In this document: positions 1 through 57,113 of the stretch, one piece after another | Layout: the number at the start of each line of letters is the position of its first letter | Numbering within the stretch: position 1 is the stretch's first letter | NCBI RefSeq assembly: GCF_012985225.1 | Contig: NZ_JABEKZ010000024.1 | DNA length: 57,113 bases | From: Corallococcus exiguus | GTDB lineage: Bacteria; Myxococcota; Myxococcia; Myxococcales; Myxococcaceae | Reading direction: 5' to 3' (one strand) | The notes under the pieces: model-generated | What the model was told of the DNA's origin: nothing | Databases searched by the model: none | The model's input: only the letters and a program-made list of their open reading frames with translations | Made by a program: the position numbers and the translations under genes

Positions 1-127
1 GGCCCTCCGAAGCCCCGGGCCCTTCCGAACGCCGTCTGGATCAACAACCCCGCGCAGCTCCCCAACTCTCAGGCGGCTGCGCACTAATCTCTTAGTTTCA
101 CTGTCTCATTCACGTTGACAGGTTCCG

Positions 128-1168
128 ATGCGGCTGAAGGCGATGCTGGACGCAGGCGAAGTCCAGGAGGTGCCGGACCATCCCATTCTGCGGATGCTCG
201 CGGACCCCAACGACTACCTGACGGGCCGCTCCGTCACGAAGCTGGTGCAGGTGTACCTGGACCTTGTCGGCGAGGCCTTCCTGGTGCTGGAGCGTGTGGC
301 GGGTTTCCCGGTGGGCTTCTGGCCGGTGCCGCCTAACCTCGTTACACGGCTACCGGCGCTGGACGTGCCGCGCGACCAGCGGACCTTCAGCGTCGCAGTG
401 GGCGGCGTGACGCGGGAGATTCCGGCTGCGGACGTCCTCCACCTGCGCAACCTGGACCCCGAGGATCCGCTCGGACGCGGCGTCGGCCCTGCCTTCGCGC
501 TGGGGGACGAGCTGGACACGGACGAGTTCGTGGCGCGATTTCTCCGCGCGAGCTTCTGGAACAACATGCTGCCGCCCGCTATCGCGTCCATCGAGGGGCT
601 GACGGACGCGAACAGCTCAGGGGCGAAAGCCTTCAAAGAATCACTGGCCCGCGAGCATCAGGGGCCGGACAAGGCGGGCAAGCTGCTGCTCACCAGCGGC
701 CGGGTGACGTTCGCCCGCCTCGACACGAGCTTCCGCGACATGCAGTTGGTGGAGCTGCGGAAGTTCCTCATGGGCTTCATTCGGATGACGTTCAGAGTGC
801 CACCCGAAATCGTGGGCGACATCTCAAGCTCGAACAAGGCGACGGCCTTCGCGGCACGGGAGAACCTCGCCGAGCAGGCGACATTCCCGCGCATGGAGTT
901 CCTCCGCACCGAGTACCAGATGCGGCTGATGCCACTGTTCGGCGAGGCGGAGGCCATCCTCGACTACGACAGCCCCGTGCCTGCGGACCGCGAGCACCAG
1001 CTGCGAGTCATGAGCACCATGCCGGAGGCCTTCAGCTACGACGAGTGGCGGGATCTGGCGGGATTTAAGCCGGACCCCCAACGACAGGGCTATCCTCTGC
1101 CAATGCCCGGGCAATCATCAAGAGAGGAAACGCCCGCTAGTAATGGTAGTCCATGGGAGTTGCGCTGA
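128..1168 (+). CDS. Phage portal protein, HK97 family
   Basis: 346 aa. The region ILRMLADPNDYL...LVQVYLDLVGEAFLVLER...GFPVGFWPVPPNLV...LHLRNLDPEDPLGRGVG fits the conserved core of HK97-type portals. An in-frame stop at 116-118 rules out an upstream extension. It sits directly ahead of the protease and capsid genes. Confidence 0.65.
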   Translation: MRLKAMLDAGEVQEVPDHPILRMLADPNDYLTGRSVTKLVQVYLDLVGEAFLVLERVAGFPVGFWPVPPNLVTRLPALDVPRDQRTFSVAVGGVTREIPAADVLHLRNLDPEDPLGRGVGPAFALGDELDTDEFVARFLRASFWNNMLPPAIASIEGLTDANSSGAKAFKESLAREHQGPDKAGKLLLTSGRVTFARLDTSFRDMQLVELRKFLMGFIRMTFRVPPEIVGDISSSNKATAFAARENLAEQATFPRMEFLRTEYQMRLMPLFGEAEAILDYDSPVPADREHQLRVMSTMPEAFSYDEWRDLAGFKPDPQRQGYPLPMPGQSSREETPASNGSPWELR

Positions 1169-1218
1169 TGGCGATTTGTTTGGATGGCCCATCCTGGCAA
1201 TGAGCTGTGGCGGCGGTG

Positions 1219-2487
1219 TTAGTCATTGTCAATGCCCATGAGTTTCTTTCGTCTTCCGACAGATGTTTTTCTCTCGAAATTCGCAACAAACGCAATAGAG
1301 CTTCCGGCGTCGTTCTTTTTTTGAGCCCACAGGTCGACAATCGTTTTGACAACCTGGGCTCCCTCCTTGGCGGCACCGACCAGTGAGCCAACAAGAAGCA
1401 GGTGCCACGGGTTTGCGTTTGGAATGACATTGCCCGTGAGAGTCGCAATGCCACCGCCCAGCGCGATATTTGTTGCGTGTGCGGCCAGTTGGCCAAACAG
1501 CTTCTGATATGTTGCCGTTAGCTGTCTGTCGTACTGGGCGAGGGATGGATTTAGTTTGCCGTGGATATATTTTGTCACCTCGAGTCTCGTCTGTTCGCTC
1601 CAGGGGTTGTCTTTTAGGAGGGATGCGAATCCGGTTATATCTTCGGAGACATATCTGTGTCGTGCCTCCTCCATTGCCGACCTGTACCGTATGATTTCAT
1701 CGGCGGCGCAAAGAGTGAGCGCGCCCTTGGCGAAGATCTCATTTGATACCGAGAAGGCGACCTCTCCGATTCTTGTCCTTAGCTCGACTTCAGCGAGAGC
1801 ACTCGGTTGGTACTGGTTTAGTATGTCCAAGCCCAGCTTGTATTGTTCGTATTTGTATTTGAGCGCCGCGCGATGATCGGGGCTGTGGAATATTGGAATA
1901 GATGAGAAATGGTCCGAAGCTATCAGGGTGCCGGTTATCGATTTTGAAACTTCCACTGCGGGCGGATCGGCAACCGTGTGTAGCATTATGTCCGCAGGTG
2001 GTTCCGTCTGCGTCCGGATCGTAATGGCCCCCGTGAGCTTCAGCAAATCGTAGTCGGCTGGCTTGGTTCTGCATATCTTGTTGAATTCCTTGTCCTTGAT
2101 GTCGCCCGAGATAATTGCGAATTTGGCGTTATTGATGTCTTCGGGTGTTCGAGGCTGTTGGGTTGACTTCAGAATACCGGCCTCTTTGAGGGCGTGGACG
2201 GTTTCTCTGAACTCTGAGTCCTTAAAGCCTGATAGCGGAAATGAGAGCGACTCTTCTGTGTCTCGAAAATAGTTGAACTTGGATGCGTTAACCCTCTCGC
2301 CGTTTGGGGTTTGAATTGTGTTGTTTTTGATAAATGAGTCTTTTATTGTGTTTAGTGTTGGCGGCGTGATGTAGATCTCGTCGAAGAGCAGGGCGAGCCG
2401 TTTAATCGTCTGCGTCAATTCTGGCGAGTTGCCCTCGCCTCTGTCGGTTATTGTCAGATTGGCTCTTAGTGGTGTAGTGCGTGGCAT
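1219..2487 (-). CDS. Hypothetical 422-aa protein. It is a low-GC, opposite-strand insertion (moron) between the portal and protease genes
   Basis: Long ORF on the minus strand in a clearly AT-richer stretch (~50% GC against ~68% around it). No recognisable motifs. The C-terminal part is hydrophobic (LLLVGSLVGAAKEGAQVV). Confidence 0.5.
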   Translation of the reverse strand: MPRTTPLRANLTITDRGEGNSPELTQTIKRLALLFDEIYITPPTLNTIKDSFIKNNTIQTPNGERVNASKFNYFRDTEESLSFPLSGFKDSEFRETVHALKEAGILKSTQQPRTPEDINNAKFAIISGDIKDKEFNKICRTKPADYDLLKLTGAITIRTQTEPPADIMLHTVADPPAVEVSKSITGTLIASDHFSSIPIFHSPDHRAALKYKYEQYKLGLDILNQYQPSALAEVELRTRIGEVAFSVSNEIFAKGALTLCAADEIIRYRSAMEEARHRYVSEDITGFASLLKDNPWSEQTRLEVTKYIHGKLNPSLAQYDRQLTATYQKLFGQLAAHATNIALGGGIATLTGNVIPNANPWHLLLVGSLVGAAKEGAQVVKTIVDLWAQKKNDAGSSIAFVANFERKTSVGRRKKLMGIDND

Positions 2488-2617
2488 GGTATGGCAGTAG
2501 TTGAGTGGAAGAGTGCGATGCTAGCAGGGGTCGACGGGCCATGTCTTCGAGGAGGAGGGGGCTGGCTGCTTTACGACAATACTCCGCGCTCGCAGAACGC
2601 CCCCATTGAAGAGGTGA

Positions 2618-3304
2618 ATGCGCAAGCCTCTTCAGCGAGCCCGCCGTCTTGTCGCCCAGAAGGACGCCCCTGTTCCGGCTAAGGGCCAGCCAAAGGTCTT
2701 CACCTTCCGGGCAAACGACGCAGACTTCGACCGCTACAACGATCGCCTGTCCGTCCAGGGTTGGCGGCTCGACGCCTACTCCGCCAACCCCGTCATCCTC
2801 TACATGCACGACGACGGCTCGGGCGGGCTGTTCGGCGCGGGCCGCACGGATGTGCTGCCCATCGGCAAGGGCCGCGCCTACGTCCAGGGCGACGCCCTTC
2901 TGGTGGACATTGAGTTCGACCAGGACGACGAATTTGCTCGGCGCGTCGAGTCCAAGGTGGAGAAGGGCATCCTCAACGCGGTGAGCGTGCGTTACCGCAT
3001 GCTGCGCTACCACGAGAACGAGCGCGGTGGTTACGACTGCGACGAGCAGGAGCTTCTCGAAATTTCCGTCGTCACGATTCCCGGCAACCAGCGCGCGGTG
3101 CGGCTGAAGAAGCACGCCGACGAACGCGCCGCCCTCATTCGCGACATCGCGGACGCGGTGGTGAAGGCGCTTGGCCGCAAGGCGCGGAAGAAGGGCAAGG
3201 CTGCGCCGCCCGCCGCACCTCCCTCCCTTTCCGAGTCCGACACCCATGCCCTTGCCGCTCACACGGCCCGGGCCCTGTTGCAGCACCTCCAGGAGAAGGC
3301 ATGA
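2618..3304 (+). CDS. Prohead (maturation) protease, HK97 family, S78/U35-like
   Basis: FTFRANDADFDRYNDRLSVQGWRLDAYSANPVILYMHDD...ISVVTIPGNQRAV matches the HK97 prohead protease pattern. Its stop overlaps the capsid ATG (ATGA at 3301). The exact start is uncertain. Confidence 0.65.
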   Translation: MRKPLQRARRLVAQKDAPVPAKGQPKVFTFRANDADFDRYNDRLSVQGWRLDAYSANPVILYMHDDGSGGLFGAGRTDVLPIGKGRAYVQGDALLVDIEFDQDDEFARRVESKVEKGILNAVSVRYRMLRYHENERGGYDCDEQELLEISVVTIPGNQRAVRLKKHADERAALIRDIADAVVKALGRKARKKGKAAPPAAPPSLSESDTHALAAHTARALLQHLQEKA

Positions 3305-4524
3305 CCCCCGAGCAGATGCAGGAGATGGCGAAGTCGCTGGGCCCGCTGGTGGCCGCGCAGTTGGTGGAGCAGTCCAAGGGGCACCGCGACAGCTACGCGG
3401 CCCTGTTGGGCTCCAAGGTGCCCGACGCCGTGCCCGAGGAGCCCCGCCGCTCGCCGATTACTGGCAAGCACATGACGGAAGGCACGGGCCTTAACCTCAT
3501 CCGTTTCGTGAAGGCGAAGGCTGTCGCGCGCATGGAAGGGCGCAACGTGGTGGATGTGCTGAAGAGCTGGGGCGACGAGGTGGTGAGCAAGGCCCTTTCT
3601 CAGGGCAACTACTCGGGCCTGGGCTCGCTGGTGCATCCCCAGTTTGCCTCTGAGTTCATCGAACTGCTGCGCAACAAGGCCGTGGTGCGGCAGGCCGGCG
3701 CCCGCGTCATCCCCATCGGCGCCTCGCTCACCTTCGACCGGCAGTCCAGCACGGGCACGGCCTTCTACGGCGGAGAGACGAGCACCATCCAGGAGTCGGA
3801 GCCGGGCACGGACACGGTGTCCCTGTCCGAGAAGAAGCTCACGGCGCTGACGGCGGTGCCAAACGACCTCATCCGCAATGCGTCCGTCAACGCCGAGGAG
3901 TTCATCCGCAACGACCTGCTGAACGTCATGGCGCTGCGGGAGGGCATGGCCTTCCTGCGGGGCAGCGGGACGCAGCTGGAGCCGCGCGGCATCCGCAACC
4001 AGGTGGACGCGGCCCACGTCTACGCGGAGACGGTGGCCACGGCGGGCGCGCCCACGCTGGGCGAAATGAAGAAGGAGCTGAACAAGGCGAAGAAGAAGCT
4101 GAAAAAGGCCAACGTGCCCATGGTGCAGCCGGTGTGGCTGATGTCCCCCAACGCGGAGACGGCCATTCTCGATGCTCCGGGGCCTGGCGGAGAGGGGACC
4201 AACGCCCTGGAGCGGGAGATGGTGGAGCGCGGCACGCTGCGCAACGTGCCCTTCTTCGTCACGAACCAAATTCCGGAGACGCTCGGCTCGGGCAAGAACT
4301 GCTCGGAGCTCTACCTCGTGGACATGGCCGAGGTGCTTATCGGCGAGTCCATGGCGCTGGAAATCGACGTCTTCCCTAACGGCGCCTTCACGCGTGGCGG
4401 CCAGGTGGTGTCCGGCATCTCCACGGACCAGACGGTGCTGCGCGCCATCACCAAGCATGACCTGGCCATGCGCCACCGGCAGTCCGGCGTCGTGGTGAAG
4501 GACCTGAGCTGGGGCAGCAACTGA
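3301..4524 (+). CDS. Major capsid protein, HK97 fold
   Basis: 407 aa. It follows the protease directly, and its size and sequence pattern fit HK97-family major capsid proteins. Confidence 0.8.
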   Translation: MTPEQMQEMAKSLGPLVAAQLVEQSKGHRDSYAALLGSKVPDAVPEEPRRSPITGKHMTEGTGLNLIRFVKAKAVARMEGRNVVDVLKSWGDEVVSKALSQGNYSGLGSLVHPQFASEFIELLRNKAVVRQAGARVIPIGASLTFDRQSSTGTAFYGGETSTIQESEPGTDTVSLSEKKLTALTAVPNDLIRNASVNAEEFIRNDLLNVMALREGMAFLRGSGTQLEPRGIRNQVDAAHVYAETVATAGAPTLGEMKKELNKAKKKLKKANVPMVQPVWLMSPNAETAILDAPGPGGEGTNALEREMVERGTLRNVPFFVTNQIPETLGSGKNCSELYLVDMAEVLIGESMALEIDVFPNGAFTRGGQVVSGISTDQTVLRAITKHDLAMRHRQSGVVVKDLSWGSN

Positions 4525-4552
4525 CCGGGGCGACGCCCCACGAAAGGACATC

Positions 4553-4987
4553 ATGAGCGCACCGCACATCAGTCAGATCGGCGCCTTCGTTGCAGCTCGC
4601 TTGAGCACGTCGCCCGCCGCGACGCCCGCAGGAACTCGCCAGGGGCAGGGCTATGACCGGCTCATCCTGGGCGAGAGCTGCGTCCTCGTCGCGGCCACGG
4701 GCTCGGTGACGGGCGGCCCCACCGCGCAGGGCTACGAGGTGAAGCTCCAGCACTCCAGCGACAATGGAGTGGATGACGCCTGGACGGACTTCGTGCCGGC
4801 CGGGCCGGGTTCGGCCTCCGTGCAGCTGACGGCGGCGAACGCCTTCATCGAGAAGGACGTGGACCTCGGCGCGGCGAAGCGGTTCGTTCGCGTGGCGGAG
4901 TCCACGACCTTGGCGGGCGGGACTTCGCCCAGCCTTCAGGCGTGCGCCTTCGTCGTCTTCGGTGGCGCCATGACGCTGCCGGTGTGA
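4553..4987 (+). CDS. Hypothetical phage head-associated protein
   Basis: 144-aa ORF with host-like codon usage in the position normally held by decoration or head-completion genes. Confidence 0.4.
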   Translation: MSAPHISQIGAFVAARLSTSPAATPAGTRQGQGYDRLILGESCVLVAATGSVTGGPTAQGYEVKLQHSSDNGVDDAWTDFVPAGPGSASVQLTAANAFIEKDVDLGAAKRFVRVAESTTLAGGTSPSLQACAFVVFGGAMTLPV

Positions 4988-4991
4988 CGCC

Positions 4992-5651
4992 ATGGCGCAT
5001 CCTGCTGACCTGTGCCTGGCTGCGACCGTGGCGGATGACCTGGGCGTGGCGGTGACGCCGCGCCTGGAGTCCCTCGTCACGGCGGCGAGCCGGGCCGTTG
5101 CTGGCTACTGCGGCCGGGTCTTCGAGTACGGCCAGGGCCTCGTGGAGTACCCGGCGGGCTACGGGCGCCCATTGCTGCTGCTGGAGCGCCCGCCCGTTGT
5201 GCTGGTGGTAAGCGTCTGGGAGGGTGGTGCCTTCGTGCCGGCCGAGGAGTACGAGAGCCACGGGAAGCTGGCGGATGCCGGCATGCTGTACCGCAGGCGC
5301 GGTGTGTGGCCGGAGACGGCACGCTCGGGCGGCCTGGTGGTGGAGGCGGTAGACAGCTTCCAGGGCAGCGAGGACAGCATCCGCGTCGTCTACGATGGCG
5401 GCTTCGTGACGCCGGGGCAGCGAGCCCTGGGCGCGTCGCGCGTGGTGACGCTGCCGGAAGACGTGCAGGAGGCCACCGTCCACACGGCGGTGCAGCTGTA
5501 TCGCTCGCGCGGCGTGGACGCCATGGTGGCCAGCGAGTCCATCGGGGATTGGTCCGTGAGCTACTTCGCCGCGAAGACCGAGGGAAAGAGCCCCATCCTT
5601 GACGTCGCGCAGGCGTTGCTCGCGCCCTTCGTCATTCATCGGGTGAGCTGA
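4992..5651 (+). CDS. Head-tail connector protein, gp6-like, with an extra C-terminal region
   Basis: The N-terminal stretch DLCLAATVADDLGV...LVTAASRAVAGYCGRVF fits the gp6-like connector pattern. At 219 aa it is about twice the usual size. Confidence 0.5.
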   Translation: MAHPADLCLAATVADDLGVAVTPRLESLVTAASRAVAGYCGRVFEYGQGLVEYPAGYGRPLLLLERPPVVLVVSVWEGGAFVPAEEYESHGKLADAGMLYRRRGVWPETARSGGLVVEAVDSFQGSEDSIRVVYDGGFVTPGQRALGASRVVTLPEDVQEATVHTAVQLYRSRGVDAMVASESIGDWSVSYFAAKTEGKSPILDVAQALLAPFVIHRVS

Positions 5652-5974
5652 TGGCCTCGCCTTCGGACACCTTCCGTCAGTCGATCACGTATGCCGTGTT
5701 GACGGGACGGGACGCCTACGGCAAGCCGGCGCTCGGGCCCCAGGCGACGGCGCGGGCTCGTGTGCAGCCGTCCCGACGTCTCATCCGTGATGCCAACGGC
5801 AACGAGCATCTGGCGGCGCACGTTGTCTACACGGACGCGGTTCTCACGTTGCAGCATCGCGTGTGGCTGCCGGGGGAGGACGTGGCGGACTTCAACCGCG
5901 CGCGGCGCCCCGTAGCTGTGGACGAGAGCGTGGACGGCTCAGGCACCGTGCGCTTTCGGAAGGTGTGGTTCTGA
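5651..5974 (+). CDS. Head closure / head-tail adaptor protein
   Basis: 107 aa. Its position and the pattern ...DAYGKP...ARVQP...VYTDAVLTLQHRVWL are consistent with SPP1 gp16-like head closure proteins. Its start overlaps the previous stop. Confidence 0.5.
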   Translation: MASPSDTFRQSITYAVLTGRDAYGKPALGPQATARARVQPSRRLIRDANGNEHLAAHVVYTDAVLTLQHRVWLPGEDVADFNRARRPVAVDESVDGSGTVRFRKVWF

Positions 5975-6402
5975 TGCGGGACATCGCTTCGGAACTAGCA
6001 ATGCTGCTAGAGGGAGCCGAGCTGGGCCTCGTGCGTCCTCCAGGTCCGGGCGCCAACCTCTTCACTTCACCAATGCCTGAGGAGGAGGGCGACGTGCCGG
6101 ACCGGGCCGTGGCTTTGGTGGTGTCTGGGGGCGCTAGGCCACAGCCCTACCTGGGGCTACGGCGTGCCGCATACTTTGTGACGAGTTGTCAGGTTCGCGT
6201 CCGCTCCGCGCGAGAGGATTTCGGTGGTGGGCAACTGCTCGCCAATGCTGTCTTCGCCGTCCTTGAGCAAGCGTGCGTAACGCCCGGTGTTAGTCGGTCC
6301 GAAGAGGGTGCTCCTGTCTATTTTGGGTCCGACGGATCGGATAGATATATTTGGAGTATGAATTTTACTGTTGGGAACAGATGGATGCCAGGAGTCCGCT
6401 AG
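5974..6402 (+). CDS. Putative neck / tail-completion protein
   Basis: ATG at 5974 overlaps the upstream TGA. The stretch LFTSPMPEE..DVPDRAVALVVSGG resembles minor neck proteins of siphoviruses. Confidence 0.4.
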   Translation: MRDIASELAMLLEGAELGLVRPPGPGANLFTSPMPEEEGDVPDRAVALVVSGGARPQPYLGLRRAAYFVTSCQVRVRSAREDFGGGQLLANAVFAVLEQACVTPGVSRSEEGAPVYFGSDGSDRYIWSMNFTVGNRWMPGVR

Positions 6403-6532
6403 TGTCATGAGAAGGGCTCCTGGCGCTTTGCGACAATCGCCACAAATGGTGCCCATGCGGCAGGATGAGTTTGTCGCAATGGGTTGCGGCTATTTCTTGT
6501 GCTTTGTGAGGCCTAGAGAGGGTCTTGGTTTT

Positions 6533-7330
6533 TTATTTCGGAGGATTCTCGTTGGGGCCGCCGATGCTGTCCGGAAGTAGAGTCCGTGCAACTTCAAAGC
6601 CTCCCTTTAGCACTTTGCGGTTGACGGGGTTCGATGCCCAACGGGCAAATCTGACGAAAATTGCAGCCACCACGCCCTTTGCTTTTAGTGAGTCGACCTG
6701 GGCTTTCAATGCAGAGAATTCACGGGTGAGCTTGTCGATTTGGTCCTTGGCTTCAGATTTATCTTTGGTCGATGTGGCAATGTTTTCTTTGAGGGATGTT
6801 TCGACTGCATCAAGCCTAGACTTCAGTGCGTCCGCTTGTTCTATGGAGAGGTAGTCGTCGGTGATGTTGGCATAAGATTCGAGTATGTTCTGGAGTTCTT
6901 GCTCTTGCTTTCGGGCAGCGCGTGCAGCCGGTGCCGCGCGCAGCTCGCCCTCTAGGTGATTCAGCCAGCTTGAAATGGCGGAGAGTAATCCATCTTTATT
7001 TGCGACAGACATGCTTTCCGAGATGTTGATTTCGCCTGGAGACATGTCAAGATCGATGCGGAAAAAGGAGCCATCGTTGTTGCTGATTTTTTTGTTTGGT
7101 ATGTTTGCGGTGAGTCGAAATTTGCTTTCGTGGGCGTATTCGATTGTTAGTTTGCTGTCTCCGAATACGGACTGTTCGAAAGTTGTCTTGAAGTCGCCAC
7201 GGTCGAAATAGGAGCCACGGGAAAGGACCTCTGAAATCTCGTTGATTAGCTGGTGGCGCATGGGGGGTGTACGGGCAGGTTCGTTGTGGCGCTGTCGGAA
7301 CAGCATGATCTCCGAAGTTGTTGCCCCCAT
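6533..7330 (-). CDS. Hypothetical 265-aa coiled-coil protein. It is a second low-GC, opposite-strand moron
   Basis: Minus-strand ORF in an AT-richer island (~6400-7330). The central part is heptad-like (ELQNILESY...LKSRLDAVETSLKEN...IDKLTREFSALKAQVDSLKAKG). The start is uncertain, with alternatives at 7306 and 7261. Confidence 0.45.
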   Translation of the reverse strand: MGATTSEIMLFRQRHNEPARTPPMRHQLINEISEVLSRGSYFDRGDFKTTFEQSVFGDSKLTIEYAHESKFRLTANIPNKKISNNDGSFFRIDLDMSPGEINISESMSVANKDGLLSAISSWLNHLEGELRAAPAARAARKQEQELQNILESYANITDDYLSIEQADALKSRLDAVETSLKENIATSTKDKSEAKDQIDKLTREFSALKAQVDSLKAKGVVAAIFVRFARWASNPVNRKVLKGGFEVARTLLPDSIGGPNENPPK

Positions 7331-7341
7331 TTAAGTGGGGG

Positions 7342-7743
7342 ATGCCTGTTCGAGTCAAAGCCGATACGGTGAAGCTGGAGCGCCTGCGCCGCTCTCCCGT
7401 CGAGGTGCTGCGCGAGCTAGACGGCCCATGCCGGGACATCGCCCGCCTTGCCCTGGACTACTCCCTCTTCCTCGTTCCGGTGGGAGAGGGCCATCTGCGC
7501 GATAGCGCCTTCCTGAGTGGCCCGCTTCACAACCTGAGCCAGCGCCTCTCCACGACGTGGACGGCGGGCTACGTGCACCCGTCCGCAGGCCCCATTCACG
7601 AGGGCTGGCACTGGGGCGCGCAGCTCTTCAACCCGCCACCGCACTTCCTTCGCAAGTCGTTCCGCCGTGCCCGTGGCAGCGCTCGCCGCCGCGTGGCCGC
7701 CGTCCTGAAGGACTTCCTCGCGCAGCGCTTCCCATCCCAATGA
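7342..7743 (+). CDS. HK97 gp10-like tail/head-tail component
   Basis: VPVGEGHLRDSAF matches the gp10-family vPvdTG.LrrS motif. ATG at 7342 is in frame with the track ORF 7318. Confidence 0.5.
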   Translation: MPVRVKADTVKLERLRRSPVEVLRELDGPCRDIARLALDYSLFLVPVGEGHLRDSAFLSGPLHNLSQRLSTTWTAGYVHPSAGPIHEGWHWGAQLFNPPPHFLRKSFRRARGSARRRVAAVLKDFLAQRFPSQ

Positions 7744-7757
7744 CAGGAGCCGCCATC

Positions 7758-8183
7758 ATGCCGGAACCCCGAGAGGCCTTCTTCGACAAGCTCTACATCC
7801 GAGCGACGGACACCGCGCCCGTCGAGGCGGACGCGCTGGATGGCGTGCTGGAGGCGCCCGTCAACCGGGCCAAGGACACGGTGGATGCCAATTACTTCGG
7901 CGGAGACGGGTACAAGCGCACGAAGGGCACCTGGAAGTCCTTCTCCATTCCGCTGTCCGGCCACGTCTTCAAGGGCAGCGCGCCCCAGCAGGTGCTGCGT
8001 GACGCCTTCGAGAGCGACGCCACGGTGTTCTTCACCATCGTGGAGGACGAGACGGCCCCCATGGGCACGCAGGGCTACCGCTATCCGGTGAAGGTGACGT
8101 CCTACGAGGAGGGGCGCAGCTCCACGGACGTCGTCACCTTCTCCGCCACCCTCGCCGGCCAGGGCGCGCCCGTCGCGGTGTAG
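7758..8183 (+). CDS. Major tail (tube) protein
   Basis: 141 aa. A good SD (AGGAG) lies 8 nt upstream of the ATG at 7758. It sits between the gp10-like gene and the chaperone pair. A longer version starting at ATG 7740 is possible. Confidence 0.5.
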   Translation: MPEPREAFFDKLYIRATDTAPVEADALDGVLEAPVNRAKDTVDANYFGGDGYKRTKGTWKSFSIPLSGHVFKGSAPQQVLRDAFESDATVFFTIVEDETAPMGTQGYRYPVKVTSYEEGRSSTDVVTFSATLAGQGAPVAV

Positions 8184-8219
8184 CCGACTGCTTTCCCACT
8201 CCCCACCCGAGGCCTCACC

Positions 8220-8603
8220 ATGACCGCACCCACCACGCTCCGAAAGCCCCTCGGCACCCGCCGCAAGCTGCACAAGCGCGTCACTCTGGACGGCGCCGAC
8301 TACGACATCTGCCAACCGCCTCTTGGCGAGAAGCTTGAACTGCTCGCCGCCGCGAAGGCCGCCAAGGAACTGGGGCCGGACAGAAAGCCCGTCGATGAGT
8401 TCGCGGGAATGGCGATGATCGCCCGCATCGCCGTCCTCTGCCTCTACCACCCAGACACGGCCATCCGCGTCTTCGATGAGTCGGAGGTCGGCCAGGTGAA
8501 GCTCGAGCCCTGGCTGGAAGAGATTCAGGACGAACTCGCCCGGGCCTTCGCGGGACCGACGCTGGAGGAGGCGAAGGGAAACTCCGTAACCACCCCGAGC
8601 TGA
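8220..8603 (+). CDS. Tail assembly chaperone, gpG-like
   Basis: 127-aa ORF directly upstream of the tape measure. It ends just after a GGGAAAC heptamer. Confidence 0.6.
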   Translation: MTAPTTLRKPLGTRRKLHKRVTLDGADYDICQPPLGEKLELLAAAKAAKELGPDRKPVDEFAGMAMIARIAVLCLYHPDTAIRVFDESEVGQVKLEPWLEEIQDELARAFAGPTLEEAKGNSVTTPS

Positions 8604-8803
8604 GGGCGCTGCACGCGGTGGTGAAGCTGACGGGCCAGTCGCCCGAGGAAGTGCGCGGCTGGGCCTGGGAGGACGTCGTTTACCTCCTGGCCCACTGCGC
8701 CCTGGAGGCCGAGGAGGTGCGCAGCACGCGTGCCCCCGGCCCCGCCTCCCATGCCGGCCCGATGACGACGACAACGGTTTTCAGAAAGCGTCCCAAGAGG
8801 TGA
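8220..8803 (+). CDS. Predicted tail assembly chaperone G-T fusion, made by a programmed -1 ribosomal frameshift at 8576-8582
   Basis: The heptamer G GGA AAC sits in the 0 frame of the G ORF, 7 codons before its stop. A -1 slip continues in the frame of ORF 8618..8803, giving ...EEAKGKLRNHPELRALHAVVKLTGQ...RKRPKR, which ends 4 nt before the tape-measure ATG. Confidence 0.5.
8576..8582 (+). promoter_or_regulatory. Slippery heptamer GGGAAAC, a -1 programmed frameshift site
   Basis: It has the X XXY YYZ form and is phased to the gpG reading frame, in the conserved G/GT position ahead of the tape measure gene. Confidence 0.5.
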
Positions 8804-8806
8804 GGC

Positions 8807-11488
8807 ATGGCCGGAGGCCTGCGCGTAGGCGACTTGTATGTGGCGGTGACGGCCTCCGTGGGCGAGGCCCTGGCCAACCTCGGCAAGGTGGTGGAGGCCG
8901 TCGAGAAGGCCGCCAAGCAGGTGAAGGAAAAGTCCAAGGGGCTGGGCGAGATTGGCGCGGCGGTGGCGGCGGGGATTGCCGGCGCCGTCGCGGCGGCGTC
9001 CAAGTCCAATGCGGCCATGGAGCGCGAGACGGAGCGGATGACGGCGCTCCTCTACACGCTGGCGGCGGACGTCGGCGACGCCTTCCTGCCGGTGGTGCAG
9101 CACGTCGCGGACGGTGTCGAGCGTGTGGTGGCGAGCTTCCAGTCCCTCTCTCCGGAGATGAAGGCCGCCGCCTCGGACGTGCTCGTGTGGGTGGCTGGGG
9201 CGGGCCTCGCGGCTGGAGCGCTGGGGAAAGTGGCGAACGTTGTGGAAGGCGTGGCCACGGGCGCGGGCGGGCTGGTGAAGGTGCTGGGCCTGCTCAACAA
9301 GTCCGTCGGCCTGGCCTCCCTGGCGACCTCCATGGACAAGGTGACGGCCTCGATGGGCGGCATGGTGGCCAGCACGCCGTCCGTCACTGGCAGCCTGGGA
9401 CGCTTGGCCCTCTCCACCGGAAGCCTGCTGGTGCCGCTCGCGGCGGTGGCCGCTGCCGTGGCGGCGCTGGTGCTGCTGGCGGGTAGCGTCTACGCGGCCT
9501 GGGAGGACAGCAGCACGGGCCTCGCAGACTTCTTCCGGGACTTGGGCGACCAGCTGGCGAAGTGGGCGGGCCGCATCGCGGACGGCTTCTCCCGGGCCTT
9601 CCTGGCGCTGGGTGACTTCGTGAAGGGAGCGGCCCTCTCCGTCCTAGACGGCGTCGCGGCCCTGGTTCGCGGCGTCTCCCGCCTCCTGGAGCCCGTGGCG
9701 CGGCAGGCGGGCTTCCCGGAGCTGGCCGCCACCTTCCGGCAGGTGTCCACCATCACGGGCCGAGAGCTGCTGGAGACGCTGGGGCAGGGCGCCCAGGTGC
9801 TTTGGGATGGCGCGCGGCAGACGGCAGTTGCGGTGGGCGACGCCGTGGCCGGCGCGGGGCGGGAGCTGGAAGAGAGCGTCGCCTACGGCCTGCGCACCAG
9901 TGCGGCGGGTGCGAAGCGGCTCGGGGCGGACCTCGCCCGGGCCCTCAACCTGGAGGGCGTCACGTCGCAGATTCAGGCCCTCCTGGCGAAGCTGGCGGGT
10001 GGGGGTGGGGCACAGGGCAAGGCGCGCATCCGCAAGCCCACGGACAAGGCCGCGCTGGAGGCCGCCCAGAAACAGGAAGCGGCGGAGCAGGCCGCCATGG
10101 CGAAGCTCCAAACCCAGGCCAACGAGGAGTCGCGCAAGGAGTACCTGGCCAGCATCCGCGCGGAGGAGGCCGCCGGCGCCGCCGCATTCCACGAGATGCG
10201 CCTGGAGGCCGAGAGCCTCGCCGCTGAAGCGGAAGCGGCCATGGAAGCCGCGAGGGAGTCGCTGGTGGACCGCTTCATCGGCGGCCTGGGCCAGCTGGGC
10301 GACCTCATCAACGCGGGCATCCAGGGCATGGAGGCAGGCGGTGTCTACGGCGCCATCATCGCCGTGGTGGGCGAGTTGCTCATGCAGTCCGAGGGCTTCA
10401 AGGGCGTCATCGAGTCCGTCAACACGCTCATCCAGAAGGTGGCCGACTCGCTGGGCACACTGCTGGAGCCGCTCCAGCCCCTGCTCAACGCGGTGACGAT
10501 GGTGGTGGACGGCTTTCTCTCCGCCCTGACACCCGTCTTCGAGATGCTGGGGGAGGCGATTGAACCGCTGGTGCCGCCGCTGGTGATGCTGGGCGACATC
10601 GTGAAGGGCCTGGCGCCCCTTTTCGAGGTGCTGGGCCGCACCTTCCTGCTGATTCAGCAGCCGCTCAGCATCCTGGGCGGGCCCATCATGAAGGCCCTTT
10701 TCACGGCGCTGAAGTTCGTCGGCAGCGTCGTCCTCACCATCGCGAAGGCCATCAGCGAAGTCTGGAATGCCGTCATCGGCGCGGTGCAGACCGTCATCCG
10801 CGCCATCTCCAGCCTCATCGACTGGACGGGCTTCGACGGGCTGAAGAAGTTCGCGCGCTCGCTCAACAAGCTGAAGGTGGACACCGACAGCATGGACGAC
10901 TCCCTGCGCGTGCTGGAGGACACGACGTGGGACTCGGCGAAGGCGCGTGCCGAGGAAACCGCCCAGGTGGAGGAGCACACGGAGGCCGTGGCCCGCGCGA
11001 CGGCAGCACTCACCAACGTGCCGACCGCGTGGAAGGTGGCGCTGCGCCGCTTCGAGTCCGAGGACACGCAGGACGGCCCCACGGTGCCGCCCAAGCCGAA
11101 GCCCACGCCCGGGTCCGACGACAACGACGAGGCGGAGGCATCTGACGGCCCCACCTCGCCCAGCGGGCCAGTGCCGGGTTGGCTCTTCGGCATGTTCCCG
11201 CCCGAGCTCCAGCAAATCCTCTTGGGGCAGGTGCCCGCGATGCCTGCGGCGCCGGGTTGGTTCGGCAGCTACCTGCCTCCTGGCTTCAGCGGAGGAGGGC
11301 AGGTGCGTGCGCCCGAGGCGGGCAACGTCTCCGCCATGGCCGCGCCCGTCACCTACAACATCACCGGCTACGACATCGACGCCGCCATGGAAGCGACGCG
11401 GCGGGACGAGTCGCTGCGCCAGCAGCGTGCGAGCATCCGCGTTGCTGGCAGCCGCGTGCGCCTCACGGCGCGCTTCTCTGGCTCTTGA
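8807..11488 (+). CDS. Tail tape measure protein
   Basis: 893 aa. It is Ala/Gly/Leu-rich and strongly helical, with long coiled-coil stretches, and sits after the G/GT pair. Confidence 0.8.
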   Translation: MAGGLRVGDLYVAVTASVGEALANLGKVVEAVEKAAKQVKEKSKGLGEIGAAVAAGIAGAVAAASKSNAAMERETERMTALLYTLAADVGDAFLPVVQHVADGVERVVASFQSLSPEMKAAASDVLVWVAGAGLAAGALGKVANVVEGVATGAGGLVKVLGLLNKSVGLASLATSMDKVTASMGGMVASTPSVTGSLGRLALSTGSLLVPLAAVAAAVAALVLLAGSVYAAWEDSSTGLADFFRDLGDQLAKWAGRIADGFSRAFLALGDFVKGAALSVLDGVAALVRGVSRLLEPVARQAGFPELAATFRQVSTITGRELLETLGQGAQVLWDGARQTAVAVGDAVAGAGRELEESVAYGLRTSAAGAKRLGADLARALNLEGVTSQIQALLAKLAGGGGAQGKARIRKPTDKAALEAAQKQEAAEQAAMAKLQTQANEESRKEYLASIRAEEAAGAAAFHEMRLEAESLAAEAEAAMEAARESLVDRFIGGLGQLGDLINAGIQGMEAGGVYGAIIAVVGELLMQSEGFKGVIESVNTLIQKVADSLGTLLEPLQPLLNAVTMVVDGFLSALTPVFEMLGEAIEPLVPPLVMLGDIVKGLAPLFEVLGRTFLLIQQPLSILGGPIMKALFTALKFVGSVVLTIAKAISEVWNAVIGAVQTVIRAISSLIDWTGFDGLKKFARSLNKLKVDTDSMDDSLRVLEDTTWDSAKARAEETAQVEEHTEAVARATAALTNVPTAWKVALRRFESEDTQDGPTVPPKPKPTPGSDDNDEAEASDGPTSPSGPVPGWLFGMFPPELQQILLGQVPAMPAAPGWFGSYLPPGFSGGGQVRAPEAGNVSAMAAPVTYNITGYDIDAAMEATRRDESLRQQRASIRVAGSRVRLTARFSGS

Positions 11489-11499
11489 GGAATCCCTCT

Positions 11500-12315
11500 A
11501 TGCCGGCTGCCCTGGCCCTTTCTGGAATCCCCTTGCCCGTTTCAGCGGAGCGGGGCCTGACGTACACGCCGACGCTACTGGGCGAGCACCGCCGCGCCTT
11601 CTCCGGGTGGCTGCGCAGCAGCGAGCGGCGCGAAGTCTTCACCCTGTCGGGCAACACCGGCCCCCTGACGCAGGAGGAAGCCCGCGCGTACCGGGGGCTC
11701 CTCAAGGGAGAGGGCCAGGTGTGGAGCTTCGAGGACGGGCTGCGTAGCCAGGCCTTACTCTCGCCGAGCGCCATGGTGGGCAACGTGTGGGCAGTGGAGG
11801 CCATGGGCCGCTTCGGTGGGTGCCTGCTCATGGAGGCGGGCGCCAGCGTCACCTTTCCCACGGGCCTCGGGGCGAAGTGGACGGTGGCCTACTGGTGGAA
11901 GCGCCAGGGGACGAAAGACAGGTGGCACCACCACGTCCACCGCGCAGGTCTGGGCCTCAGCGTCAACGGCGTGCCGGGCACCAGCCCTCACGCGGACGGC
12001 TTCCTCGTCGTGGACGGCGCGGGCCAACTGCCCCAGGGGGCGGTGACGCTCAGCAACGCGCCGGACGCTGGCGAGCTGCTGGTGGACGAGCTGGTGGTGC
12101 TGCCGTGGGTGGCGCCCGCGTCGTGGGTGGCTCCGTGGTTCGTCGCTGGGGAGCCCTTCGGCGCGCCGTACCCGTACCACCGGGCTTCGGGCGCCGCCCT
12201 CTACGAGCCGCTGCCCGTGCTGGGCCGGGTAGGGACGGGACGCGCGGTGCAGTGGTGGGAGGGCGGCGTCCTCGTCCTCGGGCAGGAGTTCGACTTCGAG
12301 TTGCAGGAGCGCTGA
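11500..12315 (+). CDS. Tail tip protein, distal-tail-like
   Basis: ATG at 11500 has a GAGGAA SD. The 271-aa gene directly follows the tape measure, the usual position of the distal tail protein. The 5' part of the track ORF (11179-11499) overlaps the tape measure and was discarded. Confidence 0.4.
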   Translation: MPAALALSGIPLPVSAERGLTYTPTLLGEHRRAFSGWLRSSERREVFTLSGNTGPLTQEEARAYRGLLKGEGQVWSFEDGLRSQALLSPSAMVGNVWAVEAMGRFGGCLLMEAGASVTFPTGLGAKWTVAYWWKRQGTKDRWHHHVHRAGLGLSVNGVPGTSPHADGFLVVDGAGQLPQGAVTLSNAPDAGELLVDELVVLPWVAPASWVAPWFVAGEPFGAPYPYHRASGAALYEPLPVLGRVGTGRAVQWWEGGVLVLGQEFDFELQER

Positions 12316-12318
12316 CGC

Positions 12319-14721
12319 ATGCGGCCCCTCTCTTCCTTCCAGGCGGCCCTGCTGGGCAGCCCTTCCGGCTACTCCACCCACCCGCGCGTCTGGGTACGCG
12401 ACGCGGCAGGGGCGTGGCGCGGCCTGCACACCCTCCTGGGCTTTGACTGGGTGCTGGGCGTGCGCATCAACGACAAGATGGACGCGCCCGTGGCCGAAGC
12501 GGAGGTGTCGCTGGTGCGCAGCGGCGCCGCTGGAGCACGCCTCTCCCTCTCGCCCCTGGTGGTGCAGTCCCTCGCCAACACCTCCGACGCGGGCACCTTC
12601 GCGCCGCTGCTGGTGGAGGGCGCCTATTTCCGCGTGGAGCTGGGCCTCGCGCCGCTCGCCACCGCGCCGAAAGAGGCGGACTACTTCGAGGTCTTCCGGG
12701 GCCGCATCGATGAGGTGGACGCCGGGCCCGACGAGCTGCGCGTCGTAGGCCGCGACTTGGGCGGGCTGCTGCAGGACACCTTCATCGAGGTGGAGCGCGA
12801 ATACGGCAATGACACGGTGGGCGTGGCCGTGCAGACCATCATCCAGGCGCTGTTGGACGACAACGGCCTCGCCCCCTTCGCACTCTTCACGCCTGTGGAC
12901 CCCATGTCCCAGCGCGGCCGGTACGTGCAGAAAGTGGAGCCGGTGCTGGATGCGGCGCGCACCCTAGCTCAGCGGATTGGCTGGGACTGCCGCATGCGCT
13001 GGCAGCCTGCCGCGAGCGCCTACGCGCTGACGCTCTCCGCGCCCAACCGCCTCCAGACGGAGGAAGACTGGAGCTATGGCCCGGACGAGTACGGCAACCT
13101 CGATGGTGTGACGCGGCAGTTGGCGGACATCCGCACGGACGTAGAGGTCGTCTACAGCGACAAGTTTGACTTGGATGCCTCGGGCACGCCGAATCGAAAG
13201 ACGGTGACGGCCAGCAACCCCACGGCTCGGGCCCAGGTGGGCCGCCGCTGGATGCAGGTAGCGGAGGAGTCCTCCAGCAACATCGACACGCAGGCCGAAG
13301 CCCAGCGACTCGCGGACGCGGCCATCGCGGACCTCTCCGTCTCGCCTCTCACTGTCACCATGGCGGTGGACCCTCACCCCGGCCTGGAGCTGGCGGACCT
13401 GGTGCTCGTGCTGCCGGACGGCGTGCGCCTCGACACGGCGCAGCGGCTCGCGGTGCAAGAGCTGGAGCACCAGTGCGCGACGGATGGCACCGCGCGCATG
13501 AAGCTGGTGCTGCGTGGCCAGCCCTCCACGTCGCTGCGTGAGTGGCTGGAGCGCGACAGCCGGCCGGGCATCGCCCCCAGCGCAACCTTCACGGGCCCGG
13601 CCGCGCCGCAGGAGGTGCGGGCGACGCCGACCGTAAATGGATGCTTGGTGACGTGGACCCCCGCGACTACCGGCCCGGCCTGGGACGAGTACGAGGTGCA
13701 CGCGTCTCGAACGCCGGGCTTCCAGCCCTCGGAGGCCACCTTCCAGGGGAGGGCGTCTGCGACGCGCTTCCTGCTTTCCGAGTTGCGTCCCGGCGCCACC
13801 TACTACTGCCGGGTGGTGGGCCGCGACGCCACGGGCAACCTGGGCGCGCCATCCGCCGAGGTGTCAGTCACCACGGCCTACGTGACACCCGCCACGTTGC
13901 AGCCCGCCGTGGCCTTCGGGGAGTCGCCACCCAACCCCGACTTCGAGGCGCACTCGTTCGAGGAGCTGCCGCCGGACGCCTGGACGATGGGCGCTGGACT
14001 CTGGGGTGCGCACGCTCAGGTGACGGCGGACGCGTACACGGGCGCGCGAGCTGTCCGGCTGGTGGCGAGCGGCACGCGGCTGGACTCCCAGGCGATGATT
14101 GCGCGGCCAGGTGACAGGTACAGCGTGGATGCCCTGGCAAGAGCGTCGCAGACAGGGACGGCATTCTCCGTCCAACTTGTCTGGTACGGCGGCGCCTTCA
14201 ACGTGTTGGGTACGGTGAGCACGACGAAGGTGCTTCCGACGAGCGACTGGGCGCCATTCACCGGCTTCCACAACGCGCCTGCCGGGACGCGCTACGTCCA
14301 GGTGCGCCTGCTGGCCCAGGCGACGCAAGGCGCGCCGTGGGTGTACGTCGATTCGGTGCGCTTGGACCGCATTGGCGGCCTCGTCGAGCCGTGGACGGCC
14401 ATTCGCACCGGGCAGATTAGCGACCTGGAGAATGGCTGGGTGGCGTGGGATGCCTCCAACTGGCCCCTGGGCTTCTACAAGAACAGCGACAACGAGGTGT
14501 CCGCACGCGGCCTCATCCGCCCTGGGACGGTGGGCTACGTGAACGCGTACCGCTTCCCGGTGGGCTACCGGGCCAGCTCCAACCGCATCCTGTCACTGCC
14601 GACGAGCCACGGCTTCGCCATGGGGCAGCTCAACGTGGATGGGGGCCTCCAGGTCTTCAGCATGCCCACGGGCGCGGCCTGGGTGAGCCTCGACGGAGTG
14701 CGATTCCGCGCGGAAGGGTGA
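12319..14721 (+). CDS. Tail fibre / host-specificity protein with a fibronectin type III domain
   Basis: 800 aa. An FN3-like segment (...VTWTPATTGPAWDEYEVHASRTPGF...LRPGATYYCRVVGRDATGNLGAPS) is followed by a C-terminal domain that looks like a carbohydrate-binding domain. Confidence 0.55.
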   Translation: MRPLSSFQAALLGSPSGYSTHPRVWVRDAAGAWRGLHTLLGFDWVLGVRINDKMDAPVAEAEVSLVRSGAAGARLSLSPLVVQSLANTSDAGTFAPLLVEGAYFRVELGLAPLATAPKEADYFEVFRGRIDEVDAGPDELRVVGRDLGGLLQDTFIEVEREYGNDTVGVAVQTIIQALLDDNGLAPFALFTPVDPMSQRGRYVQKVEPVLDAARTLAQRIGWDCRMRWQPAASAYALTLSAPNRLQTEEDWSYGPDEYGNLDGVTRQLADIRTDVEVVYSDKFDLDASGTPNRKTVTASNPTARAQVGRRWMQVAEESSSNIDTQAEAQRLADAAIADLSVSPLTVTMAVDPHPGLELADLVLVLPDGVRLDTAQRLAVQELEHQCATDGTARMKLVLRGQPSTSLREWLERDSRPGIAPSATFTGPAAPQEVRATPTVNGCLVTWTPATTGPAWDEYEVHASRTPGFQPSEATFQGRASATRFLLSELRPGATYYCRVVGRDATGNLGAPSAEVSVTTAYVTPATLQPAVAFGESPPNPDFEAHSFEELPPDAWTMGAGLWGAHAQVTADAYTGARAVRLVASGTRLDSQAMIARPGDRYSVDALARASQTGTAFSVQLVWYGGAFNVLGTVSTTKVLPTSDWAPFTGFHNAPAGTRYVQVRLLAQATQGAPWVYVDSVRLDRIGGLVEPWTAIRTGQISDLENGWVAWDASNWPLGFYKNSDNEVSARGLIRPGTVGYVNAYRFPVGYRASSNRILSLPTSHGFAMGQLNVDGGLQVFSMPTGAAWVSLDGVRFRAEG

Positions 14722-14761
14722 CGCACGCCGCACGTCAAAATCCGCCCCCATTCAGTGGGGG

Positions 14762-15328
14762 ATGATTCCCAATCCTGAACTCTTCTCCCGTCTCGATTTG
14801 AAGTCCCTCTATCCGCCCTTCCAGGCGGTGATGGGGGAAGTCATCGCCCGTTGCCGTGCACGCGGCGCGGACTACGTCGCCACGCGCGGCTACGCCACCT
14901 TCGCCGAGCAGCGCGTGCTGCACCTGCGCTACCTGAAGGGGGAGGGTGGCCGTGCGGCTCCGGAAGGACTCTCCGCGCACAACTACGGCCTGGCGAACGA
15001 CTTCTGCCGCGATGGCGATGTGGACCGGCCTGGGCTCCAGCCGCGCTGGGACGGGCCGGCCTACGCCATTCTCGGCGAGGAGACGCGCCGCGCGGGCTTG
15101 GCTTGGGGTGGCTCCTTCGGGGATGCGCCGCACTGTCAGTGGCCCGGCCTCGTGAGCGGCAGCCAGCTGGAGCCCGTGCGCGGCCTCTTCCTCTCGGAGC
15201 CAGCGGGCAGCACGGACGCGCAGCGGCTCGCCGCCGTCTGGCGCTTCCTCGACACGCTGCGCTCGATGCCGGAGTGGCGCGCCATGCACCCGGCGCTCGC
15301 CGCCTCGCTGGCGCGGCTCGGCTTCTGA
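14762..15328 (+). CDS. Endolysin, peptidase M15 (VanY / L-Ala-D-Glu peptidase-like)
   Basis: SAHNYGLANDF matches the SxHxxGxAxD motif, and a ...GDAPHCQW metal-ligand-like segment follows. It occupies the lysis-cassette position after the fibre gene. Confidence 0.55.
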   Translation: MIPNPELFSRLDLKSLYPPFQAVMGEVIARCRARGADYVATRGYATFAEQRVLHLRYLKGEGGRAAPEGLSAHNYGLANDFCRDGDVDRPGLQPRWDGPAYAILGEETRRAGLAWGGSFGDAPHCQWPGLVSGSQLEPVRGLFLSEPAGSTDAQRLAAVWRFLDTLRSMPEWRAMHPALAASLARLGF

Positions 15329-15369
15329 CTCCCGTGCGGCGCTTCCGCCGCACCTCACCCACGAAAGGC

Positions 15370-15879
15370 ATGCCCATGCTGCGACGTCTCGCCGTCCTCT
15401 TCCTTTGCCTCGTCTTCCCCTCCGTCGCCTTCGCGCAGGCGAACAGCTCGCCCGACCCGGGCAACGTGGAGTCCTTCGCGCGCCTCATCCTCGACGCGGT
15501 GACGGCCCGCAACTGGGCCCTCGTCGCGTCCCTGGCCGTCATCGCTCTCGTCTACGTGCTGCGCCGCTTCGTGGGCGCGTGGTGGCCGCTCTTGCGTACG
15601 GCGCGGGCGGGCGCGGTGCTGGCGCTGCTGCTGTCCGTCGCGGGTGCGGTGTCCAACGCGCTGCTGGCGGGCGAGTCCTTCACCGTGGCCCTGCTGCTGA
15701 AGGCGCTCACCATCGGCCTCGGGGCGGCGGGCGGCTTCACGGTGGTGAAGACGCTCCTCTTCGGTGACTCGGTGGCGGACGCGGCGCGCGAGGCGGGGGA
15801 GGTGGCGGCCGGGGAGATTGCCGGTAAGGCGGCGGCGGTGGCCGCGCTCGATGCACTCCAGCCGGGCAACAAGCGGTGA
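15370..15879 (+). CDS. Holin-like / lysis-associated membrane protein
   Basis: ATG at 15370 with a GAAAGG SD. An N-terminal signal-like segment is followed by two or three hydrophobic helices. It lies downstream of the endolysin. Confidence 0.35.
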   Translation: MPMLRRLAVLFLCLVFPSVAFAQANSSPDPGNVESFARLILDAVTARNWALVASLAVIALVYVLRRFVGAWWPLLRTARAGAVLALLLSVAGAVSNALLAGESFTVALLLKALTIGLGAAGGFTVVKTLLFGDSVADAAREAGEVAAGEIAGKAAAVAALDALQPGNKR

Positions 15880-16172
15880 GGGGCCTGGTACTGGCGCTGG
15901 CCCTGCTGGTGGCGGGGCGTGCGCGTGCGGAAGGCGAAGTGCTGGACGTGGCCCGCGCCACCGTGACGCTTCAGGACGGGCGCACGGTGGTGGTGGCCGA
16001 GGGATGCTGGTTGTCCACGGAGCGCTGCATCCTCACGGCCCGCGAGCTGCGCCGTCTCCAGGCGGAGAACGAGGTGCTCCGCCAGCAGCCGCGCCCAGTC
16101 CCTGTCCTGGCTGTGGTGCTGGCCGTGGTGCTCGGCGCGGGGGCGGGCTTCGCCCTCGCTCGGGTGCGGTGA
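15876..16172 (+). CDS. Spanin-like small membrane protein
   Basis: 98 aa with an N-terminal signal peptide, a coiled segment and a C-terminal transmembrane segment (PVPVLAVVLAVVLGAGAGFALA). The GTGA start overlaps the previous stop. Confidence 0.3.
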   Translation: MRGLVLALALLVAGRARAEGEVLDVARATVTLQDGRTVVVAEGCWLSTERCILTARELRRLQAENEVLRQQPRPVPVLAVVLAVVLGAGAGFALARVR

Positions 16173-16271
16173 TGACTCTTTAGGGTCCGTGATTGTGGAC
16201 TTTAAAAGTCAACTGCGCTCAAACTCCTAGGGAGGCGCCGCCGCGCCTTCTCTCCCGCCTCCCGAGGAGCC

Positions 16272-17441
16272 ATGCCCGACACGACAACTGACGACCTGGC
16301 GCGCACCGAAGCCTCCGCGCTCCGCAGGCAGCTTCCGCCGACGCCTGAGAGGCCGCTGCACCTATTCACCATCGACGGCATCCGCTACGAGGCCGTCCGC
16401 GAACTGGTGCTGATGGAGACGGGTGAGGTGCTGATGCTGGCCCATCGCTTCTCAGAGCGCGGCAACAAGCTGGCCGGCCATTGCTTCGTGCGGCGGCTGG
16501 CGAACCCCTCCACCTTCATGCAGCGCACGCGGCTGGGGGAGGAGATTCAGCTGGCCTTCCGTCTGCGCCACCCGGCCATCGCCACCGTGTTTCACCGCAA
16601 GGTGCACAAGGGCGCGCTGCACGCCGTCATGGAGTACGTGGACGGCCCCTCGCTGGAGACGCTGGTGAGTGCGGGTGTTGCGCGCGGCCGGCCCGTCTCC
16701 GAGGCCTTCGCCCTCTACGTCGGCGCGGAACTCGCGGAGGCCCTGCATCACGCACACACGCTGACGGACGCGGACGGCAAGGCGCTGGGCGTCATCCACC
16801 GCGACGTCAACCCCCGGCACGTCTACGTGGGGACGCAGGGCGAGGTGAAGCTGACGAACTTCGGCGCGGCGTACTCGCTGGTGGTGGGGCGCGAGGAGTC
16901 GCCCGCGAGCCTCGTGCGTGGCGACGTGGCGTATGCCTCGCCGGAGTACCTGACGCGGCAGCCGCTTTCGCCTCGCTCTGACGTCTTCAGCCTGGGCGTG
17001 CTGCTGGTGGAACTCTTCACCGGCAAGCACCTCTTCGACGTGGAGGACGTGCCGCGCCCGCTCAAAGGCATGGTCCGCCTCCAGCCCGAAATCCTCCCTT
17101 CGCTGCCGCTCACGCAGATGCAGGTGCTGCTGGACAGCTTTGGGCCGGAGGACGTCGAGGAGGCCGTGGCCTCACTCTCTCCGGACGTGAAGGCCATGCT
17201 GCATGTCGCGTTGCGCGCCAAACCCGAGGGGCGATTCGCCACGGCGGCGGACATGCGCGATGCGATGCGCGTTGCCCTGGCGAGGCGGCACCCTGGCTAC
17301 GGCCGGCAGGAAGCCGCAGCGGAATGGGCCCAGGTGCTGGCGGAGGGCAGCGTCCTTCGCGATGAGGTGGAGTTCGGCGAGGAGCGCTTCTTCCCCGAGG
17401 GGCTGGAGGCTCACGAGTTGGAGGGCTTGAAGCGGGAGTAG
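16272..17441 (+). CDS. Ser/Thr protein kinase-like protein, predicted pseudokinase
   Basis: Kinase fold with HRDVNPRH and APE-like SPEYL. The VAIK lysine is missing (FVRRL), DFG is replaced by NFG, the catalytic-loop Asn is His, and the Gly loop is degenerate. Confidence 0.6.
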   Translation: MPDTTTDDLARTEASALRRQLPPTPERPLHLFTIDGIRYEAVRELVLMETGEVLMLAHRFSERGNKLAGHCFVRRLANPSTFMQRTRLGEEIQLAFRLRHPAIATVFHRKVHKGALHAVMEYVDGPSLETLVSAGVARGRPVSEAFALYVGAELAEALHHAHTLTDADGKALGVIHRDVNPRHVYVGTQGEVKLTNFGAAYSLVVGREESPASLVRGDVAYASPEYLTRQPLSPRSDVFSLGVLLVELFTGKHLFDVEDVPRPLKGMVRLQPEILPSLPLTQMQVLLDSFGPEDVEEAVASLSPDVKAMLHVALRAKPEGRFATAADMRDAMRVALARRHPGYGRQEAAAEWAQVLAEGSVLRDEVEFGEERFFPEGLEAHELEGLKRE

Positions 17442-17445
17442 TGCT

Positions 17446-17805
17446 TCAGCGCGCCAGGGCCGAGGCGACGTGGAGGAGGGCCGCGAGGTCCTCCGCGTCC
17501 AGCTTGCGCGCGAGGTGGAGGAGGCGCCGCAGCTCCGGGGCGTCCTCTTCCTTGGGCTTGGGCTTCGTGGCCTTGCGCACGTCACCCGTGGGAGTCAGGC
17601 CCATCAGCTTCTCGGGAGACACCCGCAGCTCGCGGCAGAGGCGGTAGAGGGAGGGGACGCTGGGAAGCATCTTCCCGCGCTCCAGGCGGTTGTAGACGGG
17701 GTGCACCAGCCCAATGCGCTCCGCGACTTCAGCCTGCGTCAGGCCCAGGTGCTGACGTGCGGCGCGGGCCTCCGTGCCGATGGTGATGCCGATTTCCTCA
17801 TTCAT
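17446..17805 (-). CDS. XRE-family helix-turn-helix transcriptional regulator
   Basis: GLTQAEVAERIGLVHPVYNRLERGKMLPSVPSLYRLCRELRVSPEKLMG is a canonical Cro/CI-type HTH. Confidence 0.7.
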   Translation of the reverse strand: MNEEIGITIGTEARAARQHLGLTQAEVAERIGLVHPVYNRLERGKMLPSVPSLYRLCRELRVSPEKLMGLTPTGDVRKATKPKPKEEDAPELRRLLHLARKLDAEDLAALLHVASALAR

Positions 17806-17832
17806 GGCGGGCGCAGCGTAGCCGAGGGCGCG

Positions 17833-18180
17833 CTACCGGGACTCGGGAAGCAGCAGGAGCAACGCCCGCACCTGGGCCTCCTCCAGGTTGCGCACACGCA
17901 GGAGGAGTTGGTGCCGGGCCGGGAAGTCGTTGGAGACGGGCGTGTGGCCCATCAGCTCGTCTGGGGTGACGCCCAGCGCGCCGCACAGGCGTTGGATCGT
18001 GGAGACGCGGGGAAGCATGCGTCCTCGCTCCATGCGGCTGTAGACGGCATGCGCGAGGCCCACGCGCTGGGCCATTTCGGCCTGGGTGAGTCCCAGGCGG
18101 GTGCGTGCGGCCCGCGCGGCGTCACCAATGGTGCTGGCGAGTGGTTGGGAATGGGCCGGCTGCGAAGGGTGGCGCGCCAT
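17833..18180 (-). CDS. XRE-family HTH transcriptional regulator, paralogue of 17446..17805
   Basis: GLTQAEMAQRVGLAHAVYSRMERGRMLPRVSTIQRLCGALGVTPDELMG. The start at 18180 was chosen from the longer ORF; the true start is uncertain. Confidence 0.6.
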   Translation of the reverse strand: MARHPSQPAHSQPLASTIGDAARAARTRLGLTQAEMAQRVGLAHAVYSRMERGRMLPRVSTIQRLCGALGVTPDELMGHTPVSNDFPARHQLLLRVRNLEEAQVRALLLLLPESR

Positions 18181-18371
18181 GGCGGAATCGTAACCGAAGT
18201 CCTGCCAAGGGTGAATGCTAGAGGTTGGGTGACTACGGATGGACTCCATGAGTCCTTTTTGGTGAGCGCGTCCAGAGGGAGGGATTCCCGGGCTTCTCGC
18301 GCTTCTGGTAGGGTCCGCGCCCCGCTGGGAGGACGCATGGAAGAGGCCTGGGAGCCCAAAGGAAGGACGCC

Positions 18372-20219
18372 ATGATGCGGGGGCCACCTCCGGCCGTGCT
18401 GTCTCCTGGGGCCCAGGTGCTGGGCTACACGGTGGAGCGCCAGCTGGGGCAGGGCGGCTTCGGCACGGTGTACCTCGCGCGCTGCGAGGGCCAGCGCTTC
18501 GCCCTGAAGCTGCTGCACCTGCCGCGCGTAGGAGAGAGGGCGGAGCGCGAAGTTTCCATCCTCACCCGCCTTCACCATCCCAACGTGGTGCGGATTCTGG
18601 GCCATGGCTACTGGCCGGTGGCCCAGCCGCAATTCATCGTCATCGCTACGGAGTACGTGGAAGGGCGTCAGCTGGACGCGTGGGCCGACGCGGAGAACCC
18701 CACGGCGCGGCAGGTGACGCGCGTGCTGCTGGGCGTGGCACGGGCGCTCGCAGCTGCCCACGCGGATGGGGTGGTGCACCGGGACGTGAAGGAGGCCAAC
18801 GTCATGGTGCGAGCCTCGGACGGCCTGGCCAAGCTGGTGGACTTCGGCATCGGCGACTACGCGGGCGCGCGCGAGCTGACGGCGGACATCCTCCCTCCCG
18901 GGACGGTGGACTACCGCTCCCCGGAGGCGTGGCGCTTCCTGCGTGCTCACCTTGAGGCAAGGGACGCCCGTTACACAGCGGGGCCTGCGGACGACTTGTG
19001 GGCGCTGGGGCTTGTCTCTTACCGGCTGCTGACGGGGCGCTTCCCTTTTGACGGCGAGGACGGCGCCAGCTTGACGGAGGCGATTCTCTCCAGCGAACCC
19101 ACGCCGCCGCACGAGGAGAACGAGCGCGTGCCTCGGGCGCTGAGCGATGTGTGCCTGGGGCTATTGGAGAAGACCCCCGAGGCGCGCACGCCCAGCGCCC
19201 AGGTGCTCTGCGAGTCGCTGGAGCAGGCGCTGCGCGGTGCGGACGAGACGTGGGACGTGCCGCTCTGCGACGCCTACGACGAGGATTCCGCGACGACGGA
19301 GGGGGAGGACATCGACAGCTTCGAGCAGTGGCGGCACCAACCCCGACACCGCCCGCGTCGCGGCAAACGCATTCCCCAGAAACAGGTGCCAGCGGAGGAC
19401 GCGGCTGCTGCGGATGAGACACCGCCGCCCGCGACGACCGTGCGTGTGACGCCTGCGCAGCGTGGGGCCTTCCGCGCCTGGGCGGCGCTCGCGGTGGTGC
19501 TCGTCCTGTCAGGGGCGGCGTGGGGCCTCGGGATGTCGCGCGTCGCAGGGCCAGTCCCCACCCGTCAGGAAGTAGCGCCCTCTGGCAAGTCGTCTCAAGC
19601 TGACCGCGCCGCAGCTCCCACCGGGCCGGAGGCCACCGCTGCGGCCGTCGCTCTCCCCGCGACGCTCCAGGAGGTTTCAGCCACCGTGACGACGCAGCCG
19701 AAAGAGACGCAGCCCCTTCAGTTCCCCTCGAAGCCCGCGAAGAAGGGCATGAGCGTCATGGCCCGTGCTGTCGGCACGGCGGCGGCATGCACGGCGCTCG
19801 CGTGCCCAGGGCCGCAAGTGCGTCCGGCACCTCCTCCGGAGCCGTGCCCAAAGGGTGCTGTGAAGGCCATGGCGAAGCTGGGCATCGACATTGGAGACAG
19901 GCACGAAGCCGTTTTCACCCGTGACCGCCCGCAATTCATTTCTGTTCGGGAAGGCCCTGCCCAGGTGTTCTTGTACGGCGATTGGGAGGAAATGCCGCAC
20001 GGGACAGTTCTGTCTGGTCGGCTAATCGTGCGAGACCGCGTTTACGGGCGACTCACCTCGGCGACTACGCCAAAGGGCGAGAGTTTTCCTGTCTGCCTGG
20101 AGGTCTACGACGTGAAAGACGGGGAACGAGGAATGGCACGCGAGCCCGGAAACGACTCACCTTCCAATGGCCGTATCTTCACGAGCGAATACGTGAGGGC
20201 GGTGAGCGAGTTTGAGTAA
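18372..20219 (+). CDS. Ser/Thr protein kinase, catalytically competent, with a transmembrane segment and a C-terminal extracytoplasmic domain
   Basis: GQGGFGTVY, FALK, HRDVKEANV, DFG and SPE motifs are all present. A Pro/acidic linker leads to a transmembrane helix (AWAALAVVLVLSGAAWGLGM) and a ~200-aa C-terminal domain. Confidence 0.8.
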   Translation: MMRGPPPAVLSPGAQVLGYTVERQLGQGGFGTVYLARCEGQRFALKLLHLPRVGERAEREVSILTRLHHPNVVRILGHGYWPVAQPQFIVIATEYVEGRQLDAWADAENPTARQVTRVLLGVARALAAAHADGVVHRDVKEANVMVRASDGLAKLVDFGIGDYAGARELTADILPPGTVDYRSPEAWRFLRAHLEARDARYTAGPADDLWALGLVSYRLLTGRFPFDGEDGASLTEAILSSEPTPPHEENERVPRALSDVCLGLLEKTPEARTPSAQVLCESLEQALRGADETWDVPLCDAYDEDSATTEGEDIDSFEQWRHQPRHRPRRGKRIPQKQVPAEDAAAADETPPPATTVRVTPAQRGAFRAWAALAVVLVLSGAAWGLGMSRVAGPVPTRQEVAPSGKSSQADRAAAPTGPEATAAAVALPATLQEVSATVTTQPKETQPLQFPSKPAKKGMSVMARAVGTAAACTALACPGPQVRPAPPPEPCPKGAVKAMAKLGIDIGDRHEAVFTRDRPQFISVREGPAQVFLYGDWEEMPHGTVLSGRLIVRDRVYGRLTSATTPKGESFPVCLEVYDVKDGERGMAREPGNDSPSNGRIFTSEYVRAVSEFE

Positions 20220-20245
20220 CAGCACCACCTGGGAGTAATCGCCGA

Positions 20246-21160
20246 GTGTCATCTTCTTCTTTCGTCGTGCTCCTGGGCCTGCTGTTCGTGGCCGAAACGG
20301 CCGTCGCTCAGTCAGAGGGTTCAGCGTCGGTGCCGGGCGCACGACGCATCGAATTGTCGCCGGACGATGTTCAAGTCGCCCCCGAGATCGCGATCAGCTC
20401 TGGACTCTCGACGGCTCTCTTCTTCGATTCCGACCTGATGCGCGACAGTGTCGAGTTGGAGGGGCGAGATCGCTTTGCACTGGTGGATGTGGGGCAAGCC
20501 ACAATCCGACTGGTGCCTTCGTCGCGTGTAGCTCCAGGCGAGCGGTTTCGTCTGGTCGTGCGATTCAGGGATGGCGCAGCCCCCTTGAGTGCATTCTTCC
20601 TTTTGCGGATCCATCCGGCAAAGGCCGAGTCTCTCATTGAGGTCTATCGCGGAAAGCGGACGATTGAGACGTACCAGCAGGAAGCCCGCGAGGCGCATGC
20701 GGAATTGCTGCGCTGCCAAAATGAGAACGCAAGACTGATGGCCGAGCACGATGCTCCGGGAGGGCTGGCGGGCCTGATCTCCACCGGAGGAATGGACGAG
20801 CGTGGTGTGGCCGGGCAAGTCGTGACCCTTGAGTTCTCCCAAGTCTCTGGGAGTGACCTGACGGCCTCTTACATCACGAGCTATCGCTCCACTACGGGCG
20901 TAGCGGTGGACATCAAGTTGGACGTGAAGGCCGGGGCTCAGCCATGGCTCGCGAAGGGCGCAACGCTCAAAGGCAAGGCTGGCGTGGAGTTGAAGGTGAT
21001 CCGCGTATGGCAGCGAATGCCAATTCCAGGAGGAAACGTCGGTCGGGTTGTTGTGGAAGCCGAGGCCTCACCAGAAACAACCCGAGGGCCCTTCTCACTC
21101 AAGCTCTGGGAGGAAGATGGGTCGCGTACTGTCGTGTTTGGCAACGTGATGTTCCCCTAA
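20246..21160 (+). CDS. Secreted protein resembling the Myxococcus kinase-associated paralogous family (TIGR02268/DUF2381-like)
   Basis: Signal peptide (MSSSSFVVLLGLLFVAETAVA). It is ~300 aa and lies directly downstream of a Ser/Thr kinase, as members of that family usually do. The family assignment is made from memory. Confidence 0.4.
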   Translation: MSSSSFVVLLGLLFVAETAVAQSEGSASVPGARRIELSPDDVQVAPEIAISSGLSTALFFDSDLMRDSVELEGRDRFALVDVGQATIRLVPSSRVAPGERFRLVVRFRDGAAPLSAFFLLRIHPAKAESLIEVYRGKRTIETYQQEAREAHAELLRCQNENARLMAEHDAPGGLAGLISTGGMDERGVAGQVVTLEFSQVSGSDLTASYITSYRSTTGVAVDIKLDVKAGAQPWLAKGATLKGKAGVELKVIRVWQRMPIPGGNVGRVVVEAEASPETTRGPFSLKLWEEDGSRTVVFGNVMFP

Positions 21161-21303
21161 GGGAGCCCGTTGCTGAGTCCTCGCCGTTGCCTGCTGCGCA
21201 GTAACGCAGCGGTAACGCAGTCGAGTGGACTGGTCTGGACGCGCCTGGACGCAGCAGGGTACGGTATCCACAGGGCAGGTGGGGCGTAACCCCTCGGAAG
21301 TAT

Positions 21304-21402
21304 TGGCGGTAGGGCACGGGAATCGAACTCGCCAGGGACTGCTCTCGCAGCCCCTCACCGGTTTTGAAGACCGGGCCGGCCACCAGGTCCGGAGGCCCTA
21401 CC
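21304..21402 (-). tRNA. selC: tRNA-Sec (selC), anticodon UCA
   Basis: Hand fold of the minus strand gives an 8-bp acceptor stem (GGTAGGGC/GCCCTACC), G73, an encoded CCA, a 7-nt anticodon loop cTTCAaa, a long variable arm (8-bp stem plus GAGA loop) and a T arm (G-TTCGATT-C). This is the bacterial 8/5 Sec geometry. Confidence 0.55.
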
Positions 21403-21444
21403 GCTTCCGATTACCGCCGCTCCGCCCCAGTCCGTCAACCACGG

Positions 21445-22413
21445 TCACGGCTTGCGCGCGGACACCACGGCGTACTCATCGCAGTTGAACAGCGCGGGCC
21501 ACTGGAGCTGCTCCGGTGTCATCCGCATCGCCTTGTGCACGTCCGCGCGCACCTGGTGCAGGGACGTGCTCCCTGGATTGCGCTCCAGCTGCGTCATGCC
21601 CCGCAGCGCCACCAGCGCCGTGTTCACCGCCGGGTACACATCCTCCGCGATGGACTCCACCTTCACGTCCTGGAACCCCGCCCGCCGCAGCTCCTCCCGG
21701 TAGCGCTCCGTCGACCAGACGTTCTCCTCCGGGAAGGCAATCAGCCCCCGCCAGTAGCGGTAGCGCAGCCGCGCTCGGAGTCCTGCTCCAGCCTCACGGT
21801 CCGTCTTCTGCGCCATGTCCGCCATCACCAGCCGGCCTCCCGGCTTCAGCACCCGGAAGGCCTCGCGCAGGAAGTCCTGCCGCATCCGGAAGTGCATCGC
21901 GGACTCCAGCGCGAACACCCCGTCGAACGCTCCCTCCGGTCCCGGCAGCGCCGTCGCGCTCCCCACCTCCAGCCGGACCACGCCCTCCAGCCCCGTCAGC
22001 TTCACGCGCTCCCGGCCCACCTTCACCTGGTTCGGCGTGATGTTCACCCCGACGATGCTCGCGGGCTTGAACTCCTCCGCCCACAGCAGGTCCTGGTCCG
22101 CGTACCCGAAGCCGCAGTCCAAGACGGCATCCCCGGGCCCCAGCTTCGCGGTCCTCGCCAGGAGGCGCGCCATCTCCGCCTGGGCGGACCGGAACAGCTC
22201 CCCCACGCGCTCCACGTTGGAGTCGTCCACCTTCTCCACGTGCTTCCAGTAGCCCAGGTTGATCCAGAAGGGCTCCCGGCCCGTCGTCACCCGGATGTCG
22301 CTCGGCGCCGGCATCCCCGCCACCCAGGCTCCTGTCTCGTTCGTATAGAAGCGCTCCGGGTCCGCCAGGAACGCACTCTTCAGCCGCGTCGCGACCTGCC
22401 TCACGTTGACCAT
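21445..22413 (-). CDS. Class I SAM-dependent methyltransferase
   Basis: Motif I is VLDCGFGYADQDL, and ...LKPGGRLVMAD is post-II-like. Confidence 0.7.
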   Translation of the reverse strand: MVNVRQVATRLKSAFLADPERFYTNETGAWVAGMPAPSDIRVTTGREPFWINLGYWKHVEKVDDSNVERVGELFRSAQAEMARLLARTAKLGPGDAVLDCGFGYADQDLLWAEEFKPASIVGVNITPNQVKVGRERVKLTGLEGVVRLEVGSATALPGPEGAFDGVFALESAMHFRMRQDFLREAFRVLKPGGRLVMADMAQKTDREAGAGLRARLRYRYWRGLIAFPEENVWSTERYREELRRAGFQDVKVESIAEDVYPAVNTALVALRGMTQLERNPGSTSLHQVRADVHKAMRMTPEQLQWPALFNCDEYAVVSARKP

Positions 22414-22593
22414 CGCCAGCCTCCTGGGCCGTCCACCCGATGGCCGGAACCCTAGCCCGTGTCACGGCGATTCCAGGCTTGGCCTGCATGACGGTTTTCA
22501 CTGGTGAATGAAGCGGGGCCGCTCGCCCGGTGTCCCAGGGGGCGCCTTGTCCGGCGTGTCGTCCGGGCTCCATGATGGAAGTCCTTCTCCGCC

Positions 22594-24993
22594 ATGCGCC
22601 GAACCTTCCGTCCCGTCCCCCTGGCACCGGGCTTCCCGCCGGCGCTCGTCCTGCTGCTGTGTCTGTGTCTGTCCTTGATCGCCCGGGCAGCACCGGCGGC
22701 GACGAACGCCAGGCCGTTCCGCGTCGGGCCTCCCGCCGCGTGGGTGAGGCCGCTTCCCATTCCTCCAGACCCCGGCCCGACTCCCGAGGGCGAGGAGGAG
22801 ACCAGCGTCTCCCGGCTGCTGATCGAGGAACAGGTGCGCGTGTCAGGCCCATCGCGCGTGCACTACCTGCACTCGGCCCAGAAGGTCCTCTCTCCGCGGG
22901 GCATCGACCGCGTCACGGACATCCAGTTCCGCTTCGATCCGACGTACCAGAAGCTCACCGTCCACGGCATCTGGCGCATCCGCGACGGCCGCCGCGAGGA
23001 CGTCTTCCAGCCCGCCGAGGCCCGGGTCATCCAGCAGGAGACCGAGCTCCAGAACCGGCTCTACAACGGCAACCTCTCCGTGGTGCCCTTCCTCCACGAC
23101 GTGCGGGTGGGCGACACCGTGGAGGTCGCGTACTCCTTCGAAGGCGCCAACCCCGTCTTTGGCGGCCGCTTCTCCGACGTCGTCGGCGTGGGCCATTCCT
23201 ATCCCGTGGTCCACTTCGCCTACCGGCTGCTGTGGCCGGAAGGGCGGGGTCGCACGCTCTTCATCCGGGACTTCGCCGCGCCGGGCCTGTCGCGCTCGGA
23301 GTCGATGCTGAACGGCGAGCGTGAAATCATCCTGGAGCGCCGCCACGTGCCCGCGGTCCGCCACGAGGACAACGTCCCCGGCTGGCAGCCCGTCTACCCG
23401 TGGATCCAGTTCAGCGAATACAAGGACTGGAACGACGTCGCGCGCTGGGCCTCCACGCTGTTCCAGGTGCCCGCCCGCTCGAAGTCGCTGGAGCAGGAGG
23501 TCCGCCGGCTGTCGAAGGAGCCCACCCCGGAGGCTCGCTTCCTCGCCGCGCTTCGCTTCGTCCAGGACGAGGTGCGCTACCTGGGCATCGAGATGGGCCC
23601 CAACTCCCACCAGCCCCATCCGCCCGACGAGGTCCTCCAGCGCCGCTTCGGCGACTGCAAGGACAAGTCGCTCCTCTTGGTATCGCTCCTCAAGGGGCTG
23701 GGCATCGACGCGCAGCCGGCGCTCGTGAGCACGGACCTCACGCAGCTGCTGGACGGCTTGCGTCCCACCTCCACCGCGTTCAACCACGTCATCGTCCACG
23801 CCACCGTGGCCGGCCGTGATCTGTGGGTGGACCCCACGGCGACGCTGGAGCGCGGCGGGCTGGACAGCTACGAGCCGCCCTCCTACGGCCGGGCCCTCCT
23901 CGTCGCCCCCGCCACCACGGCGCTCTCCGTCATCCCCGCGCCCACGCTGACGGAGCCCTCCATCTTCGTGGACGAGACCTACGTCGCGATGGGCCGCGAC
24001 GGGGCCGCGACACTCGACGTCGTCACCACGCGCACGGGGGCGGCCGCCAACTCCATGCGCCGCGCGCTCGCGGGCACGTCCCTGTCCGAGGTGTCCCGCC
24101 TCTACTTCAACTACTACGCGAAGACGGACGCGGACATCTCCATCGCGAAGCCCATGTCGGTGGACGACGACACCGTGACGAACGTGCTCGTCACGCAAGA
24201 GCACTACCGCATCGAGGACTTCTGGACCTCGGACGGTCGCCGGGAGTTCCGCGCGCATGGCCTGCGCCAGCACCTCGCCGTGCCGAACTACTCCCACCGC
24301 GCCTTCCCGCTGGAGGTGGATCACCCCGTCTTCGCCCGCCACCGCATCACGCTGAAGGCCGGCGAGCTGCCCCCTGTCAAAACGGAGTACGAGGTCGTGG
24401 ACGGTCCGGCCTTCCGCTTCGTGGCCGACACCCGCGCCGAAGGCAAGACGCTGCTGCTCGACTACAGCTACCGCAGCACCGCGGATTCGGTCCCGCCCGA
24501 GCGCATCGCCGAGTACGTGAAGGCCGTGCGCGCCACCGAGGCCCAGCGCGGCTACGCCATCCAACTCAGGAGCCGGGCCGCCCGCCACCAGGCCTCGTCC
24601 GTTCCGTCCGGCGAGGCGGGTGCCATCCTCCTGGGCGTCATCGCGACGTGCCTCGTGCTGTGGTTCGTCATCGCGCAGGGCGGCCCGGTGGCGCTCTGGC
24701 GAAAGGGCCGCGCCTGGGGCCGGCGCCGCGCCTTCGCACGCAAGTTCGACGCGGACCACCGGGGCGACAGCGCCGGGTCCGCCATCCCCATCACCAGCCC
24801 TCAGGAGCTGCTCTCCACGCTGGGCCGGCTGCGCTGCGCCTGCGGAGCCACCAGCGAGGCCCCACGGGAGTCGCTCCGCCACGAGGCCGTCGTCCTGGGC
24901 GACCGCCACCTCACCCTGGTGCAGTGGCAGTGCCCCACCTGCGCCCGCGCCCGCCGCGCCTACTTCGAGGACAAGGGCTCGCGCGCCGCCTGA
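22594..24993 (+). CDS. DUF3857 / transglutaminase-like cysteine protease family protein with a C-terminal transmembrane segment and a Cys4 zinc-ribbon-like tail
   Basis: Signal peptide. The transglutaminase-core-like Cys is in ...QRRFGDCKDKSLLLVSLLKGLGID. A transmembrane helix (AILLGVIATCLVLWFVIAQ) is followed by CAC...C.TC. Confidence 0.6.
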   Translation: MRRTFRPVPLAPGFPPALVLLLCLCLSLIARAAPAATNARPFRVGPPAAWVRPLPIPPDPGPTPEGEEETSVSRLLIEEQVRVSGPSRVHYLHSAQKVLSPRGIDRVTDIQFRFDPTYQKLTVHGIWRIRDGRREDVFQPAEARVIQQETELQNRLYNGNLSVVPFLHDVRVGDTVEVAYSFEGANPVFGGRFSDVVGVGHSYPVVHFAYRLLWPEGRGRTLFIRDFAAPGLSRSESMLNGEREIILERRHVPAVRHEDNVPGWQPVYPWIQFSEYKDWNDVARWASTLFQVPARSKSLEQEVRRLSKEPTPEARFLAALRFVQDEVRYLGIEMGPNSHQPHPPDEVLQRRFGDCKDKSLLLVSLLKGLGIDAQPALVSTDLTQLLDGLRPTSTAFNHVIVHATVAGRDLWVDPTATLERGGLDSYEPPSYGRALLVAPATTALSVIPAPTLTEPSIFVDETYVAMGRDGAATLDVVTTRTGAAANSMRRALAGTSLSEVSRLYFNYYAKTDADISIAKPMSVDDDTVTNVLVTQEHYRIEDFWTSDGRREFRAHGLRQHLAVPNYSHRAFPLEVDHPVFARHRITLKAGELPPVKTEYEVVDGPAFRFVADTRAEGKTLLLDYSYRSTADSVPPERIAEYVKAVRATEAQRGYAIQLRSRAARHQASSVPSGEAGAILLGVIATCLVLWFVIAQGGPVALWRKGRAWGRRRAFARKFDADHRGDSAGSAIPITSPQELLSTLGRLRCACGATSEAPRESLRHEAVVLGDRHLTLVQWQCPTCARARRAYFEDKGSRAA

Positions 24994-24996
24994 CGC

Positions 24997-25299
24997 CTAC
25001 TGGCAGATGCCCGGGCAGTCCGCGCTGCCCCCGGGCTGGCACGTGTCGGACGGATCATCCACGCAGGTGTTCCCGGACACGTTCCCCGCGCAGCCCCCGA
25101 AGAGCCCGCCGCAGCACTCGACGTACCCCTCCGGTACGTCACACGGCGTCGGGAACGACTTGCACGTCTCGCTGTCCGAGCGCGCGAACACCACCACCTG
25201 CGGACACGTGCGCGGCTCCTCGTCGTCGTCGCCCAGACAGCCCGTCAGACCCAGCACCGCCATCAGCCCCAGCTTCGTCCATGCATGCATGGCGCGCAT
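24997..25299 (-). CDS. Small Cys-rich lipoprotein
   Basis: MRAMHAWTKLGLMAVLGLTGC has a lipobox (LTGC), and the mature part carries 11 Cys. The start was chosen at the Met ahead of the signal peptide. Confidence 0.45.
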   Translation of the reverse strand: MRAMHAWTKLGLMAVLGLTGCLGDDDEEPRTCPQVVVFARSDSETCKSFPTPCDVPEGYVECCGGLFGGCAGNVSGNTCVDDPSDTCQPGGSADCPGICQ

Positions 25300-25319
25300 C
25301 AGGGCAGGGGAGAACGGCG

Positions 25320-26393
25320 CTAGTCCAGCCCCCGCTCCCACAGGTCGTCTTCATCCAGACCCATCAAGTGACCGACTTCGTGCATCACCGTGATGCCAAT
25401 CTGTTCGATGAGTTCCTCGCGGGTGCGCGCGAAGCGCTCCAGGTTCTTCTGGTACAGCACGATGGAGGGCGGGAAGTGATCCGCCGCGTCCATCACGCTG
25501 CGCTCGCCCACCGGCGTGCCCCGGAACACCCCCAGGATGCACGGCGACAGCGGCGGCTGCTGACCCAGCAGGTCCTCATCCGACGGCAGGTCCTCCACCG
25601 CCAGCGTCACGTTGTCCATGTACTGCTTCACCTGCGAGGGCAGGGCGCGCATCGCGTCCTCCACCGCGCGGTCGAACGCCGCCTCCTCCAGTGCCACCGG
25701 CGGCGGCAGCTCCTCCGGGGCCAGCGCCTGCGCCCGGGAGAAGCGCTTCTTCGCCTCCTTCGCATCCTGGCGCCGCTCCGCGACCAGCCCCAGGTAGTGG
25801 TGCGCCCAGGCCTCGTCCGGCGCGTCCTTCAACACCCGCTCGAAGGCCTCCTGCGCGGGCGCGAAGCGGCACAACTCGAACAGCGCGATGCCCCGCTCCA
25901 GCTGCGCGTCCGTCGAGCGCGGCATGTGCGTCAGCGCCTGGTCCAGGATTTTCAGCGCGGACTCACATTCCCCCAGCTGGTTGAGGCCCATGCCCTCCAG
26001 GAGGAGGAACTCGTAGACGAGTTCCACGTCATCGGCCCGCTGCGCCAGCTTCCGCCCGCGGCCGCACCACTCCAGCCCTTCCTCCACCGCCTCGCGGTCC
26101 TCGCCGGTGCGGCACACGAGGAATTCCGCCGCGCCGAAAAGGATCTCCAGGTCTTCCGGGGCCATCTTGAGGGCGGCGCCATAGGCCTTGCCCGCGTCCT
26201 CCAGGCGTCCCACCTCCACCAGCGCGGCGGCCCGGTAGTGCAGGGCTTCTGGTGAGTCCGGAACGTCCCGGAGCAGGGCGTCGGCGCTGGTGAGCGCGGC
26301 CTCGAAGTCCCTGGCCTCGAAGGCGTCAGCGAGCCCCTCCAGCCGCGCGTCCACGCCTCGCGCCTCCCCTTGCTTCGCCATGCGCTTCGCCAT
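25320..26393 (-). CDS. TPR-repeat protein with a C-terminal zincin-like metallopeptidase domain
   Basis: TPR-like helices run through most of the protein. The C-terminus (...ITVMHEVGHLMGLDEDDL) is a short HExxH domain of the Zincin_1 type. Confidence 0.6.
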   Translation of the reverse strand: MAKRMAKQGEARGVDARLEGLADAFEARDFEAALTSADALLRDVPDSPEALHYRAAALVEVGRLEDAGKAYGAALKMAPEDLEILFGAAEFLVCRTGEDREAVEEGLEWCGRGRKLAQRADDVELVYEFLLLEGMGLNQLGECESALKILDQALTHMPRSTDAQLERGIALFELCRFAPAQEAFERVLKDAPDEAWAHHYLGLVAERRQDAKEAKKRFSRAQALAPEELPPPVALEEAAFDRAVEDAMRALPSQVKQYMDNVTLAVEDLPSDEDLLGQQPPLSPCILGVFRGTPVGERSVMDAADHFPPSIVLYQKNLERFARTREELIEQIGITVMHEVGHLMGLDEDDLWERGLD

Positions 26394-26481
26394 TCGGGCC
26401 GGCAGCTAAGAAGCCGTCCTTCGCGTTGTCAACGACCGGCGTCGCTGTTACCTTCCAGCGCCCCGTTTCGGCCCGAACCCC

Positions 26482-26838
26482 GTGAACATCCTGGTCGTCG
26501 ACGACGATTACGAGCTGTGCACCATGCTCTCTCGCTACCTGGAGATGCATGGCTACACCGTGTTCTCGGCGTCGGACGCGCTCCAGGCCCTGGACATCAT
26601 GGAGCGTCACCCCGTGGGGCTGGTCATCACCGACTACCTGATGCCCCACCTGGACGGCATCCACTTCACGGAGATGCTGAAGGCGGATCCCCGCTTCCAG
26701 CGCATCTCCGTCCTGATGATGACCGCCAGCACGGACGCCAACATCTCCGACCGGGGCCTGCGCAAGGGCGTCGCCATCACCCTGCAGAAGCCCCTGGACA
26801 TGGGGCAGCTGCTCAACCTCGTGCGCTTCGCGGAGTAG
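26482..26838 (+). CDS. Single-domain response regulator (CheY-like receiver)
   Basis: ILVVDDD...VITDYLMP...MMTAS..K matches the receiver-domain Asp and Lys signature. Confidence 0.7.
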   Translation: MNILVVDDDYELCTMLSRYLEMHGYTVFSASDALQALDIMERHPVGLVITDYLMPHLDGIHFTEMLKADPRFQRISVLMMTASTDANISDRGLRKGVAITLQKPLDMGQLLNLVRFAE

Positions 26839-26916
26839 GGCCTTCCCGGGCAGCCCGGGCCCCCCACCCGGGCGGGCCAGTAGGCGTCCTCAGGCCCACA
26901 CGTCTGCCCCTTTCCG

Positions 26917-26944
26917 TTGACATCGTCGATGCGGCCCTTATGTT
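26917..26944 (+). promoter_or_regulatory. Sigma70-type promoter of groEL (TTGACA, 16-nt spacer, TATGTT)
   Basis: -35 TTGACA at 26917-26922 and -10 TATGTT at 26939-26944, about 75 nt upstream of the groEL ATG. Confidence 0.45.
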
Positions 26945-26969
26945 GGCGCTCGACATGGCCGAGTGCTAA
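26943..26969 (+). promoter_or_regulatory. CIRCE operator (HrcA binding site)
   Basis: TTGGCGCTC-N9-GAGTGCTAA against the consensus TTAGCACTC-N9-GAGTGCTAA (2 mismatches in the left arm, right arm perfect). It overlaps the -10 element. Confidence 0.6.
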
Positions 26970-28661
<1,692 letters not shown>

Positions 28662-28695
28662 GCCGACGTAACGGCTCCGTAGCTTCGTAGGGTTT

Positions 28696-28747
28696 CCGGC
28701 CCCGGTGGGCTCCGCGAAAGCGGGGCGCCCGGGGCCGGAGTCTTTTT
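28696..28747. terminator. Bidirectional rho-independent terminator between groEL and the convergent histidine kinase gene
   Basis: GC-rich hairpin CCGGCCCCGG...CCGGGGCCGG followed by AGTCTTTTT. Confidence 0.55.
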
Positions 28748-30276
28748 CAGGAAGCGGTCTTCTTGAAGGCCAGGCCCAGCTCGCGGCTGAGCGCCGTGGT
28801 GTCGGAGAGCAGCTTGGGCAGGCACGCGGCGGCCCCGGCGCGCAGCGACGCCAGCGCCGTGTCCATGGTGAGGTGCTCGGCCAGGACGACGAAGGGCGCG
28901 CCCTGGCTCAGGGCCCGGGCCAGCTCCAGCGCCTTCTTGCCGTAGGCCGGCGCGAAGTCCCAAGACACCACCACGCCCACGGGCGGATCCATGGTGGCCA
29001 CCTCCGCGCCCGCGACGACGCGCGCCTCCAGGCCCAGCAGCGTCAGCGCCTCTGAAATCAGCCGCGCGGTGGCCGGGTTGTCCTCCAGCACGTCCACCCG
29101 GCGCACGCCAGCGCTGGGGGCGGGGACAGGCGGCGCGGCCGGCGTGTACAGCGCCTGCCGCAGCAGCGCGCGCACCTGTCGGATGTCGTCGAAGGGCTTG
29201 AGCAGGTAGTCCACCAGGCCCAGCTGCAGCGCCTGCTGCGTCGTCACCAGCGAGGGGTAGCCCGTCATCAGGATGACGCGCGACGCGGGGTCCAGCTTCC
29301 TCGCGTGCTGGGCCAGCTCCAGGCCGGAGATTCCGGGCAGGTTCTTGTCCGTGACGATGAGGTCCACGCGCGACGAGCGGAGGATTTCGAGCGCGGCCTC
29401 GCCCGTGGCCGCTTCAATGACTTCGCACTCCTTGTCCATCAGGTCCTTGAAGACCATCCGGATGATGCCCTCGTCGTCCACCACCAGCAGGCGCTTGCGC
29501 GGCGGGCGCGGCGCGTCCGTGGGCGGGAAGAGCACGCGGAACACCGTGGCCGGGGGCGGCACCTCGCGCAGCGTCGTGGGCGGCACCAGGGCAACCTGCG
29601 CGTGGTGCTCCTGCGCGATGCGACGACAGACGGCGAGCCCCAGGCCCGTGCCGCGTTTGCTGGCGGAGACGTAGGGCTCGAAGATGCGCGTCTTCAGCTC
29701 GTCCGGGATGCCCGGTCCCCAGTCGGAAACGTAGAGGGCCGCGGAGGCGCCATCGCGCGTGAGCGTCACCTTCACGCGGCCCCGGCCGGACATGGCGTCG
29801 CGGGCGTTGTTGAGCAGGTTGAGCGTGAGCTGCTCAATCAGCCGCGCGTTGCCCTGGATGGTGAGGTCCTCGGGGGCCTCCACCTCCAGCGAGATGCGCG
29901 CCGAGTCCGGGTTGACGCTGAACACCTTCGCCGCCGCCCAGATGGGCGCGGCCAGGGACAGCCGCTGCTGCGGGGCCGGCCGCTCGCTGGCCAGGCGGAT
30001 GAAGTCGGAGACAATCTGCTCCATCCGCTCCACCTGCGCGAGCAGCAGCTTCAGCGGGCCGCTGGAGCCTCCTTCCTCGGCCAGCAGCTGGGCGTAGGCC
30101 TTCGCGCCCAGGAGGGGCTGACGCAGCTCATGGAGGACCTCCGCGGCGACCTGATGGGTATGGGCGTTGGCGCGTTGCAGCGCCACGGCCGCGACCCGTG
30201 CCTTCTCCAGGTCCCCCGCGTCCAGGGCCTGGAGCAGCTGCGCGAGCGGCGAGGGGGTCTCCATGCACGGGAGCAT
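28747..30276 (-). CDS. Hybrid sensor histidine kinase / response regulator (HisKA, HATPase, receiver, and a second receiver-like domain)
   Basis: The H-box is LHELRQPL. N/G-box-like segments follow (NLLNNARDA, DWGPGIP, GTGLGLAV). The receiver is ...LLVVDDEGIIRMVFKDLMD...LIVTDKNLPGISG. Confidence 0.75.
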   Translation of the reverse strand: MLPCMETPSPLAQLLQALDAGDLEKARVAAVALQRANAHTHQVAAEVLHELRQPLLGAKAYAQLLAEEGGSSGPLKLLLAQVERMEQIVSDFIRLASERPAPQQRLSLAAPIWAAAKVFSVNPDSARISLEVEAPEDLTIQGNARLIEQLTLNLLNNARDAMSGRGRVKVTLTRDGASAALYVSDWGPGIPDELKTRIFEPYVSASKRGTGLGLAVCRRIAQEHHAQVALVPPTTLREVPPPATVFRVLFPPTDAPRPPRKRLLVVDDEGIIRMVFKDLMDKECEVIEAATGEAALEILRSSRVDLIVTDKNLPGISGLELAQHARKLDPASRVILMTGYPSLVTTQQALQLGLVDYLLKPFDDIRQVRALLRQALYTPAAPPVPAPSAGVRRVDVLEDNPATARLISEALTLLGLEARVVAGAEVATMDPPVGVVVSWDFAPAYGKKALELARALSQGAPFVVLAEHLTMDTALASLRAGAAACLPKLLSDTTALSRELGLAFKKTAS

Positions 30277-30432
30277 GGCGGAGGCAGGTGTTCACGCGCA
30301 ACGCACCCCCAGCGGGATTCGGTTGACCGCGCTCGCGACCGAACGGATGCTCGCGCACGTCCTCCAGCCCGGCCTGACGGAACGTCGTTGCCCGCTCGCT
30401 TGCTGGAAACCCTCCCTGTCGCTGAGGTCCTC

Positions 30433-30822
30433 ATGCCGCAGACGAACCCGTTCCACTCGCTGGTGCCCCGGAAGCTGACGGACTCCGAACTGGCCCGCTC
30501 CATCCGGCTCAACATCGAGGCGGAGCTGGACGCCATCAACCTCTACGCCGCGCACCTGGACGCGACGGACAACGAGGAGGCGAAGGCCATCCTGCGGCAC
30601 GTCATGGACGAGGAGCGCGAGCACGCGGCCCTCTTCTGGCAGCTCATCGCGCGGTTGGATCCGGAGCAGGCCCAGCACGACCGCGAGGCGTCGCAGAAGT
30701 ACCGCCTCATCACCACCGGCGCGTCTCACGAAGAGGTGGAGGCGGTGGGCGAGGGCGGCGGCGGCGTGCCCGCGGAAGTGGAGCTGCCCAAGCACCTCAC
30801 CGTGGGCAGCCTGCGCAAGTAG
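30433..30822 (+). CDS. encC: Ferritin-like / rubrerythrin-type encapsulin cargo protein (EncC-like) with a C-terminal targeting peptide
   Basis: 129 aa. Diiron-type ExxH motifs (IEAELDAINLYAAH, EEREHAALF). The C-terminal ...PKHLTVGSLRK resembles the family-1 encapsulin cargo-loading peptide of the M. xanthus EncB/C/D type. No encapsulin shell gene lies within the window. Confidence 0.55.
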   Translation: MPQTNPFHSLVPRKLTDSELARSIRLNIEAELDAINLYAAHLDATDNEEAKAILRHVMDEEREHAALFWQLIARLDPEQAQHDREASQKYRLITTGASHEEVEAVGEGGGGVPAEVELPKHLTVGSLRK

Positions 30823-30836
30823 CGCGCGTCCGGCGT

Positions 30837-32225
30837 TCAGCCCTGGCCCTGCGGGGGCGGGGGATTCTGACGGCGCTCGGCCGGGGTGGCTTCCAGGTCC
30901 TGCGCCGCCATGTAGACGACGTTCCGGGTGCCGCGCTTGCCCCGGTACATGGCCCGGTCGGACAGGTCCAGCAGGTGGTCCTTGTCCTGGGCATGCTCCG
31001 GGAAGCTGGCCACGCCGATGCAGGTGGTGAGCTTGAGCGCCAGCCCCTCGCGGCCCAGGAACTGATGGGTCTCCATGGTGCGGCGGATGCGCTCGGCGAC
31101 CTTGAGGGCCCCGCCGGAGTCCGTGCCGCGCAGGAGCACCACGTACTCGTCGCCGCCGAAGCGCGCCACCACGTCCGGGTCGCGCACGCAGCCCTTGAGC
31201 ACGCGCGCGGCCTCCACCAGCACCCGCGAGCCCACCAGGTGCCCGTGCGTGTCGTTGATGGCCTTGAAGCGGTCCAGGTCCAGGAACAGCAGGGAGAAGG
31301 GGCGCTCCGTCTGGAGGGCCTCGTTCACCTCGCGGTCCAGCACCAGGTGCAGGTAGCGCGTGTTGAACAGGCGGGTGAGATCATCGACGTAGGCCAGGTC
31401 CTCCACGGCGGCGAAGCGGCCCAGGTTGCGCAGGGCCAGCGCCCAGTTGCGCACGAGGAAGCCCACGGTCTCCGCGTGGTGCTCCGCGGGCGCGTTGTCG
31501 TGGAAGAGCACCGCGTGGCCCAGCACCAGCTCGCCGTCCACGGCGGGGAAGGAGAGGGTGCGCGGCCAGGGAACTTGAAGTCCGTCGAGCTCCACCTGCG
31601 TGCGCGTGCCCGAAAGCCGCTCGATGAGCAGCGGGACGAGCGCCTCGTGCAGGTCCACCGGCAGCCCGCGCATGCCGTGCGAGCGGAAGCCCGTGCCGCC
31701 AGGGTCCCGCTCCAGGAGCATCACCGCGGAGGCGTTGGCCATGGACTCCAGCGCGTCGGACGCGGCCGTGGACAGCCGCTCGCGGTCGAGCGTGGTGGCG
31801 ATGCGCTGGCCCGCCTCCAGCAGCGCGACGTGCTGGCGCAGGGACGCGTTCTCACGCATCAGGTCGCGCGTGGTGAGCGCGCGGCGCAGCGCGTGCTCCA
31901 GGGCCTCCGGCGCCACGGGCTTGACCAGGTACTCCGCCGCGCCGCTCTTGATGGCGCGCACCGCGGGGGCCACCTTGTCCAGGCCGGTGATGACCAGCAC
32001 CTCCACGCCGGGGTAGCGCTCGCGCACGTGGCGAAGCACCTCCATGCCGTCGCCGCCGGGGAGGATGAGGTCCGTCACCACCGCGTCGAACCGCGCCGCG
32101 GAGAGTGCGGCCTTCGCGTCCGCCACGGTGGGCACCGCCGTGACCAGGTGTCCCGCGGCCGTGAGGTAGTCGCCGTAGAGATTGCGGGCGATCTTTTCGT
32201 CGTCGACGAGGAGCAGTCGCGCCAT
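30837..32225 (-). CDS. Response regulator with receiver, GAF-like and GGDEF (diguanylate cyclase) domains
   Basis: The receiver is LLLVDDEKIARNLYGDYL...VVTDLILPGGDG. The GGDEF active-site motif is RFGGDEYVVLL. Confidence 0.75.
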   Translation of the reverse strand: MARLLLVDDEKIARNLYGDYLTAAGHLVTAVPTVADAKAALSAARFDAVVTDLILPGGDGMEVLRHVRERYPGVEVLVITGLDKVAPAVRAIKSGAAEYLVKPVAPEALEHALRRALTTRDLMRENASLRQHVALLEAGQRIATTLDRERLSTAASDALESMANASAVMLLERDPGGTGFRSHGMRGLPVDLHEALVPLLIERLSGTRTQVELDGLQVPWPRTLSFPAVDGELVLGHAVLFHDNAPAEHHAETVGFLVRNWALALRNLGRFAAVEDLAYVDDLTRLFNTRYLHLVLDREVNEALQTERPFSLLFLDLDRFKAINDTHGHLVGSRVLVEAARVLKGCVRDPDVVARFGGDEYVVLLRGTDSGGALKVAERIRRTMETHQFLGREGLALKLTTCIGVASFPEHAQDKDHLLDLSDRAMYRGKRGTRNVVYMAAQDLEATPAERRQNPPPPQGQG

Positions 32226-33090
32226 GACTGTTCAGGGCTTAGCACCCAACGCTGGAAGGCTGCTAGGGTCCCGGGCCGTGCCCTTTGAAAGCGGACGGCG
32301 GCTCTGCCTGCTGGTGGAGGCCGGAGAGACGCGCTACGCGGTGGAGGCCACCTCCGTCATCGAGGTCGCGATGCCGGGCGCTCGCGGCGCGAGTCTGCGC
32401 GGCGTACTGGAAGTGAAGGACCTCGCCGCGTTGCTCGGCGGCCTGCCTGAGGAAGTGCCGGGCATGGTGGTGGTCCTGGACGTCAGCCCCACGCTCGCGG
32501 TGCGGGTGCGCGCCGTGGTGGAGGTCGCGGACGTCGCGAGGGATCCGTTCTTCCTGCTGCCTCCGGGACTGGCGGACTCGCTGGCGCCGCTGAGCCGGGG
32601 CGCGGTGCTGCACAAGGACCGGCTGTACCTGGAGCTCATCGTGGAGGCGCTGCCGCACCGGGCGGGCCCCCGGGCGACCCCGCCAGAGCCCCGGCCCGTG
32701 CACTATGCGGACGAGCCCCCTGAGCGGGCGCTGGTGCTGGAGTCCCAGGGGGTGCTGTTCGGCGTCCCGCTGGGTTGCGTCTCCCAGGTGGTACCCCGGG
32801 GCGAGGCGTTCAGCGTCCTCCCGGTGCAGAGCGGGCCGGTGGCGGGCGTCTATCCCCACGCGCAGGCGCTATGGCCCATCTGTTCGATTCCAGCGCTGCT
32901 GGGTGCGCCGGCCCAGGCGGAGGAGTTGTTCGTCCTCACGGAAATGGCGGGGCGGAACGTGGGGCTGGCGGCCAACCGGGTGCTGGGTGTGCTGCAGAAG
33001 TTCAAGCCGGCCGAGCTTCCCGGAACGTTCCGGGCGCCGGGGCTGCCGGATCCGGTGATGTTACTGGACCTGCAGCGCATGTTTTCTTGA
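32224..33090 (+). CDS. CheW-like domain protein, probably two CheW-like modules
   Basis: The pattern RLCLLVEAGETRYAVEATSVIEV... recurs in the second half (ALVLESQGVLFGVPLGCVSQVV). The start is uncertain; ATG 32224 overlaps the divergent start at 32225. Confidence 0.5.
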   Translation: MTVQGLAPNAGRLLGSRAVPFESGRRLCLLVEAGETRYAVEATSVIEVAMPGARGASLRGVLEVKDLAALLGGLPEEVPGMVVVLDVSPTLAVRVRAVVEVADVARDPFFLLPPGLADSLAPLSRGAVLHKDRLYLELIVEALPHRAGPRATPPEPRPVHYADEPPERALVLESQGVLFGVPLGCVSQVVPRGEAFSVLPVQSGPVAGVYPHAQALWPICSIPALLGAPAQAEELFVLTEMAGRNVGLAANRVLGVLQKFKPAELPGTFRAPGLPDPVMLLDLQRMFS

Positions 33091-33207
33091 TCGGCCCAAC
33101 GCGCGAATCCTAAGCTTCTCCGATTGACACAGGGCGTGCAGGCAGGCTTGCTCGCCCGAAATCTCAAACGAATTCAGGGGGGTATGCGCCCCCCGAGGCC
33201 GGAGCCG

Positions 33208-34470
33208 ATGCCCAAGAATCTACTGATCGCCGACGACTCGCTCACCATCCGCAAGGTGATCGGGATGATCTTCGCGACGGAAGACTTCCAGGTGACCGCG
33301 GTGGACAACGGGCTGGACGCCATCTCCCGCACGCGCGAGCTGCGTCCGGACGTGGTGCTCGCCGACGTGATGATGCCGGGCAAGAGCGGCTACGAGGTCT
33401 GCGAGGCGCTCAAGGGCGACCCCTCCACGCAGGCCATCCCGGTGCTGCTGCTCGCCGGCACCTTCGAGGCGTTCGACGAGAACCGCGCGAAGGCCGCCCG
33501 GGCGGATGACCACATCACCAAGCCCTTCGAGAGCCAGATCCTCCTCGACAAGGTGAAGGCGCTGGTGGGCCAGAAGTCCAACACGATGCCCGCGTCCGCC
33601 GCGACGCGCATTCTGCCCCAGACCTCCGCCCCGAGCGCTCCAGTCAGCGCGCCGCCCGCCGCCGCCGTGCCGCCGGGTGCGCGTCCCGCGGGTGCGCCGC
33701 CTCCGGGCGCCATGCCGCCGGGTGCGCGTCCTCCTCCGGGTGCCGTGCCTCCGGGCGCGCGTCCTCCGGGCGCTGGTGTGCCTCCTCCTCCGGGTGCGGC
33801 GCGTCCGCTGCCGGGCGCTGTTCCTCCGGGCGCGCGTCCTCCGGGTGCGCCGCCTCCGGGCGCCATGCCGCCGGGTGCACGTCCTCCGCCGGGTGCGCCG
33901 CCTCCGGGCATGGGCGCGCGTCCTCCGGGTGCGCCGCCTCCGGGCGCCATGCCGCCGGGTGCGCGTCCTCCTCCGGGTGCCGTGCCTCCGGGCGCGCGTC
34001 CTCCGGGTGCGCCGCCTCCGGGCATGGCCGCGCGTCCTCCGGGCCCTGGCGCCCCGAACATCCCGGGCGGCTTCCCGCGTCCTCCGGGCGCCGCGCCGCT
34101 GCCGTCCGCGCCCCCGCCCGCCGCGGTGCCTCCGGCCGCCCGTGCCCGGGATCCGTTCGGGCTGGGCGCTCCGGCCGCCCCGCCCGCGGCGCAGGCCCGC
34201 ACGGAGAGCATCCGCATCGAGGACTCGCTGCCCGAGCCCAGCGGCGCGGAGGAGATCTCCCTGGACATCGGCGGCCCCTCGCCGGCGACTCCGCCCGCGC
34301 GCGCCCGTCCGGCCGCGGATGGCGGAGAGGCGCTGCTGCGCGAGGCGCTGTCGAAGGCGTCCCGCGAGGTCATCGAGAAGATTGCCTGGGAGGTCGTTCC
34401 GCAGCTGGCGGAGACCATCATCCGGGAAGAGCTGGAGCGGCTCATCAAGGACCGCGAGACCCAGCATTGA
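33208..34470 (+). CDS. romR: RomR-like polarity/motility response regulator: receiver domain, long Pro-rich repeat linker and conserved C-terminal helical region
   Basis: Starting at MPKNLLIADDS gives 420 aa, the length I recall for RomR. There are about 20 degenerate PGARPPGAPPPGAMP repeats, and the C-terminus is ...EVIEKIAWEVVPQLAETIIREELERLIKDRE. Confidence 0.55.
   Translation: MPKNLLIADDSLTIRKVIGMIFATEDFQVTAVDNGLDAISRTRELRPDVVLADVMMPGKSGYEVCEALKGDPSTQAIPVLLLAGTFEAFDENRAKAARADDHITKPFESQILLDKVKALVGQKSNTMPASAATRILPQTSAPSAPVSAPPAAAVPPGARPAGAPPPGAMPPGARPPPGAVPPGARPPGAGVPPPPGAARPLPGAVPPGARPPGAPPPGAMPPGARPPPGAPPPGMGARPPGAPPPGAMPPGARPPPGAVPPGARPPGAPPPGMAARPPGPGAPNIPGGFPRPPGAAPLPSAPPPAAVPPAARARDPFGLGAPAAPPAAQARTESIRIEDSLPEPSGAEEISLDIGGPSPATPPARARPAADGGEALLREALSKASREVIEKIAWEVVPQLAETIIREELERLIKDRETQH
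33655..34075 (+). repeat. Tandem degenerate ~45-nt repeats encoding the Pro/Gly/Ala-rich linker
   Basis: Repeated ccgggtgcgcgtcctccgggtgcgccgcctccgggcgccatgccg units are visible directly in the sequence. Confidence 0.7.
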
Positions 34471-34523
34471 TTCGCAGTCCCCTCTGATTCCCCGCCGGCC
34501 CCGTCGGGGGCCGGCCGCTTGCA

Positions 34524-37500
34524 ATGACTGACACGACTGAACTGTCCAAGGCCTACGAGCCCTCCGAAGTGGAGGCGCGGTGGTACAACCACTGGCTGGA
34601 GCGCGACTACTTCCGCGCCGAAGCCCCTTCCTCCAAGCCGCCGTTCAGCATCGTGCTGCCGCCGCCCAACGTGACGGGCAGCCTGCACATCGGCCACGCG
34701 CTCACCGCGACCATCCAGGACATCCTCACGCGCTGGAAGCGGATGAGCGGCTTCAACGCGCTCTGGCTGCCCGGCACGGACCACGCGGGCATCGCCACGC
34801 AGATGGTGGTGGAGAAGGAGCTCAAGAAGACGGAGGGCAAGAGCCGCCACGACCTGGGCCGCGAGGCGTTCCTCGAGCGCGTCTGGACGTGGAAGGGCAA
34901 GTTCGGCGCGCGCATCGGTGAGCAGCACCGCTACCTGGGCGCGTCCCTGGACTGGAGCCGCGAGCGCTTCACCATGGACGAGCAGTCCTCGGCCGCGGTG
35001 CGCGAGGTGTTCGTCCGGCTGTACGAAGAGGGCCTGATGTACCGGGCCCAGAAGCTGATCAACTGGTGCCCGTCCTGCCGCACGGCCCTCTCCGACCTGG
35101 AAGTGGAGCACGAGGAGAAGAACGGCTCGCTCTGGCACATCCGCTACCCGGTGAAGGGCACGGAGCGCTTCCTCACCGTGGCGACGACGCGCCCGGAGAC
35201 GCTGCTGGGCGACACGGCCGTCGCCGTGCACCCGGAGGATCCGCGCTACCAGGACCTCATCGGCAAGCGCGTGGCGCTGCCGCTCACCGACCGTGAGATT
35301 CCGGTCATCGCGGACGGCGAGCTGGTGAACATGGAGTTCGGCACCGGCGTGGTGAAGGTCACGCCCGCGCACGACTTCAACGACTACCAGACGGGCCTGC
35401 GCCACAAGCTGCCGATGCTGTCCATCCTGGACGAAGCGGCGCGGATGACGAAGGACACCGGCAAGTACGCGGGCCTGGAGAGCCGGGAGGCGCGCACGCA
35501 GGTGCTGGCGGACCTGACGGAGCTGGGCCTGCTGGAGAAGGAGGAGCCGCACAAGCTGAACGTGGGCACCTGCCAGCGCTGCACCACGGTGGTGGAGCCG
35601 CGCCTGTCGCCGCAGTGGTTCATCAAGATCGAACCCCTGGCGAAGCCGGCCATCCAGGCCGTGGAGGAGGGCCGCACCAAGTTCGTCCCCGAGTCGTGGA
35701 CGAACACGTACTTCCACTGGATGAACAACATCCACGACTGGTGCGTGAGCCGCCAGCTGTGGTGGGGCCACCAGATTCCGGCGTGGTACTGCGCGGCGTG
35801 CACCCCGGCGGAAGAGCGCTCGAAGGACACGGCGGACGTCATCGTGTCGCGCACGGCGCCGGAGTCCTGCCCGAAGTGCGGCGGCAAGGAGCTGACGCAG
35901 GATCCGGACGTGCTGGACACCTGGTTCTCGTCCGCGCTGTGGCCGTTCTCCACGCTGGGCTGGCCGAAGCAGACGGCGGACCTCCAGACCTTCTACCCGA
36001 CGTCCGTGATGGAGACGGGCCACGACATCATCTTCTTCTGGGTCGCCCGGATGATGATGATGGGCCTGCATTTCATGAACGACGTGCCCTTCCGCACCGT
36101 GTACCTGCACGCGATGGTGCGCGACGAGAAGGGCGAGAAGATGTCCAAGACGAAGGGGAACGTCATCGATCCCCTGGACGTCATCCTCGGCGCGAAGGCG
36201 GAGTCGCTGCAGCCGTCCTTGCGCAACCGCTTCCCGCAGGGCATGCCCGCGCACGGCGCGGACGCGCTGCGCTTCACGTTGGCGTCGCTCACGCAGCAGG
36301 GCCGTGACATCAAGCTGTCGATGGACCGCCTGGGTGGCTACAAGGCGTTCTGCAACAAGCTGTGGAACGCCAGCCGCTTCGCCCTGATGAACATGGGCGA
36401 CTTCAGCCTGGACAAGACGCCGCTGGAGGGCCGCAAGCTGACGCTGGCGGACCGGTGGATCCTCTCCCGCCTGCAGAAGGCCACCGAGGAGACGCGCGCG
36501 TCGCTGGAGGCGTTCGGCTTCGCGGAGGCCGCGTCCACGCTGTACCAGTTCCTGTGGGCGGAGTTCTGCGATTGGTACATCGAGCTGGCGAAGGGCTCGT
36601 TGTACGGCGACGACGCGGAGGCCAAGGACACCACGCGCGCGGTGCTGGTGACGTGCCTGGACCGCATCCTGCGGCTGATGCACCCGTTCATGCCGTTCAT
36701 CACCGAGGAGATCTGGCAGAAGCTGCCGATGTCCCGGCCCACGGAGAGCATCTGCATCGCGGCCTACCCGGCGCCGGAGACGGCGTGGGTGGACGCGGCC
36801 GCGGAAGGCGAGATGGCGCCGGTCATCGCGGCCATCGAGGGCCTGCGCACGCTGCGCGGCGAGAGCAACCTGCCGCCGTCCGCCAAGGTGAAGGCGGTGG
36901 TGCAGAGCCCGGACGCGACGACGCGCGAGCTGTTGGAGCGTTGGCGCGCGTACCTGATGCCGCTCGCGGGCCTGTCCGAGGTGGTGGTGGGCCCCCCGGG
37001 CGCCAAGCCTCCGCAGGCGGCGGCGTTCGTGAGCGGCAACCTGGAAATCTACGTGCCCCTGGCGGGCCTGGTGGACCTGGACGCGGAGCGCGACCGCCTG
37101 AAGAAGGAGATCGTCCGCGCCGAGCAGGAACTCGCCGGTTTGCAGCGCAAGCTGGACAACCCGAACTTCGTGGCCCGTGCTCCGCCGGACGTGGTGGAGA
37201 AGGACAAGGCCCGGGTGGCGGAGCTCCAGGAGCGCACGGTCAAGCTGCAGGATCACCTCCAGCGCATCGCCCCGGAGCCCCCCATGTCCGAGACGCCGTC
37301 GCCGTTGCCGGGCAGCACCGAGTCCGAAGCCCCTGAAGCGTCCGAGTCCCTCGCGCCTGAGAGCGCCCAGGTGAAGGTGGCCACCGAGCCGCAGGCACCG
37401 AAGGACGAAGCGGTGAACCTGGGCCAGGAGCTGAAGGGCGAGATTGAAGCCGAAGAGGCTTCGCAGGCGCCCCAGGCCGCGGATCCGATGGTGGAGGAGG

Positions 37501-38003
37501 CCCTCAACAAGCTGCGCGAGGGCACCAAGGAAGGGCTGTCCCCGGCGGACCACCACGACCTGGGCGTCGCGTACATGAGCATGGGCCTCGTGGACGACGC
37601 GATGCGCGAGTTCGACCGGGCCAAGGAGGGCGGCGACGCCCGCGAGGCGCCGGAGGGCTCGGCGAAGCCGGTGAAGAAGGCTCCGACGAAGAAGGCCTCC
37701 GCGAAGAAGGCGGCGGTGAAGAAGGCCCCTGCGAAGAAGGCCTCCGCGAAGAAGGCGGCGGTGAAGAAGGCCTCCGCGAAGAAGGCGGCGAGCAAGAAGT
37801 CCGCCGCGAAGAAGGCCCCTGCGAAGAAGGCTTCCGCGAAGAAGGCAGCGGGCAAGAAGACGGCCGCGAAGAAGGCGGCGGTGAAGAAGGCTCCTGCGAA
37901 GAAGGCTTCGGCGAAGAAGGCGGCGGGGAAGAAGACCGCCGCGAAGAAGGCCGCGGCGAAGAAGACCACTCGGGGCAAGCCGGCTCGCAAGGCGCGCCGG
38001 TAG
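34524..38003 (+). CDS. valS: Valyl-tRNA synthetase with a ~240-aa C-terminal extension ending in a Lys/Ala-rich histone-H1-like tail
   Basis: HIGH ([14 protein letters not shown]) and KMSKS (KMSKTKGN) motifs, editing domain and coiled-coil anticodon-arm domain. The ORF then continues through an acidic linker and a TPR-like helix into about 17 AKKA-type repeats ([17 protein letters not shown]...) before the stop at 38003. Confidence 0.9.
37668..37962 (+). repeat. Tandem 27/54-nt repeats (gcgaagaaggc...), the coding repeat behind the KA-rich tail
   Basis: Near-identical direct repeats are visible in the nucleotide sequence. Confidence 0.7.
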
Positions 38004-38012
38004 GAGGCGGAA

Positions 38013-38891
38013 GTGCAGCAGGATTATCTCGATCGGCTCATCGCGCTGTCCCTCGACGAGGACCTGGGTGCTGCGGGGGACGTCACCTCGCTGGCGGTGG
38101 TCCCCGCCGAAGCGGAGGGCAGCGGTGAGCTGGTCGCGAAGGAGCAGATGATCGTCGCCGGCCTGGACGCCTTCGTCCGCGTCTTCCACATGGTGGACGC
38201 GGAGGTGGAGGTGGAGGTCCTCAAGCGCGACGGCGAGGAGATCAAACCGAAGGTGGTCGCCGCGCGCGTCCACGGCAAGCTACGTTCGCTGCTGGCCGCG
38301 GAGCGCACGGCGCTCAACCTGGTGCAGCGCGCCGCCGGCATCGCGACGCTGGCCCAGCAGGCGATGACCTCCGTGCGGGGCTCGAAGCTGCGGGTGCTGG
38401 ACACGCGCAAGACGCCGCCGGGCATGCGAGGCCTCGCGAAGCACGCGGTGCGCATGGGAGGCGCGTCCAACCACCGCTTCGGCCTCTTCGACGGCATCCT
38501 CATCAAGGACAACCACATCGCGGCGGTAGGTGGCGACATCACCGAAGCGGTGCGCCGCGCGAAGCTGAACGGTCCCCGGCTGGTGAAGATTGAAGTGGAG
38601 GTCACCAACTTCAAGCAGCTGGAGGAGGCCATCGCCGCGGGCGCGGACGTCATCATGTTGGACAACATGGACGACGCGCAGATCCGCGAAGCGGTGAAGC
38701 TGACGGCGAGCCGCGTGCCCATCGAAGTGTCGGGCGGCGTCACGTTGGACCGGCTGCCCCGGCTGGCGAAGCTGGGCGTGGACTTCGTGTCGATGGGCGC
38801 GCTGACGCACTCGGCGCGGGCCATGGACCTGTCGCTGGAGATCGCGACGACGAAGAAGTCCACGCGCAAGCCCCGCTCCGCGCAGGGCTGA
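38013..38891 (+). CDS. nadC: Nicotinate-nucleotide pyrophosphorylase (carboxylating), quinolinate phosphoribosyltransferase
   Basis: 292 aa. It begins [31 protein letters not shown]... and includes [41 protein letters not shown]..., a typical NadC. GTG start 10 nt after the valS stop. Confidence 0.85.
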
Positions 38892-38922
38892 AGCGGTCAG
38901 CGGTCTTCACGAATCCGCAGAA

Positions 38923-47497: not shown

Positions 47498-49093
47498 CTA
47501 CGCCTGCGCCGCCTCGCGCCGCGCGGGCACCTCGCCGCGCAGCTCCGCGACCTCGGCGCGCAGGAGCCAGTCGGTGGGGAAGTCCGTGGACGCGCGGGCG
47601 ATCTGCTCCAGCCGCTCGGCGGCCAGCTGCCCCGTCTCGCGGATGCGGCGCACCTCCGTGTAGAGGGCGGCCAGCGACGGGGGCAGGGCCTGCGCCTTGC
47701 GCTCGCGCGCCTGGGCCTCGCCGTCGCCCGCGGTGAAGGCGTCCATCTCCCCGAACCACTCGTCCCACGTGCCCGGGTCGGCGGGGCCGCCCGCCACGGA
47801 CGGCAGCCGCTCCGTCAGGTACAGGCGCGCCATGGACGGCAGCGTCAGCTCCTGGCCGGCCAGCGTGCCGCGCAGGGCAATCACTTCTCCGCCGCCCACC
47901 GCGAAGCCCTCCAGCACCAGCCCGCTGTCGAGCGTGAGCGTGAAGCTCCCGCGCTCCGGCAGGGTGCCCTGGCCAAAGGCGACCAGCGCCGCGCCGCTGA
48001 ACGGCATGTCCACGGCGTGCCCGTTCATGGACGTGAGGATGGGGCCCTCCAGCCGGGCCAGCGCGGTGGACAGGCCCGGGGCCACGTCCTTCGCGGCGGG
48101 CAGCAGCTCCACCACCTTGCCCGTCACCTCGCGGCCGTCCGCGAGCACCAGGTGGTTGACCGTGCGCGCGCGCAGCGCCTCGTTGAGGCCCAGGTCTCCG
48201 CCGCGCTTCCACGCGAGCGTGGACTCGAACTCGGCCAGGACCTCGAAGAGGTGCTCGAAGTCGCGCGCCACGAAGAGCTGCGGCTGCATGCGGGTGATGT
48301 CGTAGTCCGTGTCCGCGCACGCCACGCCCAGGGACAGCTTGTGCACGGCGGACGTCAGGCAGTGCCGGGCCTCGCCAATGCTGGACAGCAGGCCCGCGCC
48401 GTAGATGCGCGGGTGCTTCAGGTCGCCAATCAGCCCGTACTCCGCGGTCCACCAGTACAGGCGGCTCGCGCGGGTGCTCTCGCTGATGTAGCGGTGGCTG
48501 GCGTTGGCGGCCTCCAGGCGGGCCTGGGCGTGGGAAATCTCCTCCTCCGTCGCGGTGGGGTCCTCCTTCACCACGGAGAGGTTGCGGATGGCCTCGAAGA
48601 CGGCCTGGTCCTCCACGCTGGCGATGGCCTTGAAGCCCACCAGCCCCACGGCCTTGAGGTACTGCGCGTAACGCGCGTTCGCGATGATGGGGGCGTGGCC
48701 CGCGCTCTCATGGACGATGTCCGGCGCGGGCGTGTACTGGATGTGCTCGTGCGTGCGGATGTCCGCTGCGATGGCCAGCACGCCCAGCGCCTGCAGCTCC
48801 GTGAAGACGGCCGGCGGGATGAAGCCGCGCACCGCCACGCAGGCCCAGCCCAGCTGGGACAGCTTCTCGTTCATCTCGTCCAGGCTGGGGATGGCCTCCG
48901 CGCCAATGCCCGTGGCCTCCAGGCCCTCCAGGTAGACGGGGTGCGCCTTGTCGCTCAGGTGCTCGCGCAGCTGCCCCAGGATGTGCCGCCACACCGCCTG
49001 ATCCCTGGGCGTGTACGCCGCGTAGTCCTGGCCCACCACGTAGCGGCGCAGGTGGGCGGGAAGGCGGGCAATGGTCCGTTCCGTGGGCGTCAT
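47498..49093 (-). CDS. Aromatic amino acid hydroxylase (phenylalanine-4-monooxygenase-like) with a ~230-aa C-terminal extension
   Basis: Iron ligands in DIVHESAGHAPI, and YWWTAEYGLIG matches the PAH core. At 531 aa it is far longer than the ~300-aa bacterial PhhA. Confidence 0.7.
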   Translation of the reverse strand: MTPTERTIARLPAHLRRYVVGQDYAAYTPRDQAVWRHILGQLREHLSDKAHPVYLEGLEATGIGAEAIPSLDEMNEKLSQLGWACVAVRGFIPPAVFTELQALGVLAIAADIRTHEHIQYTPAPDIVHESAGHAPIIANARYAQYLKAVGLVGFKAIASVEDQAVFEAIRNLSVVKEDPTATEEEISHAQARLEAANASHRYISESTRASRLYWWTAEYGLIGDLKHPRIYGAGLLSSIGEARHCLTSAVHKLSLGVACADTDYDITRMQPQLFVARDFEHLFEVLAEFESTLAWKRGGDLGLNEALRARTVNHLVLADGREVTGKVVELLPAAKDVAPGLSTALARLEGPILTSMNGHAVDMPFSGAALVAFGQGTLPERGSFTLTLDSGLVLEGFAVGGGEVIALRGTLAGQELTLPSMARLYLTERLPSVAGGPADPGTWDEWFGEMDAFTAGDGEAQARERKAQALPPSLAALYTEVRRIRETGQLAAERLEQIARASTDFPTDWLLRAEVAELRGEVPARREAAQA

Positions 49094-49186
49094 CGCGAGC
49101 GGCTCCTTCAGGAGATGCAGGACTCCTGAAGAATACGCACCTCACTGCAAGACGGAAATCCGGCAGAATTCGACGTCTTCGTCGGA

Positions 49187-50107
49187 TTATCGTCGTTTGT
49201 TCAGGCGGCGACGCACCCCGTCGAGGATGGCCTGGACGGCGGGGCTGAGGCCGCCAGAGGGCCACAGGGCCACCACCTCCACGACCTGGGGCTCCTGTTC
49301 GCGCAGGGGCCAGACGTGGAGGTCGGGGGGGAACGGCTGTGTGGGGCGCACGTCCGGGGCGATGGTGCAGGCCTTGTAGGCGCGCAGCAGCTCGTAGAGG
49401 TGGAGGAAGCTCTCCACCCGGCCGACCTCGGTGACGGACACGCCGTGCGCGGCGAAGCGCGCGCTGTTGGCTCCGCCGTAGGGGTCGTCCCGCAGCCAGT
49501 CCACGAAGCGCTGGCCCTGGAGGTCCTTCACGTCCAGCGAGCGGCGGGAGGGGTGCTCCCGGGCGAGCGCGGAGTCGGGACCCGCGATGACGACGAAGGA
49601 CATGCGCAGCAGGGAATCGGTGTCCACGCCCTCGTGCGGGGGCAGGGGGGTGAAGTCGAGCACCAGGTCTTGCTGCCGCGTCTGCACCTGCCGCATGAGC
49701 TCGTGCGAGCCGCCGAAGCCCACCACCAGCTTGAGGTCGGTGGCGGCGGCGTCCTGCGCGATGCCGCCCAGCAGCGACATGGACAGCGTGGGGTTGAGGC
49801 CCAGGCGCAGGGTGGGCTCCACGCGGGCCAGGTCCATCAGCCGCTTCACGTCCAGCTGGTGCAGCGGCGTCTGGGTGCCCGCGTAGAGGCGCTCTCCACG
49901 CGCGGACAGTTGCAGGCGCCGGCCCGGCCCCCGCTCCAGCAGGGCGGCGCCATCCGCGAGCGCTTCCTCCAGCGCGCGGATGTGCTCGCTCACGACGGAG
50001 CGTGCGACGCCCAGGTGCTCCGCGGCGGCGTCAATGCTGCCGGCCTCCACGGCGGCGGTGAAGGACTCGAGCCAGACCAGGTGTCGCTGGAGCTTGCGCG
50101 GGGGCAT
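49187..50107 (-). CDS. LysR-family transcriptional regulator
   Basis: N-terminal HTH (LESFTAAVEAGSIDAAAEHLGVARSVVSEHIRALEEAL) and a C-terminal substrate-binding domain. Confidence 0.8.
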   Translation of the reverse strand: MPPRKLQRHLVWLESFTAAVEAGSIDAAAEHLGVARSVVSEHIRALEEALADGAALLERGPGRRLQLSARGERLYAGTQTPLHQLDVKRLMDLARVEPTLRLGLNPTLSMSLLGGIAQDAAATDLKLVVGFGGSHELMRQVQTRQQDLVLDFTPLPPHEGVDTDSLLRMSFVVIAGPDSALAREHPSRRSLDVKDLQGQRFVDWLRDDPYGGANSARFAAHGVSVTEVGRVESFLHLYELLRAYKACTIAPDVRPTQPFPPDLHVWPLREQEPQVVEVVALWPSGGLSPAVQAILDGVRRRLNKRR

Positions 50108-50122
50108 GGGGCGTAAGGCGCG

Positions 50123-50953
50123 CTAGAGGAAGAAGTCGGGCAAGAGCTCCGCGCCGGGGACGGACTGGTACTTGTCCAGGTTGGTGATGCCGGCGGCGCG
50201 CAGCACTTCATCGTCGATGCAGAAGTTGCCGGTGAAGGAGCGGCTGGGCTTGGTGAGGATGGTGTAGGCGGCGTCGGCCATGATCTCCGGCGTGCGGCTG
50301 CCCTTGATGGTGTCGTCGCCGCCCAGCAGGTTCTGCACTGCGGCGGTGGCGATGACGGTGCGGGGCCACAGCGTGTTGACGGCGATGCCGTCGTCCTTGA
50401 GCTCCTCCGCCATGCCCAGCGCGCACAGGCTCATGCCGTACTTCGCGATGGTGTAGGCCACGTGGGGGCCGAACCAGCGCGGCTCCATGTTGAGCGGCGG
50501 CGAGTTGTTGAGGATGTGCGGGTTGGAGGACTTCTTGAGGTACGGGATGCACGCCTGCGAGCACGCGAAGGTGCCGCGCGTGTTGATGCCGTGCATCAGG
50601 TCGAAGCGCTTGAGCGGCGTCTCCAGCGTGCCGGTGAGGCTGATGGCGCTGGCGTTGTTCACCAGGATGTCGATGCCGCCGAAGGTCTCCACGGCCTTGG
50701 CGACGGCGGCTTGGATCTGCGCCTCGTCGCGGATGTCCACCACGCAGGGGAGCGCCTTGCCGCCGGCCTCTTCAATCTCCTTCGCCGCCGTGTAGATGGT
50801 GCCGGGCAGCTTGGGGTGCGGGTCCGTGGTTTTCGCGGCGATGACGATGTTGGCGCCGTCGCGGGCCGCGCGCAGCGCGATGGCCTTGCCGATGCCGCGG
50901 CTGGCGCCGGTGATGAAGAGGGTCTTGCCTTGGAGGTTGGACATGGGCCGCAT
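50123..50953 (-). CDS. Short-chain dehydrogenase/reductase (SDR) family oxidoreductase
   Basis: TGASRGIGKAIA (Rossmann motif), NNAS, and the YxxxK catalytic pair (YTIAK). Confidence 0.85.
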   Translation of the reverse strand: MRPMSNLQGKTLFITGASRGIGKAIALRAARDGANIVIAAKTTDPHPKLPGTIYTAAKEIEEAGGKALPCVVDIRDEAQIQAAVAKAVETFGGIDILVNNASAISLTGTLETPLKRFDLMHGINTRGTFACSQACIPYLKKSSNPHILNNSPPLNMEPRWFGPHVAYTIAKYGMSLCALGMAEELKDDGIAVNTLWPRTVIATAAVQNLLGGDDTIKGSRTPEIMADAAYTILTKPSRSFTGNFCIDDEVLRAAGITNLDKYQSVPGAELLPDFFL

Positions 50954-51040
50954 CCTCGCTCAATCGCGCGGCGCCGCAATGCCCGGAGCGGCCGGACCTG
51001 TGTGGGTCCGACCGCTCCTCAACTGAGTTTCAGGTGGACT

Positions 51041-53383
51041 TCAGGGGCTCGCGGGCGTGTAGACGAGGACGGCGCTGACGGTTGCTCCGTCGTCCCGGTC
51101 ATAGCCGCTGATGAAGAGCACCTTGCCGCTGGGAAGCACGGTGGTGGCCATCAGGTAGCGGTTGGACGCCATGCTGGTGGAGAACGCGGAGGTACCGGTT
51201 GAAAGGTCGAAGACCTCCGTCGTCAGGCCCACCGTGGAGTTCCCGCCCGCGAGCAGCAGCTTCCCGGAGTTCAGCCGGACCAGGGATGAGCTGGCGCGCT
51301 CGTAGGTGAAGTTGCCCAGCGTGGCCTGGACGTTGAGCACCGGGTCGTACGCCGCGACCAGCGTCCCATCCACCAGGACGACCTTGCCAGACGGCTGGAG
51401 GAAGGCGTCGGTGAAGGTCCGCGTCGTCAGGCCGGTGGCGGTGCTCCAGGTGTTGTTGGACGGATCGTAGATCTCCGACGGCAGGTTGCCGCCCACGGTG
51501 AGCACCTTGCCCGACGGCAGCAGGACCGCGCGGTGGTTGGACCGGGCATAGGTCGGGCTCGCCACCGGCACCCAGCTGTTCGTGGCGGGGTCGTAGAGCT
51601 CGATGGAGCGGTTGCTGACGGTGTCGCCCGTGGTGACGCCGCCGATGACCAGGACCTTGCCGTTGGGCAGTAGCGTCGAGGTATGGGCGCCGCGCGCGAA
51701 GCCCATCTGCGGGCCAGCCGTCCAGGTGTTGGTCGCGGGATCATAGAACTCCACGGCGCGCAGCGGGGTGCTGGCCGGGTACGCCACGAAGCCGCCCGTG
51801 ACCATGACCTTGCCAGAGGGCAGCAGTGTCACCGCGGGGTTGTAGTGCGCGGTGCCCAGCGTTCCAGCGGAAGACCAGGTCCCCGTCGCGGGATCGTAGA
51901 GTTCCGCGGTGCCCAGGGCGGTGGAGGAAATCGTCCCGCCGAAGACGAGGATCTTCCCGGAGGCCAGGGGGATGAGGCTCGCACCGAAGCGGCGCTGCGT
52001 CATGCTGGCCGTGAGGTCCCACCGCGCGACCGTGGTGGGCGGCGTGCACGCGGGGGCGTTCTGCACCGCCACGGTGAAGGCCTGGGACGCGGAGAAGCCC
52101 TGGGCGTTGGTGACGGTGGCGGTGACGGTCGCGTTCCCGCCGGTGGGCGCGCAGGTGGGGGCCTTCCAGGAGGTCTCGCTGGAGGTGAACCCGGACGAGG
52201 GCGCCGCGAGCGTGCCGGTGCTCGAGGCCCAGTTGAAGGTGAGGGCGCCACCGTTGCCGTCCTCGGCGAGGACGCGGAACGTCACGGTGCTGTCGCCCAC
52301 CACGGACGCGCTGCTCTGGTGCGCGAGGACGATGCGCGGGGGAACGTTGGTGGTCGCGCCGTCGCCCACGCAGATGCGCAGCGTGCCCTGCGTCTGGCCG
52401 CCCTTCGGATCCTTCACGGTGACGGTGAGCGCGCAGTTGCCGCACGAGTCGCCAGCGGGCACGGCGGTCGGGGTGAAGGAGGCGACGTTGGAGGTGTCAT
52501 CGGTCCAGGTGCCCGCGCAGGACGCGGCCCACTGGTAGGTCAGCGCGTCGCCGTCCGGATCCGTCACGTCCGCGGTGACGGTGGTGCTCTGGCCCACGGG
52601 CACGGGGGACCGGGACGCGGTGACGCGGGTGACGGCGGGGGAGATGTTGAACGTGACGGACACCTCCGCGGTGCCGGCCGTGGTGCCGCCGTCCTTGGAG
52701 ATGACGGTGATGTCGATGCGGATGGTCGCCGTGGCGCCGCGCGAGTCGGTGACCGTCAACGTCAGCCCATAGACGCCCGGGGTCACGGGCGCCGTCCAGG
52801 TCGTGGACGTGAGCGTGGGCGAACCGAAGGTGCCATCCGCCGACGTCCAGGCGTACGTGATGGAGTCGGACGCATCCGGATCATGCGCCGTGGCCTGGAG
52901 GGAGATGGAGCCCCCGGGGAGGATGCTGCTCGCGGATGCCACGAGCGAGTCGATGCACGGGGCCGAGTTGTCGAACGGGCCCGGGCCATTCAGCGCCTGG
53001 AGGGTGATGGCCACGATGGAGGTCGTGCCCGCGGTGATGGTGACGTCCGAGGCCGCGCCCCGGTAGCGCAGGGCGCCGTCCGCGGCGAAGGCCTCCGCGG
53101 TGAAGGTGCGCTGGGTGCCGGCGGGCACTTGGTACATGGTGCCGCTCCAGCCATCCGTGCCCTTCGTGAGCACGGTGGTGGCGGAAGGCACGCCGGACGC
53201 CGTCAGCGTGACGGTCACGCGGGTGATCTCATCGCCCGCGAGCGCCTGGGGCACCGCGCTGACGAACCGGACGTTGCCGGTCTCCCGCTCCGGCTCGCCC
53301 CCCGTGTCGCAGGCCATGACAGAAATGACAGCGCTGATTAGTGCGTAAAACAAAACCCGAGGCGGTGTGGCTTGTCGGCGCAT
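51041..53383 (-). CDS. Lipoprotein with Ig-like/PKD-like repeats and a C-terminal Kelch beta-propeller
   Basis: Start at MRRQATPP... with lipobox VMAC. There are repeated ~90-aa Thr/Ser-rich Ig-like units, then six or seven Kelch-like blades (ELYDPATGTWS...LPSGKVLV.GG). Confidence 0.6.
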   Translation of the reverse strand: MRRQATPPRVLFYALISAVISVMACDTGGEPERETGNVRFVSAVPQALAGDEITRVTVTLTASGVPSATTVLTKGTDGWSGTMYQVPAGTQRTFTAEAFAADGALRYRGAASDVTITAGTTSIVAITLQALNGPGPFDNSAPCIDSLVASASSILPGGSISLQATAHDPDASDSITYAWTSADGTFGSPTLTSTTWTAPVTPGVYGLTLTVTDSRGATATIRIDITVISKDGGTTAGTAEVSVTFNISPAVTRVTASRSPVPVGQSTTVTADVTDPDGDALTYQWAASCAGTWTDDTSNVASFTPTAVPAGDSCGNCALTVTVKDPKGGQTQGTLRICVGDGATTNVPPRIVLAHQSSASVVGDSTVTFRVLAEDGNGGALTFNWASSTGTLAAPSSGFTSSETSWKAPTCAPTGGNATVTATVTNAQGFSASQAFTVAVQNAPACTPPTTVARWDLTASMTQRRFGASLIPLASGKILVFGGTISSTALGTAELYDPATGTWSSAGTLGTAHYNPAVTLLPSGKVMVTGGFVAYPASTPLRAVEFYDPATNTWTAGPQMGFARGAHTSTLLPNGKVLVIGGVTTGDTVSNRSIELYDPATNSWVPVASPTYARSNHRAVLLPSGKVLTVGGNLPSEIYDPSNNTWSTATGLTTRTFTDAFLQPSGKVVLVDGTLVAAYDPVLNVQATLGNFTYERASSSLVRLNSGKLLLAGGNSTVGLTTEVFDLSTGTSAFSTSMASNRYLMATTVLPSGKVLFISGYDRDDGATVSAVLVYTPASP

Positions 53384-53965
53384 CGCACGTTCCTGGCGAA
53401 GTGAGAGGAAAGGGCGATCTATCAGTTTGGACACATGAAGACAGACATGTTGTGGGGTTCTGCGGTGTCTGTCTAATCCCGATCGGGGTCTATGAATACC
53501 CCGTGGCGGGGTGGGGCTCTGCGCGTCGTGTCTGCGGCGCTATGGATTGGAGACGTCCCAGGATGGCTTTGGACGCGAGCTGAAACGCAGCATCCTGAGG
53601 CATGATCCGTGTCCGCCGTCGTGGGACCACGATGGTCTTGACTGTACGGACGGAACAAAGTCGTAACCATCCGTGTGCCCACGCCTGGGAATGGCTGGTG
53701 GCTGGATGTCCTGGTGCTTGCATGAACGAATGGCTCGTAGGGAATTCAGCGCCTCTTCCTGGCATGTGTCGGTCAGGTCTTCACGATCGAGGAGATCGAG
53801 AGCGACGGCGTCCTTGTTCTCAACGTTTCCCGCATTGGCGTGCCCCTGTTCGGAGGGACTCGACACATCATCATGGTGGACCCGGCCGACGTCGGAGTCG
53901 TGTAGTCACCGGCCGCATCCAGGCTGCGAAGACCGCTGGCGGACGTTGGTCTACGCTGCGCCCCC

Positions 53966-56650
53966 ATGCGACTGCTCCCACTCCTCGCCCTGGTGGTGTT
54001 GACCGTCCGCTGTGCCCACGCGCCGGAGGCCGCACCGGCTGCTTCCGCGCCGCCCGCCGTCTCGTGGCCGGAGGCACTGCCTCCCGCGCTACGGTTGCCG
54101 GACACCGTGCGGCCCGTGCACTACGCGCTGGACCTGAAGCTCGTGCCCAAGGAGGACACGTACCCGGGGAGCGTCACCATCGACGTGGAGGTCCGCGAGC
54201 CCGTGCGCCAGGTGTGGCTGCATGCGCAGGACGTGGAAGTGACGCGGGCGCGTGTCACCGTGGCGGGCCGCACGTTCGCCGCGAAGCCTGTCACCGCGCC
54301 CGAAGGACGTCTGGGATTGCTGCTGCCGGAGGAACTGCCGGTGGGCAAGGCCCAGCTCCTGCTCGACTTCACGGGCAAGGTGGACCGTGAGCGCAGCCAG
54401 GGCATCTACGGGGTGGAGGAGGGCGGTGAGCCCTACCTCTACACGTTCTTCGAGCCCATCGACGCGCGCCGTGCCTTCCCGTGCTTCGACGAGCCGACCT
54501 TCAAGGTGCCGTGGCGCCTGCGCTTCACCGTGAAGGCCGGACACGTGGCGCTGGCCAACCATCCCGTCGTGTCGCGCGAGCCTCTGGCGGACGGACTGGA
54601 GCGCGTCACCTTCGCGGAAAGCAAGCCGATGCCCAGCTATCTCGTGGCCTTCATGGTGGGGCCGTTCGACGTGGTGGAGGCAGGCACCGTGGGACGCACG
54701 AACGTGCCGCTGCGCTTCATCGTCCCCAAGGGCCGGGGTGCGGAGACTCGCTTCGCCGCGAGCATCACGCCTCGCATCGTGAAGGGACTGGAGGACTTCT
54801 TCGACCAGCCGTATCCGTACGAGAAGCTCGATGTGGCGGTCGTGCCCCGGTACTGGGGCACCATGGAGCACCCGGGCATCGTCGCGCTCGGACAGCCGCT
54901 CACGCTCATTCCGCCCGGCGAGGAGACGCTGGCTCGCCGCAAGTCGTACGCGGTCATCGCCAACCATGAGCTGGGCCACTACTGGTTCGGGGACGTCGTC
55001 ACCTGCTCCTGGTGGAACGACATCTGGCTGAACGAATCCTTCACCGCGTGGTTGGATCGGCAGACCGTGGACCGGCTGGAGCCGTCCTGGGACTACCAGC
55101 AGGAGCGCGCCATGTCCGCGACCCGCTCCGCCCTGGCGTCGGATGAGCTGGCGTCGGCGCTGCCCGTGCGCAAGCCGGTGGAGAGCAATGACGACATCGT
55201 GGGCTCGTTCGACAACGGGACGACGTATGACAAGGGCTCGTCCGTCATCGCCATGTACGAGGCCTGGATGGGACCGGAGCGCTTCCGCGACTTCCTCCGG
55301 GGCTATGTCCGCAAGCACGCGTGGAAGGTCGCGACGATGGAGGACTTCCTCGCGGACCTGTCCCAGGCGGCGGGGCCGGAGGTGGCGCAATCCTTCGGCG
55401 GGTTCATCGAGCGGAGCGGGGCGCCTCGGATCACCGCGCAGCTGTCGTGCCCGGCGGGCGGTGCTCCGTCCGTGAAGCTGTCGCAGGAGCGGTACCTGCC
55501 CGTGGGCTCCAAGGCGGACTCGCGGCAGGAATGGCAGGTGCCCGTGTGTCTTCGCGTGGCCACGGGCACGCAGTCGTCGCGGGTGTGCTCGATGGTGCAG
55601 GGGCCCTCGACGGAGGTCGCGCTGCCCTCGAAGCAGTGCCCGGCGTGGGTGCTGCTCAACGCGGGCGGCACGGGTTACTACCGCGGCGGTTACACCCGCG
55701 AGCAGTTGACGAAGCTGCTCGCGACTCCGGCCGCCGCCTTCACTCCCGCGGAGCAGATGGCGCTCTGGGCGGATGTGGATGCGGCGGTGAGCCGGGGCGA
55801 CCTGCCGCTGGGGGAGGCGCTGAAGGCGGTGCCTGCCTCCGCGAAGTCGACGAACCGGCTCGTGGTGCAGAGCGGCGCCTCGCTGCTGGAGCTCGTGCGC
55901 CTGGAGCAGCTCACGCCCGAGGAGCGCCAGCGCTTCCGCGCGTGGGTGGCCTCGCTCTACTCGGCGCGCGCGCGGGCCATGGGCTGGGTGCCGAAGCCGG
56001 GCGAGGACGACTCCGTGAAGGATTCACGCTCCCTGTTCCTCCGGCTGGCCGGGGGTCTGGGCGATGACCCTCGGCTGGTGAAGGAGGCGCTGCCCCTGGT
56101 GCGCGCATGGCTGGCGGACCGCAAGTCGGTGGACCCGGAGGCGTTCAGTGCCGCGCTGCCCCGAGCGGCGACGCACGGCGATGCGGCGCTGTTCGACGCG
56201 CTGCTGGAAGCGGCGAAGAAGGAACAGGACCGCACCGAGCGTTCCCGGCTGCTGATGTCGCTGGGCTACTTCCGGAGCCCGGAGCTGTTGTGGAGGGCGT
56301 TGGGGCTCGTGGTGTCTCCGGACTTCGACGTGCGCGACTCGCAGATCATCCTCCGGATGGCGTTGATGTCGCCGGAGTCGCAGTCGCTGGCGTGGAACTT
56401 CTACCAGACGCACTTCGATGCGCTGACCCAGCGGCTGCGTTCGGATGAGCTGGGCCGGCTGATTGGCCAGACGGGGAGCCTCTGCGATGACATCCACCTG
56501 GCGCAGGTGGAGACGTTCCTCACGCCCCGCGTGGACAAGATTGAAGGCGGACCGCGCGCGCTCACCCGGGCCCTGGAGTCCATCCGGCTGTGCATCGAGT
56601 CCCAGAAGCTCCAGTCCCCGAGCGTCAAGGCGTTCCTCCGCGCCCGGTGA
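53966..56650 (+). CDS. Aminopeptidase N-like M1 family zinc metallopeptidase, secreted
   Basis: Signal peptide, the GXMEN-type motif (GTMEHPG), HELGHYWFGD, then WLNESFT. 894 aa. Confidence 0.85.
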   Translation: MRLLPLLALVVLTVRCAHAPEAAPAASAPPAVSWPEALPPALRLPDTVRPVHYALDLKLVPKEDTYPGSVTIDVEVREPVRQVWLHAQDVEVTRARVTVAGRTFAAKPVTAPEGRLGLLLPEELPVGKAQLLLDFTGKVDRERSQGIYGVEEGGEPYLYTFFEPIDARRAFPCFDEPTFKVPWRLRFTVKAGHVALANHPVVSREPLADGLERVTFAESKPMPSYLVAFMVGPFDVVEAGTVGRTNVPLRFIVPKGRGAETRFAASITPRIVKGLEDFFDQPYPYEKLDVAVVPRYWGTMEHPGIVALGQPLTLIPPGEETLARRKSYAVIANHELGHYWFGDVVTCSWWNDIWLNESFTAWLDRQTVDRLEPSWDYQQERAMSATRSALASDELASALPVRKPVESNDDIVGSFDNGTTYDKGSSVIAMYEAWMGPERFRDFLRGYVRKHAWKVATMEDFLADLSQAAGPEVAQSFGGFIERSGAPRITAQLSCPAGGAPSVKLSQERYLPVGSKADSRQEWQVPVCLRVATGTQSSRVCSMVQGPSTEVALPSKQCPAWVLLNAGGTGYYRGGYTREQLTKLLATPAAAFTPAEQMALWADVDAAVSRGDLPLGEALKAVPASAKSTNRLVVQSGASLLELVRLEQLTPEERQRFRAWVASLYSARARAMGWVPKPGEDDSVKDSRSLFLRLAGGLGDDPRLVKEALPLVRAWLADRKSVDPEAFSAALPRAATHGDAALFDALLEAAKKEQDRTERSRLLMSLGYFRSPELLWRALGLVVSPDFDVRDSQIILRMALMSPESQSLAWNFYQTHFDALTQRLRSDELGRLIGQTGSLCDDIHLAQVETFLTPRVDKIEGGPRALTRALESIRLCIESQKLQSPSVKAFLRAR

Positions 56651-56668
56651 GCCCCACGGCGTGAAGCC

Positions 56669-57067
56669 TCACGGACCGTAGGGACACATCTTCAGCATCT
56701 GCGCGATGGGCGGGCGGCAGAGCTCCAGGAGCTGGGTCTCGTCCAGGAACGAGGACGTCCGCGCCTTGAAGAAGCATGCCGCGGGATCATCCGAGGGCTG
56801 GGCGTACTGGCAGAGCTGGAGCGCCTGCGGGTCGGCGAGGAAGCCCTTCTCCTTCACCCGGAGGAAGCACTGTGCCGGGGTGTCGGAACGGGCACCCTGG
56901 CAGAGCTGCGCCGCGATGCTCTCACTCACCGAGCTGCCCTGGCGCGCCGCTTCGAAGCAGGAGTATTGCGACGCACCCTCGGGTGGGCCTTCCATCTGCC
57001 CCACCGCCGGAAGCCCGAGCAGCGCGGCAGCCAGCCCCCAGGCACCTCTCCAATGGCCTCGCTTCAT
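56669..57067 (-). CDS. Small secreted Cys-rich repeat protein
   Basis: Signal peptide. Three ~30-aa repeats each carry L(C/E)Q...P(A)xCF. Confidence 0.45.
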   Translation of the reverse strand: MKRGHWRGAWGLAAALLGLPAVGQMEGPPEGASQYSCFEAARQGSSVSESIAAQLCQGARSDTPAQCFLRVKEKGFLADPQALQLCQYAQPSDDPAACFFKARTSSFLDETQLLELCRPPIAQMLKMCPYGP

Positions 57068-57113
57068 CGTCCACCCCCCAAAGAAGGTGGGGGAGTCATG
57101 GCCCGCATGGGAG

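Follow-up and report, generated by a model that had tools for sequence, protein, structure and literature searches.

A prophage family of Corallococcus and Myxococcus carries two dedicated hypervariable accessory slots among its structural genes, the content of which is swapped wholesale between phages. We describe here orf422, the gene that fills the first of these slots in an HK97-like prophage of Corallococcus exiguus, within a stretch of 57,113 nucleotides that was analysed as a whole (hereafter the window). That orf422 is slot cargo, or in other words a moron, is in our view very probable, and from its surroundings and predicted structure we infer that it most likely acts as a single protein, expressed from the lysogen, in exclusion or abortive infection.

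Two variable slots in the structural genes

The arrangement as first noticed, a low-GC gene for 422 amino acids on the minus strand between the portal and S78 prohead protease genes, was borne out, the interval originally marked (1169-2500) bracketing the open reading frame itself. The features of this region, and of a second slot further along the operon, are as follows:

128..1168, plus strand: portal gene, 5'-truncated, 346 aa as compared to ~441 aa in relatives (Phage_portal, 1.9e-37)
1115..2599: slot 1 for variable cargo, an island of ~1.5 kb and low GC (~51-52%) between portal and protease
1169..1218: convergent spacer, portal stop to orf422 stop, with a palindrome GGATGGCCCATCC at 1182-1194
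1219..2487, minus strand: orf422, cargo gene, 422 aa, ATG start
2488..2617: divergent intergenic region, orf422 start to protease start, its cargo-specific part (2488-2599) not conserved in relatives
2618..3304, plus strand: prohead serine protease, Peptidase_S78 (2.6e-06, above the Pfam cut-off), which bounds slot 1 on the right
6241..7321: slot 2, likewise for variable cargo, with 51% GC, between the genes for tail terminator (5974-6402) and tail tube (7557-8183)
6533..7330, minus strand: orf265, second cargo gene, coiled-coil protein

The GC content of orf422 is 0.507 as compared to 0.66-0.67 in neighbouring genes, and its GC3 is 0.586 as compared to 0.83-0.92 in the portal gene, the protease gene and the Phage_capsid gene that comes after it. 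With the 30 other genes of the window as reference these values correspond to z-scores of -8.6 for GC and -6.6 for GC3, so the suspected departure from the flanking genes is strong when GC and codon statistics are computed properly. A composition unlike that of neighbouring genes, one of the marks by which morons are recognised, is thus found in both measures. The computed chance of 422 open codons at such a DNA composition is ~9e-9, and full-length homologs (46-53% identity) together with a confident AF2 model, described below, establish orf422 as a real coding gene. In GenBank the gene is annotated in a shorter form (WP_169830228.1), with 399 aa from a TTG at codon 24, but as the N-terminus is conserved the 422-aa form is the probable product.

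The edges of slot 1 are kept to within a few nucleotides among relatives. Homology to the sister prophages, as followed by BLAST and with junction alignments made in addition, stops at 1114 and resumes at ~2599, the left edge being set by the codons ...PMPGQ, with which the conserved part of the portal gene ends at 1114, and the right edge by the conserved protease RBS block CCCCCATTGAAGAGGTGAATG (2600-2620). The final ~17 codons of the portal gene (SSREETPASNGSPWELR) are slot-specific sequence, and nucleotides 2488-2599 are cargo-specific DNA that must hold the putative promoter of the cargo. A consensus scan, by which myxobacterial promoters are poorly covered, recognised no sigma-70 consensus promoter at orf422, and such a scan found no convincing intrinsic terminator adjoining it. 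RNA folding of both orf422 spacers gave unremarkable structure, and an Rfam scan of positions 1-8500 of the window returned no match. The island is flanked by neither direct nor inverted repeats, and a search around it for att sites and target-site duplications was negative. Since orf422 also has no nuclease or transposase domain, insertion as a homing endonuclease or transposable element is not supported. The portal gene appears truncated at ~127 of the window, close to the contig end, where it might instead be interrupted by an IS element, and on the basis of this truncation the window prophage may be defective.

The comparison set consisted of 19 non-redundant prophages from Corallococcus and Myxococcus, namely the window prophage and 18 relatives: four sister prophages, eight from IMG/VR (one of which is the same element as L008) and seven mosaic Myxococcus prophages. 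These relatives are full phage-like elements with a VapE-like primase, a sigma factor, TerL and a 441-aa portal; a megablast search of window positions 1-8200 against phages gave no match. In the four aligned sister prophages the flanks are ~90% identical at the nucleotide level (about 85-92%) and the slot 1 DNA is unrelated and of different length. Across the whole set we counted 37 slots with 50 cargo ORFs that fall into 41 unrelated BLAST clusters. Nearly all of these ORFs (44 of 50) lie on the minus strand, antisense to the structural operon, and slot GC ranges from 0.47 to 0.56 across the prophages against a background of 66-70% GC. Slot 1 varies in length from 908 to 3092 bp and is occupied in every relative; slot 2 is nearly empty in one relative, L023, where it measures 536 bp. 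Among the 19 prophages orf422 occurs as a single copy, unique to this strain, and orf265 of slot 2 had no relatives in a word-indexed homolog search. The proposal that the gene came to the phage by a separate acquisition is supported by this comparison: orf422 is absent from all 18 relatives, which have conserved flanks (~90% in the four aligned) and carry other, unrelated DNA in the same slot.

Known or candidate defence genes occur among the cargo of the relatives. Shedu SduA occupies slot 1 in L007 and L008 (PF14082; PADLOC 1.5e-12), and when 20 cargo proteins were scanned with the PADLOC models, 9 gave a match, as a raw share. The other matches comprise a GmrSD_N/NsnA-like protein (1e-26), FRG/PDC-S15 (3e-48), ParA-like/PDC-M28B, PifA (3e-78), the Mrr-like type IV restriction enzyme mREase_IV/PDC-S02 (1e-15), REase_II (6e-7) and PD-T7-4 (4e-6). 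The remaining 11 scanned proteins had no defence match, and the slots may therefore hold other kinds of accessory genes as well. A 2026 myxophage survey mentions neither Corallococcus nor Shedu, and the passages of it that were covered describe no slots of this kind.

The orf422 protein and its superfamily

The family alignment, the AF2 model and hydropathy divide the protein into the following parts:

1888..2487, minus strand: N-terminal alpha/beta domain, Rossmann-like, residues 1-200
1240..1881, minus strand: C-terminal all-helical domain, residues 203-416 (family alignment, AF2 model, hydropathy)
1369..1488, minus strand: glycine-zipper-like helical hairpin, residues 334-373, LAAHATNIALGGGIATLTGNVIPNANPWHLLLVGSLVGAA (family alignment)

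An AF2 model built on a 6-sequence alignment (pLDDT 41) was discarded, and one built on a 49-sequence alignment was used in its place (pLDDT 86.2, pTM 0.84). Two signatures of the superfamily lie in the N-domain, LKRxxLxFDE (residues 28-37, nucleotides 2377-2406) and DxxDxxF (residues 129-135). In the 49-sequence alignment R269 and R276 (nucleotides 1660-1683) are invariant and eleven further residues are at least 90% conserved. The C-domain holds a helix of 46 residues (298-343) and the hairpin, which is conserved in the family, Gly/Ala-rich, and has small-xxx-small repeats on both arms; we regard it as a putative membrane-active or oligomerisation element. Sub-threshold Gly-zipper Pfam matches occur in 3 of 49 family members (E about 1e-3), and the confidence of the AF2 model is lowest at the hairpin (pLDDT 52-59, roughly residues 341-370). 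The hydrophobic C-terminal segment originally reported stands in part: the hairpin is moderately hydrophobic, with a Kyte-Doolittle value of ~1.0-1.4 over 19 residues, but this is under the usual range of a transmembrane helix, no classic helix of that type is present, and the extreme C-terminus is basic.

Searches with orf422 against annotated families were uniformly negative. Pfam-A, NCBIfam and PHROGs yielded no match near threshold (an insignificant DNA_gyraseB match only, at 13 bits against a cut-off of 27), and with no Pfam match no catalytic or effector domain was identified. PADLOC models gave no significant match to orf422 or its 49 aligned relatives, one of which had an insignificant LeoBC match, and no SLATT or Abi Pfam model reached threshold among the 49 family members. 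When PDB sequences were searched, first with orf422 by itself and then with two profiles, no hit had an E-value under 0.2. Fold searches of the model against the PDB and BFVD returned no significant structural neighbour, and hence none of the phage structural proteins that would have counted against a separately acquired gene. No signal peptide or lipobox was found in orf422, and no immunity-like gene beside it.

Exhaustive HMM searching was needed to reveal the family, as a word-indexed profile search added one protein only. With clusters at 50% identity, 201 representatives score E<1e-3 and 68 score E<1e-30, and the family forms a single superfamily in which the two-domain architecture is constant (hhalign probability 100%, E 1e-44). 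A modular swap of the sensor was considered and dropped when the apparent "C-terminal domain only" relatives proved to be divergent full-length homologs, and a Pfam scan for informative domain fusions in longer or divergent relatives gave one HEAT_2 match plus noise. A search of the literature by accession numbers gave no result.

The members are lone genes without a conserved partner, and member GC is equal to or lower than flank GC at every locus examined. Their neighbours are usually integrases or HTH_17 proteins, IS elements, or toxin-antitoxin (TA) or defence genes such as AbiEii/Rv0078B, an NB-ARC/TPR STAND protein and a DUF433/DUF5615 TA pair; one member is the sole opposite-strand gene within an ICE-like block, and two lie among ordinary or housekeeping chromosomal genes. 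No portal, protease or capsid genes were found at the other homolog loci, and the superfamily is therefore not specific to slot 1. A tblastn search of 50,697 GenBank phages and of PLSDB plasmids found no member, and usable patterns found none in IMG/VR; judged from these searches, outside slot 1 the superfamily appears not to be typically phage-borne.

Proposed function and competing explanations

We lean towards an anti-phage role for orf422, by association with the company that it keeps. The idea that the gene serves anti-phage defence or exclusion fares well insofar as the slots of relatives carry defence genes, but orf422 itself matches no defence model. As we envisage it, orf422 would be transcribed in the lysogen from its own putative promoter, and would on its own shield the lysogen, and hence the prophage, from other phages; if the window prophage is indeed defective, the phage itself would no longer gain from this. 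The protein would be cytoplasmic, without a signal peptide, with the Rossmann-like N-domain as a sensor or regulatory module that might bind a small ligand, a nucleotide or a phage protein, and with the helical C-domain bearing the effector by way of the glycine-zipper hairpin. Upon activation the hairpin might enter the inner membrane or oligomerise there, and the outcome would be either a collapse of membrane integrity (abortive infection) or a block to genome entry (superinfection exclusion). A membrane-acting mechanism is nevertheless doubtful, and since the hydropathy of the hairpin is below that of a standard transmembrane helix, membrane insertion is conjecture. We propose, tentatively, that the superfamily as a whole might represent an unrecognised single-gene anti-phage system, composed of a Rossmann-like sensor and a glycine-zipper effector of membrane or oligomerisation type, and that the cargo bays might form a natural library of ~40 families from which more new defence systems could be drawn.

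Other explanations deserve consideration. Morons have diverse functions (PMC3594210), and orf422 might for instance be a lysogenic-conversion or fitness moron unrelated to defence that alters the host envelope, stress responses, or social or kin interactions to the benefit of the lysogen. The 11 of 20 scanned cargo proteins with no defence match would fit such a role, as would the two superfamily members among housekeeping genes and the failure of any defence model to match orf422. We consider it rather unlikely given that the slots are strongly enriched in bona fide defence genes (a raw share of 9/20), that the family repeatedly adjoins integrases, IS elements and TA, Abi or STAND genes, and that orf422 has neither the signal peptide or lipobox of an exported toxin nor an adjacent immunity-like gene. 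Counter-defence genes can also occupy phage accessory slots, and the N-domain could bind a host factor, both of which would suit a gene that benefits the phage during infection or induction as an anti-defence, host-takeover, lysis or assembly modulator. This seems improbable for a gene that is antisense within the late structural operon, and so cannot be co-transcribed with the late genes, whose slot-mates in sister phages are defence and not anti-defence genes, and whose relatives sit mainly on chromosomes or integrative elements and not in virions.

A selfish or decaying passenger, i.e., either a toxic or addictive gene that is self-contained, or a neutral gene of horizontal origin that at present does nothing in a defective prophage, is slightly more improbable again. 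In its favour are the truncated portal, a single copy found in this strain only among 19 prophages, and the failure of the scan to recognise a promoter, but it sits poorly with an intact 422-codon ORF of very low chance expectation, conservation at full length across 201 clusters and a confident fold prediction. The surrounding structural genes are moreover still ~90% identical to those of intact relatives, so any decay must be very recent, and neither transposon ends nor target duplications were found, nor a nuclease domain. Finally, the interval between portal and protease is the usual place of head-assembly genes, and orf422 could in principle be a genuine scaffold, decoration protein or portal accessory that only looks foreign. 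This is effectively refuted by its opposite strand and strongly deviant GC3, its absence from 18 of 18 related prophages with unrelated genes in its place, and the absence of a PHROG match or of a significant viral or structural fold match in the PDB and BFVD.

Few routes to new bacterial immune systems have been as productive as phage-borne diversity hotspots, the charting of which has so far concerned mainly enterobacterial P2 and P4 elements. The slots described here extend it to temperate phages of predatory, high-GC myxobacteria and to two new anchor positions, and with their short conserved anchors cargo can be collected from genomes as well as metagenomes. Already ~40 cargo families are visible in this under-explored phylum, over half of them unannotated, and orf422 provides an entry to a widespread, unnamed superfamily without a detectable structural relative. 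Should orf422 prove protective, it would define a new defence family, confirm that the hotspot is of use for discovery, and offer myxobacterial genetics a tool to control infection by Mx-type phages.

Relation to known systems

At the level of the protein, we compared orf422 with the HUP-class Rossmann-like nucleotidyltransferase fold (cyclodipeptide synthases, the class I aaRS catalytic domain, NadD and PPAT). With 2TM/SLATT-type and glycine-zipper 2TM (PF05433, PF13441) abortive-infection or exclusion effectors it shares a possible soluble sensor joined to a small-xxx-small hairpin, and a stand-alone gene on mobile elements; it differs in that its hairpin follows a long helix, close to the C-terminus, and has a hydropathy below the transmembrane range. 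Any resemblance is one of proposed action only, and not of membership.

The lambdoid morons (Juhala et al. 2000, in PMC3594210) likewise consist of extra DNA in a late structural operon with a GC content unlike that of its neighbours, and are presumed independent transcription units expressed from the prophage. In contrast, no promoter or terminator was recognised at orf422, and slot 1 is never empty in relatives, which implies replacement and not simple addition. The HK97 gp15 moron, a small, membrane-inserted superinfection-exclusion protein of the YebO family (Cumby et al. 2012, in PMC3594210), exerts a membrane exclusion that resembles the mechanism proposed for orf422, but the latter, with its 422 aa and two domains, is unrelated to gp15 in sequence.

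The closest parallel to the slots themselves is with the P2 tin/old locus and the P4 hotspot, phage- and satellite-encoded defence hotspots of ~1-5 kb (Rousset et al. 2022, PMC9122126). Of the features of a hotspot sensu Rousset et al., the following are found here: a small locus between two conserved phage genes (0.9-3.1 kb in the present case), very high gene turnover among close prophages, and many occupants that are known anti-phage systems, the rest being candidates. Judged by sequence, the two slots belong with the phage-borne defence hotspots typified by P2 and P4. They differ in their Myxococcota host and HK97-like siphovirus; in their anchors, portal/protease and tail terminator/tube within the head and tail operons as compared to a position next to cos; in the presence of two slots per phage; and in a cargo, of predicted function, that in nearly all cases runs antisense to the late operon and has ~50% GC throughout.

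The orf422 gene and its prophage

We note that the siphovirus morphogenesis module of the window consists of plus-strand genes running from 128 to about 15.3 kb, in the order portal, protease, capsid, connectors, tail terminator, tail tube, an 893-aa ORF that occupies the tape-measure position and has no Pfam match, fn3-bearing tail protein and M15 endolysin, with host-type genes and a tRNA-Sec downstream.

128-1168, plus strand: portal (Phage_portal, E 1.9e-37)
1219..2487, minus strand: orf422, ATG-initiated, 422 aa
2618-3304, plus strand: prohead protease (Peptidase_S78), right neighbour of orf422
3301-4524, plus strand: HK97-type capsid, after the protease
6533..7330, minus strand: orf265, 265 aa, coiled coil, 51% GC, between tail terminator and tail tube
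21304-21402, minus strand: tRNA-Sec, beyond the endolysin

The opposite-strand, low-GC gene of the original prediction proved real in the ORF listing, and its composition is indeed deviant: window GC falls from ~0.66 to ~0.50 between roughly 1100 and 2600, and the GC (0.507) and GC3 (0.586, as compared to 0.84 for the portal, 0.83 for the protease and 0.92 for the capsid) of orf422 lie 8.6 and 6.6 SD, respectively, below the mean over 30 other window genes called with confidence. The chance of a 422-codon open frame at this base composition is ~9e-9. Across the 57 kb the sole compositional outliers are orf422 and orf265; the latter matched low-complexity coiled-coil sequences only, with no relative besides itself in the word-indexed database.

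The orf422 product is recorded as WP_169830228.1, a “hypothetical protein”; GenBank places its start 23 codons past the ATG, at a TTG (399 aa). Homologs and a distant superfamily branch conserve the 23 N-terminal residues thereby left out, which form the first beta-strand of the AlphaFold2 (AF2) model. We therefore prefer the 422-aa form; the annotated start is probably wrong.

Homology of the window to all related prophages is lost 127 nt from the contig end, at about codon 97 of the 441-aa portal, and nucleotides 1-127 matched nothing among the DNA of the relatives compared. Either the prophage is truncated or interrupted within the portal, and hence defective, or an inserted repeat has broken the assembly there; this copy is probably defective. 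Just past the endolysin (16272-21402), the tRNA-Sec is accompanied by two Ser/Thr protein kinase genes and a DUF2381 gene, the last in DNA of slightly reduced GC (about 60-62%).

Two cargo slots in related prophages

A scan with the capsid, covering one genome per species, yielded four close relatives (L005-L008), one each in Corallococcus exercitus and C. praedator and two in C. coralloides, and IMG/VR added eight more, one being the same element as L008. The relatives are complete phage-like elements, encoding a VapE-like primase, a sigma factor, a large terminase and a 441-aa portal. On both sides the flanking DNA of L005-L008 is ~85-92% identical to the window; homology ends at 1114 and returns at ~2599 (slot 1, portal/protease), then ends again at ~6242 and returns at ~7321 (slot 2, tail terminator/tail tube), the DNA in between being unrelated, with a different length in each element. 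The left edge of slot 1 falls within the final portal codons (...PMPGQ), and the right edge lies ~20 nt before the protease ATG, at a conserved CCCCCATTGAAGAGGTGAATG.

Seven mosaic Myxococcus relatives (L009-L011, L028-L031) have low-GC DNA at exactly both slot positions. Their portal is 86% identical to that of the window at the amino-acid level, the protease 73-79%, the tail terminator about 62-65% and the tube about 85%, but the capsid only 34%, the capsid gene thus having been exchanged with both slots kept. L009 (BNCN01000010.1; 66% GC) is labelled Comamonas sp. KCTC 72670, and its portal is 87% identical to myxobacterial ones; possible reasons are a mislabelled or contaminated assembly and a wider range of hosts for this group of phages. 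The prohead protease gene of L010 (Myxococcus xanthus AM003, 7637-9875) is split by ~1.7 kb of DNA whose GC is not low and which may be an IS element, an intron-like insertion or one of another kind; residues 1-95 map to 7637-7921, and residues 95-178 are encoded by 9624-9875.

Across 19 non-redundant prophages, 37 slots contained 50 cargo ORFs (minimum length 100 aa), which BLAST grouped into 41 clusters; 44 of the 50 ORFs are antisense to the structural operon. Slot GC was 0.47-0.56; slot 1 was occupied in every element (908-3092 bp), and slot 2 was near-empty in L023 only (536 bp, 61% GC). The gene orf422 is absent from the other 18. Prophages sharing a genome (L006 and L007 in C. coralloides KYC2213; L022, L023 and L027 in IMG genome 2832125735) differ in cargo in both slots. 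Cargo of every family (Shedu, PifA, restriction enzymes, unknowns) has 47-56% GC in phages of 63-70% GC (L005-L011, L020-L031), and this uniformity, with that of orientation, suggests a common low-GC gene pool or selection (e.g., promoter function or silencing). Further low-GC ORFs upstream of the VapE-like primase gene and near the sigma-factor gene of the relatives (L006:45-699, L007:17-331, L005:11-241, L008:712-1014 and L008:2434-2766), could represent another variable region, the third, within the early or regulatory part of the phage.

PADLOC models were matched by 9 of 20 cargo proteins scanned: Shedu SduA (slot 1, twice), a GmrSD_N/NsnA-like protein with its FRG/PDC-S15 partner, a ParA-like ATPase (PDC-M28B, P-loop only), a REase_II-like protein, an Mrr-like type IV restriction enzyme/PDC-S02, PD-T7-4 (weakly) and PifA (3e-78). 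The gene orf422 is horizontally acquired cargo of a conserved, hypervariable, defence-rich slot in a temperate phage family; the conserved flanks, unrelated slot DNA and GC deviation support the proposal of a moron acquired apart from the rest of the phage.

The orf422 superfamily and its predicted structure

Searches of Pfam, PADLOC, PHROGs, NCBIfam and PDB sequences gave no significant match to the orf422 protein. A word-indexed search recovered only five relatives (Pyxidicoccus, Sorangium and metagenomes), and an exhaustive HMM search 201 cluster representatives at E<1e-3, 68 of them at E<1e-30. In an alignment of 49 sequences, two arginines (R269, R276) are invariant and eleven further positions, among them K29, L31, L33, D36, D132, P198, G241, W296 and G332, reach 90% conservation or more; these 49 members gave no meaningful match to Pfam or PADLOC models. 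Because homology with the distant branch, which shares an LKRxxLxFDE N-terminal signature, spans the whole protein (hhalign probability 100%, E 1e-44), the architecture is fixed rather than modular.

At all loci seen, relatives are lone genes with no conserved neighbour, and their GC (0.36-0.55) equals or falls under that of the flanks. For instance, the Pyxidicoccus member is a 47% GC island in 70% GC DNA between an RPE65-family gene and an amine oxidase, and the Sorangium member a 50% GC island adjoining AbiEii and Rv0078B genes. Others are flanked by two integrases with an HTH_17 gene, adjoin an IS element, an NB-ARC/TPR STAND protein or an integrase and DUF433/DUF5615 pair, or form the sole opposite-strand gene of an ICE-like block; two have a plain chromosomal setting. 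The family was not found in GenBank phages, PLSDB plasmids or IMG/VR (usable patterns). The orf422 product is a genuine, conserved protein of two domains, and the unnamed superfamily to which it belongs moves between genomes as one gene carried by mobile elements.

AF2 with a deep alignment (pLDDT 86.2, pTM 0.84) predicted an alpha/beta domain (residues 1-200) and an all-helical domain (203-416), in which a 46-residue helix runs into the least confident stretch (pLDDT 52-59, roughly 341-370). This stretch lies within a hairpin conserved family-wide (334-373), whose two arms both carry small-xxx-small repeats (G-G-x-[AG]-G-G-L-L-G-x-I-I-P-N ... W-x-L-L-L-G-A-L-A-G-A-x-K-E) and which is flanked on either side by K/R-containing helices. 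The predicted hydrophobic C-terminal segment thus exists as a helical hairpin, but is only moderately hydrophobic (Kyte-Doolittle 1.0-1.4), below the transmembrane range.

Possible function and comparison with known systems

From this setting we infer, as somewhat more probable than not, that the lysogen expresses orf422 and that its product alone acts as an anti-phage determinant. We speculate, with considerable doubt, that its Rossmann-like domain might sense infection and that its glycine-zipper hairpin might abort infection or keep incoming DNA out, through an effect on the membrane or through oligomerisation. Counting against this interpretation, neither orf422 nor its family matches a defence model, scans and folding of the adjoining spacers identified no promoter or terminator, the hairpin hydropathy is sub-transmembrane, 11 of the 20 cargo proteins scanned are as unannotated as orf422, and the prophage copy is probably defective. 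Alternatively, orf422 might be a non-defence conversion gene, which we regard as unlikely; a gene of phage benefit or counter-defence is improbable, and a selfish or neutral passenger quite improbable. That it is a structural gene of the phage is effectively refuted; a Foldseek search of the model against PDB and BFVD returned nothing at E 1e-3 or better and, among phage structural proteins, no significant match.

We consider orf422 a solid, testable lead and no conceptual surprise. Phage-encoded defence hotspots have been described as small loci of ~1-5 kb with high turnover, bounded by two conserved phage genes (PMC9122126), and the slots of the window and its relatives fit this description. 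The moron concept covers genes of deviant GC that the prophage expresses independently; HK97 gp15, its founding example, is a membrane-inserted exclusion protein encoded inside the tail operon (PMC3594210). The GC of the slots agrees with the concept, and such expression of orf422 is presumed. The searchable literature yielded no description of the slots or the orf422 protein. A moron in a phage defence hotspot is a kind already known; what is new is the group of phages concerned, the anchoring of the two slots within the head and tail operons, the almost always antisense, ~50% GC cargo and the uncharacterised superfamily of orf422.

Follow-up and report, generated by a model that had tools for sequence, protein, structure and literature searches.

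An antisense cargo gene in a fixed accessory slot of a Myxococcaceae prophage lineage encodes a candidate anti-phage protein of an uncharacterised family

The stretch of Corallococcus exiguus DNA analysed here, hereafter the window, is 57,113 nt long (contig NZ_JABEKZ010000024.1 of assembly GCF_012985225.1). The morphogenesis block of an HK97-like siphophage prophage occupies the first ~15 kb, and all of its structural genes lie on the plus strand (Table 1). The capsid protein of this prophage shares at most 35% identity with that of any isolated phage, and Rfam gave matches to tRNA-Sec only. Between the tail terminator gene and the next tail gene, a reading frame of low GC content runs on the opposite strand. 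This arrangement raises the questions of whether the reading frame is a true gene, whether it belongs to the structural genes of the phage and what its product might do.

The reading frame and its start codon

The minus-strand ORF at 6533..7330 encodes 265 aa when read from its first ATG, and its stop codon occupies positions 6533-6535. The GC content of the ORF was 0.51 and that of the spacer at 6403-6532 was 0.53, against a window mean of 0.684 (sd 0.052 in 300-nt windows). Throughout the 57 kb, the 300-nt GC content fell below 0.56 in two stretches only, namely 1001-2600 and 6201-7400. Additionally, GC3 was 0.56 in the ORF vs 0.92 in the capsid gene. The presence of a low-GC minus-strand ORF in a structural block of 68% GC is real and far from chance. 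GC content, GC3 and the plus-strand neighbours confirmed the view of a first-pass annotation that an insert of foreign composition lies on the minus strand among co-oriented structural genes. The 218 homologous cluster representatives found at E<=1e-10, together with an AF2 pLDDT of 92.2, showed that 6533..7330 is a true gene rather than a chance ORF.

The flank element GCCCCCAT, which is kept in all eight prophages compared below irrespective of their cargo, contains the first ATG (7328-7330). The true start is therefore M9 (7306) or M24 (7261), which give products of 257 aa and 242 aa, respectively. As evident from the alignment, residues 2-3 of the homologues correspond to residues 24-25 of the query, and the family consensus M-x-R matches M24-R25 of the window protein. 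M9 is preceded at a distance of 3 nt by GGAG (7310-7313), and the NCBI protein P0001 (257 aa) is identical from M9 onwards; the 15-codon extension between the two candidate starts has no counterpart in the homologues. The ORF from which a 265-aa product had been reported is thus present, and the length of the product was revised to 242 or 257 aa after correction of the start. The N-terminus was not hydrophobic, in agreement with the earlier statement that a signal peptide is absent. We also considered the invariant minus-strand ATG of the boundary element as a leaderless start shared by all cargo genes; this was rejected, as its frame agrees with that of the cargo in the window alone.

Table 1. 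Features of the prophage morphogenesis block and of the cargo locus in the window
Feature	Coordinates	Strand	Basis or remark
Portal	128-1168	+	
HS1, variable slot between portal and prohead-protease genes	1115..2598	.	synteny breaks in all seven relatives
S78 prohead protease	2618-3304	+	
Major capsid protein	3301-4524	+	
Head-tail adaptor	4992-5651	+	
Connector	5651-5974	+	
Tail terminator	5974-6402	+	PF12691, E 1.2e-6
HS2, variable low-GC segment (GC 0.513)	~6243..7320	.	blastn synteny breaks
Convergent spacer, terminator-gene stop to cargo-gene stop	6403..6532	.	two weak hairpin + U-tract sites, + oriented
Conserved core CDS, member of unnamed ~240-aa family	6533..7261	-	homologue alignment and AF2 model
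Possible 15-codon N-terminal extension	7262..7306	-	NCBI start M9
Conserved boundary element GCCCCCATTTAAG	7323..7335	+	right edge of HS2, 7 nt upstream of ATG 7342
Hypothetical leftward promoter	7329..7358	-	-35 TTGACT 7353-7358, 18-nt spacer, -10 TTAAAT 7329-7334; read from the sequence
Tail-completion/Neck1-like ('gp10-like') gene, conserved right flank of HS2	7342..7743	+	weak PHROG 5 match, E 5e-4
Major tail protein	end at 8183	+	
Tape measure protein	8807-11488	+	
Distal tail proteins	to ~14.7 kb	+	

Two accessory slots of the prophage lineage

Relatives of the prophage were found via the capsid protein, with one genome taken per species, which gave seven related prophages (L001-L007): four from Corallococcus, two from Myxococcus and one from a record labelled Comamonas. 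In 7/7 relatives, blastn synteny with the window broke at 6143-6267 and at 7319-7339, and these breaks define the slot HS2. A second slot, HS1, was delimited in the same way (Table 1). From the 7342..7743 gene onward, nucleotide identity was 75-92% in all seven relatives. Their HS2 inserts measured 823-2275 nt and had GC contents of 0.50-0.55 vs 0.66-0.68 in the 3 kb upstream. The gene at 6533..7330 was absent from all seven sister prophages, which carry unrelated genes in the same place, so that the comparison of orthologous prophages revealed a foreign accessory cargo and not a structural gene. Judged by these comparisons of sequence, the gene was acquired horizontally and is carried as cargo at one of two fixed accessory positions in a Myxococcaceae HK97-like prophage lineage. 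The hotspot proposed in the first-pass annotation was borne out, with breaks in every relative, while its two "independent" inserts are better described as two conserved slots of the lineage.

Both slots had their main cargo gene on the minus strand in 8/8 prophages, across ~14 unrelated cargo types; at HS2 all cargo genes were on this strand, and L004 contained extra plus-strand ORFs at HS1. Since ~14 independent cargo types are all antisense, this bias is unlikely to have arisen by chance (6e-5 as a rough estimate under random orientation). Kinship among the cargoes was low. Among the eight HS2 cargoes, only those of L004 and L007 were related to each other (73% identity; blastp at 1e-3), and at HS1 we found a Shedu-like pair (L003 and L004) and a partial nuclease-domain match, with the remainder unrelated. 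In the window, HS1 is occupied by a 422-aa minus-strand gene (1219..2487), and the product showed no family match in searches of Pfam, PHROGs, PADLOC or NCBIfam.

The recognisable cargo in HS1 and HS2 was all of the defence type. In particular, L001 carries at HS2 a GmrSD_N gene (PADLOC NsnA, 1e-26) and an FRG-domain gene (PDC-S15, 3e-48). At HS1, Shedu SduA was found in L003 and L004, an Mrr_cat nuclease in L007 and, in L006, a metallophosphoesterase that matched the PADLOC 'Effector' endonuclease model (1e-16). The related HS2 cargo of L004 and L007 is a ParA-like ATPase. About ten further sister cargoes belonged to no known family and were unrelated to one another.

The two edges of HS2 differed in character. 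The right edge was sharp to the nucleotide: conservation begins at 7321-7323 with the boundary element, continues through a purine-rich stretch and reaches the ATG at 7342. The element occurred at three places only in the 57 kb, the other two being 2599-2611, which lies ahead of the protease ATG and bounds HS1 on the right, and 14744-14756, before the ORF at 14762-15328. In the relatives, it was also found before a terminase-small-like gene. Its core, CCCCAT, was invariant at 24/24 sites in the eight prophages, and the consensus was G[C/T]CCCCAT[T/A]nA[A/G]G. The left edge was gradual, as the last ~150 nt of the terminator gene (~6250-6402) were divergent while the encoded C-terminus could still be aligned. 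In 6/7 loci where the terminator gene was read in frame, its final 150 nt had a GC content of 0.50-0.61 vs 0.57-0.69 upstream; L007 was the exception, with 0.68 vs 0.69. Because the comparison with relatives places the foreign segment at ~6243-7320, it includes the ~150-nt 3' end of the terminator gene. The gradual left edge and the sharp right edge suggest that cassette exchange uses the terminator gene and the repeated element.

Signals for transcription were also sought at the slots. Cargo-specific DNA extends just 15-60 nt upstream of the start codon, and a cargo promoter would therefore have to overlap the conserved flank. A weak candidate was read there from the sequence (Table 1). A scan for consensus (sigma-70-like) promoters returned no site upstream of ORF 6533..7330, this candidate included, and HS1 had no equivalent of its -35 hexamer. 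In the convergent spacer, the hairpin + U-tract sites at 6473-6490 and 6507-6527 were at chance level (3 found vs 2.6 expected), and the fold z-score was -0.96. At their convergent side, the slots of the relatives showed no consistent terminator, and the idea of an 'insulating' terminator in this position was rejected. A hairpin at the start of the 7342..7743 gene (z -3.4) was likewise dismissed as a conserved RNA structure, as it showed no compensatory changes and was not kept in the Myxococcus clade; the same held for a hairpin at the protease start. No conserved RNA structure was found at the boundary element.

An unnamed protein family and its predicted structure

A word-indexed search returned the cargo protein itself only and suggested an orphan. 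This impression was overturned by an exhaustive HMMER scan over 1.84 billion cluster representatives, which revealed 362 matches at E<=1e-3, of which 218 were at <=1e-10 and 14 at <=1e-30. Family members are, with few exceptions, 220-250 aa long and alignable over their full length, and almost all 90% clusters contain a single sequence. The closest relative of the window protein shares 37% identity with it. The family includes MBL8952042.1, which comes from a Myxococcaceae MAG, and WP_223142483.1, which comes from Aquirufa aurantiipilula. The members are named 'hypothetical protein' throughout, save for a single 'phasin' label, which we take to be spurious. Three longer members (P0042, P0099 and P0035) were inspected by eye for fused domains and showed just low-complexity extensions, probably from miscalled starts. 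The search for remote homologues thus led to an unnamed family and to no recognised scaffold or decoration protein, the identity that would have made the gene an ordinary part of the virion programme.

The family alignment contains two invariant residues, F24 and W99, and a set of nearly invariant ones: D23, P75, G76, E82, P111, E142, L150, L185, W208 and G221, together with N214, which is present in 76/88 sequences. The C-terminal region carries the characteristic motif GW..S...R...W..DP.NRKLLKSG. No conserved His, Cys or Ser was found in the alignment; the conserved residues are chiefly hydrophobic or structural (F, W, P, G, L) with a few charged ones. Judging from the kind of residues conserved, the protein is probably non-enzymatic. 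The window protein departs from the family consensus in having Q for E142, V for W197 and A for K194. We also observed a distribution of charge with acidic central helices (family mean -6.3) and a basic (mean +5.3), amphipathic and Trp-bearing C-terminal tail. A Kyte-Doolittle scan revealed no hydrophobic segment of transmembrane grade in any family member.

Named families and known systems gave little. In Pfam, NCBIfam and PHROGs, no match of the window protein rose above the gathering score, and no family was consistent among the 88 members; the phage scaffolding models PF06810, phrog_73 and phrog_206 gave no match above threshold. A profile search of PDB sequences returned coiled-coil noise only. 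INPHARED contained no match for the cargo protein or for the insert DNA, and no family member was found in IMG/VR viral contigs with the patterns tried. In PADLOC-DB v2.0.0 (5027 models) there was no significant full-length match, and the best hit (E 4e-4) covered only coiled-coil parts of the LmuB/DpdH models. More broadly, SMC/Rad50-type defence proteins (the LmuB, JetC and PbeC models) gave weak profile matches to helical residues ~110-220 at E 4e-4 to 8e-3. In contrast to those proteins, the window protein has no ATPase head and measures ~240 aa vs 600-1100, and the matches fall only on the coiled-coil segments of the models. As far as these profile matches go, the likeness is one of composition and not of homology.

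A structure was predicted with AF2 from the 88-sequence alignment, and the model was confident along the whole chain (pTM 0.77). In the numbering of the 242-aa product, the predicted fold consists of a short helix, a seven-strand beta domain (24-87), helices at 88-129 (42 residues), 140-164 and 168-191, and a short C-terminal helical tail. The long central coiled coil described in the first-pass annotation did not appear; the corresponding region was modelled instead as a helical bundle behind a beta-rich N-terminal domain. The AF2 model had no significant whole-chain structural match in PDB or BFVD.

To place the family in its genomic settings, ten annotated independent contexts were examined (L008, L009, L010, L013/14, L015, L017, L019, L021, L023 and L024), and a subfamily-alignment search added ten metagenome loci with homologues. 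In the ten annotated contexts, the homologues were solitary genes, often with an upstream spacer of ~170-400 nt. Their GC content was below that of the surroundings in 9/9 contexts measured, in hosts of 32-66% GC. No neighbour gene was shared between any two of twelve homologue contexts. Defence-type neighbours were present in 4/10 annotated contexts. In particular, the L015 homologue lies between CBASS (CD-NTase + TIR-STING) and GAPS4; that of L010 lies beside GmrSD_N + HEPN, SLFN/AlbA_2 and IS1595; that of L017 shares an island with a TIR gene and a transposase; and that of L009 is flanked by two IS110 copies, with patatin and UvrD genes near. PADLOC analysis of 55 neighbours gave matches to a CBASS cyclase, a TIR effector, NsnA, PD-T4-2_A, a phospholipase effector, pAgo, TIR-TM, HEC-05/06 and PDC-S35. 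No recognisable defence neighbour was found in the other 6/10 (L008, L013/14, L019, L021, L023 and L024); in L021, a phage portal gene lies 6.5 kb away from the homologue. Accessory genes with roles outside defence would also be expected in variable islands and near mobile elements.

Possible function and comparison with known systems

Two independent lines of guilt by location, the other contents of the slots and the neighbourhoods of distant homologues, make the cargo gene a defence candidate. The reading we favour, with a probability of roughly 0.55, is that the product is cytoplasmic, stands alone, belongs to a widespread uncharacterised family and would protect the lysogen against other phages, whether by superinfection exclusion or by abortive infection. 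A protein that acts by binding or as a switch, and not an enzyme, is suggested by three features: no catalytic residue is conserved, no partner gene is present, and an acidic bundle is combined with a basic tail throughout the family.

The closest competitor to a defence role is an accessory cargo of another kind, which might act in counter-defence at entry or induction, modulate host physiology or development, or serve as a kin-discrimination factor. Myxobacterial prophage-like elements do carry kin-discrimination factors, prophage slots may hold any lysogenic-conversion gene, and several sister cargoes are likewise of unknown function. The protein itself shows no catalytic or toxin motif, and more than half of the annotated homologue contexts (6/10) have no defence neighbour. 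Set against this, each recognisable cargo at both slots is of the defence type (nucleases, Shedu, FRG), and homologues lie in chromosomes beside CBASS, GAPS4, GmrSD and TIR genes and not within phage genomes; none was found in the viral collections searched (INPHARED, and IMG/VR with the patterns tried). Toxin cassettes would be expected to have an immunity or partner gene next to them, and none is present here. We regard a non-defence role as possible but doubtful. It is very unlikely that the gene is a remnant that is decaying or has lost its function and was passed on by recombination. The distance to the closest relative (just 37% identity), the failure to detect a promoter and the departures from consensus at a few conserved positions named above would fit a remnant, but the reading frame is intact and of full length, F24, W99 and the majority of the nearly invariant residues are kept, and the AF2 model is confident over the entire chain.

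Two further explanations would tie the gene to its immediate neighbours, and both are highly improbable. The location among head and tail genes would suit a scaffold, chaperone or decoration protein of the phage itself that is helical by coincidence, and weak matches to scaffold models were indeed seen, with phrog_73 at E 0.0046 for the window protein and PF06810 in 11/88 members (best E 9e-5). However, all Pfam matches of the window protein were below the curated cut-off and confined to the helical region, and most family members matched no scaffold model. The opposite strand, the foreign composition, the replacement by unrelated genes in seven sister prophages and the occurrence of homologues in non-phage contexts argue against such a morphogenesis helper as well. 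The first-pass annotation had also suggested that the gene and the 422-aa product of 1219..2487 could work together as an effector and sensor pair, and both are indeed low-GC, minus-strand genes of unknown function that lie 4 kb apart in one prophage. This pairing did not hold up, because the slots assort independently: L003 and L004 have a common Shedu-like HS1 cargo and different HS2 cargoes, and L004 and L007 have a common ParA-like HS2 cargo and different HS1 cargoes. Moreover, the 422-aa protein had no tblastn match in eight homologue-bearing loci (five distinct genomic contexts), and the family has no conserved neighbour.

For the favoured reading, protection of the lysogen, a working model can be outlined. 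The N-terminal beta domain would recognise a phage component, while the acidic helical bundle would hold the basic, Trp-bearing amphipathic C-terminal tail inactive; upon a trigger, the tail might be released and act on a membrane or on nucleic acid. This model of an autoinhibited tail that is freed by phage sensing is speculative and, in our estimation, rather unlikely to be right in this form. With respect to expression, the antisense orientation probably shields the cargo from late-operon read-through and so may allow expression in the lysogen, and a promoter overlapping the conserved right flank may drive the gene. A wider proposal combines a new single-gene, non-enzymatic anti-phage system, with a fold unseen in solved structures, and a prophage lineage with two 'plug-in' slots, whose repeated element would be both the recombination anchor and a restart signal for the late genes after the antisense cargo, and would perhaps aid cargo expression. 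That all of these parts hold together is improbable.

Defence-gene hotspots in temperate phages are well known. Rousset et al. (2022, Cell Host Microbe 30:741) reportedly described such hotspots for temperate phages and satellites (P2, P4). As in the P2/P4 hotspots, the present slots, as read from the sequence, have a fixed position flanked by conserved phage genes and hold diverse cargo that is unrelated among relatives and includes recognised defence systems, and location can nominate new defence genes. Unlike the P2/P4 hotspots, the present slots lie inside an HK97-like head-tail block (portal/protease and tail terminator/next tail gene), the main cargo gene is always antisense, the right edge is a short repeated element and the left junction of HS2 falls inside the terminator gene.

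A classical moron carries its own promoter and terminator. The gene described here resembles a moron in being an extra gene between structural genes, in its absence from relatives and its atypical base composition, and in its presumed expression from the prophage. It differs in that the promoter is only a weak candidate that overlaps the flank, the terminator-like sites are at chance level and unconserved, the upstream cargo DNA amounts to 15-60 nt and the orientation is opposite to that of the operon. With regard to mechanism, Tab of Pseudomonas prophages is a single-protein exclusion factor without an enzymatic domain that blocks virion assembly. A small cytoplasmic prophage protein that is encoded alone, has no catalytic motif and would act by binding may serve as a possible working analogy, although no relation in sequence or fold was found and the analogy rests solely on the absence of catalytic residues.

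The cargo gene is thus a well-supported and directly testable defence candidate, yet one among many such candidates. What is new is the lineage, the location of its slots within the morphogenesis block, the strictly antisense placement of the main cargo genes, the repeated boundary element and the undescribed protein family. A 2026 survey (bioRxiv 10.64898/2026.09.14.751636) reports that myxobacterial prophages preferentially carry defence systems, in passages that contain no mention of the HS1/HS2 slots. If an anti-phage role is true, this would be a small non-enzymatic system, and its mechanism would be new. Additionally, the two slots provide a ready list of further candidates, with about ten sister cargoes without a known family. 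The antisense placement of cargo in a structural operon bears on how a prophage can carry host-benefiting genes without disturbing late transcription. The phage biology of myxobacteria is little explored, and the descriptive result alone is new for this group. Prophage hotspots are a proven route to new immune genes, and HS2 nominates a family of hundreds of diverged members.

Junctions of the cargo slots

The low-GC accessory (cargo) gene studied here lies in slot HS2 of the window prophage, to the right of the tail-terminator gene. We found that the tail-terminator gene was mosaic over its final ~150 nt (window ~6250-6402, and the equivalent 3' ends in sister prophages L001-L006). Seven loci allowed an in-frame reading of this gene, and six of them had a reduced GC content of 0.50-0.61 in this stretch. 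The C-terminus could still be aligned despite this mosaic, low-GC 3' end, and in L004 the low-GC stretch extended much deeper into the gene. A structural gene thus ends in DNA of the same foreign composition as the cargo.

Each prophage contained three or four plus-strand genes preceded by a repeated element with the consensus G(C/T)CCCCAT(T/A)nA(A/G)G, which was followed by a purine-rich stretch and then an ATG. The CCCCAT core was invariant at all 24 sites, and in the Myxococcus-clade loci the conservation of the element continued ~20 nt farther upstream (GGaCCAcTCGCGGAAAGC). A structure search of the element revealed no structure with covariation support. The element might serve as a promoter for a late unit, as a signal for translation or as an anchor for recombination.

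Features of the window and of the sister prophages (L-coordinates follow each locus's own numbering)
Feature	Location	Strand	Remark
HS1 cargo gene	window 1219..2487	minus	422-aa product; inside 1115-2598
Ser/Thr protein kinase gene	window 16272-17441	+	
Ser/Thr protein kinase gene	window 18372-20219	+	
DUF2381 gene	window 20246-21160		
tRNA-Sec gene	window 21308-21402	minus	Rfam, 70.5 bits
Repeated element	window 2599-2611, 7323-7335, 14744-14756		
Repeated element	L001-L007		equivalent junctions
Repeated element	e.g. L002 5089, L004 3032, L007 4648		upstream of terminase-small-like gene
ParA/AAA_31-type ATPase, HS2	L004 13102-14187	minus	sole cargo of slot
ParA/AAA_31-type ATPase, HS2	L007 13045-14100	minus	sole cargo of slot
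HS2 cargo without Pfam or PADLOC match	L002 13095-13985; L003 ~13111-13790; L005 13075-13788; L006 12999-14150		
HS1 cargo without Pfam or PADLOC match	L001 8069-9097; L002 8288-9223; L005 8161-9297		

Surroundings and record labels

Two Ser/Thr protein kinase genes were present immediately downstream of the tail genes of the window prophage; they could be either prophage or host genes. A milder GC dip (about 0.60; window 20000-21500) adjoined the tRNA-Sec gene and contained the DUF2381 gene; an attachment site or the end of the prophage could lie here. Among the sisters, L005 comes from record BNCN01000010.1, which bears the name Comamonas sp. KCTC 72670; its prophage shared 73-80% nucleotide identity with the myxobacterial prophages, and its flanks had a GC content of about 67%. 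The record may have been assigned to the wrong organism, or its assembly may contain contaminating DNA.

Cargo of HS1 and HS2

The gap between the portal and prohead-protease genes was a second conserved cargo slot, HS1, which was filled in the window by the first low-GC insert. The product of the cargo gene in this insert had no family match in Pfam, PHROG, PADLOC or NCBIfam, and sister prophages carried Shedu, Mrr-type nuclease or metallophosphoesterase genes in HS1. In HS2, the ParA/AAA_31-type ATPases of L004 and L007 (351-361 aa) showed 73% mutual identity, and PADLOC returned only weak PDC-M28B matches spanning the P-loop. This ATPase may be a further uncharacterised single-gene defence candidate. 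Seven other sister cargo genes, four in HS2 and three in HS1, had no match in Pfam or PADLOC; judged by their location in these slots, they are candidates similar in kind to the gene examined here.

What the first reader, a model, noticed from the sequence alone, without database searches (positions are those of the whole stretch)
8560..8625. Canonical programmed -1 frameshift (GGGAAAC) linking the tail chaperone ORFs upstream of the tape measure gene
The heptamer G GGA AAC lies exactly in the X XXY YYZ phase of the 127-aa gpG-like ORF, 7 codons before its stop. The -1 frame stays open for 74 more codons and ends 4 nt before the tape measure ATG. This reproduces the conserved G/GT arrangement of long-tailed phages, so the prophage tail module is intact in its fine detail. 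It is also a clean test case of recoding in a 68% GC Myxococcus phage.
Basis: partly seen in the sequence, partly recalled or inferred. Interest (0 to 1): 0.55.

Follow-up and report, generated by a model that had tools for sequence, protein, structure and literature searches.

The report
Phage tail chaperone G/GT frameshift site
This is an ordinary but very cleanly supported example of the programmed -1 ribosomal frameshift that long-tailed phages use to make two tail-assembly chaperones from one gene, found here in a Corallococcus/Myxococcus-type prophage with a conserved RNA hairpin six bases downstream.

Summary
G GGA AAC lies at 8576-8582 in X XXY YYZ phase of a 127-aa ORF (8220-8603). 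The -1 frame runs on to TGA 8801-8803, 3 nt before the tape-measure ATG (8807).

- All 34 related Myxococcaceae prophage loci (G 45-99% identical) keep GGGAAAC in phase.
- Six more distant relatives carry GGGAAAC, GGGAAAG, AAAAAAG or AAAAAAC at the homologous position.
- The -1-frame peptide is conserved from the slip site onward (dN/dS 0.54 in that frame, 0.9-1.3 in the others).
- No independent start codon is conserved.
- The rare GGA codon is fixed at the site (28/28, against 6/140 at other invariant glycines).
- A hairpin starts 6 nt after the heptamer (8589-8622) and is kept through compensatory changes. In the window's own clade it carries a C·C mismatch.
- The genes sit between major tail and tape-measure genes.

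This is a new member of a well-known kind. GGGAAAC is already reported for chaperone frameshifts in other phages. Corrections are minor: the nearest relatives are Corallococcus, not Myxococcus, and no pseudoknot was found. Frameshift efficiency and the protein products remain untested.

The parts
7758..8183 (+). Major tail (tube) protein gene, 141 aa, immediately upstream of G
   Evidence: Pfam Phage_tail_2 and PHROG major tail protein hits. ATG at 7758 gives the 141-aa length seen in relatives.
8220..8603 (+). G-like tail assembly chaperone ORF (127 aa), the 0-frame product
8564..8568 (+). Shine-Dalgarno-like GGAGG 7 nt upstream of the heptamer. A possible upstream stimulator, weakly supported.
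   Evidence: Read from the sequence. GGAG(G/A) recurs at this spacing in relatives. It is also explained by the conserved Leu/Val-Glu codons, and the spacing is shorter than my recollection of the dnaX arrangement (about 10 nt).
8576..8582 (+). Slippery heptamer G GGA AAC in X XXY YYZ phase
   Evidence: Position and phase. Invariant in 34 of 34 related loci. GGA is used 28/28 times here against 6/140 at other invariant Gly codons. GGA is 6.9% of Gly codons in the window's genes. Homologous position in distant relatives holds GGGAAAG, AAAAAAG or AAAAAAC.
8583..8588 (+). 6-nt spacer (UCCGUA) between heptamer and hairpin
   Evidence: The same 6-nt spacer is found in L001, L003, L031, L035, L036 and L039.
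8589..8622 (+). Stem-loop. 5' arm 8589-8597 (ACCACCCCG) pairs with 3' arm 8614-8622 (CGCGGUGGU). There is a C·C mismatch at 8595/8616 in this clade. A short inner helix pairs 8599-8600 with 8611-8612. The 3' arm contains the only early GTG codons of the -1 frame (8618, 8621).
   Evidence: MFE fold -13.7 kcal/mol in the window, z +0.66. Relatives have a perfect 9-bp stem at -18 to -25 kcal/mol, z down to -3.9. On alignment A4, 98.9% of cells pair, with compensatory C-G to G-C and C-G to U-A changes and an A-U/G-U/G-C series; 0 of 500 shuffles reach the covariation score.
8582..8803 (+). T region. -1-frame coding sequence read after the shift, from CTC at 8582 to TGA 8801-8803. GT fusion CDS = join(8220..8582, 8582..8803), 194 aa.
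   Evidence: Translation. The amino-acid sequence is conserved from the slip site onward across all relatives. Pooled dN/dS is 0.54 in this frame against 0.91 and 1.26 in the other two. No conserved start codon.
8797..8809 (+). Shine-Dalgarno (GAGG 8797-8800) and ATG (8807) of the tape-measure gene. The T stop codon TGA (8801-8803) lies between them.
   Evidence: Sequence. The ...AAGAGGTGA GGC ATG arrangement is conserved in the Myxococcaceae loci.
8807..11488 (+). Tape measure protein gene (893 aa)
   Evidence: Ten PHROG tape-measure families hit, best E 7e-19.

Best explanation
This is the tail assembly chaperone pair of a siphovirus-type prophage, expressed by programmed -1 ribosomal frameshifting.

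Proposed mechanism:
- Most ribosomes translate 8220-8603 and release the 127-aa G protein.
- A minority pause with tRNA-Gly on GGA (P site) and tRNA-Asn on AAC (A site).
- Those ribosomes slip back one base onto GGG AAA, then read CTC (8582) onward in the -1 frame to TGA 8801-8803.
- The result is a 194-aa GT fusion: G residues 1-121 plus a 73-residue T domain.
- The pause is probably promoted by the stem-loop at 8589-8622, which begins 6 nt after the heptamer. That places it at the mRNA entrance when the heptamer is being decoded.

By analogy with lambda gpG/gpGT, G and the G part of GT would coat the tape measure protein. The T part would recruit the major tail protein, and neither would end up in the virion.

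Shown here: the ORF geometry, the phase, the conservation of the slip site, coding constraint on T in the -1 frame, the absence of a conserved T start, conservation and covariation of the hairpin, the chaperone-like predicted fold, and synteny.

Inferred: that slippage occurs, its efficiency, the stimulatory role of the hairpin, and the protein-protein functions.
For: Geometry and phase:
- Confirmed.
- Only 6 in-phase canonical heptamers occur in 16,612 codons, and this is the only one leading past a stop.

Conservation of the slip site:
- GGGAAAC is invariant and in phase in 34 loci whose G proteins are 45-99% identical.
- Six distant relatives (about 18-47% identical to one another in alignment A3) carry GGGAAAC, GGGAAAG, AAAAAAG or AAAAAAC at the aligned position.
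- In four of them the -1 product runs far enough to be seen as homologous to T; in L037 and L040 the contig ends within a few codons of the slip site.
- In L038 the -1 frame opens exactly at the heptamer and the 0-frame stop is 2 codons later. The frame change is therefore pinned to the heptamer.

Coding constraint and start codons:
- T-region dN/dS is 0.54 in the -1 frame against 0.91 and 1.26 in the other frames. This matches G in its own frame, at 0.53.
- The first possible start codon in the -1 frame falls at +14 to +28 codons, inside the conserved domain, and is not conserved.
- The rare GGA codon is fixed at the site, 28/28 against 6/140 elsewhere.

Hairpin:
- It has a 6-nt spacer in 7 of 8 lineages tested, with different stem sequences.
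- 98.9% of cells pair, with compensatory changes, and 0 of 500 shuffles reach the covariation score.

Protein identity and context:
- BFVD hits are tail assembly chaperones.
- phrog_344 'tail assembly chaperone' is hit by 5 of 8 relatives' GT fusions.
- Flanking genes are major tail protein and tape measure.

Literature:
- GGGAAAC is already reported as a chaperone slip site in microbacteriophage Trackstar (PMC13460127) and haloarchaeal virus HCTV-1 (PMC5009743).
Against: - There is no experimental evidence for the fusion protein or for any frameshift efficiency.
- The window's own hairpin is interrupted by a C·C mismatch. At -13.7 kcal/mol it is no more stable than shuffled sequence of the same composition (z +0.66).
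- The stem lies in coding sequence, and its 5' arm is dual-coding. Part of its conservation is therefore explained by protein constraint.
- By E. coli rules, heptamers ending in AAC shift poorly because AAC to AAA re-pairing is not cognate (PMC4066793).
- GTG codons exist at 8618 and 8621, so some independent initiation of a 60-61-aa T peptide cannot be excluded.
- The window's G and GT have no direct Pfam, PHROG, NCBIfam or PDB sequence hit.
- Whether the prophage is active is unknown.
Confidence: 0.9

Rival explanations
1. G and T are two independently translated genes. T would start at GTG 8618 (61 aa), as several gene callers annotate, and the heptamer would be incidental.
For: GTG at 8618 and 8621 is present in the window, and a GTG at that position exists in all Myxococcaceae loci. 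Automatic annotation called separate 59-64-aa ORFs in L001, L002, L004 and L007. A GAGG lies 12 nt upstream of 8618.
Against: - -1-frame amino-acid conservation and synonymous-type changes begin at the heptamer, 14 codons upstream of the GTG.
- In distant relatives the first start codon is at +17 (L036) or +28 (L038), inside the conserved domain.
- Gene callers disagree on the start (TTG, GTG or no call).
- The GTG is sequestered in the 3' arm of the hairpin.
- The upstream GAGG is not conserved.
- This reading does not explain fixation of the rare GGA codon, nor replacement by other canonical heptamers at the same place.
Confidence: 0.05
2. The frameshift is real, but the 8589-8622 stem-loop is not a stimulator. 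Its conservation would reflect only the overlapping protein-coding constraints, and slippage would rely on the heptamer alone, perhaps with the upstream GGAGG.
For: - The window's hairpin is no more stable than shuffles (z +0.66 to +1.3) and carries a clade-wide C·C mismatch.
- 6 of 11 pairs never vary in the close set.
- L038 has only a weak, differently placed structure.
- Some phage G/GT sites are thought to need no strong structure. This last point is my recollection of the lambda literature and was not checked here.
Against: - A stem starts exactly 6 nt downstream in seven lineages, with unrelated stem sequences in L036 and L039.
- Compensatory C-G to G-C and C-G to U-A changes occur.
- Sliding the partner by 1-3 columns drops pairing from 98.9% to 40-47%.
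- Weak AAC-type heptamers are expected to need a stimulator (PMC4066793).
Confidence: 0.25
3. The frame change is made at the RNA level by transcriptional slippage of RNA polymerase, not by the ribosome.
For: Some distant relatives have long A runs at the site, for example 8 A in L038 and 6-7 A in L039 and L040. Runs of that length can support polymerase slippage (general knowledge; reviewed in PMC5009743).
Against: The window and all 34 close relatives have only G3A3. By established knowledge that is too short for productive polymerase slippage. The conserved in-phase X XXY YYZ pattern and the 6-nt-spaced hairpin are features of ribosomal -1 frameshifting.
Confidence: 0.02
4. A chance heptamer next to a decayed or non-coding spacer, with no recoding and no T product.
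For: Long open -1 frames are common in this 68% GC DNA: 19 of 41 genes have 66 or more open codons past their stop.
Against: - About 0.015 in-phase heptamers are expected in the overlap by chance.
- Conservation holds across 40 loci from several genera and metagenomes.
- Purifying selection acts on T in the -1 frame.
Confidence: 0.01

Closest known systems
Phage lambda gpG/gpGT, and the conserved G/GT frameshift of long-tailed dsDNA phages (described in PMC5009743)
   Same: - Two overlapping ORFs between the major tail gene and the tape-measure gene.
- A -1 shift at an X XXY YYZ heptamer a few codons before the G stop. Lambda uses G GGA AAG, from my knowledge; that heptamer is also seen here in relative L036.
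- The short G product is expected to be the major one and the GT fusion the minor one.
   Different: - There is no detectable sequence similarity to the lambda gpG or gpT families: no Pfam hit even at E <= 10.
- The A-site codon is AAC rather than AAG.
- A conserved 9-bp hairpin lies 6 nt downstream. From my knowledge, lambda's site does not depend on a strong structure.
HK97 tail assembly chaperone (PDB 2OB9)
   Different: Sequence identity is only 16%, the comparison rests on a predicted model (pLDDT 77), and no sequence-level hit was found.
Tail assembly chaperone frameshifts using GGGAAAC: cluster EE microbacteriophage Trackstar (PMC13460127) and haloarchaeal virus HCTV-1 (PMC5009743)
   Same: The same heptamer, the same gene position, the same -1 direction and, for Trackstar, a high-GC genome.
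   Different: The hosts are unrelated (Actinobacteria and Archaea, against Myxococcota). No protein similarity was tested or detected, and INPHARED phages gave no match.
E. coli dnaX -1 frameshift (upstream SD, A AAA AAG, downstream stem-loop)
   Same: A bacterial heptamer followed by a simple stem-loop about 6 nt downstream rather than a pseudoknot, with an SD-like GGAGG upstream.
   Different: The SD-like element here is 7 nt upstream, not about 10 nt, and is explained by Leu/Val-Glu codons. The heptamer is weaker, and the biological purpose is a chaperone pair rather than polymerase subunits. The dnaX details are from my own knowledge and PMC5009743.

Membership tests
Conserved G/GT tail-assembly-chaperone -1 frameshift of long-tailed phages | Two ORFs located between the major tail protein gene and the tape measure gene | tested here: met
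   Major tail 7758-8183, G 8220-8603, T to 8803, tape measure 8807-11488. The same order is seen in relatives.
Conserved G/GT tail-assembly-chaperone -1 frameshift of long-tailed phages | Second ORF overlaps the 3' end of the first in the -1 frame | tested here: met
   The -1 frame is open 8480-8803 and overlaps G by 124 nt.
Conserved G/GT tail-assembly-chaperone -1 frameshift of long-tailed phages | In-phase slippery heptamer X XXY YYZ inside the overlap, close to the G stop | tested here: met
   G GGA AAC at 8576-8582, with AAC the 7th codon before the stop. It is the only in-phase heptamer in the overlap.
Conserved G/GT tail-assembly-chaperone -1 frameshift of long-tailed phages | Second ORF lacks its own conserved translation start | tested here: met
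   The first start candidates lie at +14 to +28 codons after the slip site, inside the conserved domain, and vary between lineages. A GTG at 8618 does exist in the window, so a low level of independent initiation is not excluded.
Conserved G/GT tail-assembly-chaperone -1 frameshift of long-tailed phages | Slip site and downstream frame conserved among relatives | tested here: met
   The heptamer is present in all 40 related loci (34 close, 6 distant). The -1 product could be read to its end in 32 of the 34 close loci and in 3 of the 6 distant ones; the other contigs are cut there (L039 after 62 conserved codons). T dN/dS is 0.54 in the -1 frame only.
Conserved G/GT tail-assembly-chaperone -1 frameshift of long-tailed phages | First ORF encodes a tail assembly chaperone (fold or homology) | tested here: met
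Conserved G/GT tail-assembly-chaperone -1 frameshift of long-tailed phages | Both G and GT proteins are made at a fixed low GT:G ratio, both are needed for tail assembly, and neither is in virions | not testable with these tools
   Needs proteomics, reporter assays and genetics.
Pfam lambda-type gpG / gpT and other Phage_TAC families | Significant match to the family HMM | tested here: not met
   No Pfam family was found for G or six homologues at E <= 10, for the T peptide at E <= 1, or for the GT fusion at E <= 0.01. No NCBIfam family matched.
Pseudoknot-stimulated -1 PRF signals | Loop of the downstream hairpin pairs with sequence 3' of the stem, and the pairing is conserved | tested here: not met
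   The best loop-to-downstream complementarities are 4-8 nt and fall at different places in different lineages. No Rfam frameshift element matched.
Hairpin-stimulated bacterial -1 PRF (dnaX / IS-element type) | Stable stem-loop starting about 5-9 nt 3' of the heptamer, supported by covariation | tested here: met
   The spacer is 6 nt and the stem 9 bp, with compensatory pairs. In the window itself the stem is weakened by a C·C mismatch (-13.7 kcal/mol, z +0.66).

The most novel reading that the evidence does not exclude
Myxococcaceae ribosomes and tRNA-Asn may tolerate the 'eukaryote-type' A-site slip AAC to AAA. In that case G GGA AAC plus a simple 6-nt-spaced hairpin would be an efficient signal in these bacteria. 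The clade-specific C·C mismatch in the Corallococcus hairpin (8595/8616) would then be an evolved adjustment that lowers the GT:G ratio. Together this would give a natural allelic series (perfect against interrupted stem; AAC against AAG heptamers) for studying how frameshift efficiency is set in a high-GC delta-proteobacterial-type host.
Probability: 0.15. Interest if true: 0.4.

Novelty: new member of a known kind. Interest (0 to 1): 0.25.

Why it matters
- **Annotation.** In public records of these Myxococcaceae prophages the T region is called as a 59-64-aa hypothetical ORF with inconsistent starts, or not called at all. No fused GT product turned up in the protein search. Several IMG/VR prophage predictions end at this junction. 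Annotating join(8220..8582, 8582..8803) fixes that.
- **Comparative value.** The family gives a clean data set in one protein family: four canonical heptamers at one homologous position, with a co-varying hairpin at a fixed 6-nt spacing. That could help benchmark frameshift predictors in high-GC genomes.
- **Limit.** It does not change what is known about phage tail assembly or recoding.

Tried and rejected
- **Direct family assignment of G, T and GT.** Pfam, PHROGs, NCBIfam and PDB sequence searches gave nothing for the window proteins. The link to tail assembly chaperones came only from structure prediction and from relatives.
- **Isolated phages.** DNA and protein searches of 50,697 phage records gave no match.
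- **Retrieving many distant loci at once.** Only six distant loci could be fetched before the look-up cap.
- **Pseudoknot search.** No conserved loop-to-downstream pairing was found. An Rfam scan returned only a chance miRNA hit at E 0.33.
- **GT fusion structure.** The single-sequence AlphaFold model had pLDDT 45 and is uninformative about the T domain.
- **Open -1 frame as evidence.** Rejected, because 46% of genes in this window have at least as long an open -1 frame past their stop.
- **Upstream GGAGG as stimulator.** Not adopted. It coincides with conserved Leu/Val-Glu codons, and its 7-nt spacing is shorter than what I recall for the dnaX site.
- **Minus-strand ORFs across the region** (7596-8774, 8525-9103, 8680-9018). 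The GC pattern of 8680-9018 (GC2 above GC1) is what I would expect of an antisense shadow, and the plus-strand genes have family hits. The other two were not examined further.
- **A listing error of my own.** The in-phase heptamer list was computed in the wrong phase for some loci. The correct list is, and the heptamer itself was verified by direct string search.

Full report
**1. The observation**

- A 127-aa ORF runs from ATG 8220 to TGA 8601-8603.
- GGGAAAC sits at 8576-8582. GGA (8577-8579) and AAC (8580-8582) are in the ORF's frame, so the heptamer is in X XXY YYZ phase. AAC is the seventh codon before the stop.
- The -1 frame is open from 8480 to TGA 8801-8803.
- A -1 shift on the heptamer would give a 194-aa fusion, made of residues 1-121 of G plus 73 new residues.
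- The next gene starts at ATG 8807, with 3 nt between it and the T stop.
- The window is 68.4% GC, and GGGAAAC occurs only once on the + strand.

**2. Is it more than chance?**

The long open -1 frame is not evidence by itself. In 41 likely genes of the window, 19 have at least 66 open -1 codons beyond their stop.

The heptamer is a different matter.
- Only 6 in-phase XXXYYYZ (Y = A/T) heptamers occur in 16,612 codons.
- That predicts about 0.015 in the 41-codon overlap.
- This is the only one whose -1 product passes the 0-frame stop.

**3. Context**

The surrounding + strand genes form a siphovirus structural module.

| Coordinates | Gene |
|---|---|
| 128-1168 | portal |
| 2618-3304 | prohead protease |
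| 3301-4524 | major capsid |
| 4992-5974 | head-tail adaptors |
| 7318-7743 | tail completion |
| 7758-8183 | major tail protein |
| 8220-8603 and on to 8803 | the G/T pair |
| 8807-11488 | tape measure (893 aa) |
| up to 14721 | further tail proteins |
| 14762-15328 | M15 peptidase |

The pair therefore sits exactly where G and T sit in other long-tailed phages.

**4. What G is**

G, T and the fusion have no Pfam, PHROG, NCBIfam or PDB sequence match. The link comes from structure and from relatives.
- An AlphaFold model built on 7 homologues (pLDDT 77) shows a beta-hairpin followed by helices.
- Foldseek against viral models returns mostly proteins named tail assembly chaperone.
- Fusions reconstructed from relatives hit phrog_344 'tail assembly chaperone' in 5 of 8 cases, best E 3e-6.

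**5. Comparative evidence for recoding**

*Close relatives.* Homologues of G are few and almost all from Myxococcaceae. I fetched 34 related loci from genomes, metagenomes and IMG/VR, with G 45-99% identical.
- All 34 keep GGGAAAC in phase at the same position.
- In the 32 loci whose contig reaches that far, the -1-frame peptide is conserved: KLRxHPEL+ALxGVVKLTGQSPExVRGWxWEDVVxLLA...TTVF+KRPKR.
- In the Myxococcaceae loci with G at least 69% identical whose contig reaches that far, the T stop is 3 nt before the tape-measure ATG.

*Distant relatives.* A profile search of 1.8 billion representative proteins found 37 more distant relatives. Many end in ...KGNSEATPS...KGN or ...KGK. DNA could be fetched for six of them.

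| Locus | Heptamer at the homologous position |
|---|---|
| L035, L037 | G GGA AAC |
| L036 | G GGA AAG |
| L038 | A AAA AAG |
| L039, L040 | A AAA AAC |

Where the contig runs far enough (L035, L036, L038, L039), the -1 product is homologous to the window's T domain; L037 and L040 end within a few codons of the slip site.

In L038 the -1 frame opens exactly at the heptamer and the 0-frame stop follows two codons later. The frame change must therefore happen on the heptamer.

*Coding constraint.* Pooled Nei-Gojobori dN/dS for the T region is 0.54 in the -1 frame, against 0.91 and 1.26 in the other frames. This mirrors G in its own frame, at 0.53 against 0.89 and 1.59.

*Start codons.* The first potential start codon in the -1 frame lies 14 codons after the slip site in the window (GTG 8618), 17 codons after in L036 and 28 in L038. 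These are inside the conserved domain and differ between lineages. Gene callers correspondingly give inconsistent T ORFs or none.

*Codon choice.*
- The slip-site glycine is the rare codon GGA in 28 of 28 distinct sequences.
- Five other invariant glycines use GGA in 6 of 140 cells.
- GGA is 6.9% of glycine codons in the window's genes.

**6. The stimulator**

Folding the downstream RNA gives a stem-loop that begins 6 nt after the heptamer.
- The 5' arm is 8589-8597 (ACCACCCCG) and the 3' arm is 8614-8622 (CGCGGUGGU).
- In the window and its Corallococcus clade the stem has a C·C mismatch at 8595/8616. It reaches only -13.7 kcal/mol, no better than shuffled sequence (z +0.66).
- In the other lineages the 9-bp stem is perfect, at -18 to -25 kcal/mol with z down to -3.9.

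The spacer is 6 nt in seven of the eight lineages examined. The stem sequences differ:

| Lineage | 5' arm / 3' arm |
|---|---|
| L035 | GCGACCCCG / CGGGGUCGU |
| L036 | GCGAUCCCGA / UCGGGAUCGC |
| L039 | GCGCCAGGCU / AGCCUGGCG |

On an ungapped alignment of ten sequences:
- 98.9% of cells pair, and the single exception is the window.
- Two pairs show compensatory double changes (C-G to G-C, C-G to U-A). One shows the series A-U, G-U, G-C.
- No shuffle of 500 reaches the covariation score.
- Sliding the partner by 1-3 columns drops pairing to 40-47%.

Because the stem is coding, and its 5' arm is dual-coding, part of this conservation is protein constraint. I put about 0.65-0.75 on a stimulatory role. 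No conserved pseudoknot pairing was found, and Rfam has nothing here.

A GGAGG lies 7 nt upstream (8564-8568). It coincides with conserved Leu/Val-Glu codons, so I do not count it as evidence.

The T stop codon lies between the Shine-Dalgarno sequence (GAGG 8797-8800) and the ATG of the tape-measure gene. That arrangement would suit translational coupling.

**7. Mechanism**

The best-supported reading, at confidence about 0.9, is a programmed -1 ribosomal frameshift at G GGA AAC yielding G (127 aa, major) and GT (194 aa, minor).

The functional roles are inferred from lambda as summarised in PMC5009743. G would bind the tape measure and T would recruit the major tail protein.

The AAC A-site codon is a weak shifter by E. 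coli rules (PMC4066793). That fits a low GT:G ratio or a dependence on the hairpin. Efficiency is untested.

**8. Rivals**

- Independent initiation of T at GTG 8618: about 0.05.
- Transcriptional slippage: about 0.02. G3A3 is too short, though relatives with A6-A8 runs might use it.
- Chance: about 0.01.

All three are disfavoured by the comparative data above.

**9. Comparison with what is known, and novelty**

The arrangement meets every computationally testable defining feature of the conserved G/GT frameshift. The proteins are not sequence members of the lambda gpG/gpT Pfam families.

GGGAAAC has already been reported for chaperone frameshifts in microbacteriophage Trackstar (PMC13460127) and haloarchaeal virus HCTV-1 (PMC5009743). 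Joined chaperone genes are annotated in 2,397 of 3,679 SEA-PHAGES genomes (PMC10885494).

This is therefore a new member of a known kind. Its nearest relatives are Corallococcus prophages at 91-93% nt identity, not Myxococcus. No isolated phage in INPHARED carries a similar gene.

**10. Verdict**

- Observation: confirmed.
- Interpretation: supported, with minor corrections.
- Interest: low to moderate (0.25). The value lies in annotation and in a clean comparative example of heptamer turnover with a fixed-spacing hairpin.

Noticed in passing
window 1219-2487 (-) and 6533-7330 (-): Two low-GC genes (about 49-53% against 68%) lie on the opposite strand inside the structural module. A 422-aa protein sits between the portal and protease genes. 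A 265-aa coiled-coil-like protein sits between the head-tail connector and tail completion genes. Neither has a convincing Pfam or PADLOC match. They look like acquired cargo genes (morons), possibly for defence or superinfection exclusion.
   Followed up: partly
L001 809-1894, L003 805-1866, L005 582-1970, L004 1256-1969, L002 1678-1953 (all minus strand): The slot corresponding to window 6533-7330 holds different minus-strand cargo in related prophages. L001 and L003 carry a ParA/CbiA-like ATPase. The others carry unrelated 462-aa, 237-aa and 91-aa ORFs. Nucleotide alignments to the window break across roughly 6270-7320. This looks like a variable insertion hotspot.
   Followed up: partly
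window 21304-21402 (-): A tRNA-SeC gene (anticodon TCA) is the only tRNA in the window. It lies a few kb beyond the last phage-like gene and is a possible integration-site marker for the prophage's right end.
   Followed up: no
window 16272-17441 (+), 17446-17805 (-), 18372-20219 (+): Two Ser/Thr protein kinase genes flank an HTH (Cro/CI-type) regulator just after the endolysin-like M15 peptidase. It is unclear whether they belong to the prophage or the host.
   Followed up: no
L019-L029 (IMG/VR contigs): Many IMG/VR prophage predictions end exactly at the G stop codon or at the T stop codon. Automated prophage boundary calls appear to be cut at this junction, dropping the tape measure and distal tail genes.
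   Followed up: no
L017 (BNCN01000010.1, labelled Comamonas sp. KCTC 72670): A contig labelled Comamonas carries a locus about 78% identical in nucleotides to the window. Its G/T junction nearly matches that of Myxococcus loci L003 and L015. The assembly is probably mislabelled or contaminated; otherwise this is a striking host jump.
   Followed up: no
window 8576-8603 and the same stretch in L031-L035: The 28-nt dual-coding stretch GGGAAACUCCGnnnCCACCCCGAGCUGA is almost invariant at the nucleotide level. This holds even between loci whose G proteins are only 45% identical. Two reading frames plus the 5' arm of the hairpin constrain it at once.
   Followed up: partly

Follow-up and report, generated by a model that had tools for sequence, protein, structure and literature searches.

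The 57,113-nt stretch of Corallococcus exiguus DNA analysed here (the window) carries a single gene for a selenocysteine tRNA, selC, on its minus strand at 21304..21402, and this gene very probably serves as attachment site for a temperate siphovirus-type prophage, which would occupy it in this genome. A phage of ~41 kb appears to have inserted into selC while rebuilding it. The initial annotation had placed a selenocysteine tRNA with a UCA anticodon on the minus strand within 21290..21420, and both the tRNA finder and the covariance model run on the region agree with that call. Particularly, ARAGORN returns a tRNA-SeC with anticodon tca as the sole tRNA of the window, and the Rfam tRNA-Sec model (RF01852) matches 21308..21402 with a score of 70.5 bits (E 1.9e-12, Infernal), the gathering score being 47, in an untruncated alignment that spans the full model. 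RF01852 is, in addition, the top-scoring member of the tRNA clan at this position. The fold has a z-score of -3.08, with 0 of 200 shuffles folding equally well, and the match is not due to chance. The locus is a genuine and conserved selC of the bacterial type, and its small departures from the E. coli model are lineage-specific. The coordinates of the gene and of the features surrounding it are collected in Table 1.

Table 1. Positions of the tRNA-Sec gene, its neighbours and the prophage genes in the window.
Feature	Coordinates	Strand	Description or basis
Prophage late-gene module	1..15328	+	Pfam and PHROGs
Portal	<1..1168	+	N-terminus cut by contig end
Prohead protease	2618..3304	+	
HK97-type capsid	3301..4524	+	
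Head-tail adaptors	4992..5974	+	
Tail terminator	5863..6402	+	
Major tail protein	7557..8183	+	
Tail chaperone	8220..8603	+	
Tape measure	8807..11488	+	
Tail proteins	11503..14721	+	
M15 endolysin	14762..15328	+	
Cargo block, five genes between endolysin and tRNA	16272..21160	mixed	Pfam
Ser/Thr kinase	16272..17441	+	
Xre-type HTH	17446..17805	-	
Xre-type HTH	17836..18177	-	
Ser/Thr kinase	18372..20219	+	
DUF2381 protein	20246..21160	+	
GCGTTAC x2, 11-bp spacing	21201..21218	-	+86/+97 from tRNA 3' end; putative integrase arm-binding sites, tRNA-proximal arm
tRNA-Sec (selC)	21304..21402	-	99 nt, UCA, 8/5 form, G73, encoded CCA; ARAGORN and RF01852
att core (putative)	21304..21369	-	tRNA nt 34-99, anticodon loop CTTCAAA through CCA, 66 nt
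Promoter-like element	21410..21438	-	TTGACG 21438..21433, 17-nt spacer, GGTAAT 21415..21410, 7 nt to mature 5' end
Class-I SAM methyltransferase	21445..22413	-	Methyltransf_11 (E 4e-18), Methyltransf_25, Methyltransf_31 (Pfam); directly upstream of selC

The prophage and its relatives in other genomes

The 3' end of the tRNA faces lower coordinates, which is the phage side, and window positions 1..21303 form a siphovirus-type segment, in which the late-gene module, from portal to endolysin, is complete. The contig ends inside the portal gene, and the far end of the prophage lies beyond it. The same layout is found in a sister strain (GCA_013155175.1), which is 97.0% identical to the window and collinear with it over 21 kb across the tRNA. 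Within the cargo block, a kinase matches phrog_2361 (E 1e-49), and the PD-T4-6 kinase models of PADLOC match the cargo kinases as well, this being a generic kinase-domain match. An exact-protein look-up of the capsid, the adaptor and four integrases (P0001, P0003, P0285 and P0280) returned no record.

In order to survey the locus in relatives, the last 19 nt of selC were searched against one genome per species, which yielded 31 loci, nearly all of them from Myxococcus, Corallococcus and Pyxidicoccus. Copies of this 19-mer additional to the one in the tRNA gene are present in six genomes of the scan, five of which also carry the full gene; in M. xanthus AM003 the fragment alone is seen, with no full gene shown. 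The carriers of displaced fragments are C. coralloides KYC2213, C. exercitus, C. interemptor, C. llansteffanensis, P. fallax, two M. xanthus genomes and C. silvisoli. At all seven fragment-bearing loci of the scan, every displaced fragment begins at CTTCAAAACC, within the anticodon loop, and extends as far as the CCA, thus corresponding to tRNA nt 34-99. The fragments of M. xanthus CP017174 and C. silvisoli likewise begin at CTTCAAAACC. The same 19-mer, used to look for a free attP in a viral collection, gave 0 matches.

A complete genome, that of C. coralloides KYC2213 (NZ_CP172866.1), shows the arrangement in full: there the full gene occupies 5764581-5764679 and two fragments end at 5805714 and 5846421. 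Read from these positions, the sequence points to two tandem elements of ~41 kb each at the tRNA-Sec gene. The first 3.3 kb of element 1 are collinear with the window from 21303 to 17948 at 80-86% identity, a stretch that includes the DUF2381 gene and a kinase. The last 5.6 kb of the first block encode a DNA polymerase A, an N6/N4 DNA methylase and a tyrosine integrase of 376 aa, whose gene ends about 95 nt from the fragment. This integrase matches phrog_1 with an E value of 1.3e-9 and has a weak Pfam match in its N-terminal part (E 0.002). The comparison between the KYC2213 element and the window concerns the two ends of the element.

Integrase homologues accompany the displaced fragment in other genomes too. 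In M. xanthus CP017174, one lies about 160 nt from a fragment that covers nt 34-99 at 94% identity, and in C. silvisoli another lies about 190 nt from a fragment that covers nt 34-97. M. xanthus AM003 encodes a further homologue on the same 4741-bp contig as its fragment. In C. exiguus itself, an integrase (NNB91954.1) that is 94% identical to that of KYC2213 is encoded on a 4.8-kb contig, which may belong to the same assembly as the window. Separately, the phage DNA methylase was used as a probe and led to a C. exiguus match (L035) that proved to be a mosaic relative, with early genes 90% identical. Its integrase is not the same one and lies next to a fragment of another tRNA (anticodon loop CTTTCAA); the match was set aside as uninformative on the tRNA-Sec site.

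The short repeats next to the tRNA add to this picture. The GCGTTAC pair that flanks the window tRNA is found at the same positions, +86/+97, in C. interemptor and Myxococcus sp. Y35, and the AM003 element has GCGTTAC twice at -81/-70 before its fragment, on the integrase-proximal arm. A variant repeat, CGTTAGCG, is present twice on both arms in KYC2213, and CGTTAGCG x2 also occurs on the integrase arm of M. xanthus CP017174 and of C. silvisoli. The paired pattern is that expected of arm-type integrase binding sites, which we putatively assign to these repeats. The heptamer GCGTTAC occurs five times in the 57-kb window.

Probable integration at the tRNA gene

The findings described above are consistent with a model in which a phage attP carrying a copy of tRNA nt 34-99 would have recombined with selC via a tyrosine integrase, with the crossover in or near the anticodon loop. 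After recombination, the prophage (window 1..21303 and onwards past the contig end) would follow the tRNA, and the 3' two-thirds of selC would be phage-supplied. The original 3' fragment, thus displaced, would be expected beside the integrase at the far prophage end, so that a far junction may be predicted for the window's own genome. The initial annotation had suggested that the tRNA locus could be a target of mobile elements, and this proposal is borne out by the prophage that abuts the tRNA 3' end and by the relatives with displaced 3' fragments beside integrases.

Two further observations bear on the donor of the 3' part and on the variability of the site. Firstly, in KYC2213 (outer copy), P. 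fallax and C. silvisoli, the variable arm or the acceptor strand of the displaced fragment is not identical to that of the resident gene, as is expected if the 3' part of the resident gene came from the element. Secondly, nearly every genome has its own sequence 3' of the tRNA; a flank that changes almost genome by genome denotes a polymorphic site, that is, a hotspot. A strictly empty attB was not found among the loci examined. In C. carmarthensis, the tRNA is separated by 3.5 kb from the native flank of KYC2213, which contains a GT2 gene.

The alternative to be weighed against integration at selC is that the prophage is not integrated at the tRNA-Sec gene at all: the cargo would be chromosomal DNA or a decayed island, the late genes would have their att elsewhere, and the adjacency would be coincidental. 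The far junction is unseen in the window's genome, several related prophages exist in C. exiguus genomes, and kinase/HTH/DUF2381 modules are found again elsewhere and in other orientations (L020 and the M. xanthus CP017174 locus), at an amino-acid identity of about 55%. In Corallococcus sp. CA054B, moreover, the kinase orthologue and an integrase have adjacent accession numbers, indicating that about 35 kb of phage genes can be missing where the cargo and the integrase are present. We read this arrangement as a deletion derivative, although it leaves room for a separate arrival of cargo and late genes. Against a coincidental adjacency, however, the shared arm-type repeats tie the window flank to the element family from the first base past the CCA, and the same flank is homologous to the start of the repeat-bounded 41-kb element of KYC2213. 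In addition, neither an att-like sequence or junction nor an element-end motif was found between the tRNA, the cargo and the late genes, and the window holds no second copy of the tRNA 3' part, intact or degenerate. The order of late genes, cargo and att is, furthermore, the usual lambda-like layout. On this evidence, coincidental adjacency is improbable.

The proposed integration of the prophage at selC has precedents of several kinds. E. coli selC is an integration site as well, and in K-12 the pseudogene remnant yicT lies just downstream of it. The islands at E. coli selC and phage phiR73 use P4-type integrases and a short core at the extreme 3' end of the gene, whereas the att core proposed here measures 66 nt and starts in the anticodon loop. 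Among phages of myxobacteria, Mx8 is, like the window prophage, a temperate phage with a tRNA gene as attB; it targets tRNA-Asp. The window capsid is at most 35% identical to that of any GenBank phage, the best matches being to Marinobacter and Burkholderia phages (32-35%), and this indicates that the prophage is not a close relative of Mx8 in its head genes. No Myxococcus phage is among the capsid matches.

The proposed mechanism corresponds to the integration into tRNA genes of the anticodon-loop class, as described in Islander (PMC4383910), a resource with 2083 A-type islands, 3760 islands with 3' fragments and 125 tandems. As in its A-type islands, which have an anticodon-loop attP, the element family seen in the relatives combines a tyrosine integrase with a 3' tRNA copy that would regenerate the gene; as in Islander islands, a displaced 3' tDNA fragment is found at the far end in these relatives, and tandem arrays occur at one tRNA gene (PMC4383910). 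Unlike in the A-type description, the target is tRNA-Sec in Myxococcaceae and the integrase is divergent. Mx8 integration and IntP are the subject of the entry listed as reference 24 of PMC4383910. The element at selC is new but conventional. Both a selC gene and a tRNA-targeting prophage are of well-known kinds.

Structure, conservation and expected function of the tRNA

The features by which the initial annotation had described the gene (99 nt in length, an 8-bp acceptor stem, G73, an encoded CCA and UCA in a 7-nt loop) are all read in the sequence, and so is the bacterial 8/5 form, with eight acceptor pairs and five T-stem pairs, the fourth of which is mismatched. The acceptor stem (GGUAGGGC/GCCCUACC) is Watson-Crick throughout and is followed by a 2-nt linker. 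The D arm, CCGG(A)CC-UGGU-GGCCGG, forms six pairs closed by the UGGU loop if A15 is bulged, the other option being an A.G mismatch and a 5-nt loop. The Rfam alignment flags non-standard pairs in this stem, whose columns are all invariant. The anticodon stem has 5 bp, with C28 and U46 unpaired, and carries the loop CUUCAAA (tRNA nt 34-40), which is invariant across 16 orthologues. The long variable arm was rightly described as such, GAGA loop included; its stem, however, consists of nine pairs (an A-U followed by 8 bp, one G.U being among the nine) and not of eight. The T stem is formed by G.U, C-G, G-C, A.C and G-C around the loop UUCGAUU, which lies within GUUCGAUUC, and its fourth pair (A74.C84) is an invariant mismatch. 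C8-G88, G71.U87 and C72-G86 make up the acceptor/T junction, and G96, equivalent to G73, precedes the encoded CCA. Neither the A.C mismatch of the T stem nor the bulge of the D stem had appeared in the earlier description.

The comparison with E. coli selC (b3658) was made by taking its sequence by coordinates and aligning it with the window tRNA; blastn of the latter against E. coli genomes gives no match, the overall identity being too low. Both tRNAs have the 8-bp acceptor, the 5-pair T stem, G73, the encoded CCA, the junction of C-G (the last acceptor pair), G.U and C-G, the CUUCAAA loop, the long variable arm and the GUUCGA T loop. The window tRNA has 99 nt and E. coli selC 95 nt; of the four additional residues, one is bulged from the D stem and three belong to the variable arm. 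At the fourth position of the T stem, the window tRNA has A.C and E. coli G-C, and E. coli has a sixth pair in the anticodon stem, G.U, that is lacking here.

Conservation in relatives supports the proposed fold. ARAGORN calls a 99-nt tRNA-SeC in 23 of the 31 loci, never more than one per genome. In an alignment of 16 orthologues, 10 of them distinct, 97% of the cells are paired on the cloverleaf, compared with about 45% (38-49%) in a control in which the 3' partners were slid by one to three columns. Double-sided changes are seen at eight pairs, comprising four of the five in the anticodon stem and four of the nine in the variable arm. No variation is seen in the acceptor, D and T arms, and the fold there is thus neither supported nor contradicted by covariation; the last 19 nt of the orthologues were, in addition, fixed by the search pattern.

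The region just upstream of the gene is conserved as well. The motif TTGAC(G)-N17-nnTAAT lies at equal distance from the tRNA in 24 of 24 loci from three genera, regardless of the upstream gene, and the similarity between loci ends just 5' of TTGAC. We infer that TTGACG-N17-GGTAAT is a sigma-70-type promoter of selC's own. A consensus scan for promoters and terminators made no call at selC, and the element is visible only when loci are compared; the scanner missed it because the -10 hexamer has no A at position 2.

As previously stated in the initial annotation, selC lies downstream of a methyltransferase gene. It begins 42 nt after the stop codon of that gene, both being on the minus strand. 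The methyltransferase gene is missing from this place in several species, where other genes precede the tRNA, and no link between it and selenium is evident. In the Myxococcus and Pyxidicoccus loci, the translations of the upstream genes look, by eye, like a TetR-type regulator and an epimerase-like protein, and these are not sel genes.

Transcribed from its own conserved promoter, selC would give a tRNA-Sec of the canonical bacterial 8/5 form. Homology with E. coli predicts that this tRNA is serylated by SerRS (long variable arm, G73) and that the resulting Ser-tRNA-Sec is converted by SelA. In E. coli, the acceptor/T junction pairs C7-G66, G49.U65 and C50-G64 keep Sec-tRNA off EF-Tu. The C-G/G.U/C-G junction of the window tRNA, by the same homology, would have it brought to UGA by SelB and not by EF-Tu. 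Both the aminoacylation and the decoding of UGA are thus ascribed to this tRNA by analogy, and the presence of the gene probably points to the use of selenocysteine by Corallococcus.

It might be argued, in this regard, that selC is a relic, kept or regenerated only because the elements carry a copy of it, and that selenoprotein synthesis has been lost. Neither selA, selB or selD nor any other gene related to selenium is found within the 57-kb window, and none adjoins the tRNA in any of the 36 related loci. In the searchable open literature, what is found on selenocysteine machinery in myxobacteria is a genome note listing tRNA-SeC in Archangium, with no statement on Corallococcus. Two in-frame TGA candidates in the window, the sole ones flanked by coding signal on both sides, were rejected, as they are stop codons between adjacent phage genes of the same frame and not selenoprotein genes. 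Against a relic, however, the chromosomal 5' third of the gene and the promoter, which are absent from the elements, are invariant or conserved across three genera. Moreover, the anticodon stem brings together a chromosomal strand and an element-derived strand, and its changes are fully compensated, which denotes selection on the assembled tRNA. We consider the relic reading very unlikely.

U73 and 8/4 or 9/3 folds are the marks of alternative tRNA-Sec-like classes. A tRNA of that sort (an allo-tRNA or selC*-type species), charged with cysteine or another amino acid and reading UGA without selenium, could be invoked for the departures from the E. coli model (the bulged A of the D stem, the A.C of the T stem and the 5-bp anticodon stem), but it is hardly credible for a gene that has the serine-type discriminator G73 rather than U73, an 8/5 fold and not 8/4 or 9/3, the acceptor/T junction of E. 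coli selC, an RF01852 score well over threshold as the top tRNA-clan family at the site, and one copy per genome.

Implications for Myxococcaceae

On a much broader reading, the Myxococcaceae tRNA-Sec gene would form a major hypervariable hotspot, with several unrelated families of elements stacked in tandem. As every element supplies a copy of tRNA nt 34-99, these would repeatedly overwrite the variable arm and the 3' acceptor strand of the sole tRNA-Sec of the host, and would thereby spread tRNA-Sec alleles across species and genera. Through its recurrent cargo (kinase/HTH/DUF2381 modules, Imm11 and CBASS), the locus would then drive phage defence or kin discrimination in these social bacteria. 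We regard this extension as doubtful.

The tRNA-Sec itself is of value for annotation only, and it belongs in any gene list of the organism. The locus is, in addition, a clear landmark from which the limits of prophages and islands can be set when Myxococcaceae assemblies are fragmented. The genetic tools available for myxobacteria are few, and they rely mainly on the Mx8 and Mx9 integrases. Together, the 66-nt core, the arm repeats and the integrase family would define a tRNA-Sec-specific integration system in these bacteria. Nothing in this is conceptually new. The locus also indicates that an essential decoding RNA can be supplied in part by a phage.

Variable surroundings of the tRNA-Sec gene

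The conserved unit formed by the TTGACG-N17-nnTAAT promoter-like element and the tRNA-Sec gene stays constant in place despite changing upstream genes. The upstream flank of the tRNA (window 21445..24993) is variable too between genomes: the methyltransferase and the DUF3857/transglutaminase gene are absent from this side in C. terminator CA054A, C. praedator and one MAG, and Myxococcus and Pyxidicoccus carry, as judged by eye from the translations, a TetR-type-like regulator and an epimerase-like gene instead.

The same site harbors other elements in related genomes. In M. xanthus CP017174 (locus L033), the tRNA-Sec gene holds a second stacked island, formed by the CBASS-like block. The elements of two further related loci, L020 and L021, finish with an Imm11 gene and share a conserved end (...CGGATCGGGGTGGCGGGG); no integrase is found at their Imm11 end, and they are another element family using this site.

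Features of the window and of related loci
Feature	Location	Strand	Remarks
ORF inside phage head and tail operon	window 1219..2487	-	opposite to operon
ORF inside phage head and tail operon	window 6533..7330	-	opposite to operon
Gene preceding tape measure	window 8220..8603	+	overlapped by second high-GC3 frame, reaching TGA at 8801 (span 8220..8803)
800-aa phage tail protein	window 12319..14721		
Kinase / two HTH / kinase / DUF2381 module	window 16272..21160		cargo beside tRNA-Sec
Valyl-tRNA synthetase	window 34524..38003	+	
758-aa protein	window 39579..41855	+	MVP_shoulder (E 9e-45); Vault repeats 1-4
LysM protein	window 45675..47393	+	T6SS VgrG3-like C-terminal (peptidoglycan-degrading) domain (E 3e-53)
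CD-NTase C-terminal domain and Cap15 (CBASS-like pair), then IS fragments	L033:7670-9246		directly past displaced tRNA-Sec fragment
Imm11 immunity-protein gene	L020:7022-7534; L021:2927-3769		at element end, just ahead of displaced fragment

Cargo and unusual genes of the prophage segment

The kinase/HTH/DUF2381 module is seen again as tRNA-Sec island cargo in other genomes (L020:1-3800 and L033:1-2900), at about 55% amino-acid identity and in opposite orientation relative to the att copy of the tRNA 3' part. For both kinases of the module in the window, PD-T4-6 defence-kinase models give hits (E values 2e-55 and 4e-36) that may reflect just a generic kinase domain.

Within the head and tail operon, the two ORFs on the opposite strand lie in stretches of markedly low GC content (0.53-0.57 vs about 0.69). 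The first belongs to no family in Pfam, PHROG or PADLOC, and the second, apart from weak coiled-coil matches, to none in these same collections; both are possible moron genes. Ahead of the tape measure gene, the overlapping frames are the usual frameshift arrangement of a tail-assembly chaperone.

Chromosomal genes and doubtful species labels

Elsewhere in the window, the 758-aa protein strongly matches domains of the eukaryotic major vault protein, and its gene lies in an ordinary chromosomal context, adjoining a quinolinate phosphoribosyltransferase gene. The valyl-tRNA synthetase has a C-terminal tail of roughly 110 residues that is hit by low-complexity models of the histone H1-like HC2 and extensin-like kinds.

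Among the compared records, BNCN01000007.1 has 'Comamonas sp. KCTC 72670' as its title; it includes a tRNA-Sec of the Myxococcaceae type, and its GroEL region shares 83% identity with the window. A 'Comamonas sp. JC664' protein (P0046) appears among myxobacterial integrase homologues. Both records look mislabelled.

Probable integrase exchange and coexisting prophages

In a prophage of C. exiguus GCA_013155195.1 (L035:12050-13450), the early genes share 90% identity with their counterparts in the KYC2213 element, one of two tandem blocks at tRNA-Sec in C. coralloides. Its integrase is a different one, and the tRNA fragment beside that integrase comes from another tRNA (anticodon loop CTTTCAA; T arm GGGTTCGAATCCC). 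This combination indicates that integrase modules are swapped and that the phage is thereby retargeted. In addition, one genome can have three or four copies of the phage tail protein that are at least 90% identical, as in Corallococcus sp. AB032C and AS-1-12, and thus several related prophages coexist per genome, which is probably the reason why assemblies break inside the prophage of the window.

Follow-up and report, generated by a model that had tools for sequence, protein, structure and literature searches.

The encapsulin cargo gene encC of Corallococcus, an orthologue of Myxococcus xanthus MXAN_4464, and its chromosomal surroundings

The window, i.e., the whole stretch of 57,113 nucleotides of Corallococcus exiguus DNA that was analysed, comprises a gene (30433..30822, plus strand) whose 129-aa product is, as judged by its sequence, the Corallococcus orthologue of EncC (MXAN_4464) of Myxococcus xanthus. 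The explanation that best accounts for the data, and which we consider very probable, is that of an encapsulated two-helix ferritin packaged by its C-terminal LTVGSLRK into the EncA shell and oxidising iron. The system is already known: the protein is an orthologue of one characterised structurally and biochemically, and it is encoded in the same genomic context. The studies establishing M. xanthus EncC reportedly include McHugh 2014 and Eren 2022. The structure of EncC, its targeting peptide, its packaging in EncA, and the distal location of its gene have all been established in M. xanthus (PMC11126975, PMC10402063).

The encC gene and its ferritin-like product

The encC reading frame begins with the ATG at 30433 and ends with the TAG at 30820-30822; its assignment draws on the translation, PDB chain 7s8t_A, Pfam and NCBIfam models, and dN/dS values. 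A Shine-Dalgarno sequence, GAGG (30424..30427, plus strand), can be read 5 nt upstream of the ATG, and GAGG or GGAG is retained at this position in most orthologous encC loci. Among all PDB chains, the best match of the protein is M. xanthus EncC (7s8t_A), to which it aligns over its full length with E=1.8e-64 and ca. 85% identity. The match to M. xanthus EncB (E=1.7e-06) is confined to the core helices, as are other weak matches, to the encapsulated ferritins of Pyrococcus and Rhodospirillum (Rru_A0973), and the NCBIfam EncB 'exception' model, whose cut-off is 210 bits, gives only 28. Both the best PDB match and the conserved chromosomal context thus identify the protein as EncC and not EncB. 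Pairwise comparison of encC with its counterparts in six species gave dN/dS values of 0.16-0.37, indicating purifying selection. The original prediction of a 129-aa ferritin-like protein, in particular an encapsulated ferritin of the EncC type that carries a targeting peptide for family-1 shells, is therefore borne out by the translation, the 7s8t_A match, and the family models.

A search with models of the encapsulated-ferritin and rubrerythrin families, recommended in the same prediction, placed the protein above the cut-offs of two curated families, EncFtn-like of Pfam (PF22277, 36.6 bits, gathering cut-off 27) and EncB_fam of NCBIfam (NF058679, 'EncB family encapsulin nanocompartment ferritin-like cargo protein', 111.9 bits, cut-off 90, model positions 1-117 of 117). 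Current NCBIfam models thus recognise the Corallococcus EncC. Two further Pfam families, COQ7 (25.5 bits, 57 of 169 profile positions) and Rubrerythrin (26 bits), give partial matches, spanning ca. 57-63 residues, i.e., half of a four-helix bundle. The public NCBI names of the identical protein are 'ferritin' or 'demethoxyubiquinone hydroxylase family protein', the latter owing to the partial COQ7 match, and for EncC such database names are misleading. The same two matches and the hydroxylase name could be taken to favour a free cytosolic di-iron protein, rubrerythrin-like or a COQ7-like hydroxylase, that is no encapsulin cargo, as could the absence of a shell gene from the window and from 6 kb around encC in all 66 loci compared (see below). 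However, these two matches extend over no more than those ca. 57-63 residues, and the core of the protein consists of two helices only, as in EncFtn. Its targeting peptide is kept across families although the linker drifts, and the M. xanthus orthologue has been physically found in encapsulins and resolved bound to EncA, both of which speak against a cytosolic protein. We regard this alternative as extremely unlikely and retain the assignment to the encapsulated ferritins.

The ferroxidase centre, located by alignment within 30523..30624 (plus strand), comprises E31 (30523-30525), Y38 (30544-30546), and the EXXH motif E61-R-E-H64 (30613-30624), so that both the glutamate of helix 1 and the EXXH ligands of helix 2 are present. 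In EncB and EncC, EXXH has been described as the ferroxidase motif (PMC11126975, PMC9321382). The ferroxidase residues are identical to those of EncC in the 7S8T structure, and E31, Y38, E61, and H64 are invariant in an alignment of 59 complete orthologues from Corallococcus, Myxococcus, Pyxidicoccus, Citreicoccus, Hyalangium, Vitiosangium, Archangium, and metagenome-assembled genomes.

Targeting peptide and the EncA shell

The core is followed by a flexible linker rich in Gly, Ala, and Glu (approximately residues 100-121; 30730..30795, plus strand), the least conserved segment of the protein, and by the C-terminal targeting peptide LTVGSLRK (30796..30819, plus strand), recognised by a motif scan, by its conservation in the orthologues, and by its agreement with the published LTVGSLR; the protein ends in ...ELPKHLTVGSLRK. 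A scan of the whole window in six frames for [LFM][TS][VI]G[STNG][LMF] found a single site, two residues before the encC stop codon. The last eight residues are thus of the type used by family-1 encapsulin cargo, as originally proposed. Among the 59 orthologues the linker varies in both length and sequence (mean identity to the window protein of 0.56 over residues 102-119 versus 0.90 for the core), and nearly all complete orthologues end in LTVG[SN][LM]R[RK]. A conserved core, a variable linker, and a conserved C-terminal LTVGSLR[RK] form the signature expected of a tethered cargo enzyme.

[quoted passage not shown] A SNAP-tag was loaded into EncA by the EncC peptide PEKRLTVGSLRR alone (PMC10402063), and co-expression of EncA and EncC gave loaded particles by co-assembly (PMC9321382). 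The Corallococcus peptide differs from that of M. xanthus (KHLTVGSLRK versus KRLTVGSLRR) in the terminal lysine in place of arginine and in the histidine in place of arginine at position -9. The terminal lysine is a genus-level variant, found in all the Corallococcus orthologues examined (...LRK), and a conservative change that retains the positive charge; EncD tolerates even a glycine at the terminal position (PMC11126975).

The window itself contains no sequence resembling EncA detectable by tblastn (best E=7.8) with a query identical to PDB chain 4pt2_P, in agreement with the original statement that no shell gene lies nearby. All 66 orthologous loci likewise lack encA within 6 kb of encC, so that encC and the shell gene are, as a rule, separate in this clade. 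The window does comprise an HK97-type capsid gene (2914..4524), considered as a possible source of a shell for EncC and rejected, being a strain-specific prophage gene dissimilar to EncA.

An EncA-type shell gene, whose presence elsewhere in the genome the original prediction had proposed to check, is found in sister strains; the lack of a shell gene, named there as a refutation, is thus not seen in these strains. The identical 129-aa EncC is encoded in Corallococcus assemblies and recorded under Corallococcus names (C. sp. AB004, 'MULTISPECIES Corallococcus'). Two of these assemblies, GCA_006376655.1 and GCA_003986945.1, each encode both the exact EncC of the window and P0151, a 290-aa protein named 'EncA [Corallococcus]'. 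P0151 shares 96% identity with the shell protein of M. xanthus, has D39, D214, and Y217 unchanged, and passes the NCBIfam model encap_f1 with 288 bits. Its gene lies on contig RAWO01000002.1, whose length of 1,290,592 bp is also that of the longest contig on record for the identical EncC. The locus of the closest relative is 99.5% identical to the window, and we infer from the sister strains that the window's own genome likewise encodes EncA. Co-occurrence with the shell gene, together with sequence identity, motifs, and conservation, is what is directly established for Corallococcus.

The Corallococcus EncB orthologue (162 aa; L073:5449-5937 in the encB-encA locus L073) is encoded directly upstream of encA, scores 267 bits with the NCBIfam EncB model, and carries the peptide PLTIGSLRR near its C-terminus. 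Directly downstream of encB-encA, on the same strand, lies a gene coding for an enhancer-binding protein with receiver, sigma-54-activator, and HTH_8 domains (L073:6898-8322; equivalents in L074-L082), a more plausible candidate for a regulator of the encapsulin genes than those flanking encC. The description of encC as a secondary cargo locus holds for the location of the gene and fails for abundance, EncC being the most abundant native cargo in M. xanthus, at 52% (PMC10402063).

By homology to M. xanthus, whose experiments are the source for the decamer, packaging, ferroxidase activity, and physiological role, the Corallococcus protein would act as follows. Two-helix EncC monomers would pair in antiparallel orientation, each chain contributing E31, E61, and H64 to a di-iron ferroxidase centre, and five such dimers would form a decameric ring. 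The disordered Gly/Ala/Glu linker bearing LTVGSLRK would tether the decamer. During shell assembly the peptide would dock in hydrophobic pockets on the lumenal side of EncA, with the basic residues at its end pairing with D39, D214, and Y217. EncA would be supplied from the encB-encA operon elsewhere in the genome, and its T=3 shell would also take up EncB and the ferric reductase EncD. Within the shell, EncC would oxidise Fe2+ to Fe3+, which would be mineralised in the lumen, and such iron storage may limit Fenton chemistry in starvation and under oxidative stress.

Neighbouring genes and the candidate promoter

The encC gene lies in a block of nine genes coding, in order, for a zincin-like protein, a 118-aa response regulator, GroEL, a hybrid histidine kinase, EncC, a receiver-GGDEF protein, a CheW-like protein, a receiver protein with a Pro-rich region, and ValS. 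Almost all of the 66 loci are collinear over this block of 12 kb, which includes groEL and valS. The gene order agrees with that of the romR locus of M. xanthus, which comprises MXAN_4460 (ValS), MXAN_4461 (RomR), MXAN_4462 (a double-CheW protein), and MXAN_4463 (a receiver-GGDEF protein) (PMC2034494), and MXAN_4465 is hpk30 (eLife 2019 supplement). The window gene at 28747..30276 (minus strand), an orthologue of hpk30 by Pfam domains and synteny, codes for a kinase of 509 aa with HisKA, HATPase_c, and receiver domains, in which Pfam detected no recognisable sensor domain. It is divergent from encC across an intergenic region of 156 bp (30277..30432, from the gene coordinates), just as had been noted. 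The kinase-encC-GGDEF order is found in most of the 66 loci (Corallococcus, Myxococcus, Pyxidicoccus, Hyalangium, Archangium, and Vitiosangium); among the loci with sufficient upstream flank, L052, L058, L067, L069, and L071 lack the kinase, and in L052, L069, and L071 the gene immediately preceding encC is groEL.

Several features of the remaining genes of the block were also noted. The double-CheW orthologue (MXAN_4462) occupies 32224..33090 (plus strand); its annotated start overlaps that of the divergent gacA gene by 2 nt in related assemblies, and since a shorter start call giving 270 aa also exists, the start is uncertain. The RomR orthologue (MXAN_4461; 33208..34470, plus strand) comprises a receiver domain, Pro-rich repeats, and a Glu-rich tail. 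ValS (34524..38003, plus strand) carries a Lys/Ala-rich C-terminal tail of ca. 150 aa with AKKAA repeats, resembling histone H1/HC2, and the length of the tail is strain-dependent (proteins of 1159-1165 aa).

The receiver-GGDEF gene (30837..32225, minus strand) is the orthologue of GacA (MXAN_4463) according to its Pfam domains, its match to 6d9m, and the literature. In calling encC followed by a GGDEF response regulator, the original prediction was right about the adjacency and about the receiver and GGDEF domains; the gene, however, is on the minus strand and convergent with encC, with 14 bp between the two stop codons, not co-directional. The product, identical in many assemblies of the C. 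exiguus group, has as its best PDB match 6d9m, the Hypr GGDEF domain of the Geobacter GacA type, with which it shares GHLVGS where PleD has GHDIGD. Its GGDEF motif reads GGDEY, so that the protein combines a receiver domain, the Hypr signature serine, and GGDEF rather than GGEEF. The signature of Hypr GGDEF domains is a serine (Ser348 in GacA) in place of the guanine-reading aspartate (PMC6456294), and MXAN_4463 has been named MxGacA, a GMP-AMP cyclase (10.1101/600031). The 6d9m match, the signature serine, and the naming of MxGacA make the neighbour probably a 3',3'-cGAMP synthase rather than a diguanylate cyclase. The label of a c-di-GMP cluster is hence probably wrong, and the neighbouring gene is better read as coding for a cGAMP (Hypr) than a c-di-GMP enzyme.

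The intergenic region contains a conserved promoter-like element on the encC strand, TTGACC-N17-GATGCT (30323..30351, plus strand), with a predicted transcription start near 30358; its function is deduced from cross-species conservation alone. Of 66 orthologous upstream regions (species-level loci; equivalents in L007-L072), 61 contain TTGACC-N17/18-GATGCT on the encC strand, against 0.025 occurrences expected from shuffled sequences and none on the opposite strand. The two hexamers are kept, and what lies between them varies in sequence, as does their distance from the ATG. GATGCT is a poor match to the sigma-70 -10 consensus, yet nearly invariant, which may indicate the use of a specific sigma factor. 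The element emerged from the cross-species comparison alone, as a generic scan of 30150-30950 revealed neither a terminator nor a canonical sigma-70 promoter. The leader of encC contains no riboswitch or other Rfam family, such as cGAMP/GEMM, at either gathering or permissive thresholds. A loosely similar sequence, TTGACG-N17-GAGGGT, is situated upstream of encB in L073. A 9-mer shared by the upstream regions of encC and encB-encA, GGAAACCCT, was considered as a regulatory motif and rejected as due to chance because the closest Corallococcus species lack it upstream of encC.

Conservation of the element with a drifting spacer, and its retention in L052, where the kinase is missing, argue for an autonomous monocistronic transcript, and encC is most likely transcribed alone from this candidate promoter. 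The element thus offers a candidate promoter for studying how expression of a distal cargo gene is matched to that of its shell.

The original prediction placed the loading of iron-storage cargo under the same regulation as the signalling module. For such control of encC expression or cargo loading by the divergent kinase, the GGDEF response regulator, or both speak the retention of the kinase-encC-GGDEF order in most of the 66 loci, the short divergent intergenic region common to kinase and encC, and the persistence of the encC-gacA adjacency in deep lineages without the kinase (L052 and L071). The whole block from the zincin-like gene to valS is collinear, however, and since it includes housekeeping genes, the adjacency of kinase, encC, and GGDEF genes is not specific. 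Moreover, the kinase is absent from the five loci named above, which keep encC, and the promoter-like element persists in L052; Pfam finds a DNA-binding output domain in neither neighbour of encC, the GGDEF gene is convergent with encC, and the encC leader is devoid of an Rfam riboswitch. In the developmental RNA-seq data for M. xanthus (eLife 2019 supplement; values for the neighbours of encC and for encB), MXAN_4465 is flat, MXAN_4463 constitutive, and encB developmentally regulated. A preprint from the Hammond laboratory treats GacA as an orphan receiver (10.1101/600031). With a promoter-like element of its own, a kinase missing from some encC-keeping lineages, and generic synteny, co-regulation is unsupported, and we consider it very unlikely; autonomous transcription of encC remains the preferred reading.

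The encC-gacA adjacency is intriguing because in Geobacter GacA and cGAMP control Fe(III) oxide respiration (PMC6456294). One could imagine that this long-conserved adjacency, joined in most lineages by the hybrid kinase, reflects a functional link, a fraction of the di-iron EncC protein providing an iron or redox input to the kinase/cGAMP pathway or cGAMP signalling tuning iron mineralisation; we consider such a link very unlikely.

Outside the encC block, the first ca. 17,500 nucleotides of the window are occupied by a siphovirus-like prophage structural module with genes for a portal (119..1168), a head-tail adaptor (4974..5651), a tape measure (8804..11488), and a tail protein (12316..14721), as well as a Ser/Thr kinase gene (16206..17441), and G+C content in this stretch falls to 0.53. 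A tRNA-Sec gene (Rfam, 70.5 bits) is located at 21308..21402 on the minus strand, and related Corallococcus strains align to the window only from 21281/21304 onward, i.e., at tRNA-Sec; the prophage stretch looks like a strain-specific island adjoining this gene. Downstream of valS lies a gene for a 758-aa bacterial homologue of the eukaryotic major vault protein, MVP (39579..41855, plus strand), containing Vault repeats as well as the MVP shoulder domain (152 bits); it is followed by a gene for an HmuY-like protein (41941..42975). The MVP homologue is present in sister strains L001-L003 and L005, and other genes take its place in L004; bacterial MVP homologues have been described before (bioRxiv 10.1101/872010). 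A LysM protein (45675..47393, plus strand) carries a C-terminal, peptidoglycan-hydrolase domain resembling that of the type VI secretion protein VgrG3 (181 bits).

Comparison with known encapsulated ferritins

The closest known system is EncC of M. xanthus (MXAN_4464, Q1D3Y8), a protein of 130 aa of the FLP-TP class (PMC11202242). At 129 aa the Corallococcus protein belongs to the same length class, and the two have in common the EXXH ferroxidase motif and the LTVGSLR core of the targeting peptide. Both encC genes are detached from the encB-encA operon and have the same neighbours, hpk30, gacA, double-cheW, romR, and valS. Apart from the two substitutions in the peptide mentioned above, the proteins differ in the sequence of the linker.

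EncB of M. xanthus (MXAN_3557, PDB 7S5C) shares with the window protein the EncFtn fold family and the NCBIfam EncB_fam subfamily; it is loaded into the same shell as EncC by a targeting peptide of the same type. The two are nevertheless distant paralogues, similar in the core helices only. EncB, of 158-162 aa, has a long linker rich in Pro and Ala, its chain continues beyond the peptide in a Gly/Ser tail, and its gene, unlike encC, lies directly upstream of encA.

More distant are the EncFtn proteins of Rhodospirillum rubrum (Rru_A0973, 5DA5) and Haliangium ochraceum (5N5F), to which the similarity of the window protein amounts to ca. E=2e-07 over 60 residues. These are likewise two-helix encapsulated ferritins, and by homology the Glu/Glu/His ferroxidase centre at the dimer interface, the decameric ring, and the C-terminal targeting peptide would be common to all of them. 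They differ from EncC in the peptide, which is SLGIGSLK instead of LTVGSLRK, and in gene location—their genes adjoin that of a T=1 shell, whereas encC is situated away from its shell gene.

Follow-up and report, generated by a model that had tools for sequence, protein, structure and literature searches.

A conserved helical unit and a histone-H1-like lysine-rich tail extend valyl-tRNA synthetase in the Myxococcaceae/Archangiaceae group

Nucleic-acid-binding domains appended to aminoacyl-tRNA synthetases, like tRNA cofactors that act in trans, count as eukaryotic elaborations of these enzymes. The Lys-rich appended domains of eukaryotes, including the N-terminal ones of yeast GlnRS and ValRS and that of human LysRS, are disordered segments on otherwise canonical enzymes, and their non-specific binding of RNA has been demonstrated (PMC2992532, PMC6213541, PMC4394549). 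An appended tRNA-binding domain is present on both yeast and human ValRS, and Arc1p binds tRNA as a cofactor that acts in trans (PMC4394549). ValRS also carries lineage-specific localising or tethering domains elsewhere, with EF1 as the target in vertebrates (PMC4394549) and membranes in cyanobacteria, where the domain is CAAD (PMC4893482). Among bacteria, H1-like tails with short-period Lys/Ala repeats occur on Chlamydia Hc2, AlgP, PhaF, actinobacterial HupB/HupS and TopA. The lysine repeats of actinobacterial TopA stabilise the enzyme–DNA complex (PMC5714199), PhaF interacts with the nucleoid (PMC7590123), and AlgP organises polyphosphate granules (PMC9239181). In Myxococcus xanthus, CarD has a basic DNA-binding region that comes after an acidic segment, and an H1-like CarD equivalent in other myxobacteria is among the reports cited in the same source (PMC4374960).

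Here we describe a lysine-rich extension, absent from canonical bacterial ValRS, in the valS product of Corallococcus exiguus. The window, that is, the whole 57,113-nucleotide stretch of DNA analysed, carries valS between a romR-like gene, which ends 53 nt upstream on the same strand, and nadC (Table 1). Our literature search found no paper on the myxobacterial ValRS extension, and MXAN4460 came up only as a neighbour of romR. No plus-strand terminator was found between romR, valS and nadC in a promoter/terminator scan of positions 32000-39500, and no other gene with a Lys-rich tail was found in the 57-kb window.

Table 1. Features of the valS locus, in positions of the window
Feature	Position	Strand	Remarks
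romR-like gene	33124..34470	+	receiver domain, Pro-rich repeats, conserved C-terminal tail
valS ORF	34524..38003	+	1159 aa including extension; stop TAG at 38001-38003
Canonical ValRS body, residues 1-915	34524..37268	+	Pfam, NCBIfam, 1GAX alignment, motifs, AF2
Acidic disordered linker (916-963) and leader (964-986)	37269..37481	+	composition, AF2, orthologue identity
Junction element	37274..37286	+	GGAG 37274-37277, 6-nt spacer, ATG 37284-37286 (Met921)
Conserved three-helix unit, residues 987-1035	37482..37628	+	capping helix and one TPR motif
Polycationic histone-H1-like tail, residues 1047-1159	37662..38000	+	20 xxxKK pentapeptides, then 12-residue end
nadC RBS and start	38002..38015	+	AGGAGG 38002-38007, overlapping valS stop; GTG start 38013
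nadC (quinolinate phosphoribosyltransferase)	38013..38891	+	TIGR00078, 303 bits

The reading frame of valS is uninterrupted (GC3 = 0.95), and its product is 99% identical to the valine--tRNA ligase of Corallococcus exiguus. The set of class Ia ValRS features is complete, comprising the catalytic motifs (HIGH 55-58, KMSK 539-542) within tRNA-synt_1 (20-599), the CP1 editing motifs (TTRPET 221-226 and a second motif at 273-284), the anticodon-binding domain (Anticodon_1, 643-792) and the C-terminal coiled coil (Val_tRNA-synt_C in Pfam, residues 851-915, nt 37074-37268). The cut-offs of both general ValRS models are exceeded (TIGR00422, 1135.6 bits against a cut-off of 612.1; PRK05729, 1254.3 against 704), and the AF2 model is confident across the body. 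The Thermus thermophilus ValRS structure (1GAX, 862 aa) aligns with residues 6-915 and stops there, so that 244 residues (916-1159, nt 37269-38000) are extra, in agreement with the roughly 240 that the sequence-only reading had counted past the coiled coil. A curated NCBIfam model already covers the long form of the enzyme: NF011492 (PRK14900) scores 1821.8 bits against a cut-off of 1783, and the match runs beyond the coiled coil, with residues 1-1103 aligned to profile positions 3-1020 of 1044. What is new here is the conservation of the helical unit, its homology to SgmX-like proteins, the separate-gene states and the GGAG-N6-ATG junction.

The extension begins with a segment (916-986) rich in Glu (20%), Ala (18%) and Pro (15%) and with a net charge of −12, which bears out the earlier description of an acidic Glu/Pro-rich linker. 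AF2 gives pLDDT values under 50 for 920-970 and again for 973-986, and models a low-confidence helix at 966-979; identity to orthologues averages 0.23 over the linker and 0.37 over the leader. The unit that follows has a net charge of −6 and is better conserved than any other part of the extension, with a mean identity to orthologues of 0.75, like that of the catalytic core (0.77; coiled coil, 0.66). Helices are predicted at 988-1001, 1007-1019 and 1023-1035, with pLDDT of 68-83 in the full-length model and averages of 86-96 for the two TPR helices when the unit is modelled alone. A TPR-like helix pair had been proposed at this place; the TPR likeness is supported, and the pair turns out to be the last two of three helices. 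As a single sequence the unit reaches only 14.1 bits with TPR_2 (cut-off 27; E = 0.052), and searches with the family profile bring up hundreds of multi-TPR proteins, matched through its positions 55-80. Fold searches of the PDB returned TPR proteins only, the top Foldseek matches being consensus TPR and MamA, on which the unit superposes at 0.4-0.5 Å rmsd over 29-31 columns; none of the E-values is significant, and the search is not discriminating because the unit is too small. With one TPR motif and one capping helix it is not a TPR superhelix, which takes a tandem array of at least three repeats.

A profile search of 1.84 billion representatives gave full-length matches only to C-terminal fragments of ValS and to SgmX-like multi-TPR proteins, and the idea that the unit is a mobile domain found in proteins of many kinds was rejected. 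SgmX is a type IV pilus activator of M. xanthus with 14 TPRs, and the leader and first TPR of its C-terminal part are homologous to the acidic leader and helical unit of ValRS (99.5% in hhalign against SgmX-like proteins). The SgmX model NF052243 (about 1060 aa) scores 38.1 bits against a cut-off of 1800, over model positions 814-924 only, and ValRS is therefore not a member of the SgmX family.

The tail is 38% Lys and 36% Ala, has no Asp or Glu and carries a net charge of +47; all 43 of its Lys codons are AAG, and its AF2 pLDDT is about 32. It had been described as some 17 KKAxAKKA repeats encoded by near-perfect DNA repeats. We find instead 20 pentapeptide xxxKK units in exact 15-nt register, while at the DNA level TRF matches over 37667-37964 amount to 73% (period 15), 78% (period 30) and 79% (period 45). 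Minus-strand "terminators" called within the repeat are artefacts of CTTCTT runs. The H1-like character proposed for the tail agrees with Pfam HC2 (PF07382), which gives the isolated tail 45.9 bits and the whole protein 41.5 (cut-off 40); the NCBIfam H1-like models (NF038052, NF038053) stay below cut-off (hist_H1_lk_Burk, 44.7 against 80; Hc2, 29.1 against 135). The likeness to H1 and Hc2 is compositional, and the HC2 match is composition-driven. Searched alone, the tail matches the Lys/Ala tails of proteins named HU, PhaF-type phasins, topoisomerase I, ribosomal protein L21 and MetJ, together with proteins carrying PF02201 (SWIB) and PF02410 (RsfS); the search returned only proteins shorter than 200 aa, and the matches, which reflect similarity of composition, indicate where such tails occur but are no evidence of homology and no guide to other Myxococcus proteins. 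Searching the PDB with the tail sequence gave no meaningful match. Across orthologues the tail keeps its composition and a five-residue charge periodicity (strongest lag 5 in 37 of 75 tails, 6 in 15), not its sequence or length. A conserved helical unit beside a tail constrained in composition and charge periodicity is the pattern that a bulk-electrostatic binder joined to a specific docking unit would be expected to show.

The extension is a genuine, old, lineage-specific module of the ValRS of Myxococcaceae/Archangiaceae. When 185,579 species genomes were scanned for Y[ML]xMGLVDD, 104 loci were confirmed, so that the helical unit is encoded in at least 104 species genomes of this group, and 80 of the loci were kept for examination. 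The names on these 80 are myxobacterial except for one "Comamonas sp." and two MAGs ("Proteobacteria bacterium" and "uncultured delta proteobacterium"). In nearly all of them the motif-bearing ORF continues into a K/R-rich tail of 45-285 residues, the others being three that end at a contig end and one (L073) whose tail is not Lys-rich; KMSK was found in the same ORF at all 71 loci that extend far enough upstream. The extended form occurs across the family. Helical motif and Lys-rich tail occur together in 87 of the 120 nearest ValS clusters, and the 33 member sequences of the 99%-identical cluster share frame and architecture. Complete genomes of Corallococcus, Myxococcus and Melittangium have the same architecture. 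Fast turnover is confined to the repeat array, in which a five-residue indel is seen within C. exiguus. The feature is far beyond chance. As for the neighbourhood, the romR C-terminus lies upstream of valS in 66 of the 80 loci, the other 14 including ones where valS is too near the locus end to cover the romR position, and nadC lies downstream in 77. In M. xanthus the reported order is MXAN4462 (two CheW domains), MXAN4461 (RomR) and MXAN4460 (Val-tRNA synthetase) (PMC2034494).

The extension is an autonomous unit, and in two other lineages it is a separate gene between valS and nadC. At the locus L090 a 163-aa gene begins with an ATG that shares bases with the valS stop TGA (GGAGGGGAAAC-ATGA); it encodes leader, TPR and K-rich tail and is followed by nadC. 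Such an ATGA overlap is the arrangement expected of translational coupling. A diverged second example is P0190. A homology search for this split-with-TPR lineage found one relative only, and a metagenome scan yielded no longer contigs of it. In L081, L082 and L089, valS (918 aa) is followed by GGAGG and a separate gene starting MSE, of 136 aa in L081 and L082 and truncated by the contig end in L089. Its product is acidic, then basic, and is without the TPR unit; the L081 junction reads ATC-TGA-ACTGGAGGAACG-ATG-TCC-GAG, in the same register as the fused genes. A fused clade that includes Melittangium, Cystobacter, Archangium and Vitiosangium also lacks the TPR unit, and with the L081-type proteins this indicates that docking via the unit is not universally required. 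Several related lineages have no extension at all, nadC following valS directly, and the extension is therefore dispensable for ValRS function as such; P0088 retains a decayed remnant. Compensation for lost tRNA contacts gave no clear sign in the coiled coils of tail-less forms, which are about one charge more basic (mean net charge +2.0, against +0.9 in tailed forms, with no phylogenetic correction).

In a neighbour-joining tree of ValRS cores, midpoint-rooted with no outgroup and leaving out the ValRS body of the L090 lineage, fused forms with TPR occupy all deep branches and short forms are nested. So rooted, the tree leans towards loss as a secondary event and, for the L081 lineage, towards fission. 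The presence of a separate gene beside valS in a few relatives gives the module the look of an accessory polyanion-binding factor that was later fused.

The fused genes themselves carry a signal at the junction. From the junction ATG an internal ORF (37284-38003) would yield a protein of 239 aa. Among 48 species genomes with an R-[ILM]-x-P-E junction, 47 have CCGGAG, where codon usage in the same ORFs leads one to expect a fraction of about 0.50, and in 45 an ATG follows exactly 6 nt downstream, the two codons between being variable (23 distinct strings). Judged from these patterns, GGAG-N6-ATG appears to be the relic, or the still active form, of the ribosome-binding site and start of a formerly separate downstream gene. 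In a large short-linker clade (RIAPVEVKIAPP...) the junction is without an ATG or a Shine-Dalgarno-like site, yet TPR unit and tail are kept, so that the extension can be produced there only as a fusion.

In the reading that we favour, and to which as a whole we give about an even chance, the extension derives from an accessory protein linked to ValRS, and its polycationic tail binds nucleic acid, be it tRNA or another kind, non-specifically; such binding is the most plausible role of the tail. In the scheme that we infer, a separate small gene between valS and nadC would have been joined, in frame, to valS where the ValRS coiled coil ends, with its old ribosome-binding site and ATG presumably still visible at the junction. 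The tail may serve as a flexible, sequence-non-specific polyanion-binding arm that captures tRNA or other RNA or DNA, and this capture could raise the local concentration of tRNA(Val) or its affinity for ValRS, or could tether the enzyme to nucleic acid. The tail's charge is probably moderated by the acidic linker, and the conserved TPR unit is probably a protein-docking surface for the ValRS body or a partner. The tail-alone matches on proteins named HU, topoisomerase I, L21 and others indicate that such tails sit on nucleic-acid-acting proteins.

The tail would then be a cis version of the eukaryotic Lys-rich appended domains and of the trans-acting Arc1p. Like the former it is disordered, lysine-rich and attached to a canonical synthetase, but its host is bacterial, it is C-terminal, far more repetitive (xxxKK x 20) and without sequence homology to them, an acidic linker and TPR unit precede it, and in relatives it has a gene of its own. 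The split forms (P0428, P0190 and the L081 gene) resemble Arc1p, p43 and Trbp111 in being small and synthetase-linked, and resemble Arc1p (PMC4394549) in joining a putative docking part to a putative nucleic-acid-binding part. They have a single TPR and an H1-like disordered tail rather than a GST-like or OB-fold (EMAPII/Trbp111) domain, and their association with ValRS is suggested by gene linkage and fusion only. Bacterial H1-like proteins are alike in composition and repeats, and TopA is likewise a nucleic-acid enzyme with a lysine-repeat C-terminus (PMC5714199), yet the host here is a tRNA synthetase and not a DNA-acting protein, and the likeness is one of composition. CAAD-ValRS, with its transmembrane insertion, and ValRS-EF1, with its GST-like N-terminal domain, share the principle of a lineage-specific tether, but the domains are unrelated and the targets different. 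The C-terminal domain of M. xanthus CarD, from the same bacterial group, has the same acidic-then-basic unfolded layout and binds DNA (PMC4374960); CarD is, however, another host protein, with RGRP AT-hooks and no TPR unit.

The junction signal, if still active, would allow the extension to be made in two ways, and it is possible, though we lean against it, that dual products exist and that the free one acts as a cofactor in trans. A somewhat less probable alternative is that the module is a small H1-like nucleoid-associated protein whose gene stands after valS by chance, and that it tethers to DNA or the nucleoid or moonlights as a histone-like protein. The relevant product might then be the free 239-aa protein from the internal start, the full-length fusion merely placing some ValRS on the nucleoid, and the fusion could be nearly neutral since only five codons separate the end of ValRS from the old start. 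In composition, the nearest matches are to tails of proteins named HU, PhaF-type phasins and topoisomerase I, which act on DNA, and of SWIB-family proteins, Pfam HC2 is over its cut-off, free-standing versions occur, and the internal start signal is conserved even at a synonymous site. The acidic-then-basic layout also recalls the CarD DNA-binding domain (PMC4374960). The short-linker clade, however, keeps TPR unit and tail without a junction start, and linkage to valS is kept in every state of the unit, whether fused, with overlapping start and stop, or adjacent, which argues for a ValRS-related role over a generic nucleoid protein.

By analogy, a tail so long, disordered and strongly positive might, instead of serving tRNA capture, tether the enzyme to ribosomes (with channelling of Val-tRNA), to polyphosphate granules or to a condensate, and this we consider unlikely. 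Similar tails on proteins named L21 and on RsfS-family proteins, the granule-organising AlgP (PMC9239181) and the tethered ValRS of vertebrates and cyanobacteria (PMC4394549, PMC4893482) would fit, but the argument is purely analogical and the sequence favours no particular polyanion.

It is very doubtful that the SgmX-type TPR unit docks ValRS to MglA-GTP or to a receiver-domain protein (RomR, FrzS), with the tail secondary. The SgmX alignment (E = 5.9e-10, with matches to SgmX-like proteins) does fall within the C-terminal part missing after the mimB truncation at Gly802, which removes TPR12-14, the MglA-GTP-binding domain (PMC7668184, PMC9811614), and romR is immediately upstream of valS throughout the family. 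The binding domains of SgmX, however, are TPR triads (PMC9811614), against a single TPR here in place of 14, and binding to MglA or FrzS is only hypothetical for ValRS. The romR-valS-nadC order is also found in lineages without the extension, so that synteny does not track the module, and some tailed lineages have no TPR unit. Equally much of a long shot is the combination of a free 239-aa cofactor, as a counterpart of Arc1p beside full-length ValRS, with docking to the neighbouring MglA/RomR/FrzS polarity module through the TPR unit, the homologue of the first TPR in the MglA-GTP-binding domain; if true, dual products and polarity link together would tie the charging of tRNA, or the organisation of the nucleoid, to the cell poles. 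An artefact of assembly or annotation, or a very recent strain-private repeat expansion, both of which had been raised as cautions and to which the ease of misassembling tandem repeats and the one five-residue difference within C. exiguus lend some colour, can be practically dismissed, given the same frame in the 33 cluster members and the same architecture in independent assemblies of many species, complete genomes included, and a family-wide extension (87 of 120 clusters, 104 species genomes) with a curated long-form model, PRK14900.

On the preferred reading of a fused, nucleic-acid-binding accessory protein, a bacterial family would have arrived at the same idea as eukaryotes from other parts, namely a TPR unit and a histone-like tail. 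Evolutionary intermediates are preserved, from an overlapping or adjacent separate gene through fusion and fusion minus the TPR unit to complete loss, and this range of states is a natural experiment on the origin and contribution of appended domains. M. xanthus (MXAN_4460) offers a genetically tractable organism for testing the extension. The conserved internal start signal, in addition, raises the possibility that an essential housekeeping gene of these myxobacteria may encode a second, histone-like protein.

The valS ORF of the window (GC3 = 0.95) encodes a valyl-tRNA synthetase (ValRS) that far exceeds the NCBIfam valS equivalog cut-offs and carries the catalytic motifs HIGH (residues 55-58) and KMSK (539-542), together with the editing-domain motifs. 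The Thermus thermophilus ValRS structure (1GAX, 862 aa) can be aligned to residues 6-915, where it ends, which leaves residues 916-1159 (nt 37269-38000) as an addition. The ORF, the Pfam domains and this alignment bear out, with minor corrections, the sequence-only reading of a ValRS with an additional C-terminal extension. A sequence search of solved structures found none resembling residues 916-1159. An AlphaFold2 model of the full-length protein, for which 62 orthologues were used, is confident for the ValRS body, gives pLDDT below 50 for residues 920-986 and 1039-1159, and places three helices at 988-1001, 1007-1019 and 1023-1035 (pLDDT 68-83); when the helical unit was modelled alone, the mean pLDDT of its last two helices was 86-96. 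The TPR-like helix pair proposed earlier corresponds to the last two of these three predicted helices. The tail consists of 20 xxxKK pentapeptides in exact 15-nt register, instead of about 17 KKAxAKKA repeats, and all of its Lys codons are AAG (43/43). Tandem Repeats Finder yields just 73-79% matches at periods 15, 30 and 45, so the DNA repeats, once described as near-perfect, are diverged. Taken together, the data show a canonical enzyme followed by a disordered acidic spacer, a conserved single-TPR three-helix unit and a disordered polycation.

Features of the valS region and of the encoded ValRS (nucleotide positions in the window, residue positions in the protein)
Feature	Position	Strand	Remarks
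Response-regulator ORF	30837-32225	-	position of the GGDEF response regulator MXAN4463
CheW-like gene	32182-33090		
RomR-type response regulator	33124-34470	+	receiver domain, long Pro-rich region of near-tandem PPGARPPGA-type repeats, conserved C-terminal tail
valS ORF	34524-38003	+	1159 residues
Class I synthetase core	residues 20-599		Pfam
Anticodon-binding domain	residues 643-792		Pfam
ValRS coiled-coil arm	residues 851-915		Pfam
Glu/Ala/Pro-rich stretch	residues 916-986		net charge -12
Helical part	residues 987-1035		net charge -6
Lys/Ala tail	residues 1047-1159		38% Lys, 36% Ala, no acidic residue, net charge +47
Fusion junction	GGAG 37274-37277; ATG 37284-37286		

The closest protein is a Corallococcus exiguus valine--tRNA ligase (99% identity; cluster of 33 member sequences). 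The comparison of ValS lengths suggested by the sequence-only reading found long proteins (1044-1332 residues) across many related genera, namely Corallococcus, Myxococcus, Pyxidicoccus, Citreicoccus, Hyalangium, Stigmatella, Aggregicoccus and Melittangium, and in many MAGs, and 87 of the 120 nearest clusters have an LGVAY-type helical motif with a Lys-rich tail behind it. A pattern scan for Y[ML]xMGLVDD over one genome per species (185,579 species) returned 122 stretches, 104 of which encode a relative of the helical unit. The 80 loci kept bear Myxococcaceae/Archangiaceae-type names, except for one 'Comamonas sp.', one 'Proteobacteria bacterium' MAG and one 'uncultured delta proteobacterium' MAG. 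The first of these (BNCN01000007.1, labelled Comamonas sp. KCTC 72670) holds, in a 1363-aa open stretch, a valS of Myxococcus type whose product has both the TPR unit and a Lys-rich tail of 253 residues, and the assembly is probably mislabelled or contaminated. Apart from three loci truncated at a contig end and one (L073) whose tail is not Lys-rich, the motif ORF of the 80 loci continues into a K/R-rich tail of 45-285 residues, the final two of which are almost always basic. KMSK lies within the motif ORF in 71/71 loci that reach far enough upstream. The long form is known to databases, because a curated NCBIfam model exists (NF011492, PRK14900, 1044 positions), which the window protein matches up to residue 1103 with 1821.8 bits (cut-off 1783). 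In the literature searched, no long-form myxobacterial ValRS is described, and the M. xanthus valS, MXAN4460, is named only as the Val-tRNA synthetase gene beside romR. The extension is a family-wide architecture, not a single-strain oddity, modelled in databases and unstudied as far as literature searches reach.

Conservation differs along the protein. Mean identity to the window ValRS, computed over 61 orthologues, is 0.77 in the catalytic and editing core, 0.70 in the anticodon-binding domain, 0.66 in the coiled coil, 0.23 in the linker, 0.37 in the leader, 0.75 in the three helices and 0.38 in the tail. The tails conserve composition and charge periodicity (strongest autocorrelation at lag 5 in 37/75 tails, at lag 6 in 15/75), but neither sequence nor length, and a 5-residue indel separates tails among C. 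exiguus sequences. The pattern fits a specific binding element in the case of the helical unit and a bulk-electrostatic one in that of the tail.

As a single sequence, the helical unit matches TPR_2 weakly (E = 0.052), and Foldseek returned TPR proteins only, with E-values that are not significant. A profile built from 22 orthologous units found 2171 matches at E <= 1e-3 among 1.84 billion representatives. The best full-length matches among those checked are C-terminal ValS fragments, and most others are multi-TPR proteins matched repeatedly via profile positions 55-80, the TPR motif. A subset spans positions 8-82 and shares the composite motif FDLAxELxxEL ... FKKGV ... HYxLGIAYKEMGLxDDAIxEF; for the four of these proteins scanned with NCBIfam, the best model was SgmX, the M. 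xanthus type IV pilus activator with 14 TPRs, well under its cut-off. The ValRS unit itself matches positions 814-924 of the SgmX model (E = 5.9e-10), and a profile-profile comparison with the SgmX-like set gave 99.5% probability over 79 columns, a partly circular figure as the set was picked with the ValRS profile. M. xanthus SgmX loses TPR12-14, its MglA-GTP-binding domain, through the mimB frameshift that follows Gly802 (PMC7668184, PMC9811614). By these coordinates, the ValRS unit corresponds to the acidic leader and first TPR of that region. The ValRS protein is not a member of the SgmX family (38 bits against a cut-off of 1800), and the unit, with its single repeat, does not form the tandem array that defines a TPR domain. 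Three large non-ValS TPR proteins (P0170, P0175 and P0159) contain a 'helix + HYDLGVAYxxMGLxDxAIxEF' unit two or three times each, one copy in P0170 being preceded by an acidic FxLxxxL leader. Pfam has no dedicated model for this unit, and it may serve generally in Myxococcota as a 'start of TPR block' module.

The gene order of the window, CheW-like gene, romR, valS and nadC, is that of the M. xanthus romR locus (PMC2034494), and the CheW-like and response-regulator ORFs complete the counterpart. The romR C-terminus lies upstream of valS in 66/80 loci, the remaining 14 including loci in which valS starts too near the locus end to cover the romR position, and nadC lies downstream in 77/80. Translational coupling of valS and nadC is suggested at 38001-38015, where the valS stop TAG and the AGGAGG Shine-Dalgarno sequence of nadC overlap and the GTG follows 5 nt further on. 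Farther upstream are a GroEL-like ORF (547 aa, 27018-28661, plus strand) and, just before it, a small response-regulator ORF (26482-26838). On the minus strand, a 245-aa 'FFAAAFF' ORF (37253-37990) and a 1627-aa ORF opposite valS and romR (33390-38273) were rejected as genes, being by-products of high GC content and AAGAAGGC repeats; terminator-like matches at 37695-37959 were dismissed as artefacts of CTTCTT runs.

Where fused genes encode a long linker, R-I-A-P-E-x-x-M-[S/P]-E comes after the coiled coil. CCG-GAG is found at this junction in 47/48 species genomes, against about 0.50 expected from the codon usage of the same ORFs, and ATG stands exactly 6 nt 3' of it in 45/48, while the two codons between vary (23 distinct strings). 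Relatives with a short ValS keep the neighbourhood and fall into two classes. The extension is absent, with nadC directly after valS, in P0096, P0090, P0105, P0119 and P0080, and is separately encoded in the others. In two loci (L081 and L082), valS encodes 918 aa ending in ...LSRI-TGA, and is followed by ACTGGAGGAACG, a 136-aa gene and nadC; the 136-aa product starts MSERTPEE... and has an acidic Gly/Met-rich part before ...ARRTARK...SRR. A second, diverged example, L089, differs in its spacer. In L090, the valS stop codon and the start codon of the next gene share bases (GAAGGAGGGGAAAC-ATGA), and the 163-aa product (P0428), with nadC downstream, has a leader, a TPR unit with an SgmX-like FKKGV and a K-rich tail; P0190, from a different sample, is 75% identical over the best local alignment and shares the gene order but not the junction. 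These arrangements make the extension an autonomous protein-coding unit, and it is always fused to, overlapping or adjoining valS, which shows a persistent genetic linkage of the module to that gene. Two further proteins illustrate that the junction is labile in assemblies and evolution: P0088 (963 aa), a ValS whose extension has shrunk to a decayed remnant (…EQYELGVSYLGGASGPL…) with EQYELGVSYLG, and P0136 (477 aa), a gene call running from the conserved junction Met through the tail into a frameshifted nadC.

The L081 junction (ATC-TGA-ACT-GGA-GGA-ACG-ATG-TCC-GAG) and that of the window (ATC-GCC-CCG-GAG-CCC-CCC-ATG-TCC-GAG) each have 15 nt from the Ile codon to the ATG, a Shine-Dalgarno-like sequence at the matching place and Met-Ser-Glu next. 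One stop-codon change would interconvert the split and fused states. The junction signal may be either a relic of a separate gene or a working internal start giving a free 239-aa protein. A large short-linker clade (RIAPVEVKIAPP...) is without the signal, yet retains the TPR unit and tail; the fusion protein must be the functional form there. In a neighbour-joining tree of ValRS cores, midpoint-rooted without an outgroup and not including the ValRS body of the split-with-TPR lineage, every deep branch holds fused forms with the TPR unit and short forms sit in three or four nested clades, which speaks for several losses and, in the L081 lineage, for secondary fission. Fused forms without the TPR unit make up a single clade, with Melittangium, Cystobacter, Archangium and Vitiosangium as named members. 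The helical unit is homologous to TPR proteins, and its origin must therefore be external; the split-with-TPR proteins look intermediate between SgmX-type and fused ValRS-type units. We hold the anatomy of the extension and this evolutionary account with high confidence.

The tail scores slightly over the cut-off of Pfam HC2 (histone H1-like nucleoprotein) and under those of the NCBIfam H1-like and Hc2 models. A tail-only search found short proteins with similar Lys/Ala tails, with source names such as HU, PhaF-type phasins, topoisomerase I, ribosomal protein L21 and MetJ, and others carrying PF02201 (SWIB), PF02410 (RsfS) and PF01258 (DksA/TraR-type zinc finger). The likeness is compositional; it shows that Lys/Ala tails have repeatedly been joined to proteins acting on DNA, RNA or ribosomes. 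In actinobacterial TopA, lysine repeats stabilise the enzyme-DNA complex (PMC5714199), and in M. xanthus CarD an acidic segment is followed by a basic DNA-binding region (PMC4374960).

A polycationic tail would bind polyanions non-specifically, and binding of nucleic acid or another polyanion is probable. For a tRNA synthetase the simplest benefit would be tRNA capture, by lowering Km or raising the local concentration, as for eukaryotic Lys-rich appended domains and Arc1p (PMC2992532, PMC4394549); the acidic spacer may temper this binding, and the TPR unit may dock to the ValRS body or a partner. We propose tRNA capture specifically as a tentative reading, at somewhat less than even chances. 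Against a strict requirement, the whole module is lost in several lineages and the TPR unit alone in some, and the coiled coil of tail-less ValRS differs by at most one charge. A nucleoid tether or a free H1-like protein, consistent with the HC2 match and with the nucleoid interaction of PhaF (PMC7590123), is rather unlikely. Tethering to ribosomes, polyphosphate or a condensate, for which AlgP and its organisation of polyphosphate granules (PMC9239181) offer a parallel, is improbable. An adaptor to the polarity machinery, which the romR neighbourhood and the SgmX-type unit bring to mind, is highly improbable. An artefact of assembly has practically no chance, the same architecture recurring in the nearest clusters, the 104 species' stretches and the curated model. 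The interpretation put forward by the sequence-only reading is supported in part.

Synthetases with lysine-rich appendages that bind nucleic acid, and bacterial proteins with H1-like tails, are known already. What is less ordinary in the ValRS extension is its SgmX-type conserved unit, the coexistence of natural split, fused and lost states, and the conserved internal start signal at the junction.
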